Below, piece after piece: positions 1 to 64,000 of a DNA stretch of 64,000 nucleotides. Source of the DNA: Candidatus Thorarchaeota archaeon. Its GTDB lineage: Archaea > Asgardarchaeota > Thorarchaeia > Thorarchaeales > Thorarchaeaceae. Position 1 is the first letter of the stretch; every line of letters starts with the position of its first letter. Below the pieces are notes generated by a model, which had not been told where the DNA came from, did no database searches, and saw nothing but the letters and a program-made list of their open reading frames with translations. The position numbers and the translations under genes are program-made. The DNA lies in the NCBI GenBank assembly GCA_011364905.1, contig RDNZ01000007.1, positions 1 to 64,000 on the forward strand. The letters are read 5' to 3'.

Positions 1-102
1 CGGTATCGCATACAATCCAACAAAAGTGCCAATGACTATTATGGTGAGAAATAGTAAGACTGTGCCCCTCTTTCGTGTGGGTTCTTTACTATCTTTCTCC
101 AT
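1..102 (-). CDS. 5' end of a membrane-anchored/secreted protein (runs off window edge)
   Basis: ATG at 102 reads MEKDSKEPTRKRGTVLLFLTIIVIGTFVGLYAIP with no stop to the edge; basic N-terminus then hydrophobic helix. Confidence 0.65.
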   Translation of the reverse strand, partial: MEKDSKEPTRKRGTVLLFLTIIVIGTFVGLYAIP

Positions 103-245
103 CAGTCTTGTCCCTACATCGGTTTTCTTATCCTGTTTTTGATATGAGGTTACCCATAAAGTCTGTGCGGAAAAAGCAATGTAGGGTTAGTTCAAACCAA
201 AGCCTTAATTCAGTTACTAAATTTGTCAGCGGGAGGATGTAAAAG

Positions 246-1061
246 TTGGTCATGGATGACCCAGACAAATACGAACTCGAAGAAGCAGAGGGAATAGGAA
301 TCTTCGAGCCCGGACAGCTTCTAGAAGATACGGTCACCAAGAATCAAATGCTTGGAGTTTTGGGATATACTGCCCTTGGGATGATTCTATTGGTCGTAGT
401 AACATTCTTGCTAATGATTCCACTAATGATGGCAGGCTTAATTATCATCAACTTTTACACATATACTATCCACATTGATCCATTGGCAATGTTGATCATG
501 ACATCTGCTGAGCTGATTTTCGTCATCCCTCCATTGTACTATATCAGAAGTCGTGGTTTGCCAAAGTCAGCATTGGGAATCAAGAACATGCACTCACCTC
601 TGGATATTGGACTTGGTATTTTGTTTGGGGTGGCAATGCTTGGAGTCAATATTGGTGTTTCCTGGTTTGTAAATCAAGCGACCGGTCCACCGCCTTCTGG
701 AATAGAAGCGATCTTGGTAGCGAGAAACTGGCCTGAGATGATCGCGTGGACCATAGTAATGATTGGATTTGTGGGTTTTACCGAGGAACTTCTATTTCGA
801 GGATTTATGCAACGTCGAATGGAGATTTACTTGCGAGGTCGTGGGACAAACAACTACCAATGGGTTGCGCTGGCAGTCAGCAGCTTAATTTTTGGTGCTG
901 TGCATCTTGACATCATTGGTCTCCCAACAAGGTTCATACTAGGCATGTTTCTGGGTTTTCTTGCGCAACGCAGAAAGTACAACCTCATAGGTCCGTCAGT
1001 GGCTCATGGAATAAACAATGCAGTGGTAGTCTTCCTTTCAAGTCTGCCCTACTTATTCTGA
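246..1061 (+). CDS. CPBP (CAAX/Abi) intramembrane metalloprotease
   Basis: multi-TM; EELLFRG, FGAVH and AHGINN motifs. Confidence 0.9.
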   Translation: MVMDDPDKYELEEAEGIGIFEPGQLLEDTVTKNQMLGVLGYTALGMILLVVVTFLLMIPLMMAGLIIINFYTYTIHIDPLAMLIMTSAELIFVIPPLYYIRSRGLPKSALGIKNMHSPLDIGLGILFGVAMLGVNIGVSWFVNQATGPPPSGIEAILVARNWPEMIAWTIVMIGFVGFTEELLFRGFMQRRMEIYLRGRGTNNYQWVALAVSSLIFGAVHLDIIGLPTRFILGMFLGFLAQRRKYNLIGPSVAHGINNAVVVFLSSLPYLF

Positions 1062-1071
1062 AAAACAACGA

Positions 1072-1094
1072 GGGATCTGTAAGTTACAGATCCC
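1072..1094. terminator. hairpin between convergent genes, probable terminator
   Basis: GGGATCTGTAA-G-TTACAGATCCC perfect 11-bp inverted repeat; T-rich run follows on the minus strand. Confidence 0.55.
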
Positions 1095-1136
1095 CATTCT
1101 CATCTGGTACGAACTGAGCGCATTCAGTAGCGAAGC

Positions 1137-1340
1137 TCATGGTTCGTACTTGAAAGCGACCTTGATATTAGCTCGGAAGGCAACAATTTTGTTGTCTTGC
1201 ACCTTGCAGGTGAAGTGATCAACATCAATGCCTACAATTCCTCTCACGGACTTCGCAGCAACCGCAAGAGCATTCTTGGAGGCCTCCTCCCAGCTGTTTG
1301 GTGACTCTCCGATTAGTTCGATGACCTTTACAACACTCAT
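1137..1340 (-). CDS. dodecin family flavin-binding protein
   Basis: 67 aa MSVVKVIELIGESPNSWEEA...FRANIKVAF typical of dodecin; GGAGG upstream of ATG 1340. Confidence 0.9.
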   Translation of the reverse strand: MSVVKVIELIGESPNSWEEASKNALAVAAKSVRGIVGIDVDHFTCKVQDNKIVAFRANIKVAFKYEP

Positions 1341-1424
1341 ACAATTATCAACCTCCTTGGATTGCTCTATAGTTATCCAACCCTTAAGGGTCTTGCCAAC
1401 TGACTCCAAATTAAGAAGAAAATA

Positions 1425-2582
1425 TCATGCCAGGGTTTTGCGACGTGCAAAGATTAGCCAAGCAATCAAGATTAGGGCCAGAGACAACTCCAGAATGACT
1501 AAAATGTCACCAGAAAACTCACTTAGGGCCACTCCTTTGAATGCAGTGTCAGCCATCATTACACGTCCAAGATTCAGGGGATAGTAATCGTCAATGAGGC
1601 CAACATCCATGAAACCAGTGCCAACAATGACGCTACCGAACAAAAGGAACAGGAATGACTGATTGGCTTGGAGCCGCGTAGTAACTAGAGTGGAAATGAG
1701 GACGCCAAGTGCGGATCCAGATAATGACATGAGCGCAAGTACGATATTCATTGTAAGATATTGTGACCATACATTAATGTTGAATAGTAGTTGCCAGAGA
1801 ATCAGTAAGAATTGTGCTTGTAGCATCCCAACAACGAAATATGCAGAAACCTTTGATATTATAGCTTCCATCTTACTTGCGGGAGTCAGAAGCATTCGAT
1901 TGAGAGGCACATCGCCGACAATAGCTTGGGCAGCTGTTGCTGCGACAGCAATAAACACGGCAAACACAATCATAAAGACTCCAAAGGTCGCTTCAAAACC
2001 ACTGGAACCAGCAGGTTGGAACTCTGGAAACATGTCGGCTGCAATCTCGCCTTTTACCCAATCATGATCGAAGCGGAAGTCCTGAACAACTCCATTAAAC
2101 TTCGAAAAAACAGAAGTCTGACTTGAAAAATCAGTACTGCTAATGTGAATACTGACAAAGGCAGGAATATCTCCAGTAATATTTCCTTCAAACCCATATG
2201 GAATTACAGCGTATGCGTCCACTCTATCAAAGTATAATGCATCTAACGCATCTGCTTCTGTATTGTATATCTGAACAATAAAGTTGGGACTATTGGTCAG
2301 ATACCACGTGAAATTGGCTGATAGGTCCTGACCGGGAAATGTGTTTGTTGAATCGATGTCCACTAGACCTAGTCTTATCGCATCTTCGTTCTTTCCCGTT
2401 TCAGCAGAGATTCCAATTGCCGCTTGATGAGTGGCGGCATACATTGTCATCATGATCATTGTGGGAAGGATGAAGACAAGAATGAGCGCAAATTTGTCAT
2501 TCTGAATCAGTTTCAATTCCTTGAGAAACATTGACCAGATACGCCACAGTTTTGTGTTCTTCTTCTTCCCGACCTTAGACAA
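1425..2582 (-). CDS. ABC-2 type transporter permease
   Basis: KELKLI..DK N-terminus, extracellular domain, RMLLTP..K..ISK motif, several C-terminal TMs. Confidence 0.85.
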   Translation of the reverse strand: MSKVGKKKNTKLWRIWSMFLKELKLIQNDKFALILVFILPTMIMMTMYAATHQAAIGISAETGKNEDAIRLGLVDIDSTNTFPGQDLSANFTWYLTNSPNFIVQIYNTEADALDALYFDRVDAYAVIPYGFEGNITGDIPAFVSIHISSTDFSSQTSVFSKFNGVVQDFRFDHDWVKGEIAADMFPEFQPAGSSGFEATFGVFMIVFAVFIAVAATAAQAIVGDVPLNRMLLTPASKMEAIISKVSAYFVVGMLQAQFLLILWQLLFNINVWSQYLTMNIVLALMSLSGSALGVLISTLVTTRLQANQSFLFLLFGSVIVGTGFMDVGLIDDYYPLNLGRVMMADTAFKGVALSEFSGDILVILELSLALILIAWLIFARRKTLA

Positions 2583-2628
2583 AGGTACTCACCTGATTCA
2601 GCAGTCTGGATTTTTATCTACGAGCCTT

Positions 2629-3552
2629 TTATGGGTTTTCTGCAGGCGTAGACTCCTCAAAAAATCCCAAAACTTCAGCACACATAAGAAGGTAGAGGAC
2701 CATTGTGTTTGAAGCGCCCCAGGACTCTGCATGTTCCTGAACTTGTTTCGCAGTCATTCTTAGACCTTGATTGTATAACTTTCCAAGAATCTTTTGAATC
2801 ACAAGATCCTCGTATGCAAACACGTTGAAGTTGCCTAGTCCAGCTAGCGAGAACACACGGACTGTCCAGTCCCCAATTCCTCTGATAGGTTTCAGTCGTT
2901 CAAGCACCTCCTCGTAGGGAGCACCGACTAGGGAATCTAGAGCCAAGTTGCCCTTGGCCGCGAGCATAGCGACATTGTGAATGTATTCAGCTTTGTAACC
3001 AAAACCAAATTCTCGCAGACCATCCAGTCCAGCATTTGACATTGTTTGCGCACTGGGAAAGAAGTACCAACGAGAATCTTCAAACATTACAGGTTTCGTG
3101 AGCTCAAGTACCATCCTCTTTGTGAATATGTTTGCAGCCCTGTATGATACCTGTTGCTGGATTATTGTCTTAATCAGTGCTTCAAAGGGCGTGGGTGACA
3201 TATATGGTCGCACGCCAGCTACCTTTGGAACAAGATTAGCAATTACCGGGTCCTCGCTCATTTGTTTCAATGCGTTGTCAACCTTGAGTTTTAAATTCAA
3301 TGTCCTTTCAACCATCGCCCTTAGATCTTTGGTCGTTACGTCGCAACTAGAGTGAGTAATCTGTAGAGACTTTCCTGGCTTTGGCTGCCTGATGATCAAA
3401 ACTACATGTTGATAATCAAAATCGTAGGCACGTCCAAAAAAGCCAGCGCCAGTTTGCTCAGGCACTGGTTGTATATCTGGATAAATCCAAGAATGAACTG
3501 AAGATAAGAGATCATATTCAGGTGGTACCTTGATTCGAAATGGCAATTTCAT
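2629..3552 (-). CDS. alkA: DNA-3-methyladenine glycosylase (AlkA/HhH-GPD family)
   Basis: PFEALIKTIIQQQVS, FPSA, LKPIRGIGDWT HhH, catalytic Asp in YEDL; start taken at ATG 3552. Confidence 0.8.
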   Translation of the reverse strand: MKLPFRIKVPPEYDLLSSVHSWIYPDIQPVPEQTGAGFFGRAYDFDYQHVVLIIRQPKPGKSLQITHSSCDVTTKDLRAMVERTLNLKLKVDNALKQMSEDPVIANLVPKVAGVRPYMSPTPFEALIKTIIQQQVSYRAANIFTKRMVLELTKPVMFEDSRWYFFPSAQTMSNAGLDGLREFGFGYKAEYIHNVAMLAAKGNLALDSLVGAPYEEVLERLKPIRGIGDWTVRVFSLAGLGNFNVFAYEDLVIQKILGKLYNQGLRMTAKQVQEHAESWGASNTMVLYLLMCAEVLGFFEESTPAENP

Positions 3553-3644
3553 CACTTTTACAAAGACAAATGCACCTGCCGGAAGAAAGACCGGCAGATG
3601 CATGTTTGATTGAACTTGTCTAACAATCCAAATGAGATCTGGAA

Positions 3645-3758
3645 CTACTCCTTATCTTTTTTGAAAGGATTGCTCTTGAAAGGATTCTTTGGAGCGTGCA
3701 CCTTAATTGAAAAAGCACCCTTCTCCCTATTTCCGGCAGATTCTTTGTTCTCGTTCAA
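3645..3758 (-). CDS. putative 37-aa small protein
   Basis: TTG start with GTGAGG SD-like sequence upstream; MNENKESAGNREKGAFSIKVHAPKNPFKSNPFKKDKE*; below the ORF-track cutoff. Confidence 0.4.
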   Translation of the reverse strand: MNENKESAGNREKGAFSIKVHAPKNPFKSNPFKKDKE

Positions 3759-3886
3759 TAATATTTCCTCACAAACCACCATGTGATGCTTCGATTATGG
3801 TACACAAATACATTTGAATTTATCATATTTCAGAGCATCAAACATTAGGATTATAACATGAACAACAATACGAATCGGGAATAGCC

Positions 3887-4240
3887 ATGGAACGCCGCTC
3901 AGAATCTCTATTGAATTCGTCAAGCGTCATATTCGTGGCAATGATCGTTGTCACTATATTGCTGAATTTTGGTCTGTTTTTCATCTTGAATTTTCTAGCA
4001 CCTTTAGTCACAGGATTGATTGTGGGTTATATTGTAGCTAAATACATACACGCAATTGCTATTGTATTCAGTGGGACTGCACTGAGTTATTTCCTAGTTT
4101 TCCTCATAACAGAGTGGTTTCTTGATTTTGTCTACAAACCAGAGGATGTGATTTTTGCTGTCATCATTATGTCGGGCATAGGTGTTCTGGGAGGAGCAAT
4201 TGGCTCATTCGTTGGAGCCAGACGTTCCAAAACAAAGTAG
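3887..4240 (+). CDS. small 4-TM membrane protein
   Basis: hydrophobic helices, Gly-rich last helix, basic tail. Confidence 0.75.
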   Translation: MERRSESLLNSSSVIFVAMIVVTILLNFGLFFILNFLAPLVTGLIVGYIVAKYIHAIAIVFSGTALSYFLVFLITEWFLDFVYKPEDVIFAVIIMSGIGVLGGAIGSFVGARRSKTK

Positions 4241-4244
4241 GACA

Positions 4245-5396
4245 TCAAGTATCAACAGATATTCGTCCTGGTGTGAAGTCTGCGTTCGGTCCTGCAGGAG
4301 CACTACGTAGGGGATTTCCATAAAGCATCCATTCAACTGCTGATACAGATTTGTCTATTGTGAGAGTTGTTGAATCACCCTTTCTGACCTTCTCGATTTC
4401 AGCTAGGACTTTGGGCTCTAGGTTCTCGGTCAGTGCCCTGTCCACTGCAAGCTTCACCTCACCTATGAGATCATATGAGTCGAGAAGATCTAAGAGCCCG
4501 AATTTCCAACCATCGCAATACGCACATTTGCGCCAGTCCTCAAATGGTTCAACATTATTCATGGTATCAAGTGTTGCACCAATGTAGGCGGCCCCTGAGT
4601 TCAGGAAAGCTTTCAATAATGGACCTTCTTGAGCTGTATTACATGCCTCCGAAAACACAACAGGATAGCCCTGAAATTCAATCGCTGAAGCTTGTTCGTA
4701 GCTGAGAATAACCGAATTATGTGTTGCCCATCTATCAGGCGTCCCATGAATTCGTGCTGTGAATACGCCATCTGAGAATTGAAGAATAAACTCACTGACA
4801 GACAACAGCTTTTCTTCTTCCTTAGTATAACGAAGTAGCACTTCTACATCAAATCCCAAATCAGCAAGAGCTTTGACGTGCTTATCAGAACGACCCGGTT
4901 GCGAATCAAATACAATCGCTATGTTACTATCAACAACATATGGGTCCATATGATAAAGGACAGTTTTTGGTGGCCCAAAAATCCGTCCAAATGGGAAGTC
5001 GGGTTTGCCATCATTATCTAAATCCTGAATGAACCAATCGGTGAAACCGTATGTGCCCTCATATGAAATCTGTGTGGCTGGAAGCTCTTTATTAGTTCCA
5101 ATGAGTAGGACACCTTTGTGATAACTTGGGTCATAATTCTCTCTAATCGTCTTCTTTGTGAGAATCCAAGATCGACCTTGTTCAACAATGAAGTCAGCTC
5201 CGATTTCTCTGGCCTTAGTAGCGTATTGTGCAATATTGGCTTCACCCACTCTGCCGCACACCACAAGCATTTGTTTGATCAGGTTTCTATTTATCCGTCC
5301 TACTTCAAAAACAAGGTCTTCGTCAGACCTTCTCTTTCTGAATTTCTTCTTTATCTCATTGATTGTTCCAAGACCACTCTTACTGATTATATTCAT
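4245..5396 (-). CDS. peptidase C25 (gingipain)-like cysteine protease
   Basis: DLDNDGKPDFPFGRI, IHG, PVVFSEACNT, GAAYIGAT and LYGNP follow the C25 motif order; start uncertain. Confidence 0.65.
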   Translation of the reverse strand: MNIISKSGLGTINEIKKKFRKRRSDEDLVFEVGRINRNLIKQMLVVCGRVGEANIAQYATKAREIGADFIVEQGRSWILTKKTIRENYDPSYHKGVLLIGTNKELPATQISYEGTYGFTDWFIQDLDNDGKPDFPFGRIFGPPKTVLYHMDPYVVDSNIAIVFDSQPGRSDKHVKALADLGFDVEVLLRYTKEEEKLLSVSEFILQFSDGVFTARIHGTPDRWATHNSVILSYEQASAIEFQGYPVVFSEACNTAQEGPLLKAFLNSGAAYIGATLDTMNNVEPFEDWRKCAYCDGWKFGLLDLLDSYDLIGEVKLAVDRALTENLEPKVLAEIEKVRKGDSTTLTIDKSVSAVEWMLYGNPLRSAPAGPNADFTPGRISVDT

Positions 5397-5478
5397 GACT
5401 CCGGAGTTCTCATCAAAAGTGATAATTACTGTTGTTGGTGTAGCCGCCAGCAGCAAACTACGAAGGATATGAGAAACA

Positions 5479-6129
5479 ATGGCCTCAAATATCAAGGTGA
5501 TCTCGATAGACTTGGATGGAGTTCTCTATGATGGTCCAAGTGCCGCATTTGCGCTTGCTCAGCAGATTGGCTTGAAGGATCAATATCTCGAATTACTCGA
5601 AAGAATAGAACGAGAAAACTTGGATTTTCAAGAAACGGTGGTTGAAGTCGCAAAACTATGGAAAGGGATACCTGTTGATGCCACGTACCACTACTTGGTG
5701 AAGACGATGCCACTGCTAGACGGAGCTGAAGAAACAGTAGCTACACTGCAGGACTGGGGATATGAAGTGGGTTGTATTTCCAGCGGAGTTAGTCAGTTCT
5801 TCATGGAACCTCTGTCTCGCAGATTGAATCTATCTTTTGCCTACTCTCATATTCTTGGTTCAGAGAATCAGGTTCATGATGGAACTGTTCAGTTCACAAT
5901 GGGTGGTCCAGAAAAAGCCACGACAATCTGGAACTACGTACAAATAAGAGGACACTCACTGGAAAACGTGGCTAGTATTGGAAATGGGATTAATGACATA
6001 GATCTATTCAAAGTTTCAGCGTTCAGCATTGCATTCAATCCAGTGGATAAAGCTGTAAGTGATGCTGCGACAGTAACTATTGAATCCAAAGACTTGCGTT
6101 CGATTCTGCCGTACTTTGAGAGAGTTTAA
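5479..6129 (+). CDS. HAD-IB phosphatase (SerB-like)
   Basis: DLDGVL, ISSG, K, GNGIND motifs. Confidence 0.8.
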   Translation: MASNIKVISIDLDGVLYDGPSAAFALAQQIGLKDQYLELLERIERENLDFQETVVEVAKLWKGIPVDATYHYLVKTMPLLDGAEETVATLQDWGYEVGCISSGVSQFFMEPLSRRLNLSFAYSHILGSENQVHDGTVQFTMGGPEKATTIWNYVQIRGHSLENVASIGNGINDIDLFKVSAFSIAFNPVDKAVSDAATVTIESKDLRSILPYFERV

Positions 6130-7262
6130 CCAAGAATCTTTGTGAATGCATCCTTGATTTGTTGTTTGTCGTTATCCGTGAGACTCGGATGCACTGGAAT
6201 ATCGAAGTGTCGAGATCCAATCTCCTCTGACACTGGAAGAGTCACTGCTGAATAATCGGGATAATCTACGAACTTTGCCCATCTCCATTGCTGAATATTA
6301 AGGTAGGTGTCTTGCTTATGACAAGGTAGTGCGTAGACTGCTCTCGAACCCACACCCTGCTCCCTCAATGCTGATACTATGCCATCTCTATCCATTTTAT
6401 CTGAGTATAGACGGGGAGCATAAAGATGATATGCAGATTTCAGACCTTTATCTTCCACCTGTGGCTTAATTGATTCAAACTCAGAGAAGAACTCATCAAA
6501 CTCGTGAGCATTCTTTCGTCGCTGTTTTACAGCTTCTGGGAGTCGTTTCATTTGCTCAATTCCAATCGCAGCGACTACGTCCATCATTCTGTTGTTGTAT
6601 CCTATTCTGAAGTGGCTATAGCCACCCTGTTTGCCACGACCGTGGTTTTTGACCATCAGACACCGATCAAAGAGTTCTTCATTATCAGTTGTGATCATTC
6701 CTCCCTCTCCAGTCATCATGTTCTTTGTTGCATAGAAAGAGAACGCAGATACATGCCCTAGGGACCCAACTTTCCTGCCATCGACCTCAGCACCATGAGC
6801 TTGGCAGGCATCCTCAATGACCTGCAAATCATGAGATTCTGCTATATCCATAATATGCTTCATATCAGCAGGCATCCCAAAGATGTGCACTGGCATAATC
6901 GCACGAGTCTTTTCTGTAATCGCGTCTTCAATCAGTTCAGGGTCGATGTTATAGGAATCAGGTTTCACATCTACAAAAATGGGAATTGCTCCTATCATAG
7001 CAATCGAGTTGGCTGATGCGATAAACGTGAAGGGAGATGTAATGACCTCGTCCCCAGGTTCTAGTGCCATAGCCTCCAAGGCAGTGCTCAACGCAGTCGT
7101 TCCGTTGTTGGTCACTGTTGCGAATTTTGTGCCGATGTACTTAGCAAACTGCCTTTCTAGCTCACGAGAAACCTTTCCCTCAGCGAGCATTCCTGATTCT
7201 AGGACTCGCTTCACAGCTTCAACTTCTTCTTCTTCAATGATTGGCTTCGCAAATGGAATCAT
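6126..7262 (-). CDS. DegT/DnrJ/EryC1/StrS aminotransferase
   Basis: NGTTAL, IEDACQAHG, SFYATKN, GEGG. Confidence 0.92.
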   Translation of the reverse strand: MIPFAKPIIEEEEVEAVKRVLESGMLAEGKVSRELERQFAKYIGTKFATVTNNGTTALSTALEAMALEPGDEVITSPFTFIASANSIAMIGAIPIFVDVKPDSYNIDPELIEDAITEKTRAIMPVHIFGMPADMKHIMDIAESHDLQVIEDACQAHGAEVDGRKVGSLGHVSAFSFYATKNMMTGEGGMITTDNEELFDRCLMVKNHGRGKQGGYSHFRIGYNNRMMDVVAAIGIEQMKRLPEAVKQRRKNAHEFDEFFSEFESIKPQVEDKGLKSAYHLYAPRLYSDKMDRDGIVSALREQGVGSRAVYALPCHKQDTYLNIQQWRWAKFVDYPDYSAVTLPVSEEIGSRHFDIPVHPSLTDNDKQQIKDAFTKILG

Positions 7263-7328
7263 GACAGACCACACTTGGCTGATTTTGATACAGAATAAAA
7301 CCCTTTGGCATGTGTGACAAATGTACTG

Positions 7329-7886
7329 CTATGAGGTGGAAGCCTCCGGGGAACTCTCTATCTCAGCTTGTATTTCTTTGTAGTAGGCAGTCCTACGTCT
7401 ATTCTCAACGAGGCCAACGATTCCAATAGATGCGCTCATCACCGCAAGAGCGACCAGCATATAGGCTAAATTCCCAAGATAGAAGATGATCGCAAGAGCT
7501 AAACCACTCAAGAAGCCAGTCGAAGCCCGTACGAAATTTGTGGTCTTTCTGGGAGTAAGACGTTGACTCATCCAATCGATGACAGTTGTAAAACCAAGGG
7601 CAACTGAAAGAAAGAACCAAAACCATTCAGGTGTCAATTGAACCTGAAATATGAAGAGAAACAATAGACCTAGGCCCAGACCACCATAGATTCCGCTGCA
7701 TCGTCCACAGAGATAAAGCGAGCGACCCATGATAGACACGCGTAGACAGTGACCATACATTGATGGAGGATGATGAGATAGAAGCATCTGAAGACCATTC
7801 GCAAAATCTCCTGTTCTATCAATATCATCTTCTTCACTCGTTGAGAGCGCATCTGGATGTACATCGCTTTCAGTTTCGCTGCTCAC
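7329..7886 (-). CDS. DUF2085-like membrane protein
   Basis: HH..., LCGRCSGIY, DWMSQ...TN..R..TG pattern. Confidence 0.7.
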   Translation of the reverse strand: MSSETESDVHPDALSTSEEDDIDRTGDFANGLQMLLSHHPPSMYGHCLRVSIMGRSLYLCGRCSGIYGGLGLGLLFLFIFQVQLTPEWFWFFLSVALGFTTVIDWMSQRLTPRKTTNFVRASTGFLSGLALAIIFYLGNLAYMLVALAVMSASIGIVGLVENRRRTAYYKEIQAEIESSPEASTS

Positions 7887-8178
7887 GGGTATCTCACAAA
7901 GAAGTTTCCTGTACGGTCCTCTTAAAACCTATTGGATTATACCAGCAAACATGAATCTGTTTGATACTGTCATTTTCTTAAATGAGCTTAAAGCTGGATA
8001 GACCAAAAATAAAAACATAAACGCTCGATGGTTCAATAGAGAAACACCCTTATTTCACATTCTATTGAGCTTTGTGCCAGTTTAAGGCGATATGAAGATT
8101 CATGCAGAACGACAATGACAGGATTTTAATGTAGGTTCATGTAGTACCACTCGCACTTTAACAAGATGATGGAATTGA

Positions 8179-8676
8179 TTGATGATGGAGAAAGTGTTAC
8201 TTGTCGATATGGACAAATGCACTGGGTGTAAGCAGTGTTCACTTGCTTGTTCTCTAACAAAGGAGGATCTATTCGATCCAGACAGGGGTAGAATCAAGAT
8301 ATTGAAGAAAGAGGAAATTGCCCTCGGACTTCAACTTGTTTGTGAACAATGCGAGTCGCATCCTTGTGTTGCTTCTTGCCCAAATGGAGCATTATCGAGG
8401 GATGAAACAACAGGAATCATCACAGTTGATGAGAATCTCTGCACATCGCAGGGTGCATGTGTGGATGCATGCATTTACTATGCCATCCGGCTTCATCCTG
8501 AAACGAAGAAGCCAATGTTCTGCGATCTTTGTGGAGGTGATCCATATTGCGTCAAGCATTGTGTTCCAGAGGCGCTTCAGTGGGTGGATAAATCGGAGGA
8601 TTTGACTAAAACTAAGAGAAAGTTGCGTTCTACAAGAATAGCAATGTACAAAGAGTTGAAGAAGGAGGCGGCATGA
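8179..8676 (+). CDS. 4Fe-4S multicluster electron-transfer subunit
   Basis: CTGCKQCSLAC, CEQC..HPCVASCP, CDLC...PYCVKHC. Confidence 0.9.
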   Translation: MMMEKVLLVDMDKCTGCKQCSLACSLTKEDLFDPDRGRIKILKKEEIALGLQLVCEQCESHPCVASCPNGALSRDETTGIITVDENLCTSQGACVDACIYYAIRLHPETKKPMFCDLCGGDPYCVKHCVPEALQWVDKSEDLTKTKRKLRSTRIAMYKELKKEAA

Positions 8677-10596
8677 TTGTTCGGACATCAAGGCAAAATT
8701 CTACACGTAGATATTGGAACTGGCAAGAGTTGGACAGAGGATCTTCCCGAGGAATGGCGCAGACTCTATGTAGGCTCCAGAGGCATCAATGCAAAGATAC
8801 TATGGGACTACTGCAAAGACCCGTCCATCACATGGGATGACCCAAGAAACATCATCATCTTTGCTCCGGGCACTGTGACAGGAACCACTGCACCAGCATC
8901 GGGGCGAACATCGGTTACCACGGTTGGATGTACGACAGGTCTGTATCTCAAGAGCAATACGGGCGGCCACTGGGGAGCAGAGCTCAAGAGAGCAGGGTAT
9001 GATCATCTTGTTGTACATGGTGTAGCTGAAAAGCCGGTCTATATTCTGATTCAGGATGACCATGTTGAAGTACGAGATGCAAAAGACCTCTGGGGAAAAG
9101 ACATCCTGGAAACTGATGCGCTACTCAAGAAATGGCATGGCGAAGACTCTCGGGGTTTGTATATTGGACCTGCCGGTGAGAAGCTAGTTCGAGCTGCTTC
9201 TATTCAATGTTCACTGTATCACGCTGCTGGAAGAGGCGGAGGAGCAGCTGTGATGGGCAAAAAGAAGCTCAAAGCGATATCGGTGAAAGGATCAAAACCC
9301 GTCCGTGTAAAGGACCCGAAGAAATTCGCTGAGATTGCTCAAGAAATGCGAGAGCTCCTCAAAGCAGACAGCGGTGCGCAATCGTTGCATGAGTTTGGTA
9401 CTTCTGGATCAATCGGTGCAGTGAACGAGCTACATGCATTTCCAGGGAAAAATTGGCAGACGGGTTATACAGAGAATGCACATCCCATATCTGGCCAAGC
9501 CCTAAATGAAAAAGGATACCTGAAAAGACGTGTTGCATGCTTTGGATGTACAATCGGTTGTCACCGATATTCAGTAATAGAAAAAGGACCGCATGCGGGA
9601 ATTGCGAGTGGAGGACCAGAGTATGAGACCTTTGGAGCCCTTGGGAACGGACCGGGTATTATTGATACTGAAGGAGTCTTAGTTCTCAACGAGGTCTGCA
9701 ACAGACTGGGGCTTGACACAATAACCGCAGGTACAGTCACACAATGGGCCATTGAGAGCTATCTTAGGGGTGTTCTCACCAAAGAAGACACAGATGGTCT
9801 GGAACTTGACTGGGGAAAACTGGATGAAGTAAAGAAGACAGTTGAGAAAATCGCTCTCAGGGAAGGAAAACTTGGGAACCTTCTTGCCGACGGGCTAAAG
9901 ATAGCCACGAAAAAGGTTGGAAAAGATTCCTACAAATGGGCAATCATAAATGCCAAAGGGCTTGAGCAATCAAATGTCGAAACTCGATCTGCTAAAGCCT
10001 ATGCGTTGGCATTTGCTGTAAATCCTCGTGGGAATGACCACCTTATGACCGAAACCTTTGCAGAGTTTGGTGCAAGTCCAGAATCAATAGAGGTCATTGA
10101 AAAAGTGACAGGAGATAAGAAATGGGCGTCACCGCACTTTACGGAATATCGAGCTGAGATTGTGCGATGGCATGAGGATTGTTATGAGATCACGGAAGCC
10201 CTTGGATTCTGCGTATTTACATCGACAGCAGCATATGGTGTCAACCCAGACAATATGGCGAGGCTCTTTGCAGCTGCAACAGGTATTGAATTGTCTGAGG
10301 AAGAAATGATGCTCACAGGGAGACGAGTATGCACTCTTGAGAAAGCATTCAACGTCACGCGTGGAGCAACTCGTGAGTATGACAATCTCCCATGGCGTTT
10401 GATGAACGAGGGAGCAGCTTCAGGACCCCTAAAAGGAGAGAAAAACTCCAAGGAAGAACTTGATGGGATGCTTGACCGCTACTATGAACTACACGGATGG
10501 GACAAGGAAACAAGCTGGCCAACTCGAGAAACTCTAGAGATGCTCAAGCTGAAGGACGTGGCTGACTATCTGGAGGAACTCGGAAAGCTTCCCTAG
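8677..10596 (+). CDS. aor: tungsten aldehyde:ferredoxin oxidoreductase family protein
   Basis: SNTGGHWGAELKRAG, AAGRGG, CFGCTIGC, GPEYET, GLDTIT, YYELHGWD; TTG start after GGAGG. Confidence 0.9.
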   Translation: MFGHQGKILHVDIGTGKSWTEDLPEEWRRLYVGSRGINAKILWDYCKDPSITWDDPRNIIIFAPGTVTGTTAPASGRTSVTTVGCTTGLYLKSNTGGHWGAELKRAGYDHLVVHGVAEKPVYILIQDDHVEVRDAKDLWGKDILETDALLKKWHGEDSRGLYIGPAGEKLVRAASIQCSLYHAAGRGGGAAVMGKKKLKAISVKGSKPVRVKDPKKFAEIAQEMRELLKADSGAQSLHEFGTSGSIGAVNELHAFPGKNWQTGYTENAHPISGQALNEKGYLKRRVACFGCTIGCHRYSVIEKGPHAGIASGGPEYETFGALGNGPGIIDTEGVLVLNEVCNRLGLDTITAGTVTQWAIESYLRGVLTKEDTDGLELDWGKLDEVKKTVEKIALREGKLGNLLADGLKIATKKVGKDSYKWAIINAKGLEQSNVETRSAKAYALAFAVNPRGNDHLMTETFAEFGASPESIEVIEKVTGDKKWASPHFTEYRAEIVRWHEDCYEITEALGFCVFTSTAAYGVNPDNMARLFAAATGIELSEEEMMLTGRRVCTLEKAFNVTRGATREYDNLPWRLMNEGAASGPLKGEKNSKEELDGMLDRYYELHGWDKETSWPTRETLEMLKLKDVADYLEELGKLP

Positions 10597-10598
10597 AT

Positions 10599-10615
10599 GA
10601 GGGGTTGAGCCCCTC
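10599..10615 (+). terminator. hairpin after aor
   Basis: GAGGGGT-TGA-GCCCCTC followed by a pyrimidine-rich tract. Confidence 0.4.
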
Positions 10616-10641
10616 TCCTACTTTGTTTGGATGTGATGATA

Positions 10642-11655
10642 ATGAAAGGTTTCAGAGAGTTAGGTGTAGCAATGACTGGTGTTTTTCCAGTCAGAGATGC
10701 TATTGAATTGGCAAAGGTCGCAGAGACATTAGGATTGGGTTCGGCCTGGTTTGCAGAAGACTATTTCTTTCGAGGTGGAATTCCGTATATGGCGGCTGCC
10801 GCCATGGCAACAGAAAAAATCAGACTAGGCTTGGGAGTTGTAAACCCATACTCTCGTCATCCAGCATTAATAGCCATGGAGTTTGCGACACTCGATGAGA
10901 TGTCAAATATGAGAACCGTGTTTGGTTTGGGTTCCGGAGTCCCATTTTGGATGGAGCAGATGGGCATCTATGATAAGAAGCCGCTTTCGCGGACAAGGGC
11001 ATGCGTTGAACTCGTACGTAAAATCATAACTGGGGAGAACATCAATCACGAGGACAAATTCTTTAGAGCAAAGGATATCAAATTGGTCTTCAAACCCGTT
11101 CGAAAAGCACCACCGATATACCTGGCGTTCGAAGGCCCAAAGGGATTAGCTCTGTCGGGCGAGATTGGAGACGGCGTGATTCTATCCATTTTCTGCACGC
11201 CGTCATATGTTGAATCTGCTTGGAAAGAAATAGCAAAAGGTGCAAAGAAAGCCGGAAGGTCACTGGATGCCTATGAAATGGTTGCCTACATGCCAATGGT
11301 CATTGATGACGATCTTGACAAAGCAATCAACATAGCTCGCAATTTCTCCAAGCTTTATCTTCCACACTCGCAAGAAGGAGGCCCACTCATGTCGCATGCA
11401 GGTGTCAAACCTGAGGAAACTCTGGCGATGAGGGGAGCAGCGGAAAGAGGTGATGATGCATTGTTAGCAGAACTCATCACTGATAGAATGGTGAAAGAAC
11501 TATGCCTAGTTGGTGACAAGGAGTATTGTATCAAACGACTGCAACAAATGATTGATGCGGGGGCAAATACAATCGTTGCTTTTCCTGTCCCAGGGACCGA
11601 ACCGATAGGAACTGCAAAGATTCTCGGCACCGAGATCTCACCCCAACTAAAGTAG
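10642..11655 (+). CDS. LLM-class (Mer-like, likely F420-dependent) oxidoreductase
   Basis: AWFAED, GVVNPYSRHPA, GLGSG, PPIYLA..GP, DGVI. Confidence 0.85.
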   Translation: MKGFRELGVAMTGVFPVRDAIELAKVAETLGLGSAWFAEDYFFRGGIPYMAAAAMATEKIRLGLGVVNPYSRHPALIAMEFATLDEMSNMRTVFGLGSGVPFWMEQMGIYDKKPLSRTRACVELVRKIITGENINHEDKFFRAKDIKLVFKPVRKAPPIYLAFEGPKGLALSGEIGDGVILSIFCTPSYVESAWKEIAKGAKKAGRSLDAYEMVAYMPMVIDDDLDKAINIARNFSKLYLPHSQEGGPLMSHAGVKPEETLAMRGAAERGDDALLAELITDRMVKELCLVGDKEYCIKRLQQMIDAGANTIVAFPVPGTEPIGTAKILGTEISPQLK

Positions 11656-11668
11656 AAGGATATTACGC

Positions 11669-12910
11669 ATGTCTGAGATAGTGGAAGAGTTCTGTTTCGA
11701 TAAACCAGGAAATCCAGACCTAACGCTGGATGCCAAAAAAAGAAACAGAATAGTGGGTTACATAGTAACATTCCTCACCGTTTTCACACTTGGTACCACT
11801 GAGATCTTTGCATCCTGGTATTCAACAAGGATGGGCGGAACTCCACTTGAATCTGGCTTGGCTTTCGGAATTTTTGGACTTGTGTACATGTTCTCTCCAG
11901 CAATAGGTGGTCGGCTCTCTGATGATATTGGAAGAAAGAAAACCCTTCTCTTGTCAACTGGCGGATACATCATTGTGATTTTCCTCTATCTCCTCCCATT
12001 TGTAGGTCCCTGGCAACTTATCATCATTAGAGCCATCGAAGGTTTTGTTTTCGGATTTGTGTCACCTACAGTCGAGGGGATGGTGAGCGAGCTTGACCCT
12101 GAATCGCAAGCTGTCACGCTGGGCAACTTCTCAATGTCATGGAGTGCTTCAATGATTATTCCGCCGATGCTGATCGCGTATCTCTCTGGCATCTATGGAG
12201 ATACGTCAGGCATCTTTGTCGTATTCGGAATAGAGATTCTCGCTTTGATAATCATCGCAGTTTTTCTACAAGGATATAGAAGAAAACCCATAGTCGCATC
12301 TTCAAATGGTGAGATTCTAAATGCTCAAGACACAGGCCAACCTGAAAAGGTGAGCAAGAGTTCACCGTTGTTCATAGCATCGTATCTGTCAGTAATGCTT
12401 TGGGGAGTGGTATCGACTGTAATCCTTGGGCTGTTTCCGTCCTATATAGAAAAACTAGTTGATCTTGGATATCCATTCGTTGTTGAGGACTTTGGGAATC
12501 TTCTCCTAATATGGAACGTTTCAAGGACAATAGCTTTCCTGGGGATAGCAAGAGTATCTGGTGAATACATGAAAAAGGCAATAGTAATTGGTGCATTGCT
12601 GGCTGCCATTTCTGGATTCCTGCTTTTCGCTTTCATAAACATCTGGATCTTTGCTATATCGATGATTGTTTCTGGAATTGCTGTTGGCTTCAATTACTTG
12701 GGTGCGCTTTATCTGGTCGTTTCAGCGACGGATATCGACAAGGGTGTCCATGCTGGTTTAGTGGAAAGCATGGGTGGTGTAGGATTGTTTATTGGGCCAA
12801 TTATTGGCGGATGGTTCATGGGACTTGGACTAGCATTACCGTATCTGATGTATGCCGTACTTGCTATAGTGGTCTTTGTTTTGATAGTATTACTTCTTAG
12901 GAGAAATTAG
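11669..12910 (+). CDS. MFS transporter
   Basis: GRLSDDIGRK motif A; about 12 TMs. Confidence 0.9.
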   Translation: MSEIVEEFCFDKPGNPDLTLDAKKRNRIVGYIVTFLTVFTLGTTEIFASWYSTRMGGTPLESGLAFGIFGLVYMFSPAIGGRLSDDIGRKKTLLLSTGGYIIVIFLYLLPFVGPWQLIIIRAIEGFVFGFVSPTVEGMVSELDPESQAVTLGNFSMSWSASMIIPPMLIAYLSGIYGDTSGIFVVFGIEILALIIIAVFLQGYRRKPIVASSNGEILNAQDTGQPEKVSKSSPLFIASYLSVMLWGVVSTVILGLFPSYIEKLVDLGYPFVVEDFGNLLLIWNVSRTIAFLGIARVSGEYMKKAIVIGALLAAISGFLLFAFINIWIFAISMIVSGIAVGFNYLGALYLVVSATDIDKGVHAGLVESMGGVGLFIGPIIGGWFMGLGLALPYLMYAVLAIVVFVLIVLLLRRN

Positions 12911-12925
12911 GATCGAGCCTAGTCA

Positions 12926-13690
12926 TTATTCCTGCTTCAAAACATCATCGAAGGACCCTTTCAGGCTTGGATCCTCGGTGATCTTTTTCCTGGGGGGACT
13001 AGGATATGCTATTTTGCTGTGAGATAGGCCTGCTTCAACCAGCATGAATGCGGTTTTGATAGCTACGACCCACGGGTCTATGACTGGCACTTTTAGCTCA
13101 TCCATGATTGGCACCAAGTCAACCTCATGTGAAAGTGCAGTGCACCCGAGGACTATTACATTTGCCCCACCATTCTGAATGAGATCTTTGCTTTCTTTGA
13201 TGATTGCCCTTTGCGCTTCTGCTGGCTTCTTCGAGATATCCAAAACAGGCATGTCCAGATAACGGATACCAGCACAGAAGGCTTCGAGACCCTCCTTTCT
13301 AACTCCATGTTCTATGCATCGCATCAATGATTCTCCTTGCACAGTGACAACACCAAAACGAGTCCCAAGAGTAAGAGCTAAATGAAGAGCAGTGTTCCGT
13401 GGACCGATAACCGGTACCTTCGACACTTCTCTTGCTGCTTCAAGAATTGGATCGCATGCACAATCTATCACTATTACATCGTATCCCTCACGGTTGGCTA
13501 TTACTACTTGCTCAAGAATGAAGGGAGCATTATACGCTTCATCAACAAATGATTCGACACTGTGAGTGCCATATCTGGGAGTGAAGTTATCAATCACACA
13601 CTTTGGAGGAGTATGTGACTCAACAAATGCCTTCTTTTTGGGATCAGTCCACCAATCGATACCAGTTGCACCAATGAGGGCTAGTCGCAT
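12926..13690 (-). CDS. Asp/Glu/hydantoin racemase family protein
   Basis: IDCACDP and LGCT two-Cys motifs; PVIDP. Confidence 0.88.
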   Translation of the reverse strand: MRLALIGATGIDWWTDPKKKAFVESHTPPKCVIDNFTPRYGTHSVESFVDEAYNAPFILEQVVIANREGYDVIVIDCACDPILEAAREVSKVPVIGPRNTALHLALTLGTRFGVVTVQGESLMRCIEHGVRKEGLEAFCAGIRYLDMPVLDISKKPAEAQRAIIKESKDLIQNGGANVIVLGCTALSHEVDLVPIMDELKVPVIDPWVVAIKTAFMLVEAGLSHSKIAYPSPPRKKITEDPSLKGSFDDVLKQE

Positions 13691-13738
13691 ATTATGACAC
13701 CTCTGCCTGTTAGGAACTGAATTAGATGACTCTAGAAC

Positions 13739-14857
13739 CTAGTGTAACTGCCCTATTATCTCTTCCATTGGTTTGTACTCCAGTTCAGGATGTCCATATC
13801 TTTCAGGAGAGAAAGCTTTCTTCCCGATTTCAGTACTCCCGGCAAACCGCAACCGTTCATGAGCTGGAACTGCAGTCACTACAACTTCCATATCTTGTTT
13901 GAGGTCTGCGCTCATCAAACCATGACCATTTTCAGGATTATGTAGGCAGACAAGGTCTGGAAACATCACCACAGGCTTACCATCGCACATGGCCATCATG
14001 TACTCGTTCTTCGCAACAACTTCAAAACGACCCTTCAGATTCTCAGGTTTGATACGAACCAAGACATGCCAATGGCCTGCACGATCCTCACCTTTGACCT
14101 CTTCTATCCTGCCTTTTGCTAGGATTTGTCCACCCATAGTATCAAGGAAAGCATCAATGGGATTCTTTCCGTTCGCATTTGCATCACGAATTGCAGCTCC
14201 AAGTTCAATCGACTTTGAGATACTGTTGGGAATCACTGCCTTCTTCAATTGAGCACCTGTCTGGTAATAGTGGTTGTTTGCGCCTGCACCGCCATCTTGT
14301 ACTACTGCGAACCTACCAATTTCATCAGCAAGTGCAGGGGAAGTAGTCTTGTCAACAATAATGACACTCCCATTCTTGGAAACCACAGGCATGGGGCATA
14401 ATTCAATCCCATAGCCGACGAACGTTATCATTTGAGTTTCAGGAGCTGAACGTCCTAGACCATCGCCATCGACGCAAGTAATCCCAGCTCGTGCTGCTAA
14501 GGAGAGCATCACAGTTGTATTTGTGCCACCTAACTCAAATGGAACTAGATGATCAACTTTTTTCCCCGTGATTCTCTCAGAGATCTTCATTGCTTCATGA
14601 AGCTCATACCGAGTTTCCCAAGCTTCTAGCATATCGCCAATTGACGTGAAAGCCATGACTGATCCCATATATCCTCCACACACAACAAAGGCATCATCTT
14701 TAATGTCATCAGGAGGGGTTATTTCGTAAATCCGACCTCTAGCATAATCCCAGTCTACAATAGGTCTTCCAAAAGAAACTGGGTCACCACCACCACCGGT
14801 TCCAAGAATTCCTACACCCGTAAGCATATCGTAAGCGTTCTCTTTTGAAAGATTCAT
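13739..14857 (-). CDS. DUF917 family protein
   Basis: ILGTGGGG, ELGGTN, DGDGLGRSAPE, FPDL; start at ATG 14857. Confidence 0.88.
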   Translation of the reverse strand: MNLSKENAYDMLTGVGILGTGGGGDPVSFGRPIVDWDYARGRIYEITPPDDIKDDAFVVCGGYMGSVMAFTSIGDMLEAWETRYELHEAMKISERITGKKVDHLVPFELGGTNTTVMLSLAARAGITCVDGDGLGRSAPETQMITFVGYGIELCPMPVVSKNGSVIIVDKTTSPALADEIGRFAVVQDGGAGANNHYYQTGAQLKKAVIPNSISKSIELGAAIRDANANGKNPIDAFLDTMGGQILAKGRIEEVKGEDRAGHWHVLVRIKPENLKGRFEVVAKNEYMMAMCDGKPVVMFPDLVCLHNPENGHGLMSADLKQDMEVVVTAVPAHERLRFAGSTEIGKKAFSPERYGHPELEYKPMEEIIGQLH

Positions 14858-14886
14858 CTCCCAAACACTCCGCAAACATATCCCAA

Positions 14887-15687
14887 TTATCGTGCGTCTC
14901 TTGTTCCTTCCATCGAATGAACGATTTTGTACCAGCGTTGCTTGGTGCCGACCTTGGCTCTTCGTTTCCATCCACGAGATTTTGGAGCATCCTCAATCAT
15001 TTGAAATAGTTTCTTGGCTCTATTGATAACAAGTTCTTTTTGGTCACTATTAAGTATAGACACCGTAGGTACAAAATCAATGAATTTCTTGATGTTTTCG
15101 GTCACGGTGTGGTAGAACCCCCAATCATCAGAGAGTATCTTCGCTATGTGTTTACCATTGACATCAGTGTCACTCCCATCGTCGGTGACATCGTGGGCAA
15201 GAAATGTTATAATTAGGTCCTTCAGGTCTTTTGCATTAATCTCAACAATCTGTGTCTTCTCTAAGAATAATTCCGCCAGTGGAATTGTTGGAGCATCAAC
15301 ATCCAGTCGCTTCTCTTTCTTGAAATCAATATTATGACAGAACTCCAAGTGGTCATAAAACACATCGATCTTTCGGTCATGTTCCTTGTCAATGAAAAGG
15401 TCTCGAAGCGTAGACGCTCGTGCAAAGCTCGGTGGAACCCAATAATATCCAAGGTCATCTCTAAAGAGGTTAATGAGCTTTTGTCGATGTTTATAATATG
15501 AGACATAATCGATGTCAGTGACTTCGCGTCCCATTTTGATATGCAAATCAGTGAATTCAGGGCTCTTGATTCTGAAAGCGAGGCAGCCCATTACTCTGAG
15601 AGGGATTCCTAGCCCAGCTGCAGCTTTCTCAATTCTCAAAGCTTCGTCCATGAAATCATCGAGAATTGGTCCATAGTTTTCTGTCAC
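14887..15687 (-). CDS. putative nucleotidyltransferase (Pol-beta superfamily)
   Basis: MGCLA...REVTDID, later KIDVF and KDLKD. Confidence 0.6.
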   Translation of the reverse strand: MTENYGPILDDFMDEALRIEKAAAGLGIPLRVMGCLAFRIKSPEFTDLHIKMGREVTDIDYVSYYKHRQKLINLFRDDLGYYWVPPSFARASTLRDLFIDKEHDRKIDVFYDHLEFCHNIDFKKEKRLDVDAPTIPLAELFLEKTQIVEINAKDLKDLIITFLAHDVTDDGSDTDVNGKHIAKILSDDWGFYHTVTENIKKFIDFVPTVSILNSDQKELVINRAKKLFQMIEDAPKSRGWKRRAKVGTKQRWYKIVHSMEGTRDAR

Positions 15688-15868
15688 TTACTGTTCCACC
15701 TCATGACCGTATGTATATGGCAATGTTACTTGGCATTAATACCTTGCGCCATATCTATATCCTTTATCATTTTTTCAAAGCTATATTAAAGTGCTGAGAT
15801 ATCGCTATACCATTAAGGATTTAAACCGCCTTAAGTTGGTCACCACAATAACAACCTGAGGTAAAGAC

Positions 15869-16813
15869 ATGAGAATATTCTTAGCAGCCGATCCTCACGG
15901 AAGTCAGCAGACATGGGAGAAGATGTGCAGAGCACCTAAAGTCTTCAAAGCAGATGTCGCCATGATGTGTGGAGATCTCACTGGAAAGGCGATCATGCCG
16001 ATAATCAAGGAAAAGGAAGACAGATGGTATGCACAACCATTTGGAAGCAGAAAGACATTCAAGAAACAAAAGGATCTCGATCGATTTATCGAATTCACAT
16101 CAACTGAGGGGTACTATCCTGTAGTACTATCGCCAGACGAACTAGCCGAGCTTCAAGCAGATAAAGCAAAGGTCCAAGCTCTATTCGATAAACTGATGGT
16201 AGAGCGTATTACGCATTGGCTCGATCAAGCTGCCGAGATGATACCAGAGAATGTGGTTCTTGTTGTCAATCCGGGAAATGATGATCCATGGGTAATTGAC
16301 GATATTATCAAGAATCACGACCGAGTAATCTATCCATTGAAGAAGGTTATAGATGTCACCGATAAACACAAACTCATCAGTCTAGAGTATGTTAACGAAA
16401 CACCTTGGAATACACATAGAGAATGTTCTGAAGAGGAACTAACTGGGCTACTTGAAGCGGAGTTTGCGAGAGTCACTGAGGGCGATTATGAGAACCTGCT
16501 CTGCAATTTTCACGCGCCTCCATACGGATCTAATTTAGATGTAGCGCCCAAACTGACTAAGGATCATAGTGTTTCATATTCTGGGGGATTTGCTCTCACA
16601 GAGCCCGTTGGGAGTACCGCTGTGAGAGATGTCATCATGAAGTATCAACCCCTTGTTGCAATGCATGGACATATCCATGAGTCAGTTGGATTTACAAACC
16701 TGGGGAAAACCCTTTGCGTCAATCCAGGCTCAGAATATCGCGAAGGCATATTGAAGGGCTTTATTATAACAATAGATGACGGAAAAGCCACAGCTGGTCG
16801 TGTGGAACTCTGA
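15869..16813 (+). CDS. calcineurin-like metallophosphoesterase
   Basis: DPHG, GDLT, GNDD, HAPP, HGHIHE, NPGS. Confidence 0.9.
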   Translation: MRIFLAADPHGSQQTWEKMCRAPKVFKADVAMMCGDLTGKAIMPIIKEKEDRWYAQPFGSRKTFKKQKDLDRFIEFTSTEGYYPVVLSPDELAELQADKAKVQALFDKLMVERITHWLDQAAEMIPENVVLVVNPGNDDPWVIDDIIKNHDRVIYPLKKVIDVTDKHKLISLEYVNETPWNTHRECSEEELTGLLEAEFARVTEGDYENLLCNFHAPPYGSNLDVAPKLTKDHSVSYSGGFALTEPVGSTAVRDVIMKYQPLVAMHGHIHESVGFTNLGKTLCVNPGSEYREGILKGFIITIDDGKATAGRVEL

Positions 16814-16932
16814 AATCAGTTGGTAGGGACAGATAATATGCATAACTTCTCCCATTTTAGGTTTCATAATACTTAAAGTATGGATTAATCTCATATGAAA
16901 TGCACTTAAACAATATCAAGTAGGTGTTGTGG

Positions 16933-18051
16933 ATGAGACTGGAACTGAAAACTCGAACTGATGTTGAAGATTTGTCGACCGGCTGCACCTTTTTTGGGAC
17001 TGGCGGAGGCGGCAGTAAGGAATTAGGTCTTAGAATGCTATATCCGCATGTTGATGAAGGCAAAGTCATAACCATTATTGATGTATCAGATGTGAATGAC
17101 AAGGATTGGGTTGCATGTCCATACTACTCAGGAACGATTGCACCCCCCACACCCGACATCGAATCCGCAAGATCAAGGTTTCCTTGGGACTATTATGAAA
17201 AAGAGTTAGTGACAGGACTTCAAATGCTGGAGGACCATCTAAACATTAAGTTCTCAGCTGTAGCGCCATTTGAACTCGGAGGAGTTAATACACCAGCCCC
17301 AATTGATGCCGCACTCAAACATGGTATTCCTTGTGTAGATGGCGATTACTCAGGTAGAGCTGTTCCAGAAATATGTCAGAATACTGTTTGTGTTAAAAAC
17401 TTCTCAATGGCACCTCTTGCGTTGGTGGATTGGTTTGGAAATAAAACTCTTGTAAAGGAAATCATCAATTACGAAATGGGTGAGAGGATATCAAAGGCAA
17501 TTAGTGAGGTGGCATGGGGTAGAGTTGGTAATGTCGCTTTTCCGGTAAAAGGTCAAGAATTTCACAAAGTCATAATTCCGGGCACCCTTTCATTGAGCTA
17601 CAATGTGGGAAGAACAATAAGAGAATGCAGAGAGTCCGGTGACGATCCTGCAGAAAAAATTGTCGAAAAATATGGTGGATGGGTCCTCTTTAAAGGGAAG
17701 GTCGTTGAAAAGACATGGGAGAATCGTGAAGGCTACATGTGGGGAGAAACCTCAATCAAAGGTTCAGGAATCAAACCAGGCAGTACCCTCAAAGTATGGT
17801 TCAAGAATGAGAATCATATGACATGGCTAGATAATAAGCCATGGATTATGAGCCCTGATATCATAGAAGTCATAAATCAGAAGACAGGTGAACCAATTAC
17901 AAACACGGATATCAAGAATGGTGATCCTGTTAGTGTCATTGGTATGAAAGCTGCACATGATATCTTCAGAGAGCCTGCTGGACTTGAAGTACTTGGTCCA
18001 AAGCATTTCGGATTCGATGTAAAATACACACCCATCGAAAAAGTGGTATAA
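16933..18051 (+). CDS. DUF917 family protein (second paralog)
   Basis: FGTGGGG, ELGGVN, DGDYSGRAVPE, WFKNEN, SPD. Confidence 0.88.
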   Translation: MRLELKTRTDVEDLSTGCTFFGTGGGGSKELGLRMLYPHVDEGKVITIIDVSDVNDKDWVACPYYSGTIAPPTPDIESARSRFPWDYYEKELVTGLQMLEDHLNIKFSAVAPFELGGVNTPAPIDAALKHGIPCVDGDYSGRAVPEICQNTVCVKNFSMAPLALVDWFGNKTLVKEIINYEMGERISKAISEVAWGRVGNVAFPVKGQEFHKVIIPGTLSLSYNVGRTIRECRESGDDPAEKIVEKYGGWVLFKGKVVEKTWENREGYMWGETSIKGSGIKPGSTLKVWFKNENHMTWLDNKPWIMSPDIIEVINQKTGEPITNTDIKNGDPVSVIGMKAAHDIFREPAGLEVLGPKHFGFDVKYTPIEKVV

Positions 18052-18090
18052 ACATAAGGCTGGTTTCGATGGATTCATTGCAGTCCAAGT

Positions 18091-18795
18091 TCATACTACA
18101 ATATTGACGACATAGTGTTTCCTATACCAATTGGGCGTTGCCTTGACTATGATGCCATCGTAATCATCATTATAGAATTTGATGGGATTCTTGCTTGAGA
18201 GTTGATCCTCCTTTCTGAGTCTGAATTTTGCATGAGCGATTAAACGTTGAGTCCATTTTTTCAACGCATTATTCTCAGCTCGAAGAAGACTTTTGTGTTC
18301 AATCCAATAATCATCAATCATCCGCGCAGTCTTGAGGTTAATATAGTGACCAACAGTCCACTGGATGACAAAAAAGACAACCGCAACGGCAACAAGCGGA
18401 AGAGAAATCGGTGCTAACCATACTAAAGAAAAGACGTATGTGGCAACTATGGTTGGGACCGCTGCAACCATCAAGAAGGTCGCTATATATCTCAATAACT
18501 GTCTCCTTTCATAAAGCTTGATAATTCCTGGAACCTTCGGTCCAACGGCAGCAAATTTGTGCAGTACCGTCCGGATAACTTTCCATTGATCCACAAATGT
18601 GCGAGGTAGCCTACCTTCTCCAATTGCTTTTTCGATGAATGTAAGATCAAAGCACCTATGAATCCTGTATCCATCAAAGACCGTTATCATATCCTTGGTC
18701 CATTCAAGATCCAGACCTGTTGGAGAGAATTCAAATGAATTAAGATCTTGATCTTGTGAGGGTTCTACTCGTTTTCGTTTGCTCATTATTGTCAT
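18091..18795 (-). CDS. hypothetical membrane protein (2 central TMs)
   Basis: long ORF with a hydrophobic hairpin. Confidence 0.7.
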   Translation of the reverse strand: MTIMSKRKRVEPSQDQDLNSFEFSPTGLDLEWTKDMITVFDGYRIHRCFDLTFIEKAIGEGRLPRTFVDQWKVIRTVLHKFAAVGPKVPGIIKLYERRQLLRYIATFLMVAAVPTIVATYVFSLVWLAPISLPLVAVAVVFFVIQWTVGHYINLKTARMIDDYWIEHKSLLRAENNALKKWTQRLIAHAKFRLRKEDQLSSKNPIKFYNDDYDGIIVKATPNWYRKHYVVNIVV

Positions 18796-18945
18796 TCCGT
18801 TATGGAATTTTAAATTCGGGCAGGTTTATTCAAGTCATAAGCCTTGCGTTTTAAGAATGCACACGAGTATTAAAGTCCAAGCGTCAAAAGATGGGAAAGA
18901 GTAAATAGGGGAGTACAATCCGAAAGGATGAATTGAACCTGTGGA

Positions 18946-19890
18946 TTGAGCCAGATGGAAGAATATGACAGAGCAGACATAGACTGGGAAATTAGCAGTG
19001 TGAATCCCTATTCAAAGGAGCGAGCGGAGCTTCGGATGAATGCAGACCAAATCGACTTCATTCTTCCAAGACGGAAAAGAGGACGTTCCTATAATGTTGT
19101 CTTCAATGTCAAATGGGATGAAATTATTTCATTCGATTGCAGCCAAATCATTTACTGCAAAGATGAACTGACATGGCCTGCAGAAGAACCTCTTCCTAAG
19201 AAGTATGTCGAAATTGGGCCTGCAGGAATTTTCTTTTTATTTCTGAGAGCTGGTGGAGAGGCATTCTTTCAAATCTGGGCAATAGTCCCTCAAAGCGACA
19301 TCGAGAAAATTACAGAATTCGCTCAGGAGCAACTGAGTCGTCAGAATGTTCCGGGCCTAGCTCATCATGGTACAACAGGAGTTGTCAACTATATATTGGA
19401 CCGATGTGAGATAATAGAGAAGATTCCCCTCCACTGGCACGACTGGATTCGAAGTGGACCATCTACAAAGCCGCGAGAAAAGTTTATGGAGATTGACCCA
19501 GAACTTGTAATCTGTAAGGAAGGAATGGCTTTCAATTTTGCAGGGGCGAGTTCAAAGCTCAAACAGATGTCAACATTCTGGCCCTGGAGAGTGATTCGAG
19601 AAATTGCCCCTTTGAAGGATGAGGTTCCTCAGATTGCCTACATCTGGCATGAAGATAACTACACATTCACTCAGCAAGTCTGGGATGACAGCGAGAGAAA
19701 TGAAATACTCATGAAGGTTAAAACTGCCCACGAAGAATATCAAAAGGATGACTCGATTAAAGAACTTCGTTTGATTCGACCTTGGTCCTTCCCTTCTGTG
19801 TTTCATGACACATGGGATAATCTCAAGCCATTTGTATCAAAAGCGAGCAGAGATGGATTTCCACCAATTGAGGAGATCATAGAAGACTGA
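18946..19890 (+). CDS. hypothetical protein
   Basis: 314-aa ORF filling the gap; no recognised catalytic motif. Confidence 0.7.
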   Translation: MSQMEEYDRADIDWEISSVNPYSKERAELRMNADQIDFILPRRKRGRSYNVVFNVKWDEIISFDCSQIIYCKDELTWPAEEPLPKKYVEIGPAGIFFLFLRAGGEAFFQIWAIVPQSDIEKITEFAQEQLSRQNVPGLAHHGTTGVVNYILDRCEIIEKIPLHWHDWIRSGPSTKPREKFMEIDPELVICKEGMAFNFAGASSKLKQMSTFWPWRVIREIAPLKDEVPQIAYIWHEDNYTFTQQVWDDSERNEILMKVKTAHEEYQKDDSIKELRLIRPWSFPSVFHDTWDNLKPFVSKASRDGFPPIEEIIED

Positions 19891-19923
19891 TTACTTATTT
19901 GAAAGAATTATAAAAAATAGAAG

Positions 19924-19942
19924 GAGAGAGCAAAGCTCTCTC
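19924..19942 (-). terminator. hairpin plus U-tract after APC permease
   Basis: GAGAGAGC-AAA-GCTCTCTC; minus strand continues CTTCTATTTTTT. Confidence 0.55.
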
Positions 19943-19953
19943 TCTAAGCTATT

Positions 19954-21513
19954 CTACTCTGGTGGAAGCTGTCCGAAGATGGCAGCCATGTCAACACCTT
20001 TGGCCTTGTTCTTTGCACCATAGTACATGTACATCATCTGACCCCAGAAGTATACTGCGACAGTGAATAGTGTCTCGAATGCAACTCCTGATGTTGGGAC
20101 AAATGAGACCAAGGCGTAGAAGAACACAGCGCCGCTTATCAGACCAGCGATGGAGACCAATGGTATACCTAGAAACTTCCAGCCACCAGATCTCTCCCAT
20201 AGGGTTGGTCTGTAGTATGGCAAAGCCACTTCAGCTAGCGTGAACTGCCAGCGGATGAACACATATGTGAATGCCACTCCAATCGCTATAGACACATCAT
20301 ACCAGAGTGCCATTACAATAATGACAATCTGCACGAGGAGCCAGAAGTATAGCGAATTATGCGGGACATGATACTTGGGATGAATCTGAGCCATAGCCTC
20401 AGGACACATCCTGTCCATAGCCATTGCATGGAACGGTCGAGTCACCCAAAGCGCATTGCTTGGTCCATCCAGTGTATTGGCTAATATTGGCTGCGTCACT
20501 AGAACTGCGCCGAGCATGGCGCCACTAGGTCCTAGGGCAATAGCAGCGAAGTTGCCAAATCCCGGAAAGATGCCAGCAGTAGAACCGGGGTTCTGTGCAT
20601 TGTTCCAGTACAGCAGATCACCCATGCCCACCGTTACAGCAAATGCCGATAGCATGAAGAGGGCACCAATGCCGATAACACCACCAATGCAGCTCAAGGG
20701 GATGTTTCGGCTTGGTTGCGATACTTCACCTGCAACTGGCATGATCAGATATGGCCACATAATACCTACCGCAGTGGTAAGTGCTGCCGCGACAGCAGAC
20801 CAGCTTAGTGTCGTATAGTCACCAATGTTTGCGATATACGAATTTGAGACCAAGTCTGCATATGTATGTCCGGTACCGGCAAATAATGTGTCCCATCTGG
20901 CTTGACTAATCGGCATTGTGAGCAGGACAATGTCAGAAATGAGTAGTAATGCTATGACTATAAGTCCTAGGACTACTACGAACCACCCAAGGATCTTGAC
21001 ACTCAAATAGCTAAATATGAAGCCAATGAAAGTCAAGACCAATGCCAAGGCGACAAGTACAATGGGATTTGTCAGTAATGCGGTACCCATACCCTCGATT
21101 CCTGCGTTTCCGGTAATAGCACCAATCGCAACAAGACCACCACCAGTGACCTTTGCTGAGAAGAAACTAGCGGAACCACGGAATACAGGATTTGTTATAA
21201 CGCTACGCCATCCTTCCATCACACCGAAGATCGGGCTCAGTCCACGACCTACGAAGTGGTATGATGCCCCAGACCGAGGCATCGCAAGCATCAGGACCAT
21301 CGTACCGATACCTTCGAAGAGGATGGCAAATGTACCCACTGCGAAGACAGGAACGAGCTGAGCACCTGCAAACCAAGTGCTTACCTGCGGTGCCACAAAG
21401 TGAAAGTATGGGCCAACAGTAAGAGCTATTGGTAGTAATAGCGCAAACCACGGACCTACTTCTTTCACCAAACCGGAGCTCTCACGGACGAAAAGTAACT
21501 GGTCGTCACTCAT
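19954..21513 (-). CDS. APC family amino-acid permease
   Basis: LFVRESSGLVKE, AMPRSG, AGEV, R..AMAMDR, IFGQLPPE; ~12 TMs. Confidence 0.88.
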   Translation of the reverse strand: MSDDQLLFVRESSGLVKEVGPWFALLLPIALTVGPYFHFVAPQVSTWFAGAQLVPVFAVGTFAILFEGIGTMVLMLAMPRSGASYHFVGRGLSPIFGVMEGWRSVITNPVFRGSASFFSAKVTGGGLVAIGAITGNAGIEGMGTALLTNPIVLVALALVLTFIGFIFSYLSVKILGWFVVVLGLIVIALLLISDIVLLTMPISQARWDTLFAGTGHTYADLVSNSYIANIGDYTTLSWSAVAAALTTAVGIMWPYLIMPVAGEVSQPSRNIPLSCIGGVIGIGALFMLSAFAVTVGMGDLLYWNNAQNPGSTAGIFPGFGNFAAIALGPSGAMLGAVLVTQPILANTLDGPSNALWVTRPFHAMAMDRMCPEAMAQIHPKYHVPHNSLYFWLLVQIVIIVMALWYDVSIAIGVAFTYVFIRWQFTLAEVALPYYRPTLWERSGGWKFLGIPLVSIAGLISGAVFFYALVSFVPTSGVAFETLFTVAVYFWGQMMYMYYGAKNKAKGVDMAAIFGQLPPE

Positions 21514-21687
21514 TCTTGAGTTTCTCCTTTTTCTCTCTCACGACAGAATACCTATCAAATCGTGATAGCTAACAACAAATGAAACCTGATATTTAAACTA
21601 AAGGGTGCCTTTTTTTGGCACTTTAACTTCGACTTTAAGAATATTAGTTCCTATTCAATACGGCTATTGCCGGATTCATTCAATATA

Positions 21688-22470
21688 CTACGATGAACGC
21701 CGAAGTCTTTTGAAAAACTCATGGTCCAAAAGGAGTACCTTGACATCCTTTGCACGAACGCCTGTTTGACTCTCCATCAGAACGTTGAGGATGATCTCAA
21801 TGTCCATTATATGAACAGGTGGTACTGATACCTTGATGTCGCGGGATGTATAACCCAGAGCCTCTTGTTTTCCTTCGTTCGTGACGATACCATTCGTGAT
21901 CAACACGCCTTGATTAGCTCCATGAGTCGGCAAAGAGCCACGGATTTCACGAATGAGATCACTACCGATTTTTCCATCGTAGTCACACTTCTTGGCGTAG
22001 ACAACAACCGGCGAATGCCCACCATCATCCCGCCATGAGGTTATTATAACTACTGTGCTATTGTACTGGTCAACCTCAACAGCTTCCTCGATTCGAGCAC
22101 GGACATTAAGCAGTACAATTCTAGCTAAGTCAGTAAACCCATCAATGTCAAGTTTCGCAATCTCATGACGCAACTCACGACGGGTCGCGCGATTGAAATC
22201 AGCCGCTCGGGCACTCACCTCAGAGATAAGCTCTTCATCCACGGCTCCTTCACACAGGTCATTGTACTGATAGAGACCAGGTCCTACACGTTGAAAATAG
22301 GCGGGCCTGTTGTCTTCCAGGGCTTGTTTTCCTTCAATTGAAAGAGACGCTGAGACGGATGCTGGATCTCTTTCAAGGGCTTCTGCAATGTCCCTGTAAT
22401 GGACAGGTTCTGCACGTGCGTGCTGTGCGAGCCATTCACGAAGAGTGAGTTTCGATGCTTTGTCTGCCAT
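21688..22470 (-). CDS. HARE-HTH + Mrr-like restriction endonuclease-fold protein
   Basis: PVHYRDI...FQRVGPGLY winged HTH; IREIRGSL...GVLIT...IMD Mrr-type C-domain. Confidence 0.75.
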   Translation of the reverse strand: MADKASKLTLREWLAQHARAEPVHYRDIAEALERDPASVSASLSIEGKQALEDNRPAYFQRVGPGLYQYNDLCEGAVDEELISEVSARAADFNRATRRELRHEIAKLDIDGFTDLARIVLLNVRARIEEAVEVDQYNSTVVIITSWRDDGGHSPVVVYAKKCDYDGKIGSDLIREIRGSLPTHGANQGVLITNGIVTNEGKQEALGYTSRDIKVSVPPVHIMDIEIILNVLMESQTGVRAKDVKVLLLDHEFFKRLRRSS

Positions 22471-22504
22471 TCGATCGCGACCATTGATTTCATATGTTAG
22501 AGGG

Positions 22505-22613
22505 ACTCCGCTTACTCGTTTTGAGGCAACTCATGCGAATGCGAGCGAAATACATCAGGGGCGGAAGACGAAACCCCTTATGATGTTTACCCTAGCCTGC
22601 ATTTAGGAAGGGG
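22505..22613. ncRNA. putative structured RNA element (three hairpins) between divergent genes
   Basis: TGAG-GCAA-CTCA inside CTCG/CGAG; CATCA-GGGG...CCCC-TTA-TGATG; CCCT-AG-CCT-GCATTT-AGG-A-AGGG. Confidence 0.35.
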
Positions 22614-22690
22614 CTTTCTTAATTTTGTATTCAGATGGGTAAATTTAAACTTTAACTCTGTATTAAGATAAACCAATGGTGTGAAGACAG

Positions 22691-22981
22691 TTGACGGAGG
22701 TCTTTGTGAAGCTCATGAACAAGGGACTCAAACATGAGGAGCATGACAAATTCCCGTTTGAAACAAGTGAGAACGCCACTATTGGAGATTTAATCGATGG
22801 GCTACATGAGGAGTATGGGGAGAGATTTGAAATCTACCTAGATGATAGAGGCAAAAGAACCTTGAGAAGAGATACAGTAGTCATCGTTAACGGAATGAAC
22901 ATGGTTGCAAGAAAAGGTGTAAAGACAAAACTGTCAAAGGGCGACCTTATTGTTTTCATGATTGCGGCTGTTGGTGGATAG
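22691..22981 (+). CDS. MoaD/ThiS/SAMP ubiquitin-like sulfur carrier
   Basis: IVNG, L..GD, C-terminal AVGG. Confidence 0.88.
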   Translation: MTEVFVKLMNKGLKHEEHDKFPFETSENATIGDLIDGLHEEYGERFEIYLDDRGKRTLRRDTVVIVNGMNMVARKGVKTKLSKGDLIVFMIAAVGG

Positions 22982-23015
22982 TACTGAATAAGAGGAGGGC
23001 GAAAAGTACCCTCAC

Positions 23016-24212
23016 TCAATCTTCAGGGAAATAATCCGGTTCAAGGATCTCAGGACTGATAATACCTGCAGAAACAGCTAACAGCTCAGCTAGATCAAGG
23101 ACTCGGACTTCCAAGTCTGCTTCATACATTCCATGTGTGAGGTTCATTTCACATGCAGGGCAAATAGTAGCCATCAGTTCTGCATCAGTCTTAACAAAGT
23201 CGCGAATGCGTTCGTCTGATACCTTCTGAGAGTGGTCAGGGAACATTATCTTGCACCCGCCGCCACCACCACAACAAAATGCATGTTCACGATTTCTGGA
23301 CATCTCGATGAATTCTACTCCTGGAATCGATTCGATGACCTTACGGGGTGGCTCGTAGATGTCCCTGTACCGCCCAATCTCACAGGGGTCGTGGTATGTA
23401 ATTTTCTTTTTCACCGACTGCTTGAGTTTGAGTTTCTCTTCTTTAACAATCTCTTCTAGAACCTCACTTGTATGCCGGACCTTGATTGGGAGTTTTTCAA
23501 TTCCAAGGAGCTTAGGATATTCCTCATCAAAGGCCCTGAAGCAACTGGGACAAGGCGTGATAATCTCCTTGACACCGCGATCCTGCAGTTTTTTGAGGTA
23601 TGCTTCAGCGTATTTCTTGGAGTGCTCCATCTTTCCAGTAATCCAATAGGGAGTGCCACAACAGGTCTGGTCTTCACCAAGAAAGTCGAGTTCATACCCA
23701 GCTGCTTGAAGAAGCTGAACAAGAATGTTGGTTTTCTCCTTGAAACGATGACTGGCAAGACATCCGGGAAAGAATAGAGTCCCTGAACCTTTTTTGAACT
23801 CAAGACCTTCTGACCATTTGTTGTGAACTTTTGTGGGGTCAGCGAAGATGTTTCCCGAGGAAGTCACTGTGTCAGCCATATGTGCTCCAGCTTCTGGGAT
23901 TTTAATCCCTTGATCGATGAAGTCTTGACGCATCGCTTTAGTGACTTCAATCACATCAATTTGAGCGGCCTTTTTGCACTCTTCTCGACATCGTCCACAC
24001 ATAAAGCATCCAAATACTCGCTCTGCGAGGTCCTCAGAGTATTCAAGTTTGCCTTCTAGAATTGCTCGTGCTATAGCCATTCGGCCTCTCGCTGTCGAGG
24101 ATTCCCAGTATTGGGTGAAAACCTCTGGGCAACGGTCGTTGTAGTCGAAACCGCGACAAAACTCACACCTCCCACAGGCATAGATCATGTCTTTGTATTC
24201 TTCTATCCTCAT
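23016..24212 (-). CDS. Fe-S/CCG-domain oxidoreductase subunit (GlcF/HdrD-like)
   Basis: CGRCEFC, CFMCGRC, CCG, YHDPC, CCGGGGG. Confidence 0.88.
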   Translation of the reverse strand: MRIEEYKDMIYACGRCEFCRGFDYNDRCPEVFTQYWESSTARGRMAIARAILEGKLEYSEDLAERVFGCFMCGRCREECKKAAQIDVIEVTKAMRQDFIDQGIKIPEAGAHMADTVTSSGNIFADPTKVHNKWSEGLEFKKGSGTLFFPGCLASHRFKEKTNILVQLLQAAGYELDFLGEDQTCCGTPYWITGKMEHSKKYAEAYLKKLQDRGVKEIITPCPSCFRAFDEEYPKLLGIEKLPIKVRHTSEVLEEIVKEEKLKLKQSVKKKITYHDPCEIGRYRDIYEPPRKVIESIPGVEFIEMSRNREHAFCCGGGGGCKIMFPDHSQKVSDERIRDFVKTDAELMATICPACEMNLTHGMYEADLEVRVLDLAELLAVSAGIISPEILEPDYFPED

Positions 24213-25606
24213 CGCAGTTCCTCCTCTGGTATGTAGATTCCTCGTTGCAAGATGTTTTTGGGGTCCAGAGTCTTTTTGAGTGTCTTTAGCAATCGATAAT
24301 ACCCAGTATCACGTTCCGCTACGAATCTCCGAAGGCCATCCCGCCCTCCAATCCCGTAAGGAACAACTGGTCCTCGCAATGTGATTTCATCAATCTCATC
24401 AGCCATTTTTACTAGTTCTTTCCATTCTTCAGGTTCATTGTAATTGGTGACCATAAAGGCAAGCCAGTCCCTCGGGAGGATTTGCCCGCCAAACCCAGCT
24501 TTCGTGTATCCACGCTTCTCTATGACCTCTTCTCTCCAGATTCTATACAAGAAAGTGATGTCATCAATCCTCAGAGATCCTGAACCAAAGAAGTGCCAAA
24601 CACCTGTATTGAACAGGTCTTGAAGTCCAGTAAGAATGCGACCAAAATAGTCATCAGCTGGGGCACGGTCTCCAATCTCGCCGCCTAGTTCTTGGATTTT
24701 CGCAATTACCTTCTTCTTCCTGTGGTCAACAATCTCCCGCTCATAACCAAAAATGTCTATCATCATGAAGAAGACGTCCGGTGCGGAGGGATCTACCCAC
24801 AGATAGACCCCTTGCAAAAACTCGTCGCCCACATGTCTATTGATGAAGTGTCCAAACTCGATGACGTCGTTGAGTGTCTTCATTGTAGCTGTAAATCGCT
24901 CAGAAATATCAGTCACAGGACGTATTCGTAATGAGAGTTCAGTACAGACACCAAGAATACCCTCTGCGCCAATGAACATCCCAGCCAAGTCGGGACCCAG
25001 GCATTGGCGCTTGAATTTGCCTGCACTCGGCCATGCAGCAGAACCAGTCTCCACAACATCTCCGTTTGGTAGAACCATTTCTAGGGAGATGATGTCCTGG
25101 TTCCCATGAAATCCGAACTTAGCAGTTGAGTGTGGTCCACCACCAGCTTTCATGACAGATCCTCCAACTGTCATTGCAGGACCCCCAGCCTCACTACAGA
25201 GATACGTCAGACCTTGTTTTCGTAGCTCTTGATCCAATTTCGCCCAGGTGCAGCCAGGTTGCACAGAAGCAACAAGATCTCTATCATTGATGTTTACAAT
25301 CTTGTTCATCCGTCCTAAATCAAGCATGATTCCAGATTCCTGAGGAAGGTAAGCATCCCAATGAGAAGTTCCGCCTCCGCGAATGTAGACTGGAACATTC
25401 TTCTCATTCGCTATCTTGAGAATCGCTTGAATTTCCTCACGGGTTTCAGGCATTGCAACATGAGTTGGCATCTTTTGTTCTGATGGACTTAAGTCACGAC
25501 TATACGGCAGCAAGTCGAAATTTCGATCGGTGACCCGACTTGGACCTACAACATCTTCTAATAGAGAGGTGATTTTTTTGATATCAACCATTGTGGCACT
25601 CTCCAA
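24209..25606 (-). CDS. FAD-binding oxidoreductase (GlcD/D-lactate dehydrogenase family)
   Basis: RGGGTS, TVGG, GPDL...GAEGILG, LDPKNIL. Confidence 0.88.
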   Translation of the reverse strand: MESATMVDIKKITSLLEDVVGPSRVTDRNFDLLPYSRDLSPSEQKMPTHVAMPETREEIQAILKIANEKNVPVYIRGGGTSHWDAYLPQESGIMLDLGRMNKIVNINDRDLVASVQPGCTWAKLDQELRKQGLTYLCSEAGGPAMTVGGSVMKAGGGPHSTAKFGFHGNQDIISLEMVLPNGDVVETGSAAWPSAGKFKRQCLGPDLAGMFIGAEGILGVCTELSLRIRPVTDISERFTATMKTLNDVIEFGHFINRHVGDEFLQGVYLWVDPSAPDVFFMMIDIFGYEREIVDHRKKKVIAKIQELGGEIGDRAPADDYFGRILTGLQDLFNTGVWHFFGSGSLRIDDITFLYRIWREEVIEKRGYTKAGFGGQILPRDWLAFMVTNYNEPEEWKELVKMADEIDEITLRGPVVPYGIGGRDGLRRFVAERDTGYYRLLKTLKKTLDPKNILQRGIYIPEEELR

Positions 25607-25702
25607 TAGTAATAGTCTTGGGGCTCACCGATTAATTAAAGACTGCGGTTCGAATGCAATTTAAGAAGAGATTATAAAATTCAGATGCTGAGGAAAGGAA
25701 GC

Positions 25703-26830
25703 ATGAACCCGCGAGAGAGATTCCTTGCAGCTGTCAATCATGAAGAGCCGGACAGAGTGCCGTTGGACTATTGGACAACTCCTCAAGCATACGAGGGTTT
25801 GCGTGACCACATAGGAATTGTATCTCCAGAAACTCAAGAATGGGGAATCATGTCTTCTTGGAAAACATCAGAGGAATTACTCAGACGTCTAAATGTGGAC
25901 TTCAGACGCGTCTACATGAATCCAGCAGCTGATTTTGAACCCAAAATTCTCCCAGATGGTTCCACTGAAACTGAGTTTATGTGTGGAATGAAATTGATAG
26001 GTGGATACTACGAGGTCACATACTATCCCTGGGCTGAGTTCACCGAGGTTGAACAGGTTGAGGATTTCGAATGGATTGACCCAGATGATCCATCTAGAAT
26101 GGAAGGAGTTCGGGATTGGGCAAAACACCTCCATGAGGAAACAGATTATGCGGTTGTTGGTATGGTTGGCGGTCCTTGGGGAGCTTTCGAGGTTGTAGCT
26201 CATTACATGAGGGGCTTCGACAAGTTTCTCATTGACCTTCTGAGGCATCAAGACCTCGCTGTAGCAATGATGGAAAAGAGCGCTCGGCTCGCTATTGAAA
26301 TGAACAGAGTGTTCTTAGACGAGGTTGGGGAATTTCTGGACATTGTACAAGTCGGTGATGACCTTGGTCATCAAGATGGGCTGTTGATCAGTCCCAGAAT
26401 ATACAGAAGCATGGTGAAACCAAGACACAAGAGAATCTACAGTGATATCCACAAGAGAGCACCACATGTCAAGATACTTTATCATTCATGTGGAGCAATC
26501 GAGCCAATGATTGAAGATTTGATTGAAGTTGACGTAGATATTCTTAATCCAATTCAACCTCTTGCCAAGGGAATGGACTCATTTGAGCTCAAACGCAAAT
26601 ATGGTAATCGACTCACGTTTCATGGCGGAATTGACCTGCAGTTCGCAATGTCCGCGCAGGGATCATTGGACGATTTAAGGAAAGAGATTGACACTCGGAT
26701 CGATGCACTTGCACCTGGTGGAGGATACATCCTAGCTCCAGCACATAATATACAACCAGAGTCTACACCAGAGAAGATTCTCGAACTGTATGACTATGCA
26801 ACGAAGAGAGGCGTATATCCCATAAACTGA
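25703..26830 (+). CDS. uroporphyrinogen decarboxylase / MtaA-CmuA family protein
   Basis: MNPRERF..PDRVP, GDDLG, HSCG, GGID, GGYILAPAHNI. Confidence 0.85.
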   Translation: MNPRERFLAAVNHEEPDRVPLDYWTTPQAYEGLRDHIGIVSPETQEWGIMSSWKTSEELLRRLNVDFRRVYMNPAADFEPKILPDGSTETEFMCGMKLIGGYYEVTYYPWAEFTEVEQVEDFEWIDPDDPSRMEGVRDWAKHLHEETDYAVVGMVGGPWGAFEVVAHYMRGFDKFLIDLLRHQDLAVAMMEKSARLAIEMNRVFLDEVGEFLDIVQVGDDLGHQDGLLISPRIYRSMVKPRHKRIYSDIHKRAPHVKILYHSCGAIEPMIEDLIEVDVDILNPIQPLAKGMDSFELKRKYGNRLTFHGGIDLQFAMSAQGSLDDLRKEIDTRIDALAPGGGYILAPAHNIQPESTPEKILELYDYATKRGVYPIN

Positions 26831-26831
26831 A

Positions 26832-27506
26832 TCATGGAATTGGTCGGTCTTTGTGAAGATCGTGAGGATCCTCACCCTCATCTAGCTTATCAGACCACCA
26901 CTCATCTGTAGCAACAACCTGTTCCGCATGAGATAGAACTTCTTCTATTTGATGTGCTGGAATAACGACTATTCCGTCACCATCTCCAAAAATCAAATCG
27001 CCGGGATTGACTGTCACTCCTCCGCACACGATGGGCTTTTGAACGGAATCCATGTCCAGTCTACCTCTCATTGTACCGGGGTGACGCCCTCGCGCAAAGA
27101 CTGCAAAATTCATCTTATCAATATCATGAATATCTCTGGAGGTCCCATCAACCACAGCACCTCTGACTCCTTTAGGTATGCCAATCTTAGTCAGTATCTG
27201 ACCCCAGGCAGAGCAATCTGTAGCTCCAGCCATGTCTATGACAATCACATCGCCCTCATCTGCGTCTGTTGCTAGGCTCATGAATAAATCCAGCTGCTTC
27301 TCATCATATGGCCGAGTATCTGGAGAGCGTACCAATCTTCCTGTCCGTGCGAAACCAGCTATCCGACTGCACTTCGTTAGAGGCGTGATGCCTCGATCCA
27401 TACACACCGCCCCAATTCCTATTTCATCTGCCGCATCAGAGAGAGCTGCAACATACAGCTTCAGTGTTCGTTCTATGATTTCATTCCGAGTTGCCATTAT
27501 TGACAT
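26832..27506 (-). CDS. RraA-like / HMG-CHA aldolase family protein
   Basis: AWGQIL, VVDG..RD, VNPGDLIFGDGDGIVVIP; ATG overlaps the upstream TGA. Confidence 0.88.
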   Translation of the reverse strand: MSIMATRNEIIERTLKLYVAALSDAADEIGIGAVCMDRGITPLTKCSRIAGFARTGRLVRSPDTRPYDEKQLDLFMSLATDADEGDVIVIDMAGATDCSAWGQILTKIGIPKGVRGAVVDGTSRDIHDIDKMNFAVFARGRHPGTMRGRLDMDSVQKPIVCGGVTVNPGDLIFGDGDGIVVIPAHQIEEVLSHAEQVVATDEWWSDKLDEGEDPHDLHKDRPIP

Positions 27507-27979
27507 CACTCCTTCTCCCAGCGATATATGCAATGGTCATCCCCACGCATCATGCATTTGGGAATAGACAGGGTTACGTTGAAGTCGACAGCTTGTCCAA
27601 TTCCTTCATCAATCTTTGTTACGTACTCGCAAATATCCGGCCCAGCACCTTTGGCTTTGAATGACTCAATCCAAGGGCATGATGTCACCTTTAGCTCAAA
27701 GCACTTCTCACTCTCAGTTTCAATAGAGAGTTCGAATCCGAAGTATGGATGCGCTGCATCAAAAAAATCGAAAATAGAGTGTAGGTCTCCACTCCTCAGT
27801 GATCCTTGCTTGATAGCAGCCCTTCCGAGTTCGAAACCATGGTGCCGATTCACTTCACTGATAGCATCCAATCCCTTTTTGCCCATTAGCTTTCGTATTA
27901 CTTCAACATAGATTGCATGGGTATCAGCTAGTGTATGCATATTGGTTCTTCGAACATCATCCGCGCCTGGATTAGACAT
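27506..27979 (-). CDS. V4R / ATC-hydrolase-like ligand-binding protein
   Basis: VTSCPW, C...ID, CMMRGDDHC. Confidence 0.75.
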   Translation of the reverse strand: MSNPGADDVRRTNMHTLADTHAIYVEVIRKLMGKKGLDAISEVNRHHGFELGRAAIKQGSLRSGDLHSIFDFFDAAHPYFGFELSIETESEKCFELKVTSCPWIESFKAKGAGPDICEYVTKIDEGIGQAVDFNVTLSIPKCMMRGDDHCIYRWEKE

Positions 27980-28131
27980 TGCCAACATTTTCCATTGAAC
28001 TTTGAACTTGGGATTACTAAGGTATCTTAAATCTCCTCTGAGTTGGCTACTACGGTTTGTTAAATTAATATAGTCCATTCGATAGGTTATATAAACTAGG
28101 AAATTCTCTGCGACTACAAAAGGTGCTGCCT

Positions 28132-29292
28132 ATGCTTGCTGAGAGAAATATCGATGTTCCTGCTAGTGAGATTAGAAAGGTCTACAATAATATCATTGGG
28201 AGAACCGACGTTTTCGACATGACTGTTGGGATACCCGATTATGACACTCCTCAGCATATCAAAGATGCAGCAAAGAGAGCCATCGACGAAGGATATACGA
28301 CGTATACTCACAATGCAGGGTATATTGAGGTCAGGGAGGCACTCGCTGAAAAACTCAAGCGGGACAACAATATAACAGCAGACCCAGCTACAGAACTGAT
28401 TTGTACAGCAGGCGGCATGGGAGCTCTTGTTCTCGCAAACCTAGTTATGATTGATCCTGGGGACGAGGTCATCTATCCAGATCCTGGCTTTGTAAGTCAT
28501 TATGCACACATAAAACTCGCTGGTGGCATTCCAGTCCCAGTCCAACTAAAAAAAGAGAATGATTTCGGTATAACTGCAGAAGATGTTGCAAACCTCATAA
28601 CACCAAAAACAAAAATGATTGTGCTAAACTCACCTAACAATCCAACAGGGGGAGTTATACCCAATAAAGAATTGAAGCAAATTGCGGAGCTTTGCATTGA
28701 GAACGACATCTATGTGATTGCTGATGAGGCATATGAAAAATTCAGGTACATAAATGAAGAACCCCAATTTATTGGCTCATTTGAGGGGATGAAAGAACGA
28801 ACAGTCTCTATATTCTCTTTCTCTAAGACCTATGCAATGACCGGGTGGCGGATAGCTGTTGCCACAGGCTCCAGTGAACTAATTGGTGCAATGACTAAAC
28901 TGCAAGAACACATTATTGCAATGCCTACTTCCATTGCGCAAAAGGCTGCAGAGGCGGCAGCAATAGGACCTCAGGACTGTGTCAACGAGATGCTCAATAC
29001 ATTTCGAAAACGAAGGGAGATAATCACAAAGGGACTAAGCGAAATTGAAGGAATTGAGTTGCATCCTCCAGGTGGGGCGTTTTATGTGTTTCCAGATGTA
29101 TCAGCTTATGGAGTCAAATCGTACGATTTGGTATACAAGATTTTGAATGCGACAAATGTAGCGACACTTCATGGTTCAGCCTTTGGAAAATACGGAGAGG
29201 GATTCCTGAGGTTGTGCTATGCTGTTTCAACAGAGAGAATCAATGAAGCTCTGAGCAGACTTGATGCCTATCTGCCAAAACTATTGCACTGA
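28132..29292 (+). CDS. class I/II PLP aminotransferase (AspAT-like)
   Basis: NSPNNPTG, DEAY, SFSKTYAMTGWR, GAFY. Confidence 0.93.
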   Translation: MLAERNIDVPASEIRKVYNNIIGRTDVFDMTVGIPDYDTPQHIKDAAKRAIDEGYTTYTHNAGYIEVREALAEKLKRDNNITADPATELICTAGGMGALVLANLVMIDPGDEVIYPDPGFVSHYAHIKLAGGIPVPVQLKKENDFGITAEDVANLITPKTKMIVLNSPNNPTGGVIPNKELKQIAELCIENDIYVIADEAYEKFRYINEEPQFIGSFEGMKERTVSIFSFSKTYAMTGWRIAVATGSSELIGAMTKLQEHIIAMPTSIAQKAAEAAAIGPQDCVNEMLNTFRKRREIITKGLSEIEGIELHPPGGAFYVFPDVSAYGVKSYDLVYKILNATNVATLHGSAFGKYGEGFLRLCYAVSTERINEALSRLDAYLPKLLH

Positions 29293-29341
29293 TAGTACTA
29301 GATGCGAAAAGTAATGTATGGAAAAAGCTGTGGGATGAGGG

Positions 29342-31654
29342 ATGACATCTCGGAGTAAGCGTCTCAAACAGCAAATGCTCGAGTCAGAACCAACCATTTC
29401 ATCAGAACGAGCGGTTCTATTTACAGAGTATATGAAGGAGCATTGGTCAGATTCAACAATTCTCCGAAATGCTGGTGCTTTTGCTTATGTACTTGATAAC
29501 ATGACTATCCGGATTGAACCAGAGGAACTCATCGTTGGAAACATGGGGCCAACTCCTCGTTCTTGTCAGGTATTTCCAGAGTATAGCTGGAAGTGGATTG
29601 AGGATGAATTAGATCGGTTCGCCAAGAGAAGAACCGAGAAGTTCATGATAAGTGAGGAGGACAAGCAGAACCTCCGCGAAGTCTTCAAGTTCTGGAGGGG
29701 AAAAAGCACAGCAGAACTGGCAGGATTTGCGATGCCAGCAGAATCAATAAAGGCTTCAAAAGCGGGTCTCTTTACGATTGGTGCTCCAGGGACTGGTATT
29801 GGCCATGTCATTGTCGATTACAACGAAGTCTTACACAAAGGGCTCCTTAGGATCCTGAATGAGTTGAACGGGAGAGAGGGAGACTACTTCGAAGCGGTTC
29901 GCATTGAGATTGAAGCGGTAGTGAGATTCTCTGAACGCTTCTACCATCTTGCCGCAGAGATGGCTACGAAAGAGGTTGATAAAGAACGAAAGGCAGAACT
30001 ATTGGAAATCGCACGAATTTGTAAGAAAGTTCCTGCTGAACCCGCTGGAACATTCTACGAGGCACTCCAGTCATTCTGGTTCATCCACTTACTGATACAG
30101 ACTGAATCAAATGGTCATTCAATCTCCACAGGTAGGTTTGACCAGTACATGTTTCCATTCTACGAAACAGACCTCAAGAGCGGCAAACTTGATGAAACAG
30201 GAGCTATTGAACTCCTTGAGGTACTCTGGGTAAAGTTATCATCTCTAATCAAAATAAGAAACGAATACTATAGTGTGGCCTTTGCGGGTCATCCCATGTT
30301 TCAAAACCTCACCATTGGCGGTCAGCATGCGAATGGACAAGATGCAACAAATAGCTTAACGAAAGCAATCCTTCAAGCTACAGCGAACATAAGGGTTACA
30401 CAACCAAGTGTTTCATTTCGATGGCACAAGAAAACTCCTGAAGACATCAAATTGCAGGTTGTCGATGTGATCTCGAAAGGCCTCGGTATGCCAGGTCTCT
30501 TCAACGATAATGCAATAATCCCTATGATGATTGAGAAGGGGACTGATCACTCAGAGGCGCATGATTACTCCATTTTGGGATGCGTTGAGCCAATCATAGG
30601 TGGAAAGTCTGACCCAAGACAGAACATAGGATATGTCAATCTGCCAAAGATTCTCGAAGTGACACTGAACAACGGAAGGGACCCAAAGACAAGTGAATTG
30701 ATTGGCAGGGAAACTGGAGATCCTAGAAGTTTCAAGTCGTTTGATGAATTATGGTTAGCATTTGAAGAACAGACTGACTATACTATTGAGCTGCTGACGC
30801 AGGCAGATAGGGAAGCTGCTAGAGTCCTGGCCAAAAACACGCCGACACCATTTATCTCATCGCTTTTGCAACGATGCAACGAATCGGGCAAGACATTACA
30901 AGAAGGAGGAGCAATCTATAGCTCTGGTGGAATCATGGGTGTTGGAGTGGCAATTGTGGCTGACTCACTCGAGGCTCTCAGGAAATACGTATTCGAAAAC
31001 CGAGAAGTCGCGATGGATGAGATGCTTCAAGTCCTTGCTAAGAACTATGAAGGCTATGAGGAACTCAGAGTCAGGTTAGAGAATGACTCCGAAAAGTATG
31101 GTAATGACATTGAACGAGTAGATCTTCTTGCTAGGAACACTGGCAGGATATTTTGTAATTCAGTTCAGAATCGAATGACGACGAGAAACACTCCTTATCA
31201 TGCTGCTTTGTTCTCAGTGTCTATGTATATTCCGCAGGGGGAGGTACTTGGAGCCACACCAGATGGAAGAAAGGCGGGGTATATGATATCTGATGGTGTT
31301 TCACCCACTCAAAACAGAGATGTCAATGGACCTACTGCAGCCATGAAATCTGTGGCCAGGTTAGATCACTCTCTGTGTTACAATGGCACGCTCTACAATA
31401 TGAAGTTCACACCGGATTTCTTTGAGAATGAGTCAAAGAGAAAGAAGTTCATTGGCATGGTTGATGCGTACTTCGCAATGGGCGGATTTCATGTCCAGTT
31501 CAATGTGGTTTCACGAGAAATCCTTGAAGATGCGAAAGTAAATCCGCTGCAGCATAGAGACCTAATAGTAAGAGTTGCTGGATATAGTGCTTATTTCATC
31601 GAATTGGACCCGTTCGTTCAGGATGAGGTCATTGCTCGAACGGAATTCTCCTAA
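29342..31654 (+). CDS. glycyl radical enzyme, PFL2/diol-dehydratase-like
   Basis: single-Cys loop LGCVEP, Gly loop VRVAGYSAYF, ESNGHS, RFDQY, QNLTIGG. Confidence 0.92.
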   Translation: MTSRSKRLKQQMLESEPTISSERAVLFTEYMKEHWSDSTILRNAGAFAYVLDNMTIRIEPEELIVGNMGPTPRSCQVFPEYSWKWIEDELDRFAKRRTEKFMISEEDKQNLREVFKFWRGKSTAELAGFAMPAESIKASKAGLFTIGAPGTGIGHVIVDYNEVLHKGLLRILNELNGREGDYFEAVRIEIEAVVRFSERFYHLAAEMATKEVDKERKAELLEIARICKKVPAEPAGTFYEALQSFWFIHLLIQTESNGHSISTGRFDQYMFPFYETDLKSGKLDETGAIELLEVLWVKLSSLIKIRNEYYSVAFAGHPMFQNLTIGGQHANGQDATNSLTKAILQATANIRVTQPSVSFRWHKKTPEDIKLQVVDVISKGLGMPGLFNDNAIIPMMIEKGTDHSEAHDYSILGCVEPIIGGKSDPRQNIGYVNLPKILEVTLNNGRDPKTSELIGRETGDPRSFKSFDELWLAFEEQTDYTIELLTQADREAARVLAKNTPTPFISSLLQRCNESGKTLQEGGAIYSSGGIMGVGVAIVADSLEALRKYVFENREVAMDEMLQVLAKNYEGYEELRVRLENDSEKYGNDIERVDLLARNTGRIFCNSVQNRMTTRNTPYHAALFSVSMYIPQGEVLGATPDGRKAGYMISDGVSPTQNRDVNGPTAAMKSVARLDHSLCYNGTLYNMKFTPDFFENESKRKKFIGMVDAYFAMGGFHVQFNVVSREILEDAKVNPLQHRDLIVRVAGYSAYFIELDPFVQDEVIARTEFS

Positions 31655-31721
31655 ATAAGCAGCACCAACGGCAGATTTAACATTTCCAAAAGAATCTGAG
31701 CACCCGTCAAACTACTTTGAG

Positions 31722-32726
31722 TTGTCAAAAATGAGTTATGATGTGGTTACCTTTGGTGAAGTAATGCTAAGGCTCTCTCCTCCCAACTTCAAGAGATTCG
31801 AGCAAACTGAGAGCTTCGATGCGCATGCTGGAGGAGCAGAGATGAATGTCGCAGTGGCGTGCACTCGGTTAGGATTGACGTCTGCCTATATCACAAAACT
31901 AGGTGACAATTCTATTGGACATTTCATCCGGAACAAAGCGAGAGAACATGGAGTGGACACTTCACATATACTCTGGGACCCTGATAGTCGGTGCGGCGTC
32001 TATTTTGTGGAGTTTGGAGCAGCTCCCCGAACCAACCGTGTGATCTATGACCGAAAAGATTCTGCAATAAGCAAGATTAAACCGGGGGAAGTTGATTGGA
32101 AGAAGATTCTGAAAGGGACCAAGCTTTTTCATACAAGTGGAATCACCCCTGCTTTAAGCGCAAGCTGTGCAGCAGCAACAGAAGAGGCTCTTAAGATCGC
32201 TAAAGAGCAAGGAGCCAAAGTCTCATACGATGTGAACTACAGAGGAAAACTGTGGACACCAAAAGATGCTCAAAAGTTCACCGAACCAGCATCAGAGTTC
32301 ATTGACATTCTAATAACAACAGAGGAGGACACAAAGGTTGTCTATGGCATTGAAGGAAAGGACTACGAGGAAGTTGCGGCCAAACTCACTGATAAGTTTG
32401 GATTCGAGATTGTAGTCATCACACTCCGAGAGACCCCATCAGTTTGGTTCAATAAGTGGTCAGTCTTTGCTTATTCAAATGGGAAGGTCTATAGAAGTCC
32501 GGTTTATGACGTGGAGATAGTTGATCGGCTTGGTGGGGGAGATTCTTGTAGCGCTGGATTCATCTATGGCTACCTTGAGCTAAAAAACCTACAGAAAGCA
32601 GTCGACTTTGGCTCAGCATTCTCTGCGCTAAAGCACTCAGTTCCTGGAGACCTTGCATTTGTAAACAAATCAGAGGTTGAAGAACTGACAAAGGGACGCC
32701 AACGCGGATTCCGTATTGAAAGGTGA
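31722..32726 (+). CDS. kdgK: 2-keto-3-deoxygluconate kinase (PfkB family)
   Basis: FGEVMLRL, GGAEMNVA, VIYDR, DVNYR.KLW, DRLGGGD. Confidence 0.85.
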   Translation: MSKMSYDVVTFGEVMLRLSPPNFKRFEQTESFDAHAGGAEMNVAVACTRLGLTSAYITKLGDNSIGHFIRNKAREHGVDTSHILWDPDSRCGVYFVEFGAAPRTNRVIYDRKDSAISKIKPGEVDWKKILKGTKLFHTSGITPALSASCAAATEEALKIAKEQGAKVSYDVNYRGKLWTPKDAQKFTEPASEFIDILITTEEDTKVVYGIEGKDYEEVAAKLTDKFGFEIVVITLRETPSVWFNKWSVFAYSNGKVYRSPVYDVEIVDRLGGGDSCSAGFIYGYLELKNLQKAVDFGSAFSALKHSVPGDLAFVNKSEVEELTKGRQRGFRIER

Positions 32727-33382
32727 AAGGCATGTGGACAAAGGAAAAAGCAATGAAATTAATCTATGACACAGCTCTGATTCCAATTATTCGTGTTGAG
32801 TCGGCGGATATTGCTTTCAAAGTGGCGGATGCATTTTTGCAGGGAGGCGTTCCCATCATAGAAGTGACCATGAGCGTTCCAGGCGCTGTCGAGGTTGTGC
32901 AACAACTTGTAGAGAAGTTTGGTAATAAGGTCCTGATAGGTTCAGGGACTGTTGTTAGCGGGAAAATGGCTGAGGAAGTCATCAAAGCTGGAAGTGAGTT
33001 CATTGTGAGCCCTAATTATTCTCGTGATTTGATTGAGACTGCAATGAAACATGACAAGCCAATTATACCAGGAGCCCTCACGCCCACTGAGATCTATGAT
33101 GCATACACAATGGGGGCAGATGCGGTCAAAGTATTCCCGTGTGGTATGGTGGGGGGTGCGGATTATCTGAAAGCCATAAGAGGGCCACTGCCCCACATCC
33201 CGCTCGTCCCAACTGGTGGCGTAGAACTAGAAACTGCAGGGTCCATGCTTGAGGCAGGAGCATATGCGCTTGGTGTTGGTGGAGCAATCACTGACAAAAA
33301 AGCCATCAAGGAAGGCCGGTATGAAGTAATTACTGAGAATGTTAGTAAATTTCTTGAGATTGTAAAGGACTACAGGAGGTAA
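32723..33382 (+). CDS. eda: KDPG/KHG aldolase
   Basis: IEVT, GSGTV, FIVSP, PGALTPTE, VKVFP, PTGGV. Confidence 0.9.
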   Translation: MKGMWTKEKAMKLIYDTALIPIIRVESADIAFKVADAFLQGGVPIIEVTMSVPGAVEVVQQLVEKFGNKVLIGSGTVVSGKMAEEVIKAGSEFIVSPNYSRDLIETAMKHDKPIIPGALTPTEIYDAYTMGADAVKVFPCGMVGGADYLKAIRGPLPHIPLVPTGGVELETAGSMLEAGAYALGVGGAITDKKAIKEGRYEVITENVSKFLEIVKDYRR

Positions 33383-33429
33383 AATGCCGATTTAGGAAAT
33401 CGAAAAGGTAGAAGGGAGAACAGATCAAG

Positions 33430-33702
33430 ATGATTGAGGGATATTATAAAGAAAGACTGACTAAAGTGATTCAAAAGAAAACGTTTGGTCAGCTTGAGAG
33501 GTTTGCGCTAGACAGTGCTGGAAACACAAAGGTATACAAGCTAAGAGAAGTATTGCAGACATTTGATCCGGTTCATCTAACCATGTACATGGTAGGTGTT
33601 TGTGGAAGAAAGATTAAGGTGAAACTCAATACTTTCGATTTCCCTGATGGCGAACGTAGGGTAGGAATTGAGTTCATTGAGGTTCTTAAATGGGATGAAT
33701 AG
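33430..33702 (+). CDS. hypothetical protein
   Basis: 90-aa ORF co-oriented after eda. Confidence 0.6.
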   Translation: MIEGYYKERLTKVIQKKTFGQLERFALDSAGNTKVYKLREVLQTFDPVHLTMYMVGVCGRKIKVKLNTFDFPDGERRVGIEFIEVLKWDE

Positions 33703-33826
33703 AGAATCCTCAGAACAGTAGCAGAGCAGCAAGATATACAGCCAGAACGATCAATCAATATGAACCTTTAAGAGATATAACTAAATCCAGCGCTAAATCT
33801 GTACATTCTCATAGGAGCACTTAGAG

Positions 33827-34153
33827 ATGACTCAGGACCTACTAGAACTTATGCAAGAACGAATCACAATCGGATTAGAAAGAGAGAAGACCCATGAAGC
33901 GATACAAGGGTGGGAACGCACAGTCCAACTTACACTGAAGGAAGGACCACAGTACCACTTCATTGTCAAAGACAACAATATCACAGTTCACGAGGGACCT
34001 ATCGATGATCCAGATATGAGGATCCAGAGTGATGAGGACACGATTCGGAAACTGTTTCTTGAAGAGATGAGCGCAAGCTCAGCCATCTTTAAACGCAAGT
34101 TGAAAGTGAAAGGATCGACTTCTGATCTCATGAAGATAAGACACATTTTCTAG
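33827..34153 (+). CDS. SCP2 sterol/lipid-binding domain protein
   Basis: PD..I......L......A...KLKVKG pattern. Confidence 0.85.
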   Translation: MTQDLLELMQERITIGLEREKTHEAIQGWERTVQLTLKEGPQYHFIVKDNNITVHEGPIDDPDMRIQSDEDTIRKLFLEEMSASSAIFKRKLKVKGSTSDLMKIRHIF

Positions 34154-34171
34154 GTCATAGGGGGAAAGCGA

Positions 34172-35584
34172 GTGGCAATTGACAAGAAGATTGCAAAGGA
34201 ATTTGAAAATGCAGTCGGGGCCGAATATGTATCAACAAGACCTGATGTTCTACTAACATATTCACAGACTGCGTCCATGGCAGTCGAGCCTGTTATTCCA
34301 TCTGCGGTTATTCGTCCAGCAAATGCGAAAGAGGTATCTCAGATACTAAAGTTGGCAAACAAGCATAGGATACCTGTGACTCCTCGGTCGGGAGGATCTA
34401 GTCTTCAAGGAGAAGCCATCCCAAAACCGGGAGGAATTGTTGTCGACCTTTTGAGACTGGGTGGCATCACTCTTTACGAAAATCTCCGTTCCGTAACAGT
34501 TGGAGCAGGGGTCACTTATGGAGAACTAGACAAATTTCTAGCTAAGCATGGTCTCTTCCTCCCAGTTTATCCAGAGTCTTCTTTGGTCTGTACTGTTGCG
34601 GGTAATGTGGCCGTGAATGGAGCGGGTGTTGGTTCTAGTCTATATGGGTGCACTGGCGAGATGGTTCTCGGACTAGAAGTAGTTCTCCCTGATGGCACTA
34701 TCATACAGACCGGTTCGGAAGCAAATCCAAATTCGCCAGGGCCATTCATCCGATATGCCTTTGGTCCAGATCTGACAGGTTTGTTCATTGGCTCACTTGG
34801 TAGTTTTGGAATTATTACAAAGGTATCAGTGAAGACATTCAAACGGATGAAGTACTTTGACTATAACATGTACGGATTTGATACTGTTGAACTTGCGGAG
34901 CAGTTCCTCATTGAAATTAAACAGAACGACATCAACGGTCTCTTCACCTCTATCTACTCAGGAGAAGTCCTTGACTTATTCATGGACATGCTCTCGGAGG
35001 AACTTGGGTTCCCACCATTTGAGCATGCAGAGCGCACTGTATCAATGACAATAGGTCGCGTACGTGAAGACATGCTAGAGAGTGACGCTAAACTTGCACG
35101 CGAGATATGTGAGAGATTGGGAGGGAGAGTACTGAATGTCCGAGAAATGCCACAGCAAGAATGGGAGGGGCGCTTTTGGAACTTCGTTCGAGCCTCGTAC
35201 ATACACGGATGGCATTGGAGGACACTTTACCATCATCAGACTCCAACGAACTCGCACAAATCAGTAGACATCATAATGGATGCAATGGACAAATACAGGT
35301 TTCTTGGTCATACAGCTGGCTTTCAATCAGGACATAGCAGTATGAACCTCTATCCTCACCTCTACTTCGACCCGCAAGACAAAGATGAAGAAGAAAAGGT
35401 TGTAAAGGCCCACCAAGAAATAGCGAAAGCCTTGTTCAAATCGGGAGCAGTTCCCTTCAAGCTTGCTGAGTTTTGGAAGGATGCGATTGAGGACATGGAT
35501 GAGTACATGGACTTTCTCAAACATATAAAGAACTCAATTGACCCGAACAACATAATGAATCCGGGAGTGCTTGGAGGGATCTAA
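34172..35584 (+). CDS. FAD-binding oxidoreductase (GlcD family)
   Basis: PRSGGSSL, TVAGN, GPDLTGLFIGSLGSFG, IDPNNIMNPG. Confidence 0.9.
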   Translation: MAIDKKIAKEFENAVGAEYVSTRPDVLLTYSQTASMAVEPVIPSAVIRPANAKEVSQILKLANKHRIPVTPRSGGSSLQGEAIPKPGGIVVDLLRLGGITLYENLRSVTVGAGVTYGELDKFLAKHGLFLPVYPESSLVCTVAGNVAVNGAGVGSSLYGCTGEMVLGLEVVLPDGTIIQTGSEANPNSPGPFIRYAFGPDLTGLFIGSLGSFGIITKVSVKTFKRMKYFDYNMYGFDTVELAEQFLIEIKQNDINGLFTSIYSGEVLDLFMDMLSEELGFPPFEHAERTVSMTIGRVREDMLESDAKLAREICERLGGRVLNVREMPQQEWEGRFWNFVRASYIHGWHWRTLYHHQTPTNSHKSVDIIMDAMDKYRFLGHTAGFQSGHSSMNLYPHLYFDPQDKDEEEKVVKAHQEIAKALFKSGAVPFKLAEFWKDAIEDMDEYMDFLKHIKNSIDPNNIMNPGVLGGI

Positions 35585-35587
35585 TCA

Positions 35588-36748
35588 ATGGCAGAGATAG
35601 ATCTTGACGAACTCATAGAGAACTTACTTCAATGTCGTAGGTGCGGCATCTGCCGCAATGCGGTCTATGAGGAAAGAGGATTTGATGGAGTTTGTCCGGT
35701 CTGGAAGAACTCCCCTGGGTTTGAAACCAGTTTTATGCGTGGCCGGATTCAGGTTGCTTTAGCACTCTTGGAAGGAGTTCTTGAAAAGACTCCAGAGAAT
35801 TCTGAAGCGCTTTTTTCATGTACCCTCTGTGGAAACTGCACCGAAATCTGTGCCGCAGAGTTCAATCCTGCGGATTGCCTTGAGGAAGTCAGAGCAGTCC
35901 TGAATGATATTCCTAATGATGTTCGTGATGCAATAGCAGAGAAGATAATCCAGTTTGATAACCCCTATGAGAAAAACAGGAGTCTTAAACGCGAGTGGAT
36001 TAAGGAGGTAGGTTTTGAGATTCCAACCTCTGGTGAAGTCCTCTACTTCACTGGATGTACTGCAGGGATGAAGCTTCCAACTGTCGTCATATCGGCAGCA
36101 AGAATACTCAAAGCCGCAAATATTGAGTTCGCGGTCCTTGAAGAGGAACCATGCTGCGGTAGCGTCATGTTGCGAACAGGAAAAACAGATGAGGCCCGTC
36201 TTAATGCACAGAGGGTAGTAAGCGCAATTCAAAAGTCTGGAGCGAAAAAAGTCATTGTTACTTGCGCAGGATGTTTAAAGACCCTTCGAGAGGATTTTCC
36301 GAAGTTGGGACTCGAGATTCCCGAAGTCCTGCACATAACCGAGATCTTACAGGAAACTGCGGCGTGTAAGAAGCTGAAGCTCAAACCGGTGACAAAAAGA
36401 CTCAAGGTGACATATCACGATCCCTGTCACCTATCTAGAGCTATGGGAGTTTATGATGCGCCAAGAGAAGTAATCATGTCAATACCCAACATTGAGTTTG
36501 TCGAAATGGAAACAAGTAGAGAAACTGCAATGTGCTGCGGAGCTGGAGGGGGTCTTCGTTCATATGATCCTGAGCTTGCAAAGAAGATTGCCGCAGACAG
36601 AGTGATGAGTGCTCATGAAGTTGGGGCGGAGATAATAGCTACTGCGTGTCCGTTCTGCGAGAGCAATCTAAGGTTGGGAGCTGAGCAAATAAACAGCTCA
36701 ATTCGGGTTGCAGATATTGTGGACTTAATAGCTGAGCGCCTGATGTAA
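35588..36748 (+). CDS. Fe-S/CCG-domain oxidoreductase subunit (GlcF/HdrD-like)
   Basis: CRRCGIC, CTLCGNC, CCG, YHDPCHL, CCGAGGG, ACPFC. Confidence 0.9.
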   Translation: MAEIDLDELIENLLQCRRCGICRNAVYEERGFDGVCPVWKNSPGFETSFMRGRIQVALALLEGVLEKTPENSEALFSCTLCGNCTEICAAEFNPADCLEEVRAVLNDIPNDVRDAIAEKIIQFDNPYEKNRSLKREWIKEVGFEIPTSGEVLYFTGCTAGMKLPTVVISAARILKAANIEFAVLEEEPCCGSVMLRTGKTDEARLNAQRVVSAIQKSGAKKVIVTCAGCLKTLREDFPKLGLEIPEVLHITEILQETAACKKLKLKPVTKRLKVTYHDPCHLSRAMGVYDAPREVIMSIPNIEFVEMETSRETAMCCGAGGGLRSYDPELAKKIAADRVMSAHEVGAEIIATACPFCESNLRLGAEQINSSIRVADIVDLIAERLM

Positions 36749-36760
36749 AAAACAACAAAG

Positions 36761-36788
36761 GGCAGGCATCACCTTAGTAACGCCTGCC
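36761..36788 (-). terminator. hairpin plus U-tract after ssb
   Basis: GGCAGGC/GCCTGCC stem; minus strand continues CTTTGTTGTTTTTT. Confidence 0.5.
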
Positions 36789-36813
36789 GCATCAATAGTA
36801 GTGCGAATCTGTT

Positions 36814-37311
36814 TCAATAGCCTCTGCTTCGGTCGCGATATCCACCGCCACCGCGACGATCTCGGTCCCCATATCCACGGCCTCGGCCATATCCCCGACC
36901 GCCACCGCCACCGCCACCGCCATAGCGTGGACGTTGTTCGTGCTCTTCCGCACTCATGTCAACTTCATTGTTGACCTCTTCGATGGCTTCCTCAGCGTCC
37001 TTGAGGGTACCGTAACGTCCGATGTTGAGTCTAAGATGACCCTGAAAGAGAGTCGTGTATCCATTCTCGAGCCGGTAGGTCTTCTCATCTTCTATCTCAT
37101 CGATTGAAGCATCCCATAATGGAACTGTCACAAGACCAGTACTGTCTCCAACAACCGTATCGCAGACACGGTGGTTTTCTCCATCAGCCCTGGATGTCAC
37201 TTCCCTGACTTCTCCTTTCTCAATCACCTTGAATGAGATATTCACACTCTTCATTCTTGGTTTAAGTTCTGAAATTTGAGCCTCAATTGGCTCTCTCTCT
37301 TGATATCCCAT
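36814..37311 (-). CDS. ssb: single-stranded DNA-binding protein (single OB fold, crenarchaeal type) with Gly/Arg tail
   Basis: ISELKP, VGDSTG, LWD, NGY, LNIGRYG; RGG-rich C-terminus. Confidence 0.88.
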   Translation of the reverse strand: MGYQEREPIEAQISELKPRMKSVNISFKVIEKGEVREVTSRADGENHRVCDTVVGDSTGLVTVPLWDASIDEIEDEKTYRLENGYTTLFQGHLRLNIGRYGTLKDAEEAIEEVNNEVDMSAEEHEQRPRYGGGGGGGGRGYGRGRGYGDRDRRGGGGYRDRSRGY

Positions 37312-37488
37312 GGTCTATCACCTTGGATTTGCAGGCTTTCAAAAGTAGAATCTTCCTCAGGGATCGCAAAGCTGTGCCTGGAACTCTGGAGCTTGTGATT
37401 CAACTAATCTTTGAGGGCACTGCTACTCTATCGGGATATCTAATTCCCTTTAAACTCTTGTCTAATATCTGGAAAGTCCAAAATGAGG

Positions 37489-37735
37489 TGGACGATTGTA
37501 GACACCCAGACTTGGTGCCCGATTTTGCGGGCTCGAGGTCCACCCTCTTTTGTTATTTTGAACATGAGTGGCGCTCCAATGCACACATTGTCAAGACACC
37601 TCTCTGAACCCTCGGGGGTGAGAGCACGAATTTCCCTGCAGATGGATAATTCGTATACGCCTACGCAATGCGGTCGCATCGTTTCCACGACTATCGACGA
37701 TGCGTGGAGCAATGGGGCATCCGACCAATCGTCCA
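37489..37735 (-). ncRNA. putative large structured non-coding RNA, family unrecognised
   Basis: 10-bp closing helix TGGACGATTG/CAATCGTCCA plus at least 7 nested helices; mismatches become G-U only on the minus strand; TTATAAG box ~37817-37823 upstream. Confidence 0.6.
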
Positions 37736-37836
37736 AGATATTGTATGCAACATACCAACATAAGTCCTTCCCCAATGTTCAAAAATCATTCAACTATTCT
37801 ATACTCATAGAATAACTTATAAGAAATCAACAGGAC

Positions 37837-38934
37837 TTGGCTATAATAGAGCCAAAGGTGACGTATTTGAACGGAATAAAGGTCGCGATAGTTGGAGTTG
37901 GCAACTGTGCGAGTGCACTTGTTCAGGGTGTTGAATTCTATAAGAGTGCAAAGACTGAAGATGAACTGATTGGATTAAACCATCTTGATTTTGCAGGATA
38001 TCATGTGAAGGATATTCAGTTCGTGGCAGCCTTTGATGTTACAGACACCAAAGTTGGCTTTGATCTTGCAGAAGCCATCTTTGCCGAACCAAACAATGTG
38101 ATGCGGTTTGCAAAAGTTCCAACGACTGGAGTCAAGGTGTTGAAAGGTCCTGAGCTTGATGGTGTAGACGACATGCTAAGAGGGATCGTGAAAGTTGCAT
38201 CTGGGGATGAAGCTGATGTAGTCAAGGTCCTCAAGGATTCAGGTGCTGAAATGCTCATCAACTTGATACCTGGCTCAGCTGAACAGGCCACGAAGTTCTA
38301 TGCCAATGCCGCACTGGAGGCGGGCTGTGCATACATTAATGGCACGCCAATTCCAATTGCATCGGATCTAGAATGGAGTAAGAAGTTTGAGGAGAAAGGA
38401 TTGCCTCTAGTTGGCGATGACATTCAGGACCAGCTCGGTTCTACTGTGTTTCATCGAAACATACTACAACTCTTAGTATCACGAGGAGTCAAAGTTGACA
38501 AAAGCTATCAACTAGATGTTGGAGGCGGCGCTGAGTCTTTAGACTCGCATTATCGAGGTAGGATGAGAAAGAGAGGCGTAAAAAGTGAGGCAATTAGTCA
38601 AGACTTGCCCTATGATGCGCCATTGGTTGCTGGATCAAGCGACTACATTCCTTTTATGGATAATGCGCGAGACTCGTATTTCTACATCAACGGACGACAG
38701 TTTGGAGGAGCTCCAATCAAGATTGACATCAGAATGGAGGTCACGGATGGACCAAATGCTGGCCCAATACTCATGGATGCAATCAGGGGAACAAAGCTTG
38801 CTCTGAAAAGAGGTCTTGCGGGGTCTCTAGAGTCAATCTCAGCTTATGGTTTTAAGATGCCACCGACCCCTACGACAATGTATAGAGCTGAGAGATGGGT
38901 TGAAGAGTTCTTATTGGGTAAGAAAAGAAACTAG
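37837..38934 (+). CDS. ino1: myo-inositol-1-phosphate synthase
   Basis: IVGVGNCASALVQG, VAAFDV, GDDIQDQLGST, D.PN....D, FKMPP. Confidence 0.85.
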   Translation: MAIIEPKVTYLNGIKVAIVGVGNCASALVQGVEFYKSAKTEDELIGLNHLDFAGYHVKDIQFVAAFDVTDTKVGFDLAEAIFAEPNNVMRFAKVPTTGVKVLKGPELDGVDDMLRGIVKVASGDEADVVKVLKDSGAEMLINLIPGSAEQATKFYANAALEAGCAYINGTPIPIASDLEWSKKFEEKGLPLVGDDIQDQLGSTVFHRNILQLLVSRGVKVDKSYQLDVGGGAESLDSHYRGRMRKRGVKSEAISQDLPYDAPLVAGSSDYIPFMDNARDSYFYINGRQFGGAPIKIDIRMEVTDGPNAGPILMDAIRGTKLALKRGLAGSLESISAYGFKMPPTPTTMYRAERWVEEFLLGKKRN

Positions 38935-39002
38935 CTGAGAATAAACAGCTAGGGAATGAAGCAAGTCTTCAAACGAGCTATTCTTCATACTCCGTCGATT
39001 CA

Positions 39003-40595
39003 TCAAAGAAATGTCGTGTATAGACCACCCTGTATAACATCATCGGGAAGGCTCGATGAGAATAGTATGAGGTTATCTATTAGCCTGCTTCTCTCAGACG
39101 GCATCACTACGTAAAACGACACCGTACTGGCATGTGCAACTATATTGTGGTGAATGGTCCAGTTGCCAACCTGCTCCCAATCATCAGGGATGTACTTATC
39201 CGCATACACTATTGCTATTTTGACACCTCGCTCTGTAGCAATGTTCTGCAACATAGTCGCACTCATTGATCCATTGAGTAGCGCTTCTCCTATTTCAAGA
39301 GTACCAATTCCCCATTTGTCAACACACACAATGTCTGAGAGATAATTCACACAACCAATATCATTGACCATAATAGTTTCACCCGTATAGAAGTTATTGA
39401 GAAAGAGGCCCATCTGATATTGTTGTTCATAGATGTTGTTAGAAGCAAGAGGGGTCCAAACGACAGCTAGAACGCCTCGTCCCGCCAGGGGTGCTACGAA
39501 CAGAATGACAAAAGCGAATCCATACAGGCGTTTCTTTTCCAGAGATCTTCCTTTCAATGACATCCAGAGAGATGACAAATCTAAGTTGGAGATGAACTGA
39601 TGGCCTTGAATTGAAATGGCGATGACTCCAATCGCGACTAGATAGGCCTCATACCTGAAGAACCATCCAACTCGACCCAGCAGAACATGTAACAGAAGGG
39701 TTGGAACGAATATCAGTTTTAATACATTGTTAATGTGCCAGAAGCCATATTCTCTAGCGCTTGTCAACTTGACAGAGGCGAGTAGGAGTGCAACCAAGTG
39801 AGGCGATACTAATAAAGAGCCAAAACCGCGAACGAAAAAGAAGGAAACGCCTTCATCCATTGCGTTGACACTCTTCACAAGCAGCGAGTTCGAAATAAGC
39901 AGCCAACCATTTTGTGCTGACACGATACCGTATGCAATCCACGGAAGTGCAGCCATAATCAGAACCGCCAAAGCATAGACCCATTTTCTCCGCAGCGCAA
40001 AAAGACAGACTACCGGCAAAGCTAGAAAAACTGTTTCAATACGAAATGCAGAAGCGAAAAAGGTGGCAATCAACATGAGGAGTAATTGACTCCTGGTGCT
40101 GGCTTCTCCAAGCGAAAGAATCCTCGCAGCGAGAACAAAAAGGACAATGGAGAAAACAACATGAAACGTGTGCTCCATCCCTGTGAAGACAAGACCAGGC
40201 AGTGAGGTAAAAAAGATGAACGATATCAGAACAACAGTGAGGTATCTCGAGTTCATTTCCGTGTCTTTTAGCAAAACATAGAGTATCACCACAGCAATCG
40301 AGGCAGCAAAGACATTGAGAACAAGTGGGACCAAGTCAGAAACTCCAGTCAGAATAAAAACTGCAGAGATCATCAAATTCCAAATTGGCGATGAAGAGCT
40401 TGAGCTGAATCCGTATCGAGTCACGCCAAAAATCGAGTATTCGGTCAGATTCTTGGATATCGCAAGATGAATGTAGGCGTCGTCAAGTGTATATACCATC
40501 AAACCTGAATTGATAATCAAGATTGAGACATACATTACGGCAAGCGATATCCAGAGGCAGGCAAGTGCTATTATCACCGGAAGATGTTTCGCCAT
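39003..40595 (-). CDS. GT-C-fold polytopic glycosyltransferase-like protein
   Basis: DDAYIH after TM1, SSP.W, GME, R.E, RY, C-terminal soluble domain with DIG. Confidence 0.7.
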   Translation of the reverse strand: MAKHLPVIIALACLWISLAVMYVSILIINSGLMVYTLDDAYIHLAISKNLTEYSIFGVTRYGFSSSSSSPIWNLMISAVFILTGVSDLVPLVLNVFAASIAVVILYVLLKDTEMNSRYLTVVLISFIFFTSLPGLVFTGMEHTFHVVFSIVLFVLAARILSLGEASTRSQLLLMLIATFFASAFRIETVFLALPVVCLFALRRKWVYALAVLIMAALPWIAYGIVSAQNGWLLISNSLLVKSVNAMDEGVSFFFVRGFGSLLVSPHLVALLLASVKLTSAREYGFWHINNVLKLIFVPTLLLHVLLGRVGWFFRYEAYLVAIGVIAISIQGHQFISNLDLSSLWMSLKGRSLEKKRLYGFAFVILFVAPLAGRGVLAVVWTPLASNNIYEQQYQMGLFLNNFYTGETIMVNDIGCVNYLSDIVCVDKWGIGTLEIGEALLNGSMSATMLQNIATERGVKIAIVYADKYIPDDWEQVGNWTIHHNIVAHASTVSFYVVMPSERSRLIDNLILFSSSLPDDVIQGGLYTTFL

Positions 40596-40830
40596 CCATT
40601 TTTCCACCTTTAACGCCTTCCTGCCAAGCTCAAAACTGAAGCGCGCATGAAATATCCAGTCAGCTCCTGCCGAATCGGATTTGAACACGGTTTTATTTCT
40701 TTTGCAATATATATGACATCCAATCTTGACCTTTACAGAATCCCCTTGTATTTTACAGCTCCACTGTTACAAAATTGGAGAGCCGCAATACGGTGAGAAT
40801 CACTCGTGGGGATTAGCAAACTCTTTAGAA

Positions 40831-41262
40831 CTAACTATGGGCTTTAAGATACTCATCAAGCATTGCCTTTAGCATGTCGAGCTTGCTAATGACTAGAAAT
40901 TCAGTTTCCTCACCGATCTCGCTAAGAGTCTCATTAAATGAGATTACACTGTGAAACTCCTGAAGAAGATTCTCCTTGACAGCATTTGACCGAGCTGCAG
41001 GATCGAAGACAACAATCTTGTTTTCAGGTTCGAAGTTCACTACTATGCTTCTTTTGAGGTACATTACTTTTTTGCATTTAGGGCATTGAACACGATTTGC
41101 TTTACCAGTTCTTAGAGGCTTAATCATATCCCGGTCTTCATACAAATCAATGTGGTCTACTACTTGAGTCTCATAGACCCTTTTGCATTTTGAGCACTTC
41201 ACTTCTGTTGAACTCTTACTGACCAAAATTGTCACCCAGACATTGTTTGAAAGTTGAGGCAT
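40831..41262 (-). CDS. CpXC zinc-binding domain protein
   Basis: CSKC...G..N...CPKC. Confidence 0.65.
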   Translation of the reverse strand: MPQLSNNVWVTILVSKSSTEVKCSKCKRVYETQVVDHIDLYEDRDMIKPLRTGKANRVQCPKCKKVMYLKRSIVVNFEPENKIVVFDPAARSNAVKENLLQEFHSVISFNETLSEIGEETEFLVISKLDMLKAMLDEYLKAHS

Positions 41263-41280
41263 CCACTTAAGAATTCCGCA

Positions 41281-41934
41281 CTAATCATCTGCCTTTGTAT
41301 TTGTATCTAGCACCTCATCGTCTATGATGTCTTGAAGCATATCAGATTCAGCCCCTTCAGTTTTTCTCTTAAACAAGATACCAGTGATAATTGCAGTTAG
41401 TGCGATTGATGCAACCACAATTGGTGTCGACTCGAAAAACCCACCTCCAAATGAAAGACCAAGAAGGGCAATCAGAGCACCGGCAATTGTCACAGCGACT
41501 TTGCCTGTGAAATAGCTGAGGATAAACTTGGTAGTATTATATTTGGTGAGCCCTACGTATACTATAAGGGGATCATCAGGAATGGGAGAAGCTGCAGCAA
41601 TAAAGAGCGCAATCGCACCCCATTTCTCAACACGACGTTTCTCAGAATCTAATGATTTCAGCCGTTCTGGTGACAGGATTGCTCGCGAACCTCGCACCAC
41701 ATAGAAATGAATCAGTTTGGCAAGCGTAGCTGTTACTGCGACAATAATTCCGATGAGAATTGCTTCTACTATCCCAACAGGTCCTATAATTGATAGAATC
41801 AGAACAGCAGCAAAGGCCAAGACCATGTTACTCGGGCTGAGAAAAGGAATCATGTTGATTGCAAAACAGATGATGAAGAGACCTACATAGCCTTGACTTA
41901 TCATATCAGTTATGAATTGGGAGATGTTCTGCAT
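41281..41934 (-). CDS. DedA/VTT-domain membrane protein
   Basis: WGAIALFIAAASPIPDD, F..GK. Confidence 0.8.
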   Translation of the reverse strand: MQNISQFITDMISQGYVGLFIICFAINMIPFLSPSNMVLAFAAVLILSIIGPVGIVEAILIGIIVAVTATLAKLIHFYVVRGSRAILSPERLKSLDSEKRRVEKWGAIALFIAAASPIPDDPLIVYVGLTKYNTTKFILSYFTGKVAVTIAGALIALLGLSFGGGFFESTPIVVASIALTAIITGILFKRKTEGAESDMLQDIIDDEVLDTNTKADD

Positions 41935-41975
41935 CTCAAAAACACCAATGCTGTGAACTACTGATCCTTTATGGA

Positions 41976-42398
41976 CTATTCCGACACCCGTTCAACAACG
42001 ACTCTCTGAACTCCATCAAGAACCTTGAGTGAATTCTCCAAATCTGCCAAGTCTGAACTGAGTTGTCCGGGGTTGAAATAGCACTCATAGAAGCATCTTG
42101 TTCCTCGGAGACACACACCTGTTGAAAATAAAAGATCAACAAGACCTGCTTTCTTGAAAATCTGGGACAGTTTGGTCAAGAAATCATTTGTGAGTTTTCC
42201 TATCTCGAGACTGAGGAACAAAACTTCATCACTCTCGAGCGGGAATATCTTAATGAGCCGGTCCTTGTGCACTAGCACCATTAATCCTTGAGAGGTCCCC
42301 ATAGCGCTCTTAAACGCAGATGGAAATTTCACAGTTTCACTATCATCAAAAACTAATACTTTTCCGGCGGTTGCACCTTCATAGGCTTCGTCTGACAT
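41976..42398 (-). CDS. hypothetical protein (possible C-terminal ACT-like fold)
   Basis: L..LSQIF...L..L..LDGVQRV pattern. Confidence 0.6.
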   Translation of the reverse strand: MSDEAYEGATAGKVLVFDDSETVKFPSAFKSAMGTSQGLMVLVHKDRLIKIFPLESDEVLFLSLEIGKLTNDFLTKLSQIFKKAGLVDLLFSTGVCLRGTRCFYECYFNPGQLSSDLADLENSLKVLDGVQRVVVERVSE

Positions 42399-42526
42399 CA
42401 GTTTTGGTCTCCGTAACGAAATCCTGCTGATGTATCTCCCCAAACTCGAATATAAGTGAATCTCTACTGTTTGGTCGGATATGTGCTCCTTTTGTAGGTG
42501 TCATTCATACATTACTCTGATATACT

Positions 42527-42796
42527 ATGAAACTGACAGATACTGAAAAAGAGCCATTTCATGGACTGAGAGATGTATCAGACTTAAGAACTCAATTTCA
42601 ATGTGAGTACCGATTGCGTCTCAAACAGGCAACTGGAAACACTTCCACACCAGCAAGTGTCGCCGGGACAAGGTTTCATCAACTTCTTGCATCACAGACA
42701 GATATTCGCAAAACTGAGAATGGAAAAAATCGGTTTGTTCCTTTATTGATAATCATCATCACTCTACTTGTTGGTACCCTTTGGATCATCTGGTGA
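42527..42796 (+). CDS. N-terminal part of a Cas4/PD-(D/E)xK nuclease with C-terminal TM
   Basis: VSDL...QCEYR, GTRFH, terminal LLIIIITLLVGTLWIIW. Confidence 0.65.
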   Translation: MKLTDTEKEPFHGLRDVSDLRTQFQCEYRLRLKQATGNTSTPASVAGTRFHQLLASQTDIRKTENGKNRFVPLLIIIITLLVGTLWIIW

Positions 42797-42800
42797 TTGT

Positions 42801-43460
42801 ATGAGTAACCTTGTCAGTTTTCTCATGATACTAATGTGCATGCTTGGACTCTTAGTCTTCTTAGCATATCAACCAAAGAGTGGTCTTGTATCGTCTGGGA
42901 TGATAATGAGAAGAGCAGTATCTGCACCCGTGTGTCTCTCCGAGTTCTTGACTAAGAAGCAGAAGCAGTGGAAGAACCACACCTATTATTACTTCGCTGA
43001 AGAAACAGTTAGGTCCTTGGGACATAGGTTCATTGGAAGATTCGATGGAGCAGTAATCCATTGGGAAGATGTACCTATCTTGGATCTCATAATTGAACAC
43101 AAATTCCCATCGCAGCATCTCCCAAGACACATGAGACCAGAAGATGTTTTTCAAGCAGGCCTCTATGCACTGGCCTTGATGGAGAGCGGTGTTTCTTGTT
43201 CCTCGACAAAACTTGTGACAATATACTGCTCCCAAGATAAGGCGGAAAAATGTTTAGAAAGAAAATCGACTAGAGATTGCTGGCGTTGCAACGAGAGTAG
43301 ATCATATGTGAAGAAATTCAGACCAAACGATGTGCTTAGGATCCTAAAGAGATTGGATGAAGTTTGGTACGAAGGTAGGAAGTCAAGAACCACTCATGAT
43401 GAAAGCAATTGTTGGGTTTGTCCATATAGTAATGGCAGATGCAACTATGCTTTGGTTTGA
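42801..43460 (+). CDS. C-terminal part of a Cas4/PD-(D/E)xK nuclease with N-terminal TM
   Basis: TM, then GRFDG, IIEHK, QAGLYALAL, CWVCPY...C; GGTGA SD before ATG 42801. Confidence 0.75.
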   Translation: MSNLVSFLMILMCMLGLLVFLAYQPKSGLVSSGMIMRRAVSAPVCLSEFLTKKQKQWKNHTYYYFAEETVRSLGHRFIGRFDGAVIHWEDVPILDLIIEHKFPSQHLPRHMRPEDVFQAGLYALALMESGVSCSSTKLVTIYCSQDKAEKCLERKSTRDCWRCNESRSYVKKFRPNDVLRILKRLDEVWYEGRKSRTTHDESNCWVCPYSNGRCNYALV

Positions 43461-43522
43461 TTTGGAAGTTGATATACAACAACACAGACCTTTTTACGTT
43501 AGAGAATCAACAAGAAGATGCT

Positions 43523-43942
43523 ATGGTTCATTCATTAACAAGACTCCTATCTTATGTAATAGCCGCAAAGAGAGATTTGAAACGTACCTACTACACCGCA
43601 CGAAATCACGATGCCAAATTGGATGCAAAAGAGCTTGTAGCAGCTACGATAGCTCTTCAGCGACTATTGGAGGACCTTCTTGCCAAACGTAGAACGAGTA
43701 GGTTAGCCAAAAGAATCTTGGAAGACAGAAAAGCGAATCTGTCGGTTCAACGATGGATAAACGGATTTCCAAAGCGGGTGAAAGAGTATCTATCGAAGTC
43801 GAAAAAGCTCGAACAGCAGCATCTTCGAAAGTATCAACAAGTTCTCCTAGAGTACATAAACGGGATAAGCATGGAGCTTGCTCGATGGATTGAAGATATC
43901 GAAACAATGAAAGAACTGCCAAGACTTCCCCGAGAATCATGA
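43523..43942 (+). CDS. hypothetical alpha-helical protein
   Basis: basic helical ORF; start uncertain (43439-43523). Confidence 0.6.
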   Translation: MVHSLTRLLSYVIAAKRDLKRTYYTARNHDAKLDAKELVAATIALQRLLEDLLAKRRTSRLAKRILEDRKANLSVQRWINGFPKRVKEYLSKSKKLEQQHLRKYQQVLLEYINGISMELARWIEDIETMKELPRLPRES

Positions 43943-43954
43943 GGATTTTTTATT

Positions 43955-45076
43955 CTACCATCGAAGACGCGCAGCCATTCCACCAAATGCCTTCAGTTGC
44001 TGTCCTGATTCTGTTTGGTTGGAAAACACTAACAAATTGCTGCCATAGTCTGCAACCATGTCGTAGAGTTCATCCATTTCATCTGCAATGTCCTCTAACA
44101 CCATTACTGTGTCCACACGGCCCTGACGTAGTGCCTCCAAGACTTCATTCTTGCCGTATGTCACTGTGTTCAAACCCTTCATCAGATCCTCCATAAATTG
44201 GTCCCATGTTTGACGTTCAACATAAATCTCGGTTTCACGGAGGATTCGGGAAGCCTCTTTCATCGCTTGGTAGAGACCAGTTTCATCGATGATGCTGACA
44301 GGAATGATGGTTTCGGCAATCTTCTCACGGATTCGATAGTCAAGGTCCCCTTTTTCTAAGAATTCTTGACAACGAATTGTGTTTCCTCCCAAGACTATTG
44401 CATCGACGCCGTCCAAATTGTCAAGTAGCAGATCTGCAAGAATGCGACCTACATGCTTGAAGAACTCCATCATTTTTTCCTCGCGAATTCGAAGGTATCG
44501 TTTTGCACTCTGGCCGCCAGCTCTGGTCTTGCCAATTATGTAAAAATCTTCATCGCGGACCAGTTCCATGTGCTTTCCTCTGAGGTATCCGATCGTTACC
44601 TTACCACCCTCAAGAAGAACAATGACGACCAAACTCTTAGGCTTCGTCATGTTTTCAAGTTCTTCTGTCACAAATTCCCGTCCACAGAGGTAGACAAATT
44701 GGGATATCGGACTGGGCGGAACGACGAGCTCTCGTATTACATTCCCAGTGCCTCCCTCTTCTTCTATACCAAAAAAGAAAACCAATCCGTTTTCGGGAAT
44801 GCCGGTCATTTTTGTAAGTTCGCTCAGTATTGCAGTTAGATTGTCAGCAACATTCTTTCTATTTGCTTTGCTCTTGATGTTATCAGCGCCTGCAAGTTCA
44901 GTCTTGACGAAGTTAATCACATCAGTAAGATTCTTTGAAGGAGGTATATAGAGTGTGGTGAAAGAACTATGGCGCCCCTTGTACGCTTTGAGCTGTTCAA
45001 CCTTGCGTTTGAGCCTATGTCTTTCTACGGACATTGTTTTCACCATCTCTATTATGCTATTCACTGATTTCATCAA
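43955..45076 (-). CDS. prf1: peptide chain release factor aRF1
   Basis: NIKS, YLCGREF, AGGQS, AFGGMAARLR. Confidence 0.93.
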   Translation of the reverse strand: MMKSVNSIIEMVKTMSVERHRLKRKVEQLKAYKGRHSSFTTLYIPPSKNLTDVINFVKTELAGADNIKSKANRKNVADNLTAILSELTKMTGIPENGLVFFFGIEEEGGTGNVIRELVVPPSPISQFVYLCGREFVTEELENMTKPKSLVVIVLLEGGKVTIGYLRGKHMELVRDEDFYIIGKTRAGGQSAKRYLRIREEKMMEFFKHVGRILADLLLDNLDGVDAIVLGGNTIRCQEFLEKGDLDYRIREKIAETIIPVSIIDETGLYQAMKEASRILRETEIYVERQTWDQFMEDLMKGLNTVTYGKNEVLEALRQGRVDTVMVLEDIADEMDELYDMVADYGSNLLVFSNQTESGQQLKAFGGMAARLRW

Positions 45077-45344
45077 AAATCAGAGGCAGCCATTCCTGCC
45101 AGTTGGTTGACTCGATTGAGGATATTTTAACATTCCGTAGTAGCTGTGAACTTCCGCGACCCTAAAGCGATGGCGACACATTAAAAAGGTGAGCTCTTAG
45201 TCCAATTCTAGAAAGGTGAAGGACGGATGGATAACCGCCAATTTACAAATACCCCATGAGGGGTCATTCATTGTGCCAAGACAGAATATATGCGGTGCAC
45301 CATTCGCGATTGATTCGAAAGACCTTAGGAGTTTTGAGTAACAA

Positions 45345-46853
45345 ATGAGCGAGCAGTTGACAAAAGGAGAAAAAACCATTCTTAGGGAACTAATGAATAT
45401 TGGTCAGCGTGTACCCACCTCGCAGCTAGCAAACAACCTCGGCCAAGCAGAAGAAAGAGTGATCTCAATTCTCAATTCACTGGCAAGTAGGAATCTTGTA
45501 GAGATTATCTCAAGAGAGATCGTGTCCTACAAAATAACTGAGGAGGGGCAGGAGTATGCCGAAACAGGCCTTCCCGAGGTGCGTCTCTTTAATGCTGTGA
45601 AGAGTTTAGGAGGAGTAGCCAGCTTTGATGATGCCTCTGCTCAATCTGGAATGGACCATAAAACAAAAGGTATCGCGATGAACTGGGCCAGGAAGAATCA
45701 CTGGCTCCAGATATTAAAAGAAGACGATGCTACAGTGCTTCGTTCTCTCGTAGATGCACCAGAATCTGATGTATCGGATGTGTTGGAACAAGTTGCATCA
45801 GGAAAAGGCACACTTTCCAAGTCAATGTCAGATGCTCTTAGACAGGCACTAGAGAGGAACCTAGTGTCGGAAGTTATAACCAAGAAATTCGAAACGGAGA
45901 TCATCGAATCTGAGGTTGCAGAGGTTGAGCAGCTACTCGCCGTGGATTCAGGAGGGATTGGAAATTTGACTCCAGAGATTCTAACCACTGGCGCTTGGAG
46001 AAACAAGTCATTTAGACCATATAATGTAGACATCGTACCAGCCTATGCAAACTACGGGAAGAAGCATCCTTACGCGGAATTCAATGATTGGCTTAGAGAG
46101 ATTATGATTGGACTGGGTTTCACAGAATGGTTTGGTCCCTATGTTGAAACCGAATTCTGGGGTCATGATACACTCTTTGTTCCCCAAGATCATGTTTCGC
46201 GTGAAGTCCAAGATCAATTCAGAGTTGCAGCTCCATTCGACCACGGGCACATTCGGGACAGGAAATATTACAAAGCTGTGAAAGCAGTACATGAGAATGG
46301 AGGAACCACTGGTTCTAAGGGCTGGGACTGGCCATATAGTGAAGAGGTGGCAACCAGACTTTGTCTGCGCCCTCATACAACCCCAGTATCAATGAGGTAT
46401 CTCTATGAACATCGTGAAAGCCCTCAGAAGATGTTCATCATAGACCGAAACTTCAGGTCAGAAACACTCAGTGCAACACATGGGCAGGAATTTGACCAGT
46501 GTGAGGGAATCATCATGGACAAAGGACTGACGTTGAGAGACCTCCTAGGATACCTCACTTCAATATGCAATGCTGTAGGCATTAAGAAGTTGAAATTCAA
46601 ACCTGGGCAGTTTCCTTTCACTGAGCCAAGTGTTGAAACTTTCGGAAAACATGAGAAGCTTGGATGGATTGAGCTTGGTGGTTCCGGGATTTTTCGACCA
46701 GAGGTCACCCTGCCGCTTGGAATAGAAGATACGGTCCTCGCATGGGGAATCGGTTCAGGGAGGCTCTACATGGCAGCTATGGGTATCAATGACATTAGAG
46801 ACCTCTTCTCAAGAGATTTGAATTGGCTTAGGAGGAGCCACTTCGTCAGGTAG
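45345..46853 (+). CDS. pheS: phenylalanine-tRNA ligase alpha subunit
   Basis: GLPE, LRPHTT, FRSE, FPFTEPS, GIFRPEV. Confidence 0.95.
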   Translation: MSEQLTKGEKTILRELMNIGQRVPTSQLANNLGQAEERVISILNSLASRNLVEIISREIVSYKITEEGQEYAETGLPEVRLFNAVKSLGGVASFDDASAQSGMDHKTKGIAMNWARKNHWLQILKEDDATVLRSLVDAPESDVSDVLEQVASGKGTLSKSMSDALRQALERNLVSEVITKKFETEIIESEVAEVEQLLAVDSGGIGNLTPEILTTGAWRNKSFRPYNVDIVPAYANYGKKHPYAEFNDWLREIMIGLGFTEWFGPYVETEFWGHDTLFVPQDHVSREVQDQFRVAAPFDHGHIRDRKYYKAVKAVHENGGTTGSKGWDWPYSEEVATRLCLRPHTTPVSMRYLYEHRESPQKMFIIDRNFRSETLSATHGQEFDQCEGIIMDKGLTLRDLLGYLTSICNAVGIKKLKFKPGQFPFTEPSVETFGKHEKLGWIELGGSGIFRPEVTLPLGIEDTVLAWGIGSGRLYMAAMGINDIRDLFSRDLNWLRRSHFVR

Positions 46854-46862
46854 GTGATAACG

Positions 46863-48533
46863 ATGATTGTAGAATGTAGGATAGACGATCTCCTATCATT
46901 GATCGGCAAGAAACTAACCCATCGACAACTGGAAGACACACTCTTTCTAATCAAGGCGGAGATAGAGAAGCTTGAGGGGAACATTGTGGAGATAGAAGTG
47001 AATCCAGACCGCCAAGATATGCTCTCGACTGAAGGCATTGCAAGGGCGGTTAGGTCATTCCTAAGAATAGACTCTGGTCTCTGGAAGTATCCAGTCCGAA
47101 AATCCGGAAAGCAAGTCATCGTCAAGCCAGGTCTCAGCAAAATAAGACCATTCATTTGCTGCTCAATCATTAAGGGAGTTCCTTCAGATGATGAACTAAT
47201 CAAGGAGTATATGCATCTGCAAGATGCTCTGACTTCCACACATGGAAGAAACAGAAACAAAGCTAGTATTGGTCTCTATGTCTATGATGACATTCAGTTC
47301 CCAGTAATCTATAAGCCACAAAAACCGGAGAAGATAAAATTCATACCTCTTGGCTATGAGAAGGAGATGGATGGTCCAACAATCCTAGCTGTTCACGAAA
47401 AAGGAGTTGAGTTTGGACCAATATTGCAGAATCACAGTAAGTGGCCTCTACTAATTGACTCCAAAAACCAGGTGCTAAGTCTACCACCTATTATCAATAG
47501 TAATAACTTAGGCAGAATGACCACTGAAACAAAGAATCTTTTCATCGAAGTCACCGGGACTCATTTACCGACTGTTGACCAAGCATTGAACATCATCACT
47601 GCGTCTCTTGCAGAAAGAGGAGGAAAGATCGAGTCGGTCAATGTTGTGTACCCTGACGGTTCAACTGAAGAGACCCCTAACTTCAAGCCTGAAGGAATGA
47701 AACTAGATATCAGAGAGATCAATCGCATGATTGGGCTTGATTTGACAGGAACTGAGATTATCCAAGCTTTAGAGAGGATGGGTTACGGAACAAAAATGCT
47801 GAGGTCCAAACAAGTCCAAATCCTAATTCCACAAGTACGAATGGACATTCTTCATCCAGTGGATATTATCGAGGATGTTGCTATCGGATATGGATTCGAT
47901 AACTTGAAACCAGCAATGCCTCAAACAATGACGGCGGGCAAGACAAATCCGGTGACTCGGGTTAAAAACAAGCTAAGAGATCTAATGGTGGGAATGGAGT
48001 ATAATGAAGTCATGAACTACATTATGACATCTCCGGAACTCTTGAATGACAAAATGCTTCGGAACCGACTCATGATTACCACAGGAAATCCGAAAAGTCT
48101 GAGCTACTCTGTTCTTCGGAATTCGCTCCTGCCAATTCTTCTTGATTTCACATCACAGAATCAACATGCTGACTATCCACAGAAAGTTTTCGAGGTGGGA
48201 GACATTGTGATTCCTGATGAGACCAAGGAAACATGCGTGGACCAAGTCCCATCAGTGTGTGGCTTAGAGAGTGATGTTAAGGTGAATATTACTAAACTCA
48301 TGTCCGAGATAGGATTCCTATTGCGGAATTTGGGATTGGGCGAGCGTTTCAAATTCGAATCAGAGAAGAATACAGATTTCATTGAAGGTAGGTCTGGATG
48401 TATCAAAATCGATGGAAAGACATGGGGCATCTTTGGAGAGATTTCTCCCGTGATACTTTCAAACTTTGGTATCGGATATCCTATTGTTGCATTTGAGATA
48501 TTCTTCCCGAGAGAGATTGATTGGCTCATGTAA
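46863..48533 (+). CDS. pheT: phenylalanine-tRNA ligase beta subunit
   Basis: PDRQDMLS.EG, SLPPIINS, RMDILHPVDIIEDVAIGYG, LRNSLLP. Confidence 0.95.
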   Translation: MIVECRIDDLLSLIGKKLTHRQLEDTLFLIKAEIEKLEGNIVEIEVNPDRQDMLSTEGIARAVRSFLRIDSGLWKYPVRKSGKQVIVKPGLSKIRPFICCSIIKGVPSDDELIKEYMHLQDALTSTHGRNRNKASIGLYVYDDIQFPVIYKPQKPEKIKFIPLGYEKEMDGPTILAVHEKGVEFGPILQNHSKWPLLIDSKNQVLSLPPIINSNNLGRMTTETKNLFIEVTGTHLPTVDQALNIITASLAERGGKIESVNVVYPDGSTEETPNFKPEGMKLDIREINRMIGLDLTGTEIIQALERMGYGTKMLRSKQVQILIPQVRMDILHPVDIIEDVAIGYGFDNLKPAMPQTMTAGKTNPVTRVKNKLRDLMVGMEYNEVMNYIMTSPELLNDKMLRNRLMITTGNPKSLSYSVLRNSLLPILLDFTSQNQHADYPQKVFEVGDIVIPDETKETCVDQVPSVCGLESDVKVNITKLMSEIGFLLRNLGLGERFKFESEKNTDFIEGRSGCIKIDGKTWGIFGEISPVILSNFGIGYPIVAFEIFFPREIDWLM

Positions 48534-48636
48534 AATAACATACTGAAGGTTTGAGAATCTCCGAAGAAAAGATATAAGACAAAACCTGTGAACTGTCAGA
48601 GTAAGTCCGGTAAGTGATAACCCAAGGTGCTCCTGT

Positions 48637-49233
48637 ATGGCTCAGAGCAATGACACCACAGCTGCTGCATCCGACGACGGATTTGAAGGATACAAGTTTA
48701 GAATAGTTTTGTTAGGAGAGGCAGCCGTAGGCAAAACATCGCTCGTGAGGAGATACACTGAGAATGTCTTTGATGAGGAGTATAAGCAGACCATCGGAAC
48801 AACATTCGCAACAAAAGATATCGATGTGACCGATGGTGAGGGCAACGTTCGGACAGTTCGTTTGAATATATGGGACATGGGCGGACAATCAACCTATAGA
48901 GAACTCCGCAGGCAGTTCATGAAAGGAGCCTCTGGGGCGGTAATCGTCTACGATGTAACCCGTCCGGAAACTTTCATGGCAATGAACAATTGGTTTGAGT
49001 CATTCAAAGAGGTGTGCCCAGATTCGCCGGTTATCATTAGCGCAAACAAAGTGGATCTATCAGAGAACAGGATGGTCCCTCAAGAACCCGGAATGATGCT
49101 GCGTGATTGGTTTCAGGCAGAGTATTTTGAGACTTCGGCGAAGACTGGCGACAAGGTAAACAATGTATTTACACGAGTTGCAGAGGTTGTTCTGGAGAAG
49201 GCACTATCTGAGAGCAAGAGTCCTTTGATGTGA
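48637..49233 (+). CDS. Rab-like small GTPase
   Basis: GEAAVGKTS, TIG, WDMGGQ, NKVD, ETSAK. Confidence 0.92.
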   Translation: MAQSNDTTAAASDDGFEGYKFRIVLLGEAAVGKTSLVRRYTENVFDEEYKQTIGTTFATKDIDVTDGEGNVRTVRLNIWDMGGQSTYRELRRQFMKGASGAVIVYDVTRPETFMAMNNWFESFKEVCPDSPVIISANKVDLSENRMVPQEPGMMLRDWFQAEYFETSAKTGDKVNNVFTRVAEVVLEKALSESKSPLM

Positions 49234-49248
49234 CCCTTTCCGGGTGAG

Positions 49249-49671
49249 GTGAAGGTGAACGTGATAGTAAGGGACTTCATGACATCATTTATTGTCACAG
49301 CTGATGCAGATACTCTTGTAGTCGATGCCGCGAAATTGATGGCAGCAGAGGATGTTGGCAGCCTGCTCGTTACAAAAGCAGATGTTCTTGCTGGGATGAT
49401 TACAAGACGCGAAGTAATTGGTGCTCAGCTTCTATCGGATAAAGCCTATCATTCTCTGTGCGTAAAAGACATAATGACAACTCCTGTTGTAACAATTGGA
49501 CCTGAAGCTGATCTTGGTCAAACCATCGCGTTGATGAATCAGACAGGAGTACGTCATGTGCCAGTCATTGAAGGAAACGACATAATCGGACTTGTTGCGT
49601 CAACAGACATAATCAGAGTACTGGCAACAATGAAGCTAATCGCTGATGGTGCGCCGGCAATCGAAGATTAA
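49249..49671 (+). CDS. CBS-domain pair protein
   Basis: VRDFMT...VGSLLV..GMIT; VKDIMT...HVPV..GLV..DI. Confidence 0.9.
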   Translation: MKVNVIVRDFMTSFIVTADADTLVVDAAKLMAAEDVGSLLVTKADVLAGMITRREVIGAQLLSDKAYHSLCVKDIMTTPVVTIGPEADLGQTIALMNQTGVRHVPVIEGNDIIGLVASTDIIRVLATMKLIADGAPAIED

Positions 49672-50366
49672 CCTATTTTGTATTTTGAAGCTTCAGCTCT
49701 GATCTCTTTTTTCAGTTGGATTATATCACGCGCTTGCATCTCTTTGCGTTTCTGATAACCTCCAACGATTCCAGCCCACCTATCGATATGAACCATAATG
49801 GGATCGCTTGGAACAATTTTCATTATAGCAGCTTTTGATTCTGCCAAAGCATCTAGGACATCTCCAGCTACACAACCCATCTTTAGGGATTTAATTATGG
49901 AGTCGAGATGTCCTGCAATTTGCAGTGATCGGTCAGCTGAAAGCGAGGAGGGAGCAGCTGAAGGCGCCGGAGTTGGTTCAGGTCTGGATGCAGGAGCAGG
50001 TTCCGGTGCCGGAGCGGATCTTGCAGGTGTGGGGGCTACCTGTACTGGCACGGGTTCGGGAACCGGCATATTCTGAATGATCTGTAGCATCTCATTTCGT
50101 AGGTTCTCGATGGACTGCTGAATGAAGACGCGGATTGCCCCGACCTCCTGCACGACCATGTTTGCCAAGTCTTCCTGATTATCAGGAGCTGGAGCGGCTT
50201 GAGCTTGATTACCCAGAGCAGCAATAATCTCGTCCTTAGCAGTTCGTACCTCAGATTTGATCTCGGTGACTGTTCCTAGAATGGTGATCATTCGTTTGAG
50301 AGTTTCACCAAGTTGGTTGATGCTTTCTTCAATCTTCATCAAACGGCTAAGGAATTGCTCTGCCAT
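49668..50366 (-). CDS. hypothetical coiled-coil protein with Pro/Ala linker
   Basis: heptad-like N-terminus, PAPEPAP linker, helical C-domain. Confidence 0.75.
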   Translation of the reverse strand: MAEQFLSRLMKIEESINQLGETLKRMITILGTVTEIKSEVRTAKDEIIAALGNQAQAAPAPDNQEDLANMVVQEVGAIRVFIQQSIENLRNEMLQIIQNMPVPEPVPVQVAPTPARSAPAPEPAPASRPEPTPAPSAAPSSLSADRSLQIAGHLDSIIKSLKMGCVAGDVLDALAESKAAIMKIVPSDPIMVHIDRWAGIVGGYQKRKEMQARDIIQLKKEIRAEASKYKIG

Positions 50367-50552
50367 AGTATTCACCAACAGTCGACATTTCATCCGAATA
50401 TGGAAAATGCCCACTATAATCCTTGCTATGACGAACCCAGAATGAGATTGTGAGTACTATGAAATTTTGGATATTACGAGGATATACTCAGAACTATTAT
50501 TAACCAAAAAGCCGGCAAAGATACTTGGCAGTGAAATCTAGGACGTAGTACC

Positions 50553-51152
50553 ATGTCGATGGATGATGCTAGTCACATGTTTAAGCTGGTTGCGCTGGGA
50601 AATGGCGCTGTTGGCAAGACTAGCTGTATTAAGAGGTACACGGAAGATAGTTTCAGCGAGCGGTACATTGCAACAATTGGCACCACATTCGCCCTGAAGA
50701 CTGTGAATACTGTTTTGCCAAGTGGAAGTACTGTAACTGCACGAGTTGTTCTTTGGGATCTTGCAGGGCAGCCCACATACAACGAACTGCGACGCAGGTA
50801 CATGGCTGGCGCATCAATGGCAATCATTGTATATGATGTAACACGGCCTCAAACGTTCTTGGATATAGGTGAATGGTTCACCAAGTTTATCACTGTGTGT
50901 CCCAATGCTGTGGTCGCGGTCGTAGCCAATAAGATAGATCGTGAGGACAGACTTGTTCCTCCAGAAGCAGGCAAGATGGTCACCCAGTGGTTGGATGTAG
51001 TACATTACGAAACTTCAGCCAAGACCGGAGAGAATGTCAACATTCTCTTCACAGAATTGGTGCAGAAAGCAATTGCCAAACAAGCAGAAACTGGTCCACT
51101 TGATTCAACATCAGGGGATCAACCACCAAAACCATTCAAGCTAGGAGTCTGA
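50553..51152 (+). CDS. Rab-like small GTPase
   Basis: GNGAVGKTS, TIG, WDLAGQ, NKID, ETSAK. Confidence 0.92.
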   Translation: MSMDDASHMFKLVALGNGAVGKTSCIKRYTEDSFSERYIATIGTTFALKTVNTVLPSGSTVTARVVLWDLAGQPTYNELRRRYMAGASMAIIVYDVTRPQTFLDIGEWFTKFITVCPNAVVAVVANKIDREDRLVPPEAGKMVTQWLDVVHYETSAKTGENVNILFTELVQKAIAKQAETGPLDSTSGDQPPKPFKLGV

Positions 51153-51175
51153 GAGGGACACTAGGAAGGATATGA

Positions 51176-51712
51176 ATGGTTTCGACAACCAAATATTTAG
51201 AAGGATTAATTGGGCATCTTTTTCTCTTCTTAGTTAACTTCTCCGTCCTAGTAGGGATTATTGAGAGTCTTCAGCTTTTTACTCCGTCACTACCAATCCT
51301 CAATGCTCTGGTCCTGGGATACATGCTTGCTCACACATTCGTACTCCTCACTGTGCAACAAGGCATTCAAATTCTGGAGCTTATTAGAATGCATCTACCC
51401 ACCGTGTTAATTCTTTACTACTTTAGAATCAGTGATCAGGAAACTATTCAGGTTCCGCTGTTTGACCCCACAAAAAGTCGATTGGCAGTTCTAATTGTTC
51501 TCCTTGTGATAACAGGCGGACCAATACTCTACCCAATTTTCGCAATCTACGGATTTCTTCTCGTTTGGGGACACCTCACAATCATTGCACTAGATCCAGC
51601 AAGAATTGTTCAATACTTTGGTATATTCCTCAACTATGCACCTCCTTTGTTACTCATTGTAGCAGGAGCCATAGTCATCTCAATTGTGATGATTGAAAGA
51701 AGACATGTCTGA
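51176..51712 (+). CDS. hypothetical membrane protein
   Basis: several hydrophobic helices. Confidence 0.7.
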   Translation: MVSTTKYLEGLIGHLFLFLVNFSVLVGIIESLQLFTPSLPILNALVLGYMLAHTFVLLTVQQGIQILELIRMHLPTVLILYYFRISDQETIQVPLFDPTKSRLAVLIVLLVITGGPILYPIFAIYGFLLVWGHLTIIALDPARIVQYFGIFLNYAPPLLLIVAGAIVISIVMIERRHV

Positions 51713-51721
51713 GGCGCTGAT

Positions 51722-53005
51722 TCAAGAAACAATGATTGTATCTGCCCTATCCGGGCCGATTGAAACCAGTTTCACCTGTGTGTTCGTTAATTTTTCAATA
51801 AACGCAAGGTATCTTTTCAGTTGGACCGGCAAATCGTGCAACGACTCTAATTCTGATAGAGATAGGTCATCAAGTGTCCACCCTTCTAACTCTTCATAGA
51901 TAGGAACTACGTTTGACAGAGTGGTAGCATCGGCAGGGAAATTCGTGGTTTCTTCGCCGTCTACATCGTAGGCGACACAGACTTTCAAGGGATTGATTCC
52001 CGTCAGAGCATCAGCTTTTGTAACTGCCAGAAACTTGCCACCATTGAGCCTGACCGCATACCGCAACGCAACAATATCCAACCACCCGCATCTTCGAGGC
52101 CGACCTGTTACTGTGCCATACTCTCTGCCTTTATCGCGAATTCTTAGACCAACGCTTCCTTCAACCTCTGTTGGAAAAGGGCCGGTTCCGACTCTAGTCA
52201 GATACGCCTTGCAGATACCTAACACAGACTCGAGTTTCGAGAATGGAACTCCAGTTCCGATTGATGCAGCGGCAGAAATACAATTAGAACTTGTGACAAA
52301 AGGATAGGTCCCATGGTCAATATCAAGTAGAGTACCTTGAGCTCCTTCAAATAGGACACGTTTTCCTGCACTCATCTCCTTCTCCAAGAAGACGCCACTG
52401 TCTCCAACATAGGGCAAAAGGCTCTTGACAGCAGAGGTAAAAGACTCCAATGAAGGACCATTTTGTGTATCCACATCTGCATGATGAACTGCCTCAATAA
52501 TAGACCTCGATGAAGCTTCAAGAGATGACCATTGATCACCTGAATGGTTTCTGAAATCGCAAAATCGAACACCGACACGAGACACCTTGTCAGAGTATGT
52601 AGGACCAATTCCTCTCCTCGTGGTACCGATCATCTTTCCTCCTTTAGATAACTCATTAAGGCCATCAATCTGAATGTGATACGGTGTGATGAGATGCGCT
52701 CGGTCACTGATTAGCAGGTTAACCTCGATTCCGGCCTTCCTCAAGGCGTTAATCTCATCTAAGAGAATGATGGGATCAACCACAACACCATTTCCAATCA
52801 CTACACTTTTTTTGCGTATAGCGCCAGTGGGCATAATTCTAAACTTGTGTACCTTCTCGCCTATTTTCACAGTATGCCCTGCGTTACTGCCACCTTGAAA
52901 TCTAACTACAATGTCAAAGTCCTCTGAAAGTACATCGACTATCTTGCCTTTGCCTTCGTCGCCCCACTGCAGTCCGACGACGACCAAGCTTTGAGAGGAG
53001 TTCAT
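51722..53005 (-). CDS. purA: adenylosuccinate synthetase
   Basis: QWGDEGKGK, GGSNAGHT, EGAQG, TRVGTGPFPTE, GTVTGRPRRCGW. Confidence 0.97.
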   Translation of the reverse strand: MNSSQSLVVVGLQWGDEGKGKIVDVLSEDFDIVVRFQGGSNAGHTVKIGEKVHKFRIMPTGAIRKKSVVIGNGVVVDPIILLDEINALRKAGIEVNLLISDRAHLITPYHIQIDGLNELSKGGKMIGTTRRGIGPTYSDKVSRVGVRFCDFRNHSGDQWSSLEASSRSIIEAVHHADVDTQNGPSLESFTSAVKSLLPYVGDSGVFLEKEMSAGKRVLFEGAQGTLLDIDHGTYPFVTSSNCISAAASIGTGVPFSKLESVLGICKAYLTRVGTGPFPTEVEGSVGLRIRDKGREYGTVTGRPRRCGWLDIVALRYAVRLNGGKFLAVTKADALTGINPLKVCVAYDVDGEETTNFPADATTLSNVVPIYEELEGWTLDDLSLSELESLHDLPVQLKRYLAFIEKLTNTQVKLVSIGPDRADTIIVS

Positions 53006-53110
53006 AGAGTGAGACCTTCGTTCGTTGTAGATAATAGTTATGCCTTGTTTCAGACTTTTGTGTTATGCAGGTATTTAAATTCCAGAGCTAGTTTATGGAG
53101 TCGAGAGACT

Positions 53111-54463
53111 TTGAAGAAATCAGATGTTGTTATCGTTGGTGCAGGATCAGCAGGATGTGTCACAGCTAGAAGATGTGCTGAACTTGGACTGAAGACACTG
53201 CTTTTGGATAGAAAGCCTCAGGAAGAAGTCGGGCAGAAAGTATGCGGCGACGAGGTTAGTAAAACACACTTTGAGGCAACAGGAATAGACTACCCTGAGG
53301 GTGATGAAATATCGTCAGCCATTTTAGGCGCAGATGTCTATCCTCCAAACAGAAAGAACGAATTACAGGTCAGAGGATGGACTGAGTTTGACGGTTGGAC
53401 TGTGAACAGGCTCATTTGGGGGCAAAGGCTACTAAAGGATGCTATCGATGCAGGTGTCAAATTCCTGCCCAATATCCATGTAGCCGAACCTGTGGTGAAT
53501 TCGGACCGTGTCATAGGTGTTGAATACAAAGACCTCGAATCTGCGGAAACTGTCGTTGTTAGTAGCAAGATAGTCGTTGATGCAAGCGGATTTGCAGCAG
53601 TTATAAGAAACAAGTTGGAAAGCCCTCTCATTGAAAACAACATTGACAAAGAGGACGTTGCCCTCTGTTATAGAGAGATTCTGAAGCTGAAGATGCCTTT
53701 GGCTGAACCCGAGGTTGCTCGTGTTTTCCTTGGTGGAGAAATAGCACCAAAGGGCTACGCATGGATTTTCCCCAAGGGGGTTCAAGAGGTCAATGTAGGT
53801 GTAGGCATAACAGGCGGTGAAGGACGCGGCTCACCAAAATCACACTGCTTTAAGTTCAAGGAGCAATACCCGTTGCTGTTCGGCAGCAAGGTAATAGATG
53901 GAAAGGGAGGTGCAGTGCCAGTCAGGAGACCCCTCAAGAGTCTTGTTGGAGATGGTATTGCATTCGTTGGAGACGCCGCACTGCAAGTCAATCCAATCCA
54001 TGGTGGAGGCATTGGAGCAGGCATGAGAGCAGGAATCATCCTTGGTGAAGTTGTGAGAGGAGCAATTGCAAAACGAGATCTTTCAGCGGCGGGTTTATGG
54101 TCATATAACATGCGATACCTTCCTAACTTCGGACGCAGACTAGCATCTCTTGAGGTCTTCAAAAGACTCCTCCAAGCAGTATCAGATGAAGACATGAACT
54201 TCGGTTTTGAAAGAAGACTACTCGAAGCTGAAGACTTGATGGCTGCAAACCGTGGTGATGGGATTTCTCTCAGCATTGTTGAAAAAATGAAGAGAGTAAA
54301 AAGAGGAGCAGGCAGAATATCTCTTCTAATGAAGTTGCAGAAGGCAGCAGGGCTCATGAAAAAGATGAACAAAGCTTACAGTAACTACCCGACCAGCCCA
54401 GATAGACTTGATAGTTGGGAAAAGTCAGTCTTGAGCATTATAGAATCGGCAACTTTCAAATAG
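53111..54463 (+). CDS. geranylgeranyl reductase (DGGGPL reductase family)
   Basis: DVVIVGAGSAG, GYAWIFPKG, VGDAA..VNPIHGGGI; TTG 53111 chosen as start. Confidence 0.88.
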   Translation: MKKSDVVIVGAGSAGCVTARRCAELGLKTLLLDRKPQEEVGQKVCGDEVSKTHFEATGIDYPEGDEISSAILGADVYPPNRKNELQVRGWTEFDGWTVNRLIWGQRLLKDAIDAGVKFLPNIHVAEPVVNSDRVIGVEYKDLESAETVVVSSKIVVDASGFAAVIRNKLESPLIENNIDKEDVALCYREILKLKMPLAEPEVARVFLGGEIAPKGYAWIFPKGVQEVNVGVGITGGEGRGSPKSHCFKFKEQYPLLFGSKVIDGKGGAVPVRRPLKSLVGDGIAFVGDAALQVNPIHGGGIGAGMRAGIILGEVVRGAIAKRDLSAAGLWSYNMRYLPNFGRRLASLEVFKRLLQAVSDEDMNFGFERRLLEAEDLMAANRGDGISLSIVEKMKRVKRGAGRISLLMKLQKAAGLMKKMNKAYSNYPTSPDRLDSWEKSVLSIIESATFK

Positions 54464-54471
54464 AGAAGAAA

Positions 54472-54492
54472 GATGGTCTTTGCGAGACCATC
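54472..54492. terminator. hairpin between convergent GGR and radA
   Basis: GATGGTCT-TTGCG-AGACCATC. Confidence 0.5.
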
Positions 54493-54512
54493 AGTTTCTG
54501 CAAAAATGAATT

Positions 54513-55565
54513 TTAGACGTCACGTATGCCATCCTTAACAACAGTGAAAACTGCTTCACCCTCGGGAAGGTTGGGAGAATCTACTAGCCGGCAGATTCTT
54601 CGTTCACCTTTTGATTTTCTGAGATAACAACGGGTCTGTGGCACATGTGCAAGGACATGACCACCTACAGGAGCTGTTGGGTCTCCAAAGAATGCATCCG
54701 GCCGGGACATGACTTGATTGGTGATATACACCGCCATATTGTTGATCTCCGCACCTCTCTGGAGATGGTGGAGATGCTTGTTTAATTTCTGTTGTCTTGC
54801 TGCCAGGGTACCTCTACCAGTATATTCCGCTCTAAAGTGACTCGTCACGGAGTCAACAACCAATAGTCTGGCATTCTGGTCAGTTGCCATTTCCATGGCT
54901 TGATCGCACAAAAGGATTTGATGGTCCGAGTTGTACGCGCGAGCCCACACGACATTCTTCAGAACTTTGGCTGGGTCCATCCCATAGGCCTCTGCCATGT
55001 CAACTAAGCGCTCAGGCCGGAAAGTCCCTTCGGTATCCACATAGATTGCTTTTGCGCCAAGACCCCCCTCTTCTGGGGAACGCTGTACCATCACAGCCAA
55101 TTGATGTGCAATCTGAGTTTTTCCCGACCTGAAAGATCCGTACATCTCTGTGATGGATTGAGTTTCAAGGCCTCCTGCAAAAAGCTCATCCAAAGCCTTG
55201 GAACCTGTGGAGATACGACCAGCTGTTTTACGCCTTTCCAAAAGTAAATCGGCAGTCTCGAATCCAATGTCTAGCATCTCTCGAGCCGCTTTGATGATCT
55301 TTGTGGCCGTTGTCTCTCCAATTGAACCAGCTGCTGCTAGTTCTCCAGGGGATGCAACAGCAATTGCTTCTACATTCTTATAGCCCGATTCGGCTAATCG
55401 TTTTCCAATAGCTGGACCGACTCCAGGGAGATCGGTCACTTCAATCCCTGACACTCCAGCATCTTCGCCAGAAGTTTCAAGGGTTTCCTGATCATTCGCA
55501 TCGAACTCCTCGTAGTCCATTTCCTCTTCGTCTTTTTCTTCATCTGCTTCCTTTTTTGGTGACAA
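54513..55565 (-). CDS. radA: DNA repair and recombination protein RadA
   Basis: DLPGVG Hh[38 protein letters not shown]; acidic N-terminal extension. Confidence 0.96.
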
Positions 55566-55777
55566 GTAGAAGACCTCCCTATATCACCCAACATCTATCC
55601 TCAGACTTTGTTGAGCATGTAGACGTGATAATGTCGATTCACTGAGTATAAAAATAGCACTAGTGAACAGACCGAGTGATGAGTCTATAACTTCTCTAAA
55701 GAACTTGACTCTTCCTACAGAAAGAACTCTGGAATATTTCAATCATAAGACCAATGGTAACAAGGATCGAAAGCGTT

Positions 55778-56104
55778 CTAGCCGCGCGTTAGTGTGACTA
55801 AAATGAATTCCTCTTGGGGAGCGATTCGAATTCCACCCATGTTTGTCTGAATCTGAATGAAAGCCAGCTCGCCGCCTTCTTTAACACCCCGAACAATCTC
55901 CCATGTCTTACCAATCAGTGCGCTTAGAAGAGCCGAGATTTCTTCAGCCCTCTCAAGAGTCACACCCCATGTGTTGATTGGAAATCCTTCTGGACTAATG
56001 AAAAGAGCGGCATATACATCGGGAAACTTGCTTGTTATATTTTGAATAATCCTCTCGAATATCTCACGCTTTGGCATTGCTGGCATGTTTTTGTACACAT
56101 CCAT
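55778..56104 (-). CDS. roadblock/LC7 domain protein
   Basis: AALFISPEGFPI, ISAL.SAL, I.I.T..G.I.I. Confidence 0.8.
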   Translation of the reverse strand: MDVYKNMPAMPKREIFERIIQNITSKFPDVYAALFISPEGFPINTWGVTLERAEEISALLSALIGKTWEIVRGVKEGGELAFIQIQTNMGGIRIAPQEEFILVTLTRG

Positions 56105-56264
56105 AGCAGTTTCTGGGTGTTCTGGTATCTCAAAGGTGTTAAATGGACAAAGAAAAAGCTTGTTGTCATATAGCCAAGAGCTAGGAGTGAAACTATTTCA
56201 CTTGATTTCATAAAAAGAGAAACGCTTCCTGATTACCCTATCTGGATACGACTACCAAAACTAT

Positions 56265-56975
56265 TTGAAACACACTGGAACGTCATTCTTCGAACTCAAA
56301 GTAGGGACTGAAAACGAACTTACAATATTCCAAACCATGATGGTGAAACTAGTGAAATACCACGATGAGTTGCTAGAATTGGCAGGAGCGAGAGTTACTT
56401 TTTCTAGAGCAATTTCAAGACTTACTCCGGCTCCGCTAATCAATCTCTATGTTGGTATTATCTTTTCACTTACTTCACCAATAGGTCTCGGACCGTATCT
56501 TAGTCCTCTTCAATCTGTGTTGATCTGCCTACTCATAATGGTCATTCTCCCCATTGCTCCAATAGTCTTAGAGGCGTGGAGAGGAAATGTAGATCTCGAT
56601 GTGTCTAACAGAGAAAGCCGGACAAAGTTCTTTGTGTTTTCGATGATGTGCGATGTCTTAGCTTTTGTCGTCTATGGATATTTCAAATGTCATATCATGA
56701 GTACTCTTGCTGCAGCATACTTCTCTGTAACGTTTGGTGTACTGTTGGTCAGCTTGAGATGGAAGATATCAGTCCATGGAGCAGGGATAGGTGGCCCTGG
56801 TGCAGCTCTAATCTATGTCTATGGTCCTATTGCTCTCAGTGTCATCGCTGTTTGGGCATTGGTCATTTACTCTAGGGTCAAACTGAAACAGCATACACTG
56901 TTACAGTCAATTGCAGGCGTATTGATAGCAGTGATTATCTCATGGGCGACCTATGTTGCTTTGTACGCAGTATGA
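56265..56975 (+). CDS. PAP2-like membrane protein
   Basis: D...RE.R, WKISVH, SRVKLKQHT..Q..AG; true start probably ~56338. Confidence 0.7.
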   Translation: MKHTGTSFFELKVGTENELTIFQTMMVKLVKYHDELLELAGARVTFSRAISRLTPAPLINLYVGIIFSLTSPIGLGPYLSPLQSVLICLLIMVILPIAPIVLEAWRGNVDLDVSNRESRTKFFVFSMMCDVLAFVVYGYFKCHIMSTLAAAYFSVTFGVLLVSLRWKISVHGAGIGGPGAALIYVYGPIALSVIAVWALVIYSRVKLKQHTLLQSIAGVLIAVIISWATYVALYAV

Positions 56976-57081
56976 CAATCGAGATGCGATATGACGATTT
57001 TGTACGAAATCGATTCATATGTGAACTTTCGAATTTGTTAGATGCAGTTACGCCGCTGTCTAACTATAGGAATGTCTGTCA

Positions 57082-58368
57082 ATGCAGGACCAAGTGATTT
57101 GTCCAAATTGTGGAAAACACATCAGAAAGGGATCGACATTCTGTATAGGTTGTGGAAACAAAGTGCCCGAAGATTTGCCAATAGCCCCGCAAGAACCTAC
57201 ACTTGAAGATTCAGAGATTTCAGATGAATCTGACGAACTTCCAAGCCTTGAAGAGTCTGTCTTGGATGAGATACCTTCCGAATCGACTTCGCAAGCTACT
57301 GAACCGGAGGTCTTGCCACCGATAGAGGAAGACATGAGCTGGGATGATTCACCATTACCAACACCCGAAGGGCAACTAACTGAAGATGACATAACCCTCG
57401 TTGACAAAATCGTCGAGGCTCATGCAGGAGAGCCTTCCGGAAGTGCCACAGAAGGACCAAGCACCTCTGCGTCAGATGGTCCCCCACTATTGCCAATTGG
57501 AGACCCAGCAGTACCAGAAGGAAGAAGTACCGACCTATCATGGGAAGAGGGAGTGGAAGGAATCAAAGTGGGAATGCCCTTCAAAGAGGTTGAACCACCT
57601 AGAGTCTTTGATGAAGAGGTTCCAATCACAACTGAAGAGGCACTTGAGCATCTGTTCCCTGAAGGAGCACCAAAAGAGATTCAAGAAGAAACAAGAGAAG
57701 CTGTTGAGCATCTGTTCCCTGAAGGGAGAGGAACTACAACAACGTCGTTCATCGATGTTGTAGTCGGGAAACCCTCAAGAGTTGGTCTTAAGGGACCACT
57801 TCAGGAGCTTGAAACACCTGTTTGCCCGAACTGCGGGGTCGCACTTTCATCAGACGATTTTGAGTATCCGCCTTATGTTTTTGAGGCCATGGGGAAAGCG
57901 CGACTTGAGCGAGGCGAACAGTACCTTCAGGAGAATGAGCATGAGAAAGCAATCGAATCCTTTGAGATTGCAAAGATGCTGTTCGAGCAAGCCGGAAACG
58001 AAAAGGGTGTTGCTGAAAGCGTAAAGAGAGTAGATATTGGCTATGATGAGATGGCAAAGTTTCACTTTGATCAGGGCGAGAACCATATGAAAGTGAATGA
58101 ATATGAATGGGCTATTGTGCAGTTCAGAAAAGCTCGGGAGCTCTACATGTTCAGCACTGATGAAAAGAAGCGTGCTCGATGTTCAGAGAAAGCTCGGGAA
58201 GCCTATGTAGAGTGGGGGAAAGACCTCGAGTCCCAGGGAGACCAGTTGGCCAAAGACGGAAGTTCAAGGGATGCACTGTCAAAGTACCAGGAAGCCGCTG
58301 CCAAGTATCGAGAAGGCGAGGATAGTAAAAGACTCCGAGGCCTTGAGAAGAAGATTCGGAAGGCTTAG
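57082..58368 (+). CDS. zinc-ribbon + acidic disordered region + TPR protein
   Basis: CPNCG..FCIGCG, Glu/Pro-rich linker, three TPR-like repeats (AIESFEIA, AIVQFRKA, ALSKYQEA). Confidence 0.8.
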   Translation: MQDQVICPNCGKHIRKGSTFCIGCGNKVPEDLPIAPQEPTLEDSEISDESDELPSLEESVLDEIPSESTSQATEPEVLPPIEEDMSWDDSPLPTPEGQLTEDDITLVDKIVEAHAGEPSGSATEGPSTSASDGPPLLPIGDPAVPEGRSTDLSWEEGVEGIKVGMPFKEVEPPRVFDEEVPITTEEALEHLFPEGAPKEIQEETREAVEHLFPEGRGTTTTSFIDVVVGKPSRVGLKGPLQELETPVCPNCGVALSSDDFEYPPYVFEAMGKARLERGEQYLQENEHEKAIESFEIAKMLFEQAGNEKGVAESVKRVDIGYDEMAKFHFDQGENHMKVNEYEWAIVQFRKARELYMFSTDEKKRARCSEKAREAYVEWGKDLESQGDQLAKDGSSRDALSKYQEAAAKYREGEDSKRLRGLEKKIRKA

Positions 58369-58373
58369 TGCCT

Positions 58374-59291
58374 TCAATCTTTCTTTGGTTTGAACCCAGT
58401 GAGTCTCAGGATATTATCTCGAAAGATAAGATCCACATCTTCTTGCGTATAATTAAATCGAGGTAACAATGACTGAACAGCATTATACTGCTCTTCCAAT
58501 ATGTTGTATCTAAATCCGCGTGGGAAGAATGAAGAATCTGTACCAAAAACCACTCTGCAAGATGCTCCTGCTCTTAATGCATGTTCAAAGATTCTGGTAA
58601 TAGTTAGTTCAGTATCCTGGTATTTCATCCACATGTTACTTCCACTTGTGTCCATAACCACATTGGGAATCTGATACATGAGCATCAACACTTCGCGGAA
58701 AAATCCCGCTCCAAAATGAGCAATCATAAAATTCAGCTCGGGAAAATCCTGAGCAGGTTTTTGGATATCGAGAGGATTTCCATATCTAAGATTCGCCTGG
58801 TCACCAATAGTTATACCGAAGTGGAGGATCACTAGTAGTTTCTGCTTCTTAGCTTCCTCATAGATGGGATATACTCGTTCATCATACATATGCATACTAC
58901 CAGAACTAGGATACAACTTGATACCCTGAAAGCCATCCTTTCCTGCTCTTTTCACCAAGTCAGCAGCGTTCTCTTGAGCAGGATCAATATTCGCATAGCC
59001 CATAAATCGACCGGGAAATCGCTTCCGAGTTTCATTAAACTCATCCCAGACTTCCTCACCAATCATCATACCAATTGCAGTTATACCATATTTATCCAGT
59101 TCATCTATCCACATCTGACCAGCATCCCAACTCTCATCAGGGATCGTCAGTCCTGGCATGTCGGTCTGAAATGAGACCCTGTTTTGCATTCGCTCCATTG
59201 AGTGACCACTATTTAGCCATCTCTTAATTGTGTCATAAGTGAAGAAATGGGCATGGCTATCAATCACTTCAGTTCCAACTTTCGATATCAC
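58374..59291 (-). CDS. amidohydrolase_2 family protein
   Basis: IDSHAH, GIKLYP, LHFG, IAHFG, FGTDS. Confidence 0.9.
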   Translation of the reverse strand: MISKVGTEVIDSHAHFFTYDTIKRWLNSGHSMERMQNRVSFQTDMPGLTIPDESWDAGQMWIDELDKYGITAIGMMIGEEVWDEFNETRKRFPGRFMGYANIDPAQENAADLVKRAGKDGFQGIKLYPSSGSMHMYDERVYPIYEEAKKQKLLVILHFGITIGDQANLRYGNPLDIQKPAQDFPELNFMIAHFGAGFFREVLMLMYQIPNVVMDTSGSNMWMKYQDTELTITRIFEHALRAGASCRVVFGTDSSFFPRGFRYNILEEQYNAVQSLLPRFNYTQEDVDLIFRDNILRLTGFKPKKD

Positions 59292-59377
59292 AGCAAAAGT
59301 CCCCTAAGTTTACAATAGTTATTGATACTGCCCCTTAGAGGTAATAAGGGCTCACTTGTAGGACAAGAGTGACATAA

Positions 59378-61618
59378 CTAGATCCAATCGCCAGTTTCGA
59401 GCTTTCGCGGGAGATATTCGTCTGTTAGATACTCAAAGCTGTGACTAGCAAATGCTTGGATCTCAGCTTTCTCTTTCAGTTTCAGCATCAACTCTAAGTC
59501 ATTCACCCAAGGCTTGTTACGCTTTACAAATGGTTCCTTTAACATGTCTTTTACTCGCTTGATGTCATTGGGCTGCATTGGGATTCGAACAGCTTTTGGA
59601 ATCTTGTATTCATCCAGGTCACGACTTAATACTCCTAAGAGTTTCAATTCTGGTGTAGCGATGAAGGGCGACTCATAACTAAGCCTCTTACTGCCTCGAA
59701 GGAACACAGAGTATATGTAGTGTCCATATGGGTCGGAATCAACAAGCGCAAATGCAGGAATCTCCAACTCTTTGACCAGCATCTTTAGGAAGGCTCTTGT
59801 AGCAATGTCTCCCGAGCCTTTCCCGGTTATTACGATGCAAGGTTGCCGGTTCCAGTACTTTGCTTCTGCAAGTCGCATGACTGCAGCATCTTTCTCAGAT
59901 AGAATAATGAACTCCGCATCACTCTCGACAATCTCAAGCTGGTCTAAGAAGGGAGTAACGGCCCACCCACCAGTTCCCATTTTGGTAAGGTCGATGAGGT
60001 CACCACCATCTCGAATTGTCACACGACCCATTGCTGAACCTCTGGCTGACGCAACAACATGAATGCTATCTCGTGTCGTTTGAATCATCGAAGCAACATC
60101 TTCAATGATCTTGTCACTGTACTTCTGCTCTCTAAAGAGATTGACATCACTGTAGTAGACCTCTCTTTTGGTTGCGTGAAGGTGCAACTTCAGCAAGTTG
60201 AATACTATCTCCATGACACGAGCAGTTCTTGTTGCATCAACAACAGATGCCAGTGAGTGATAGGGGCGAGAAATTGTACGCATTCCTAAGAGCAAAAGAT
60301 CACGAACCTCATCCCAGACGATGTTGTCACCAGACCTACTCGGTATGTCGAAAGCTGGTCTGCCACTCATCATGGTTTCATTGAGAATATCTAATGCAGT
60401 GTCAACTATTCTCTCGGTTGTTTCATCCGCTGTTAGACTAACAACTTCAACAGTTTCAAGAATTGGTTTTGCTTCCTCATCTGATTCATTTCTATCCTGA
60501 ATTTTTTGTTCCGCATTCGCCCAGTTCTCTTTCAATTCGATTGCCAAACTTTCGACAGCTTTTGGCACATGTAAACCTGAATCTTTTCTCACTGGTTTGG
60601 GTTTCTTCTTGGGTGGCCTTATAGGCATCTTCGTGGGTTTTCTTGCAGGAGGCGATTTCTTTTTTGGCTGAGCTCGCTTGCGCTCCTTTCTTTTTTGGGG
60701 CTTCTTTTCTGGTTCTTCTTCTTCTTTTGCTGGTTCTTCAATAACCTGAGGGGTTTTTTCCTCAGGCAGAACCTTGGCTGAAACCACAGTTTCTGGCTCT
60801 CCGACTAACTCAGCTAATTCTTGTTCGCGAATCAATCCCTTTGCGGCTCTCACAAATGATGTTGCTTTTGCTGTACTCAAACCCCCCACTTTCTTTGCGA
60901 CATTTTCAGGGGAAGCTCTCGCCAATCGAGCCACAGAATCATAACCAGCCCGCTCTAATGAGAGGGCGAGTTTCGAACCCAAGCCGGGAACGTCGGTCAG
61001 AGATAGTTTTGGAGGTGAGATTGCCTCCTCCTCACCACTTACCTGTGTTTCAAGTTCATCCACAGGCGTAGTGGCTTTTTCGTGTCTTTTGACCATCTCT
61101 TTTGCAGTATCTACTAGTTTCTTAGCTCCAGACAGACTGAGACCTTCAACCTTCTTTGAAAGAGAAGCAGGCCGTGAACGTGAGATCTGTTCAACGGTTT
61201 CATACTTTGCATCAATCAGCCTCTCTTCCAGTTTAGATCCTACACCAGGGAGCTGAGTCAGACTGAAGGAGCTTTCTGGAAGTGCAGGTTTTGCCTTTTT
61301 CTTTGCAGGGGACTCTTTCTTCTTTGAACCAGCCTTCTTTTTCTGAGTTTGTTTCTTATCAGCTGGCTTTTTCGATGGCTTTTTTGAACCAGCCTTCTTT
61401 TTCTGAGTTTGTTTCTTATCAGCTGGCTTTTTCGAAGTCTGTTTCTTCACAGCTGGTTTTTTCGATGGCTTCTTTTGACTCTTGGACTTAGTTGCTTTCT
61501 TAGAAGGGCTTTTGGAGCTCTTTCTTGCCGATTTCTTCTTCGTTTTTTGTTCTTCAACAACGTCACTAAGAGTTGCTTGAACCGTGTCCTGTTTGTCTTT
61601 CTTTTTCTTACGACTCAA
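59378..61618 (-). CDS. top6A: DNA topoisomerase VI subunit A with long N-terminal extension
   Basis: TKREVYY catalytic Tyr, EKDA, GKG, VDSDPYG, KAEIQA; preceded by a Lys-rich region and two HhH domains. Confidence 0.93.
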   Translation of the reverse strand: MSRKKKKDKQDTVQATLSDVVEEQKTKKKSARKSSKSPSKKATKSKSQKKPSKKPAVKKQTSKKPADKKQTQKKKAGSKKPSKKPADKKQTQKKKAGSKKKESPAKKKAKPALPESSFSLTQLPGVGSKLEERLIDAKYETVEQISRSRPASLSKKVEGLSLSGAKKLVDTAKEMVKRHEKATTPVDELETQVSGEEEAISPPKLSLTDVPGLGSKLALSLERAGYDSVARLARASPENVAKKVGGLSTAKATSFVRAAKGLIREQELAELVGEPETVVSAKVLPEEKTPQVIEEPAKEEEEPEKKPQKRKERKRAQPKKKSPPARKPTKMPIRPPKKKPKPVRKDSGLHVPKAVESLAIELKENWANAEQKIQDRNESDEEAKPILETVEVVSLTADETTERIVDTALDILNETMMSGRPAFDIPSRSGDNIVWDEVRDLLLLGMRTISRPYHSLASVVDATRTARVMEIVFNLLKLHLHATKREVYYSDVNLFREQKYSDKIIEDVASMIQTTRDSIHVVASARGSAMGRVTIRDGGDLIDLTKMGTGGWAVTPFLDQLEIVESDAEFIILSEKDAAVMRLAEAKYWNRQPCIVITGKGSGDIATRAFLKMLVKELEIPAFALVDSDPYGHYIYSVFLRGSKRLSYESPFIATPELKLLGVLSRDLDEYKIPKAVRIPMQPNDIKRVKDMLKEPFVKRNKPWVNDLELMLKLKEKAEIQAFASHSFEYLTDEYLPRKLETGDWI
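61323..61470. repeat. 60-bp-period tandem repeat in top6A
   Basis: 61323-61375 identical to 61383-61435; degenerate third unit to 61470; encodes SKKPADKKQTQKKKAGSKK. Confidence 0.9.
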
Positions 61619-63618
61619 TCAAGCTCACCTTCTTCGGAGGTATCTTCCCCATTATCTAATGGAATGTCGGCGATAAGGTCAGTCCCGAGTGCATCAGTTT
61701 CAGTTTCCTCTTGGTCCTCAACTGTTTCAAACCCGGTTATCGAATCTCGTAGCTTACTCGCAATTGTTTCAGCATCAAAAAGAGGCTTCTTCTTACCATC
61801 ATTGGCAATAGTCACCAAGCTCTGTGCAAACTGATCAGCATACATCGCAAGAATGCCTGCGCGCTTGGCCTTCCTTCGTGCTGTTTCACGCCTGGTAATG
61901 AATCGCCTGAATTTTCGTCCAGCATCCTCGAGGGCGAGTTTGATCTCTCTTAGAAGCACCTCGTCTTCTGCGAGGGCTTGTTTACTCTGCCCCTTAAACA
62001 TGACATGCACATAGGCTCCTGCGACGTGAATAAACACCATTACAGGTCCTCGCGGAATTCCATTATCAAAGGTCTGCAATTTGTAGTTCTTCCAGTTCAC
62101 TAGTGCCGTAGCCTTCCAAGTGGCGCAGTCGCTATTGTCTCTGAGTTTTGGAACCCGATTCACAAATCGCCAAAGGACCATTGGCGCAGATGATGCAGAT
62201 TTGATCTCACCGCCATAAGCAATACAAACCTCAATGGCAAACGATAGACCTTTTCCTGAGGTGGGCTTTCGTGTCACTGCGGCTACAAAGTCTGGCTTGT
62301 ATGCCATCTTAATTGTTTGTTCGAATATCTCTTCTCCAACTGGCACAACAGTATCAGTGGGAGGTGCTATATAGTCCTCGCTTGAAAAGGAGCGATAGAG
62401 TAGCTCAACTTCTGTCTTAGACAGAGAGTCTGTTGGTGTTGTCATTTTAAGATCATCAAGATGCCTTCTTCGAAGGTCTTTACTTGCATTGGCAATAATC
62501 GTCCTAGCTTTATTGGTACTTAGACGACAGAACGCTTTTGTCAGAAAACCTCGTAGATCCGATTCCTTGGTTTCCCTTAACAGATCTTGAAACTCACCAA
62601 TCCTAATACTTGCGGGGTGAGGTTGAGCATACTTGGGTTCTTCTGGGAATGTATTCACCCTACGTGGATGAATGTGAACCAAACCGTAGGGATCAATAAA
62701 GATGATTGTCACATGAGAGTTTAGTAGTGATGCCATCTCTGCATATACATCAGCATAACCTCGTCGATATTGGATATTCAGATAGTATAATCTGATGTAG
62801 GTTCCGTGATTGAAAGGAAGGTCCATGTCTATTGGTCCACCAACATGTTCCTTGGTGTTTGCAGTGGTCGTGTAGAAGTTGGTTACTGTAGCCATATCAG
62901 TATTGAATCGTTTTGATATTGTAAAAATGGGCTTTCCAGTAGTGTTTTGTGCATCACTGAATGCTGATGGAGCACCAAATCCTTGGCTGCCTCTCGTTTG
63001 CCTCAGTTTCTCAGACTTACTTGATGCTAGATAGATTCCAAATTTCTCCAAGTCATTTGGAACCATCCCTACGCCAGTATCGAAACAGGTGAACTCGTAT
63101 ACCTTGAAGCCTTCTTCGTCATCAATGGGAACAAGGTCAGGCATCTGAACTTCTTTTAGCTCCATGACCACTAGAGGTTCTCGTTTAGATATGAGAGTGC
63201 GCAAAGGCACCACGAACTTTCGAAACTCAGTAATTCGTTCATCGATGGTTTCCTTGCGTCTCGCAGGTATCTCTACTTCCTTGCCAGCTCGCACATCTCG
63301 TTCAAGCTGCTTGCTGAGTGCAATAGAATCAATTTGCCCTTCTTCTAGTTTAGCTCGAACCTCAGCAATAACAGCAGGATCTAGCTGATCTTGAAGACGA
63401 GGGTGTCGCTTTGCTTTCCACCACCAACTCTCAAGAGCATCAATGGCATTGTCCAAGAACTCGATTGCGTACTGTGTATGTTTGTTAAGTCCTGTTTCAA
63501 AACCGACAAGCTGGGTACGTTTTCTCATGAATTTTGCAATTGTACCTTGCTTGATGTCTCCTGACTCGGCCTTGATTACCGTAGGAGCTGGATTTGAATT
63601 GGATTTTTTCCCGGACAA
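61615..63618 (-). CDS. top6B: DNA topoisomerase VI subunit B
   Basis: EFLDNAIDA, DTGVGM, RGSQGFGA, HGT, PHP, RFVNRVP, KQAL. Confidence 0.93.
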   Translation of the reverse strand: MSGKKSNSNPAPTVIKAESGDIKQGTIAKFMRKRTQLVGFETGLNKHTQYAIEFLDNAIDALESWWWKAKRHPRLQDQLDPAVIAEVRAKLEEGQIDSIALSKQLERDVRAGKEVEIPARRKETIDERITEFRKFVVPLRTLISKREPLVVMELKEVQMPDLVPIDDEEGFKVYEFTCFDTGVGMVPNDLEKFGIYLASSKSEKLRQTRGSQGFGAPSAFSDAQNTTGKPIFTISKRFNTDMATVTNFYTTTANTKEHVGGPIDMDLPFNHGTYIRLYYLNIQYRRGYADVYAEMASLLNSHVTIIFIDPYGLVHIHPRRVNTFPEEPKYAQPHPASIRIGEFQDLLRETKESDLRGFLTKAFCRLSTNKARTIIANASKDLRRRHLDDLKMTTPTDSLSKTEVELLYRSFSSEDYIAPPTDTVVPVGEEIFEQTIKMAYKPDFVAAVTRKPTSGKGLSFAIEVCIAYGGEIKSASSAPMVLWRFVNRVPKLRDNSDCATWKATALVNWKNYKLQTFDNGIPRGPVMVFIHVAGAYVHVMFKGQSKQALAEDEVLLREIKLALEDAGRKFRRFITRRETARRKAKRAGILAMYADQFAQSLVTIANDGKKKPLFDAETIASKLRDSITGFETVEDQEETETDALGTDLIADIPLDNGEDTSEEGELD

Positions 63619-63931
63619 TGTAATTCACTCCGAACTATGGAAATGTTGCTACATTTTATCAATGAGCAATCGGACAGGTTTACCTACGAAACGGTCTTCT
63701 GCCTTGTCTAATCGGATTTCTTTTACTATATATTAATGATTTCTGTCACTAATACCTTCAAAATGCCTCTTTCTATGATTTTGTGCACTTAGAACGCTTT
63801 TGAAGTCATATAATCGGAGAAATATCTCACTCGTAGGGCAAACTAGAACTCACATTCCCGTTTTTACAGATTAACGGAGACCAATGGACAACCTTTTCCG
63901 GAGGAATAGCACCTCAGTCTAGAGCAAGAAA

Positions 63932-64000
63932 ATGAGTCCCAAACCAGTCAATGCAATAGCAATACACTCGATTCCTGATGTCAATCCGGAGGATAATATT
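63932..64000 (+). CDS. cofE: 5' end of probable coenzyme F420-0:L-glutamate ligase (partial)
   Basis: MSPKPVNAIAIHSIPDVNPEDNI resembles the CofE N-terminal IP.V.PGDD motif; only 23 codons visible. Confidence 0.45.
   Translation, partial: MSPKPVNAIAIHSIPDVNPEDNI

Follow-up and report, generated by a model that had tools for sequence, protein, structure and literature searches.

Of the enzymes with solved structures, two come closest to the protein at the centre of this study, the B12-independent glycyl radical enzyme (GRE) glycerol dehydratase of Clostridium butyricum (Protein Data Bank [PDB] codes: 1r8w and 1r9d) and the GRE 1,2-propanediol dehydratase (PD; PDB codes: 5i2a and 5i2g). With both of them our protein shares its fold families, the glycyl motif, a Cys-x-Glu loop and, in glycerol dehydratase numbering, the general acid His164 and the His281-Ser282 pair. 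Our protein, an uncharacterised and oxygen-sensitive GRE, differs from them in having an archaeal host, an uncultured Asgard archaeon of Thorarchaeota type. The roles of Cys433, Glu435 and His164 in glycerol dehydratase are described in section 5.6.1 of a June 2026 review (PMC13450708), which also ascribes a Cys-loop C-x-E motif to all six known C–O-cleaving GRE 1,2-eliminases. More distant are YbiW and PflD (PDB codes: 8id7, 8yjn and 8yjo), PFL-like GREs that also carry the C-x-E loop and act as C–O lyases on 1,5-anhydroglucitol/mannitol-6-phosphate. According to section 5.7 of the review, they break a C–O bond beside a hydroxylated sugar carbon and yield a keto-deoxy product that goes to an aldolase. 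They are bacterial, however, their substrate is a phosphorylated anhydro-alditol and no acid, and the aldolase is of another family. In its section 7, the review has all functionally characterised PFL-like GREs as bacterial and calls the archaeal clades a clear gap. Its eliminase and isomerase lists (sections 5.6 and 5.7), as far as those two sections go, hold no sugar-acid enzyme.

Two further systems bear on the locus. One is the lower branch of the semi-phosphorylative Entner–Doudoroff (ED) pathway of archaea and Thermotoga, which our locus resembles in having a 2-keto-3-deoxygluconate (KDG) kinase, KdgK, translationally coupled to an aldolase, Eda; where an enolase-superfamily or IlvD-type gluconate dehydratase would be, our locus has a GRE. 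The other is a set of Asgard GREs that Zhang et al. 2021 (PMC8163825) read, in the parts of that paper drawn on here, as ‘Ass/Bss’ enzymes of Hermodarchaeota and Thorarchaeota adding fumarate to hydrocarbons, with the activase encoded elsewhere. The organisms are the same (one of our orthologs is labelled Hermodarchaeota), as are the general family and the distant activase. The residues and scores of our GRE nonetheless indicate a dehydratase-type eliminase, and its clade may include some of the five proteins of that paper. Literature searches, judged by titles and abstract openings, gave no paper that connects a GRE with KDG, sugar acids, gluconate or the ED pathway.

The cassette and its neighbors

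The window, by which we mean the whole stretch of 64,000 nucleotides that was analyzed, holds the following genes around the GRE, with those upstream of the aminotransferase assigned from Pfam.

23016-24212, minus strand: CCG/Fe-S protein
24209-25606, minus strand: FAD-binding oxidase
25685-26830, plus strand: URO-D family protein
26832-27533, minus strand: RraA-like aldolase, one of a divergent pair (26832..28078) upstream of the aminotransferase
27506-28078, minus strand: ATC-hydrolase/MetOD1-like protein, the other member of the pair
28123..29292, plus strand: class I/II aminotransferase (AT), 389 aa from a GTG start; Pfam PF00155 (Aminotran_1_2)
29342..31654, plus strand: GRE, 770 aa; Pfam PFL-like and Gly_radical domains, both full length
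31722..32726, plus strand: PfkB-family 2-keto-3-deoxygluconate/galactonate kinase (KdgK); PF00294; TTG start, with an ATG at 31731
32723..33382, plus strand: KDPG/KHG aldolase (Eda); PF01081, 154 bits; TIGR01182 eda
33430..36748, plus strand: downstream co-oriented set, beginning with a 90-aa ORF with no family assigned
33827-34153, plus strand: SCP2, downstream of Eda
34172-35584, plus strand: GlcD-like FAD oxidase, downstream of Eda
35588-36748, plus strand: CCG/Fe-S protein, downstream of Eda

AT, GRE, KdgK and Eda are four ORFs that, in the ORF list and translations of the window, all lie on the plus strand, as an earlier note on this DNA had said. The note also put every gap under 70 bp, which depends on where KdgK begins: AT and GRE are 49 bp apart and KdgK overlaps Eda by 4 bp (a gap of −4 bp), while the space between GRE and KdgK is 67 bp from the TTG but 76 bp from the ATG at 31731, and the ATG is the likely start, being favored by ortholog alignments. 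AT could start at the GTG at 28123 or at the first ATG at 28132, the start used in the note.

We compared 20 loci that carry the GRE. The CCG/Fe-S, FAD oxidase and URO-D genes of 23016..26830 are its conserved neighbors, and the RraA-like and ATC-hydrolase/MetOD1-like genes are kept as neighbors in most of the 20. The URO-D protein has no PDB match at E≤1e-5, and its ortholog is present in 59 of 81 genomes of the family. The GlcD-like oxidase and CCG/Fe-S protein of 34172-36748 look, from their sequences, like a D-2-hydroxyacid (lactate/glycolate-type) dehydrogenase pair; such a pair (FAD_b–CCG_b) follows Eda in nine of the 20 loci, with SCP2 in eight of those nine.

The partner enzymes differ in how closely they can be named. 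Eda passes TIGR01182 (186.8 bits against a cut-off of 156.05), models of its family are annotated as bifunctional KHG/KDPG aldolase, and in each of 10 cluster-bearing genomes the one PF01081 match is the cluster Eda. The best NCBIfam equivalog for KdgK is the KDG/KDGal kinase model NF041332 (313 bits, below the cut-off of 440); its top matches in the PDB are without exception chains that bear the name of KDG kinase, headed by the 2-keto-3-deoxygluconate kinase 2afb at 291 bits. KdgK and Eda are the only sugar-acid kinase and aldolase of the genome. AT (PF00155, 252 bits) belongs to the AspAT/aromatic-AT subgroup and reaches no NCBIfam equivalog, with Pyrococcus horikoshii AspAT/ArAT (1gd9 and 1dju, about 310 bits) as its best PDB matches.

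A glycyl radical enzyme with an altered pocket

That the protein belongs to the PFL-like GRE superfamily is not in doubt from its sequence, which matches PF02901 over positions 1-647 of 647 (682 bits) and PF01228 over positions 2-106 of 106 (113 bits) and scores 736 bits against the TIGR01774 (PFL2-3) cut-off of 678. Alignment to glycerol dehydratase gives as its predicted catalytic set Cys414 and Glu416 (in GCVE, 413-416), His155 (in GIGHV, 151-155), His259-Ser260 (in SNGHS, 256-260) and Gly747 (in RVAGYS, 744-749). The single-Cys eliminase loop and the diol-dehydratase-like His motifs described in the earlier note are present in the GRE, and the segment after the Cys loop (SDPRQN, 423-428) does differ from that of the glycerol/diol dehydratases. 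His155 aligns with His164, a column that holds Asp in CutC-like representatives, and Cys433, Glu435, His164, His281, Ser282 and Gly763 (glycerol dehydratase numbering) are retained in all 120 homologs that we found at no less than 70% identity among the matches listed. By its sequence, with the single-Cys C-x-E loop, this is a GRE of the C–O-eliminase (dehydratase) type.

What surrounds this catalytic set has changed. Relative to glycerol dehydratase, the pocket carries N156A, fixed in 119 of the 120 homologs, and Y339F (as in PD), W445R, D447N, Y640F, P641S and I644M, each in 120 of 120, together with H446Q/P. N156, H281, S282, Y339, D447 and Y640 are the substrate-contact residues reported for glycerol dehydratase from its 2004 structure; H281 and S282 are kept, whereas N156A, Y339F, D447N and Y640F replace the rest. 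The altered residues lie, presumably, on the side that binds the C3 hydroxyl of glycerol, and an Arg is newly present two residues before the former Asp447. From the sequence, the altered side would suit a larger or anionic group beyond a diol just as well as an aldonate. The combination occurs in none of the nearest 62 of 149 aligned other-cluster (50%-identity) representatives. A sulfonate (DHPS or sulfo-ED) was weighed as a substrate too and dropped: the anchor of two Arg and one Gln found in IslA, IseG and HpsG (PMC13450708) is seemingly absent, on a rough mapping of the positions.

The clade, which is abundant among the Asgard archaea of sediments, has been seen in a single GTDB family of that group. 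Its orthologs are at least 65% identical; the next relatives outside it, among them the nearest glycerol/propanediol dehydratase-like representatives, are at 42–44% identity. The other-cluster representatives give the same step, with one at 72% identity (1277 bits) and then 42% (642 bits). In FastTree the clade has 100% local support and a long stem and groups with P0125, P0126, P0140 and P0166 at 98%; deep branches are weakly supported, and we take from the tree the monophyly, the stem and that one grouping. No characterised NCBIfam equivalog is reached: score against cut-off is 590/1000 for HpfG, an anionic-diol enzyme and the best of them, 584/1100 for HypD, 551/1050 for CutC, 540/1000 for HpsG and 584/1109 for the E. 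coli PflD-type PRK09983. Among PDB chains, glycerol dehydratase (681 bits) and PD (629 bits) match over the full length, YbiW/PflD follow at 489–506 bits, and the alpha subunits of BSS and MASS match at 287–301 bits and partially, from about residue 181. The earlier note would have withdrawn its proposal had the GRE clustered with a characterised enzyme and kept the full active site; what we found is a clade of its own, without an equivalog and with an altered pocket.

A Synergistaceae bacterium GRE is a member of the sister group. Its locus holds an activase, a second GRE, a Liv-type amino-acid ABC transporter, GntR and SDR, a context that does not reveal the substrate. A GTDB genome search with this protein brought up 79 GD/PD-like loci at 37–43% and a single closer relative at 73%.

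Linkage, suppliers and activation

The order AT–GRE–KdgK–Eda is kept in 17 of the 20 loci, which span 10 genera; two others have an additional sensor kinase gene separating GRE from KdgK, and in one the GRE is alone and broken. The linkage to kdgK and eda, whose conservation the earlier note had made decisive, therefore persists in 19 of 20. Across 77 genomes of the family, 52 have both GRE and KdgK, two GRE only, two KdgK only and 21 neither, so that the two are present or absent together in 73; the four discordant genomes are fragmentary assemblies. No gene is inherited together with the GRE more closely than KdgK (ortholog in 54 of the 77, the genome of the window, G000, included). In G055 both carry stop codons, and in G158 the ATC-hydrolase-like gene and URO-D remain while AT, GRE and KdgK are absent. 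Adjacent genes can vanish by a single deletion, so co-loss does not independently prove that they serve one pathway. The family is also highly syntenic in general, unrelated Mrr-like, SSB-like and inositol-phosphate-synthase genes being conserved nearby as well. At 80 bacterial GD/PD-like GRE loci (flanks of up to 10 kb), Eda or the aminotransferase occurs at none and a KdgK-like gene at one, which makes the KdgK–Eda linkage specific to this clade.

AT is the looser partner, cluster-specific yet separable from the GRE. Of 81 genomes of the family, 56 have its ortholog (E≤1e-100, at least 61% identity), which occurs without the GRE in G260 and G167, among unrelated genes, and in G227 on a short contig. 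With so loose a link, the amino-sugar-acid variant of the pathway loses weight, and so does the hydroxy-amino-acid one.

Which enzyme supplies KdgK with its substrate? The window has no IlvD/Edd or MR/MLE dehydratase, bearing out the remark in the earlier note that it lacks a classical gluconate dehydratase, and the whole genome (81% complete) likewise has no IlvD/Edd match; its only, weak, MR_MLE match is enolase itself. We surveyed UxuA, UxaC, UxaA/GarD, IlvD/Edd and MR/MLE in 10 cluster-bearing genomes; KduI/KduD, DEH reductase and the glucosaminate lyases would be further sources of KDG. UxuA, UxaC and UxaA/GarD were found in none of the 10, IlvD/Edd in three and a strong MR/MLE match in two; four genomes have IlvD or MR/MLE, and six have none of these classical 2-keto-3-deoxy-acid-forming families. 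KdgK-like genes of other Asgard families (10 loci, 39–62% identity) have no alternative KDG supplier alongside; their contexts hold BKACE, SDR and MFS transporters, and one HGD-D/BcrAD.

Within 18091-40688 of the window there is no radical-SAM activase or diol-pathway gene. A single TIGR02494 activase in the genome clears the cut-off of the model (317 against 174 bits); it lies on contig C43, next to a second GRE. Four other genomes (G027, G037, G063 and G155), in each of which the cassette GRE is the sole match at E≤1e-100, retain one orphan activase. We infer that the activase pairs with the cassette GRE in trans. Sequencing runs that contain part of the stretch came to 20 rows from 14 studies, of which X20, X1 and X3 were aligned to it; the shares given for the others are not a sign of habitat. 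In a mangrove metatranscriptome (X20), contigs match within GRE (two) and KdgK (one) with zero mismatches, a weak hint of transcription given that DNA carry-over is possible; parts of the cassette without RNA contigs are uninformative.

Possible reactions and their meaning

These observations are best explained if AT, GRE, KdgK and Eda make up a catabolic cassette peculiar to a single Asgard (Thorarchaeota/‘Hermodarchaeota’-labelled) family, and if its GRE represents a new subfamily of C–O-cleaving 1,2-eliminases/isomerases. The substrate may be a sugar acid or an amino-sugar acid, as hinted at by the gene neighborhood, by co-inheritance and by the missing classical dehydratases. At a probability of about 0.4, our main reading is that the GRE makes KDG or its galactonate counterpart (KDGal) from a sugar acid, where we infer both substrate and product. 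The earlier note knew of no description of such a radical, KDG-forming activity, and it is absent from the eliminase and isomerase lists of PMC13450708 in the sections cited above. Under this reading, the activase encoded elsewhere would activate the GRE in trans, and the thiyl radical on Cys414 would take hydrogen from a hydroxyl-bearing carbon; Glu416 would deprotonate the hydroxyl on that carbon, and His155 would protonate the oxygen leaving group on the adjacent one. The likeliest substrate would be a sugar acid that is attacked at C2 and loses its C3 oxygen; gluconate, galactonate, mannonate or another aldonate could fill this role. If the GRE opens an ether, as the isomerases YbiW and PflD do, a 3,6-anhydro-aldonate may serve instead. 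The product would be 2-keto-3-deoxy-gluconate or -galactonate, which KdgK would phosphorylate and Eda would then cleave to pyruvate and glyceraldehyde-3-phosphate, with the aminotransferase probably accessory, for example for pyruvate/alanine or as a side entry. The narrower proposal, an Asgard-specific GRE that performs 2,3-elimination of an aldonate, or opens the ether of a 3,6-anhydro-aldonate derived from polysaccharide of red algae, as a radical entry to the ED lower branch, we regard slightly more tentatively. The C2–H of an aldonate is acidic as it stands, and dehydratases and cycloisomerases that use no radical perform this chemistry, so a radical enzyme is not chemically required.

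It is possible, if doubtful, that the GRE is instead a terminal-diol dehydratase (R-CH(OH)-CH2OH to R-CH2-CHO, like glycerol dehydratase or HpfG) acting on a larger or anionic polyol alongside or after KdgK and Eda: a kinase-made sugar phosphate, KDG, 2-keto-3-deoxypentonate or 3,4-dihydroxybutyrate. Its closest solved relatives are diol dehydratases, its acid/base set is kept, the changes fall where the third-carbon hydroxyl of glycerol is presumably bound and bring in the new Arg, and its top equivalog score, though well under cut-off, is to HpfG. A precedent is offered by GRE isomerases that work on sugar phosphates ahead of an aldolase (PMC13450708, section 5.7). Yet no candidate product is one that KdgK, Eda or the aminotransferase would obviously use, nothing accounts for the co-inheritance of the GRE with KdgK and Eda unless it acts on a metabolite of theirs, and the sulfonate-anchoring residues were not seen in our rough mapping. 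Unlikely, to our minds, is an ordinary glycerol/1,2-propanediol dehydratase, or a GRE with an unrelated substrate, beside KdgK–Eda through conserved synteny. Glycerol dehydratase is the best PDB match, and the reach of synteny to unrelated genes, loss by single deletion and the occurrence of the AT ortholog elsewhere would all fit; against this stand the four glycerol contacts replaced and fixed in 119–120 of 120 homologs, the lack of activase, 1,3-propanediol dehydrogenase, other diol-utilisation or microcompartment genes nearby, the 80 bacterial loci with hardly a partner among them and the stop codons shared by GRE and KdgK in G055.

A little less likely still is a hydroxy-amino-acid route, the alternative raised in the earlier note, in which the aminotransferase gives a 4-hydroxy-2-oxo acid that Eda cleaves by its KHG activity, the GRE acting, like HypD, on a hydroxylated amino acid. 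The bifunctional annotation of Eda would allow it, the RraA-like gene (a second of pyruvate-aldolase type) and the GlcD-like oxidases could handle glyoxylate or glycolate, and the Synergistaceae GRE adjoins an amino-acid transporter. It leaves the kinase without a role, however, although that gene is the most tightly co-inherited with the GRE, and it leans on the aminotransferase, the most separable member, with the HypD equivalog far off. An alkyl- or benzyl-succinate synthase is highly improbable. The name is in circulation, an 83%-identical ortholog (P0018) being ‘Benzylsuccinate synthase alpha subunit’ at NCBI, and PMC8163825 argues, in the part drawn on here, from a single conserved Cys and 29–33% identity to AssA and BssA. 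Against it are scores for the BSS and MASS alpha subunits less than half that for glycerol dehydratase, with no hydrocarbon or fumarate-addition context seen near the cassette. As to the small beta and gamma subunits of such synthases, the neighboring ORFs were assigned to other families. The single Cys is, to our knowledge, common to all non-PFL GREs. C-x-E with a His general acid is a 1,2-eliminase trait in the account of PMC13450708.

Should the KDG-forming reading be true, it would add a new reaction to those of GREs, and carbohydrate use by Thorarchaeia would be reconstructed differently; the ‘benzylsuccinate synthase’ and hydrocarbon-degradation labels on these genes would be corrected. 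If the reaction is 2,3-elimination of a sugar acid, this would be the first GRE to act on one and, among archaeal PFL-like GREs, the first with an assigned function. The clade is a well-defined target for enzymology, its pocket being unusual yet invariant and its partner pathway clear from the genomes.

The cassette and its conservation

Contig C78, which carries the window, belongs to a 3.08-Mb, 81%-complete genome that the source names of close homologs assign to Thorarchaeota-type Asgard archaea, and the four co-oriented genes reported in the earlier note are indeed open reading frames on the + strand, running from 28123 to 33382.

Genes of the cassette
28123-29292, + strand: aminotransferase (Pfam Aminotran_1_2)
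29342-31654, + strand: glycyl radical enzyme, GRE (Pfam PFL-like plus Gly_radical, each domain complete)
31722-32726, + strand: KdgK (Pfam PfkB)
32723-33382, + strand: Eda (Pfam KDPG/KHG aldolase)

The aminotransferase and GRE genes are separated by 49 bp, and those for KdgK and Eda overlap by 4 bp. Between the GRE and KdgK there are 67 bp, or 76 bp if the kinase begins at the ATG at 31731, so the earlier statement that all gaps fall under 70 bp holds for the start at 31722 and fails for the later one. The nearest solved structure to the aminotransferase is Pyrococcus horikoshii AspAT/ArAT (about 310 bits) and that to the kinase is 2afb, a chain named 2-keto-3-deoxygluconate kinase (291 bits), while the aldolase passes TIGR01182 (186.8 bits, cut-off 156). 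On either side of the cassette (23016-25606 and 34172-36748) a GlcD-like FAD oxidase is paired with a CCG/HdrD-like Fe-S protein; the two pairs are paralogous and may be D-2-hydroxyacid dehydrogenases tied to membrane or ferredoxin electron transfer.

The linkage of the GRE with kdgK and eda is conserved. We compared 20 of the 53 other genomes bearing an ortholog, picked for their long contigs and spanning 10 genera. All four genes are contiguous in 17 of the 20 loci (KdgK is split in one of these), and in two more, from a single genus, a 1147-aa PAS sensor kinase separates the GRE from KdgK. This multi-PAS histidine kinase (11472-14915 in locus L058, G027:C12; same place in L059, G037) might sense the substrate of the pathway. 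In the last genome, G055, the GRE sits on its own on another contig (L057, G055:C15, 8830-11163), and the cassette site (L075, G055:C6, 9306-12188) reads Mrr-aminotransferase-KdgK-Eda, with no GRE. Both the displaced GRE and KdgK have internal stop codons, and this cassette looks to be decaying.

Across the 77 genomes of the organism's GTDB family (f1), GRE and KdgK orthologs occur together in 52 and are both missing from 21, bearing in mind that the genes are adjacent and a single deletion takes out both. In the four discordant genomes the assembly is fragmentary, with either a contig end or a completeness of 66-74%, and the pair is missing also from near-complete genomes (G069, G128, G131, G182 and G075, 95-98%). 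The aminotransferase ortholog, found in 56 of 81 genomes, is specific to the cluster in most (paralogs reach at most 43%). It is surrounded by unrelated genes in G260 and G167 and lies on a 7-kb contig free of the other cluster genes in G227; G158 retains URO-D and an ATC-hydrolase-like gene without the cassette. Since these three genes each occur apart from it, the tight core of the cassette is GRE-KdgK-Eda.

An archaeal clade with an altered pocket

The GRE stands apart from the characterised enzymes, as the earlier note had supposed: it forms a separate clade, reaches no equivalog cut-off and has a changed pocket. NCBIfam assigns it only to the broad PFL2-3 subfamily, far under the cut-offs for HpfG, HypD, E. 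coli PflD-type, CutC and HpsG. Among solved structures, B12-independent glycerol dehydratase ranks first (681 bits), followed by propanediol dehydratase (629), an unnamed "glycyl radical protein" (9rco, 612), and then CutC, HypD and PflD/YbiW. Among 1.84 billion cluster representatives searched, one reaches 72% identity and no other exceeds 44% (1277 versus 642 bits). We aligned 149 of them and compared active-site signatures for the 62 nearest; none repeats that of the GRE. In a FastTree phylogeny of 81 sequences, the deeper branches of which are weak, the clade has 100% local support and a long stem (0.62). It joins four uncharacterised bacterial representatives (98%), one from a Synergistaceae bacterium, and not the propanediol-dehydratase-like representative. 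Among 301 Asgard genomes, matches of at least 65% identity are confined to family f1 (54 of 77 genomes, this one counted), the next best reaching 42%. The sister-group GRE of a Synergistaceae MAG (JAISQC010000231.1, L078, 2515-14831) has Asn in place of the His general acid and an NCVES loop; alongside it lie another GRE in tandem and an activase, together with genes for an SDR, a GntR/FCD regulator and a Liv-type ABC transporter.

Every motif quoted in the earlier note is present in the GRE, including the single-Cys eliminase-type loop and the His residues reminiscent of glycerol/diol dehydratases. In glycerol dehydratase numbering, obtained by counting along a pairwise alignment, the two enzymes have in common Cys433, Glu435, His164, His281, Ser282 and Gly763. 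They differ at N156 (Ala in the GRE), Y339 (Phe), W445 (Arg), H446 (Gln), D447 (Asn), Y640 (Phe), P641 (Ser) and I644 (Met). We take N156, D447, Y339 and Y640 to be glycerol contacts in the 2004 structure. Catalytic and replaced residues are invariant across 120 homologs (at least 70% identity), save positions 156 (Ala/Ser, 119 to 1) and 446 (Gln/Pro/Ala).

GREs are activated by radical-SAM enzymes, and this genome has a single activase above the TIGR02494 cut-off. It lies on contig C43 (L162, 9868-13031), preceded by a second GRE 34% identical to that of the cassette. In G027, G037, G063 and G155 the clade GRE is the sole match at E ≤ 1e-100, and one activase is kept with no adjoining GRE. 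The activase flanks in G027 and G037 (L158, L159) match those of C43; hence in these two the second GRE is missing while the activase is retained. Short contigs from a mangrove metatranscriptome (X20) match stretches of the GRE (30715-30888, 31243-31415) and KdgK (31916-32094) without mismatch and hint at transcription of both, DNA carry-over being possible. Three more map to the 5' end of an SSB-like gene and the region upstream of it (37176-37399).

A possible route to 2-keto-3-deoxy sugar acids

We searched ten cluster-bearing genomes (81-99% complete) for UxuA, UxaC, UxaA/GarD, IlvD/Edd and MR/MLE. UxuA, UxaC and the UxaA/GarD family were found in none of the ten, IlvD/Edd occurs in three and a strong MR/MLE match in two (the weak MR_MLE match in the present genome is enolase), which leaves six without any classical family searched that forms 2-keto-3-deoxy sugar acids. 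Eda is present once per genome, always as the cluster copy. Because IlvD/Edd was not found in seven of the ten (the present genome and nine relatives), these archaea may be without the standard dehydratase step of branched-chain amino-acid and pantothenate synthesis. In another Asgard family, KdgK and Eda directly follow an HpcH/HpaI aldolase (L062, G025:C13:33700-53600, 4046-11256); this KdgK is the closest outside f1 (about 60% identity). Two BcrAD/BadFG activator ATPases and a 2-hydroxyacyl-CoA-dehydratase-like gene (HGD-D), found some 1.4 kb upstream of that aldolase, make up a second, unrelated radical-type dehydratase system close to KdgK-Eda.

A June 2026 review (PMC13450708, section 5.6) has all six C-O-cleaving GRE eliminases keeping C-x-E, and in glycerol dehydratase Glu435 deprotonating the C1-OH and His164 protonating the leaving C2-OH. 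Because the Cys/Glu/His set is retained, assignment of the GRE as a C-O-cleaving 1,2-eliminase is well supported by its sequence. Section 7 of the same review describes characterised PFL-like GREs as all bacterial and archaeal clades as an open gap. Among titles and abstract openings, we found none tying a GRE to KDG, the Entner-Doudoroff pathway or sugar acids.

Hermodarchaeota and Thorarchaeota GREs are interpreted as alkyl/benzyl-succinate synthases in PMC8163825, where the argument is the presence of only one Cys together with an identity of about 30%, and one ortholog of the clade carries a succinate synthase label in the database. We regard this as extremely unlikely: benzylsuccinate and methylalkylsuccinate synthase structures score only 287-301 bits, against 681 for glycerol dehydratase. 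The replaced pocket residues fit a sugar acid no better than they do a terminal diol whose tail is bulkier or anionic, and action on another anionic or large diol is doubtful yet deserves weight. Background synteny is high, with Mrr-like, SSB-like and inositol-phosphate-synthase genes also kept near the cassette; the flanks of 80 bacterial GD/PD-like GREs hold no Eda, no such aminotransferase and, beside one, a KdgK-like gene. That the GRE neighbours KdgK-Eda through synteny alone is improbable. A hydroxy-amino-acid route, drawing on an aminotransferase also met outside the cassette, strikes us as a poor prospect.

Our preferred, still tentative reading (probability about 0.4) is that the GRE forms 2-keto-3-deoxy-gluconate or -galactonate from a sugar acid. 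It counts against this that such chemistry has no need of a radical. The GRE would abstract hydrogen at C2 of a 2-hydroxy acid while the oxygen on C3 departs, and the product would be a 2-keto-3-deoxy acid, the substrate of the kinase encoded beside it. The substrate might also be a 3,6-anhydro-aldonate, for which a non-radical route through anhydrogalactonate is known; the same step would open its ether ring, by analogy with YbiW and PflD acting on anhydro-alditol phosphates.

Follow-up and report, generated by a model that had tools for sequence, protein, structure and literature searches.

A Probable Structured Noncoding RNA Gene of Thorarchaeia between the Divergent ssb and ino1 Genes

The ssb–ino1 Intergenic Region

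The window, that is, the whole 64,000-nt stretch of Thorarchaeota DNA analysed here, contains a 525-nt gap between two divergent genes. On the minus strand, ssb (36814-37311) encodes a protein with an Ssb-like OB fold (PF21473) and an RGG-rich tail, and on the plus strand ino1, the gene of myo-inositol-1-phosphate synthase, is listed from position 37837. Within the gap, the minus-strand segment 37482-37738 is matched over its full length by two covariance models, with 261 bits for R1, which was built from 23 homologues of the same genus, aligned by MAFFT with no fitting to a structure (alignment A3), and with 226 bits for the class-wide model R2. The mature RNA is predicted from the sequence to run from about 37737 to about 37480; this RNA of approximately 255 nt holds ten helices, and its ends pair with each other. 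Its GC content is 52.5%, compared with 44.5% in the window and 31–43% in the flanks. A 111-codon open reading frame that overlaps the RNA carries frameshifts and one to four stop codons in most relatives. Since the overlapping frames are broken in this way, the element is judged from these sequences to be non-coding, which agrees with an earlier interpretation made from the DNA letters alone (hereafter, the sequence-only reading), where the overlapping frames had been called non-protein-like.

The gene neighbourhood is largely preserved. In nearly all genera, ino1 lies divergently upstream of the RNA, usually 100–190 nt away, and in this window and in several genera ssb is found downstream in the same orientation, at 140–260 nt. 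Because ino1 is divergent class-wide and ssb is downstream in several genera, the ancestral order looks to have been ino1 <- | -> RNA -> ssb. Exceptions include the lack of ssb beside the RNA in a part of the genus (loci L017-L023) and in many other genera, genus g3 and genome G033 of genus g7 (locus L086), where ino1 and the RNA are approximately 700–900 bp apart, and genome G062, in which the RNA has no adjoining ino1.

Both flanking genes possess upstream elements of their own. The ssb gene is preceded by a TATA box, TTTAAA (37449-37454, minus strand), that is conserved in relatives, and by a 5' UTR of about 115 nt (within 37312-37454) with hardly any variation among 15 genomes of the genus. 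This 5' UTR contains the imperfect hairpin GCAGUGCC...GGCACAGC and has AGGUGA as a Shine-Dalgarno sequence at its end; it is a candidate autoregulatory or other cis-regulatory element of ssb. Base-pairing between the RNA and the ssb 5' UTR was evaluated by RNAduplex and fell within about 0.5–2.3 standard deviations of shuffled sequences, with no conserved site. On the other side, the palindrome TATTCTAT-N4-ATAGAATA (37795-37814) is located directly upstream of the ino1 TATA box TTATAAG (37817-37823), and other genera likewise have its half-sites, ATAGAAT, upstream of ino1. By its sequence and its place between the ino1 and RNA promoters, the palindrome is probably a transcription-factor operator. 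The listed TTG start of ino1 (37837) is too close to the TATA box, and the protein begins with M-N-G-I-K-V in other genera; the true start is therefore probably the in-frame TTG at 37867, which is preceded by AGGTGA (37855-37860).

Secondary Structure of the RNA

All helices described below are on the minus strand. The terminal helix P1 is formed by GGACGAUUG (37726-37734) and CAAUCGUCC (37490-37498); its first five pairs are nearly invariant class-wide and the sixth pair covaries. It is followed by P2, in which GGAUGCCC (37715-37722) pairs with GGGUGUCU (37500-37507) and all four core pairs show compensatory changes in alignment A4, a set of 50 diverse class-wide homologues aligned to the covariance model. 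P1/P2 closes a junction from which P3, P9 and P10 branch. Helix P3, GCUCC (37706-37710) with GGAGC (37573-37577), has 99% of its cells paired, and its last pair appears as C-G, U-A, A-U, G-C or U·G. Inside it lie P4-P8, namely the P4 hairpin (37675-37704), with compensatory changes in 8/8 pairs, and the covarying P5/P6 stem (37584-37672), which carries P7 and P8. All seven pairs of P5 (37666-37672 with 37584-37590) and all three pairs of P6 (37659-37661 with 37595-37597) covary, and both helices are among the top pairs by mutual information.

Two of the hairpins combine pairing with conserved irregularities. P7 (37627-37653), GAAU-R-UCC / GGA-R-AUUC, is conserved class-wide together with its purine-purine mismatch, which switches between A·A and G·G (alignment columns 127/144). 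The P8 hairpin CUCUCACC...GGUUCAGAGAG (37601-37623) has a conserved UCA bulge and is absent in genus g2. P9 (37540-37571), CCACUC / GAGGGUGG, possesses an A-rich loop with a conserved start, AYGUUCA, and a conserved 3' block, GGGUGGACCUC; the GGGUGGACC block is absent in genus g5. Finally, the P10 hairpin GCCC...GGGC (37517-37532) covaries in 4/4 pairs, is missing in three genomes of the genus and, on this comparison of sequences, is dispensable. The class-wide consensus reads yGGACg...cGUCCnCyu in P1 and the tail, GCUCy/GaGC in P3, CACC...GGUUCAG with the UCA bulge in P8, and AYGUUCA and GGGUGGACCUY in P9.

Several of these helices had been proposed in the sequence-only reading. The closing helix, placed there at 37489-37498/37726-37735, its extension into P2, the hairpins at 37517-37532 and 37540-37571, the helix at 37573-37578/37705-37710 and the hairpins at 37600-37624, 37626-37654 and 37675-37704 are all kept in relatives, with the boundaries given above. 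By contrast, the bases of a supposed local hairpin at about 37658-37672 belong instead to the long-range pairing of P5/P6, the stem bearing P7 and P8. A pair of identical CAAAAU loops had also been pointed out; conservation does not extend to these loops, three same-genus genomes lack one of the two hairpins, and the likeness is a local feature only.

Beyond the helices, mutual information indicated no pseudoknots or tertiary pairs other than a one-pair extension of P7 and its A·A/G·G mismatch. An alternative switch pairing of GGUGGAC in P9 with GUCCACC at the 3' end was considered and rejected, because the 3' tail varies (CCCCAU, CCUCUU and others) with no compensation in the fixed GGGUGGA. 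Inspection by eye revealed no recognised protein-binding motif (k-turn, C/D or H/ACA) in the RNA, and no conserved C/D boxes (RUGAUGA, CUGA) or ACA at the required places.

Covariation and Strand Assignment

The minus strand of the region 37463-37790 folds with -108.9 kcal/mol (z = -3.25), a value reached by none of 100 shuffled sequences, as compared with z = -1.37 for the plus strand. On alignment A3, the 61-pair structure has 97% of its cells paired, and 15/61 pairs show compensatory changes, versus 7.0 ± 1.6 in column shuffles, none of which reached 15 in 500 trials, and 4–8 pairs in slid controls, where the partners were moved by one to three columns. On alignment A4, compensatory changes were found in 51/61 pairs, and the covariation score was 0.406 versus 0.06–0.09 in the slid controls. 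It should be noted that the percentage of paired cells in A4 is inflated because this alignment was fitted to the covariance model; the double-change count and the slid controls are less affected by the fitting. An independent mutual-information scan also ranked the pairs of the model at the top. Thus, the check by covariation that had been suggested for this locus gave a clear signal on both alignments, and the resulting support for the RNA is on par with that of curated Rfam families.

The paired cells of A3, when read on the minus strand, include 127 G·U and 11 A·C combinations, and the RNA is assigned to the minus strand because G·U outnumber A·C to this extent. RNAalifold agrees, with -59.2 kcal/mol for the minus strand versus -38.0 kcal/mol for the plus strand. 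The same orientation had been deduced from the A-C/G-U mismatches of the single sequence.

Putative Promoter and 3' Trailer

Upstream of the RNA, a putative promoter (37757-37771, minus strand) consists of a BRE-like GGAAGGA (37765-37771) followed by the TATA-like box CTTATGTT (37757-37764). A CTTAT/CTTAA box is common to all 50 homologues and always begins at a distance of 30 nt upstream from the first G of P1, with a purine-rich stretch before it and an A/T-rich patch after it, at about -10. The sequence-only reading had named TTATAAG as the TATA-like element upstream of the RNA; this box keeps a fixed distance to ino1 and is for that reason attributed to the ino1 promoter, the box of the RNA being CTTATGTT. 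At the other end, the trailer ACCUCAUUUUGG (37478-37489, minus strand) comprises a single-stranded tail and an oligo-U, terminator-like run, and ACC with a pyrimidine- or U-rich run follows P1 in all 50 homologues.

We compared this layout with that of twelve genes from the same genus, six for RNase P RNA and six for SRP RNA. In these, the TATA boxes TTTTTATC and TTTTTAGG likewise have their start 30 nt ahead of the terminal helix, and this helix is followed by ACC... or CACC... and a U/C-rich run. The TATA geometry and the trailer being the same, the RNA element shares the layout of the stable RNA genes of the genus.

Distribution among Thorarchaeia and Beyond

The Thorarchaeia set comprised 85 other genomes from 16 genera, all of one large family, and a single genome from a second family. 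With model R1, the full-length RNA was found once per genome in 68/86 Thorarchaeia genomes, and it is represented in 15 of the 16 genera and in 22 of the 23 high-quality genomes of the class. At the DNA level, homologues were detected in 22/27 genomes of the genus, down to 69% identity. The RNA is single-copy in the genome to which the window belongs, as it is in relatives, which answers the earlier question of its copy number. Genome G020 shows a second partial copy on a 541-bp contig (contigs C398 and C292) and likewise two RNase P RNA matches on separate contigs; this bin probably mixes two strains.

Within the class, the RNA was detected neither in the four genomes of genus g10 (83–93% complete) nor in the single genome of the sister family f2, where the search covered the genomes as a whole and, with filters off, the sites beside ino1 and ssb. 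Both ino1 and ssb are present in genus g10 and in the sister-family genome. As these lineages have no detectable RNA, it is dispensable in some lineages and not essential.

The search with model R2 covered 151 genomes of the phylum, among them 126 Asgard genomes outside the class. In those 126 genomes its matches did not exceed 18 bits, a search that more diverged relatives could escape; we treat these matches as spurious because the six that were examined lie inside or overlap long open reading frames. Among viral contigs, 97 matches to a 14-mer were at chance level, and none of the 80 loci scanned fitted the model.

Transcript Evidence

Parts of the stretch are contained in two metatranscriptome runs, X1 (mangrove) and X2. 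A 231-nt contig from X2 (word depth 20.5) covers only 37508-37717 and enters neither flank; 16 extra letters match the P1/P2 strand of a relative, so that this contig falls short of the full RNA by about a dozen bases on either side. A separate X2 contig (depth 3.1) covers the 5' region of ssb, 37244-37407. The X1 contigs cover 37176-37399, that is, the 5' part of ssb only, and are uninformative either way on the RNA. With a depth of 3–4, the contigs over the ssb 5' region extend no farther than 37399 and 37407 and do not reach the RNA. The X2 contig is a hint of a discrete, abundant RNA alongside a separate ssb mRNA, whose start would lie downstream of the TATA box at 37449-37454, to be read with the provisos that contigs show neither strand nor true ends, that RNA libraries can contain DNA, and that the RNA is represented by one contig, from a close relative.

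Search for Known RNA Families

A scan of the whole window against Rfam release 15 at the gathering score produced no match. At E <= 10, the region and 20 homologous loci gave only chance matches (isrK with 15 bits, PCA3_2, HCV_J7880), none of them recurrent, and ARAGORN called no tRNA or tmRNA gene in the window. These searches, among which the Rfam comparison had been recommended by the sequence-only reading, bear out its remark that the SRP helix-8, RNase P P4 and tRNA signatures are lacking.

RNase P and SRP RNAs were the first suspects because neither was seen in the genome that contains the window. This genome is 81% complete, nearly all relatives possess both RNAs, and their lack here is probably due to missing contigs. 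The archaeal RNase P RNA model (RF00373) matched neither the window nor the 20 homologues at E <= 10, and relatives carry a bona fide RNase P RNA elsewhere (110–199 bits); in genome G002, for example, the RNA is on contig C11 and the RNase P RNA on contig C3. The archaeal SRP RNA model (RF01857) likewise gave no match at this locus, and relatives carry their SRP RNA elsewhere. Because both genes are found elsewhere in relatives, the element is neither RNase P RNA nor SRP RNA. As a separate observation, contig C7 of genome G001 carries two full-length RNase P RNA matches on one strand, 28603-28942 and 31249-31574 (157 and 110 bits, above the Rfam cut-off), separated by 2.3 kb, which makes an RNase P RNA paralogue in this Thorarchaeon possible on sequence grounds.

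A Y RNA of a Ro ribonucleoprotein was also considered. The Ro protein domain (PF05731) is encoded in none of the 86 genomes of the class, although the positive controls worked, and no Y_RNA or YrlA match was obtained from Rfam; the reading fails since no genome has a TROVE/Ro gene. Similarly, a T-box (RF00230) was rejected, as the RNA has no such Rfam match, possesses its own promoter and terminator and has no cis downstream gene.

Nature of the Element and Alternative Explanations

We conclude, with a probability of roughly 85%, that the minus-strand segment 37482-37738 encodes, as a gene in its own right, a stable and highly structured noncoding RNA of about 255 nt specific to Thorarchaeia; that this segment is an independent structured ncRNA gene is highly probable. 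The sequence-only reading had offered a new ncRNA of 250–300 nt or a large cis-regulatory leader associated with the RGG-tailed SSB. The former has stood, with covariation across the class, single copies, a promoter of its own, a terminator-like trailer and no match to a known family; the latter has not.

As a cis-acting leader of the ssb mRNA, riboswitch-like or protein-binding, the RNA would be expected on the same strand upstream of ssb, and the co-oriented arrangement of the two at 140–260 nt, which is seen here and in several genera and looks ancestral, is in line with this. However, loci L017-L023 of the genus and those of many other genera have no ssb beside the RNA, genus g10 possesses ssb but lacks the RNA, the U-rich trailer and the conserved TATA box at 37449-37454 come between the two, and the ssb contigs end at 37399 and 37407 without being reached by the RNA contig. 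Given that ssb has a promoter and 5' UTR of its own and that many genomes lack it next to the RNA, the leader reading fails and is very improbable. A link to ino1, in which the RNA would be a regulator working from a shared divergent control region in inositol-phosphate or lipid metabolism or in metabolite sensing, is less easily dismissed but still unlikely. The divergent ino1 at about 100–190 nt in nearly all genera speaks for it, as does the palindrome between both promoters that recurs in other genera; against it, the RNA of G062 is not beside ino1, the insertions of genus g3 and G033 separate the two, the 75 nt upstream of several homologues contain no palindrome, genus g10 has ino1 without the RNA, and a neighbourhood kept within one class may be merely inherited gene order.

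Membership of a known family (RNase P, SRP, tmRNA, Y RNA, T-box or another Rfam family) in highly divergent form is even less probable than an ssb leader. The size and the end-to-end closing helix do resemble RNase P, SRP and Y RNAs, the genome at hand has no RNase P or SRP RNA match, and the GAGGG-UGGA-CC block resembles the T-box helix A1 with its UGGN bulge. Yet relatives with this RNA also have, on other contigs, an RNase P RNA (56/61 genomes searched) and an SRP RNA (56/61), the genome in question is incomplete, the Rfam, ARAGORN and TROVE/Ro searches were negative as described, and genus g5 lacks the UGGA block, which in the present genus is engaged in internal pairing. As for a repeat, a mobile-element remnant or palindromes acting at the DNA level, the many inverted repeats are the one point in favour, and we give this practically no weight: the RNA is single-copy in every genome and keeps a fixed neighbourhood, its strand-asymmetric G·U pattern is explained only at the RNA level, and it was not found in viral contigs. 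A MITE would require multiple copies, and the genome has one, as do relatives (the extra copy in G020 is on the short contig of the mixed bin).

Proposed Role and Significance

Large RNAs with many covarying helices and conserved junctions are mostly ribozymes, riboswitch-like sensors or ribonucleoprotein cores. To our knowledge, very few orphan structured RNAs of this kind come from archaea. Asgard archaea are the closest prokaryotic relatives of eukaryotes. In the literature on structured RNAs of Asgard archaea and Thorarchaeota, of which our coverage is incomplete, we found a description neither of this RNA nor of any orphan structured RNA from Asgard archaea.

For the independent RNA gene, we tentatively propose, at somewhat less than even odds, that its product is the RNA part of a ribonucleoprotein, recognised by a sequence-specific partner, most simply a protein. 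Several segments are fixed in sequence where pairing alone would permit variation: GGAC/GUCC in P1, the purine-purine mismatch of P7, CACC/GGUUCAG with the UCA bulge in P8, and GGGUGGACCUC and AYGUUCA in P9. From this pattern, we infer that these segments resemble recognition surfaces. The invariant helix bases, the isosteric purine-purine mismatch and the conserved 3-nt bulge are what suggest a recognised RNA that would act in trans as a folded molecule. The RNA and the divergent ino1 may share regulation through the operator palindrome between both genes.

A more specific version, which we regard as improbable, would make the RNA the core of a Thorarchaeia-specific ribonucleoprotein or ribozyme, for example a trans-acting one that docks the 3' CCA of a tRNA or another RNA on the GAGGG-UGGA of P9. 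In this genus, an internal CCA pairs with the UGG of GGG-UGGA in P9, and in the acceptor-end version it would occupy the GAGGG-UGGA site as a built-in mimic. If true, this would place a T-box-like acceptor-end reader outside bacteria for the first time.

Independently of its role, the RNA would close a gap of about 250 nt in the annotation of Thorarchaeia genomes. Its gene boundaries are clear, its size is suitable for in-vitro transcription, chemical probing and cryo-EM, and phylogenetic profiling could use its loss in one genus as a natural comparison when partner proteins are sought.

Comparison with Known Systems

Similar to the RNase P (RF00373) and SRP (RF01857) RNA genes of the genus, the gene described here has a TATA box 30 nt before the terminal helix, ACC with a pyrimidine- or U-rich trailer, a similar size and one copy per genome. 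It differs from them in its fold and conserved sequences, in showing no P4-type pseudoknot or helix-8 motif, and in being dispensable in one genus.

The likeness to the T-box is confined to a local motif. In T-boxes, which have been described as bacterial, the UGGN element pairs with the 3' NCCA end of tRNA (PMC7778990, PMC7583486). In the Thorarchaeia RNA, the P9 helix strand ends in GGG and is directly followed by UGGN, here UGGA. The wider GAGGG-UGGA-CC block resembles the T-box helix A1 together with the UGGN bulge. Unlike a T-box, the RNA has no Stem I, specifier, Stem III or antiterminator/terminator pair and is not located in a 5' UTR, the partner of its helix strand is upstream and not downstream, and the motif is missing in genus g5.

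Further close parallels are orphan noncoding RNAs of complex fold that were found by comparative genomics, including the raiA motif RNA, OLE RNA and the archaeal HgcC and HgcE-G RNAs. The RNA has no sequence or structure similarity to these, which are all included in Rfam and gave no match, and it stands apart in its domain of life, here Asgard archaea, with an archaeal promoter and terminator layout. What it shares with them is a free-standing gene of 200–600 nt, many covarying helices, a narrow phylogenetic range, conserved single-stranded or bulged nucleotides, and a function that is not deducible from the sequence.
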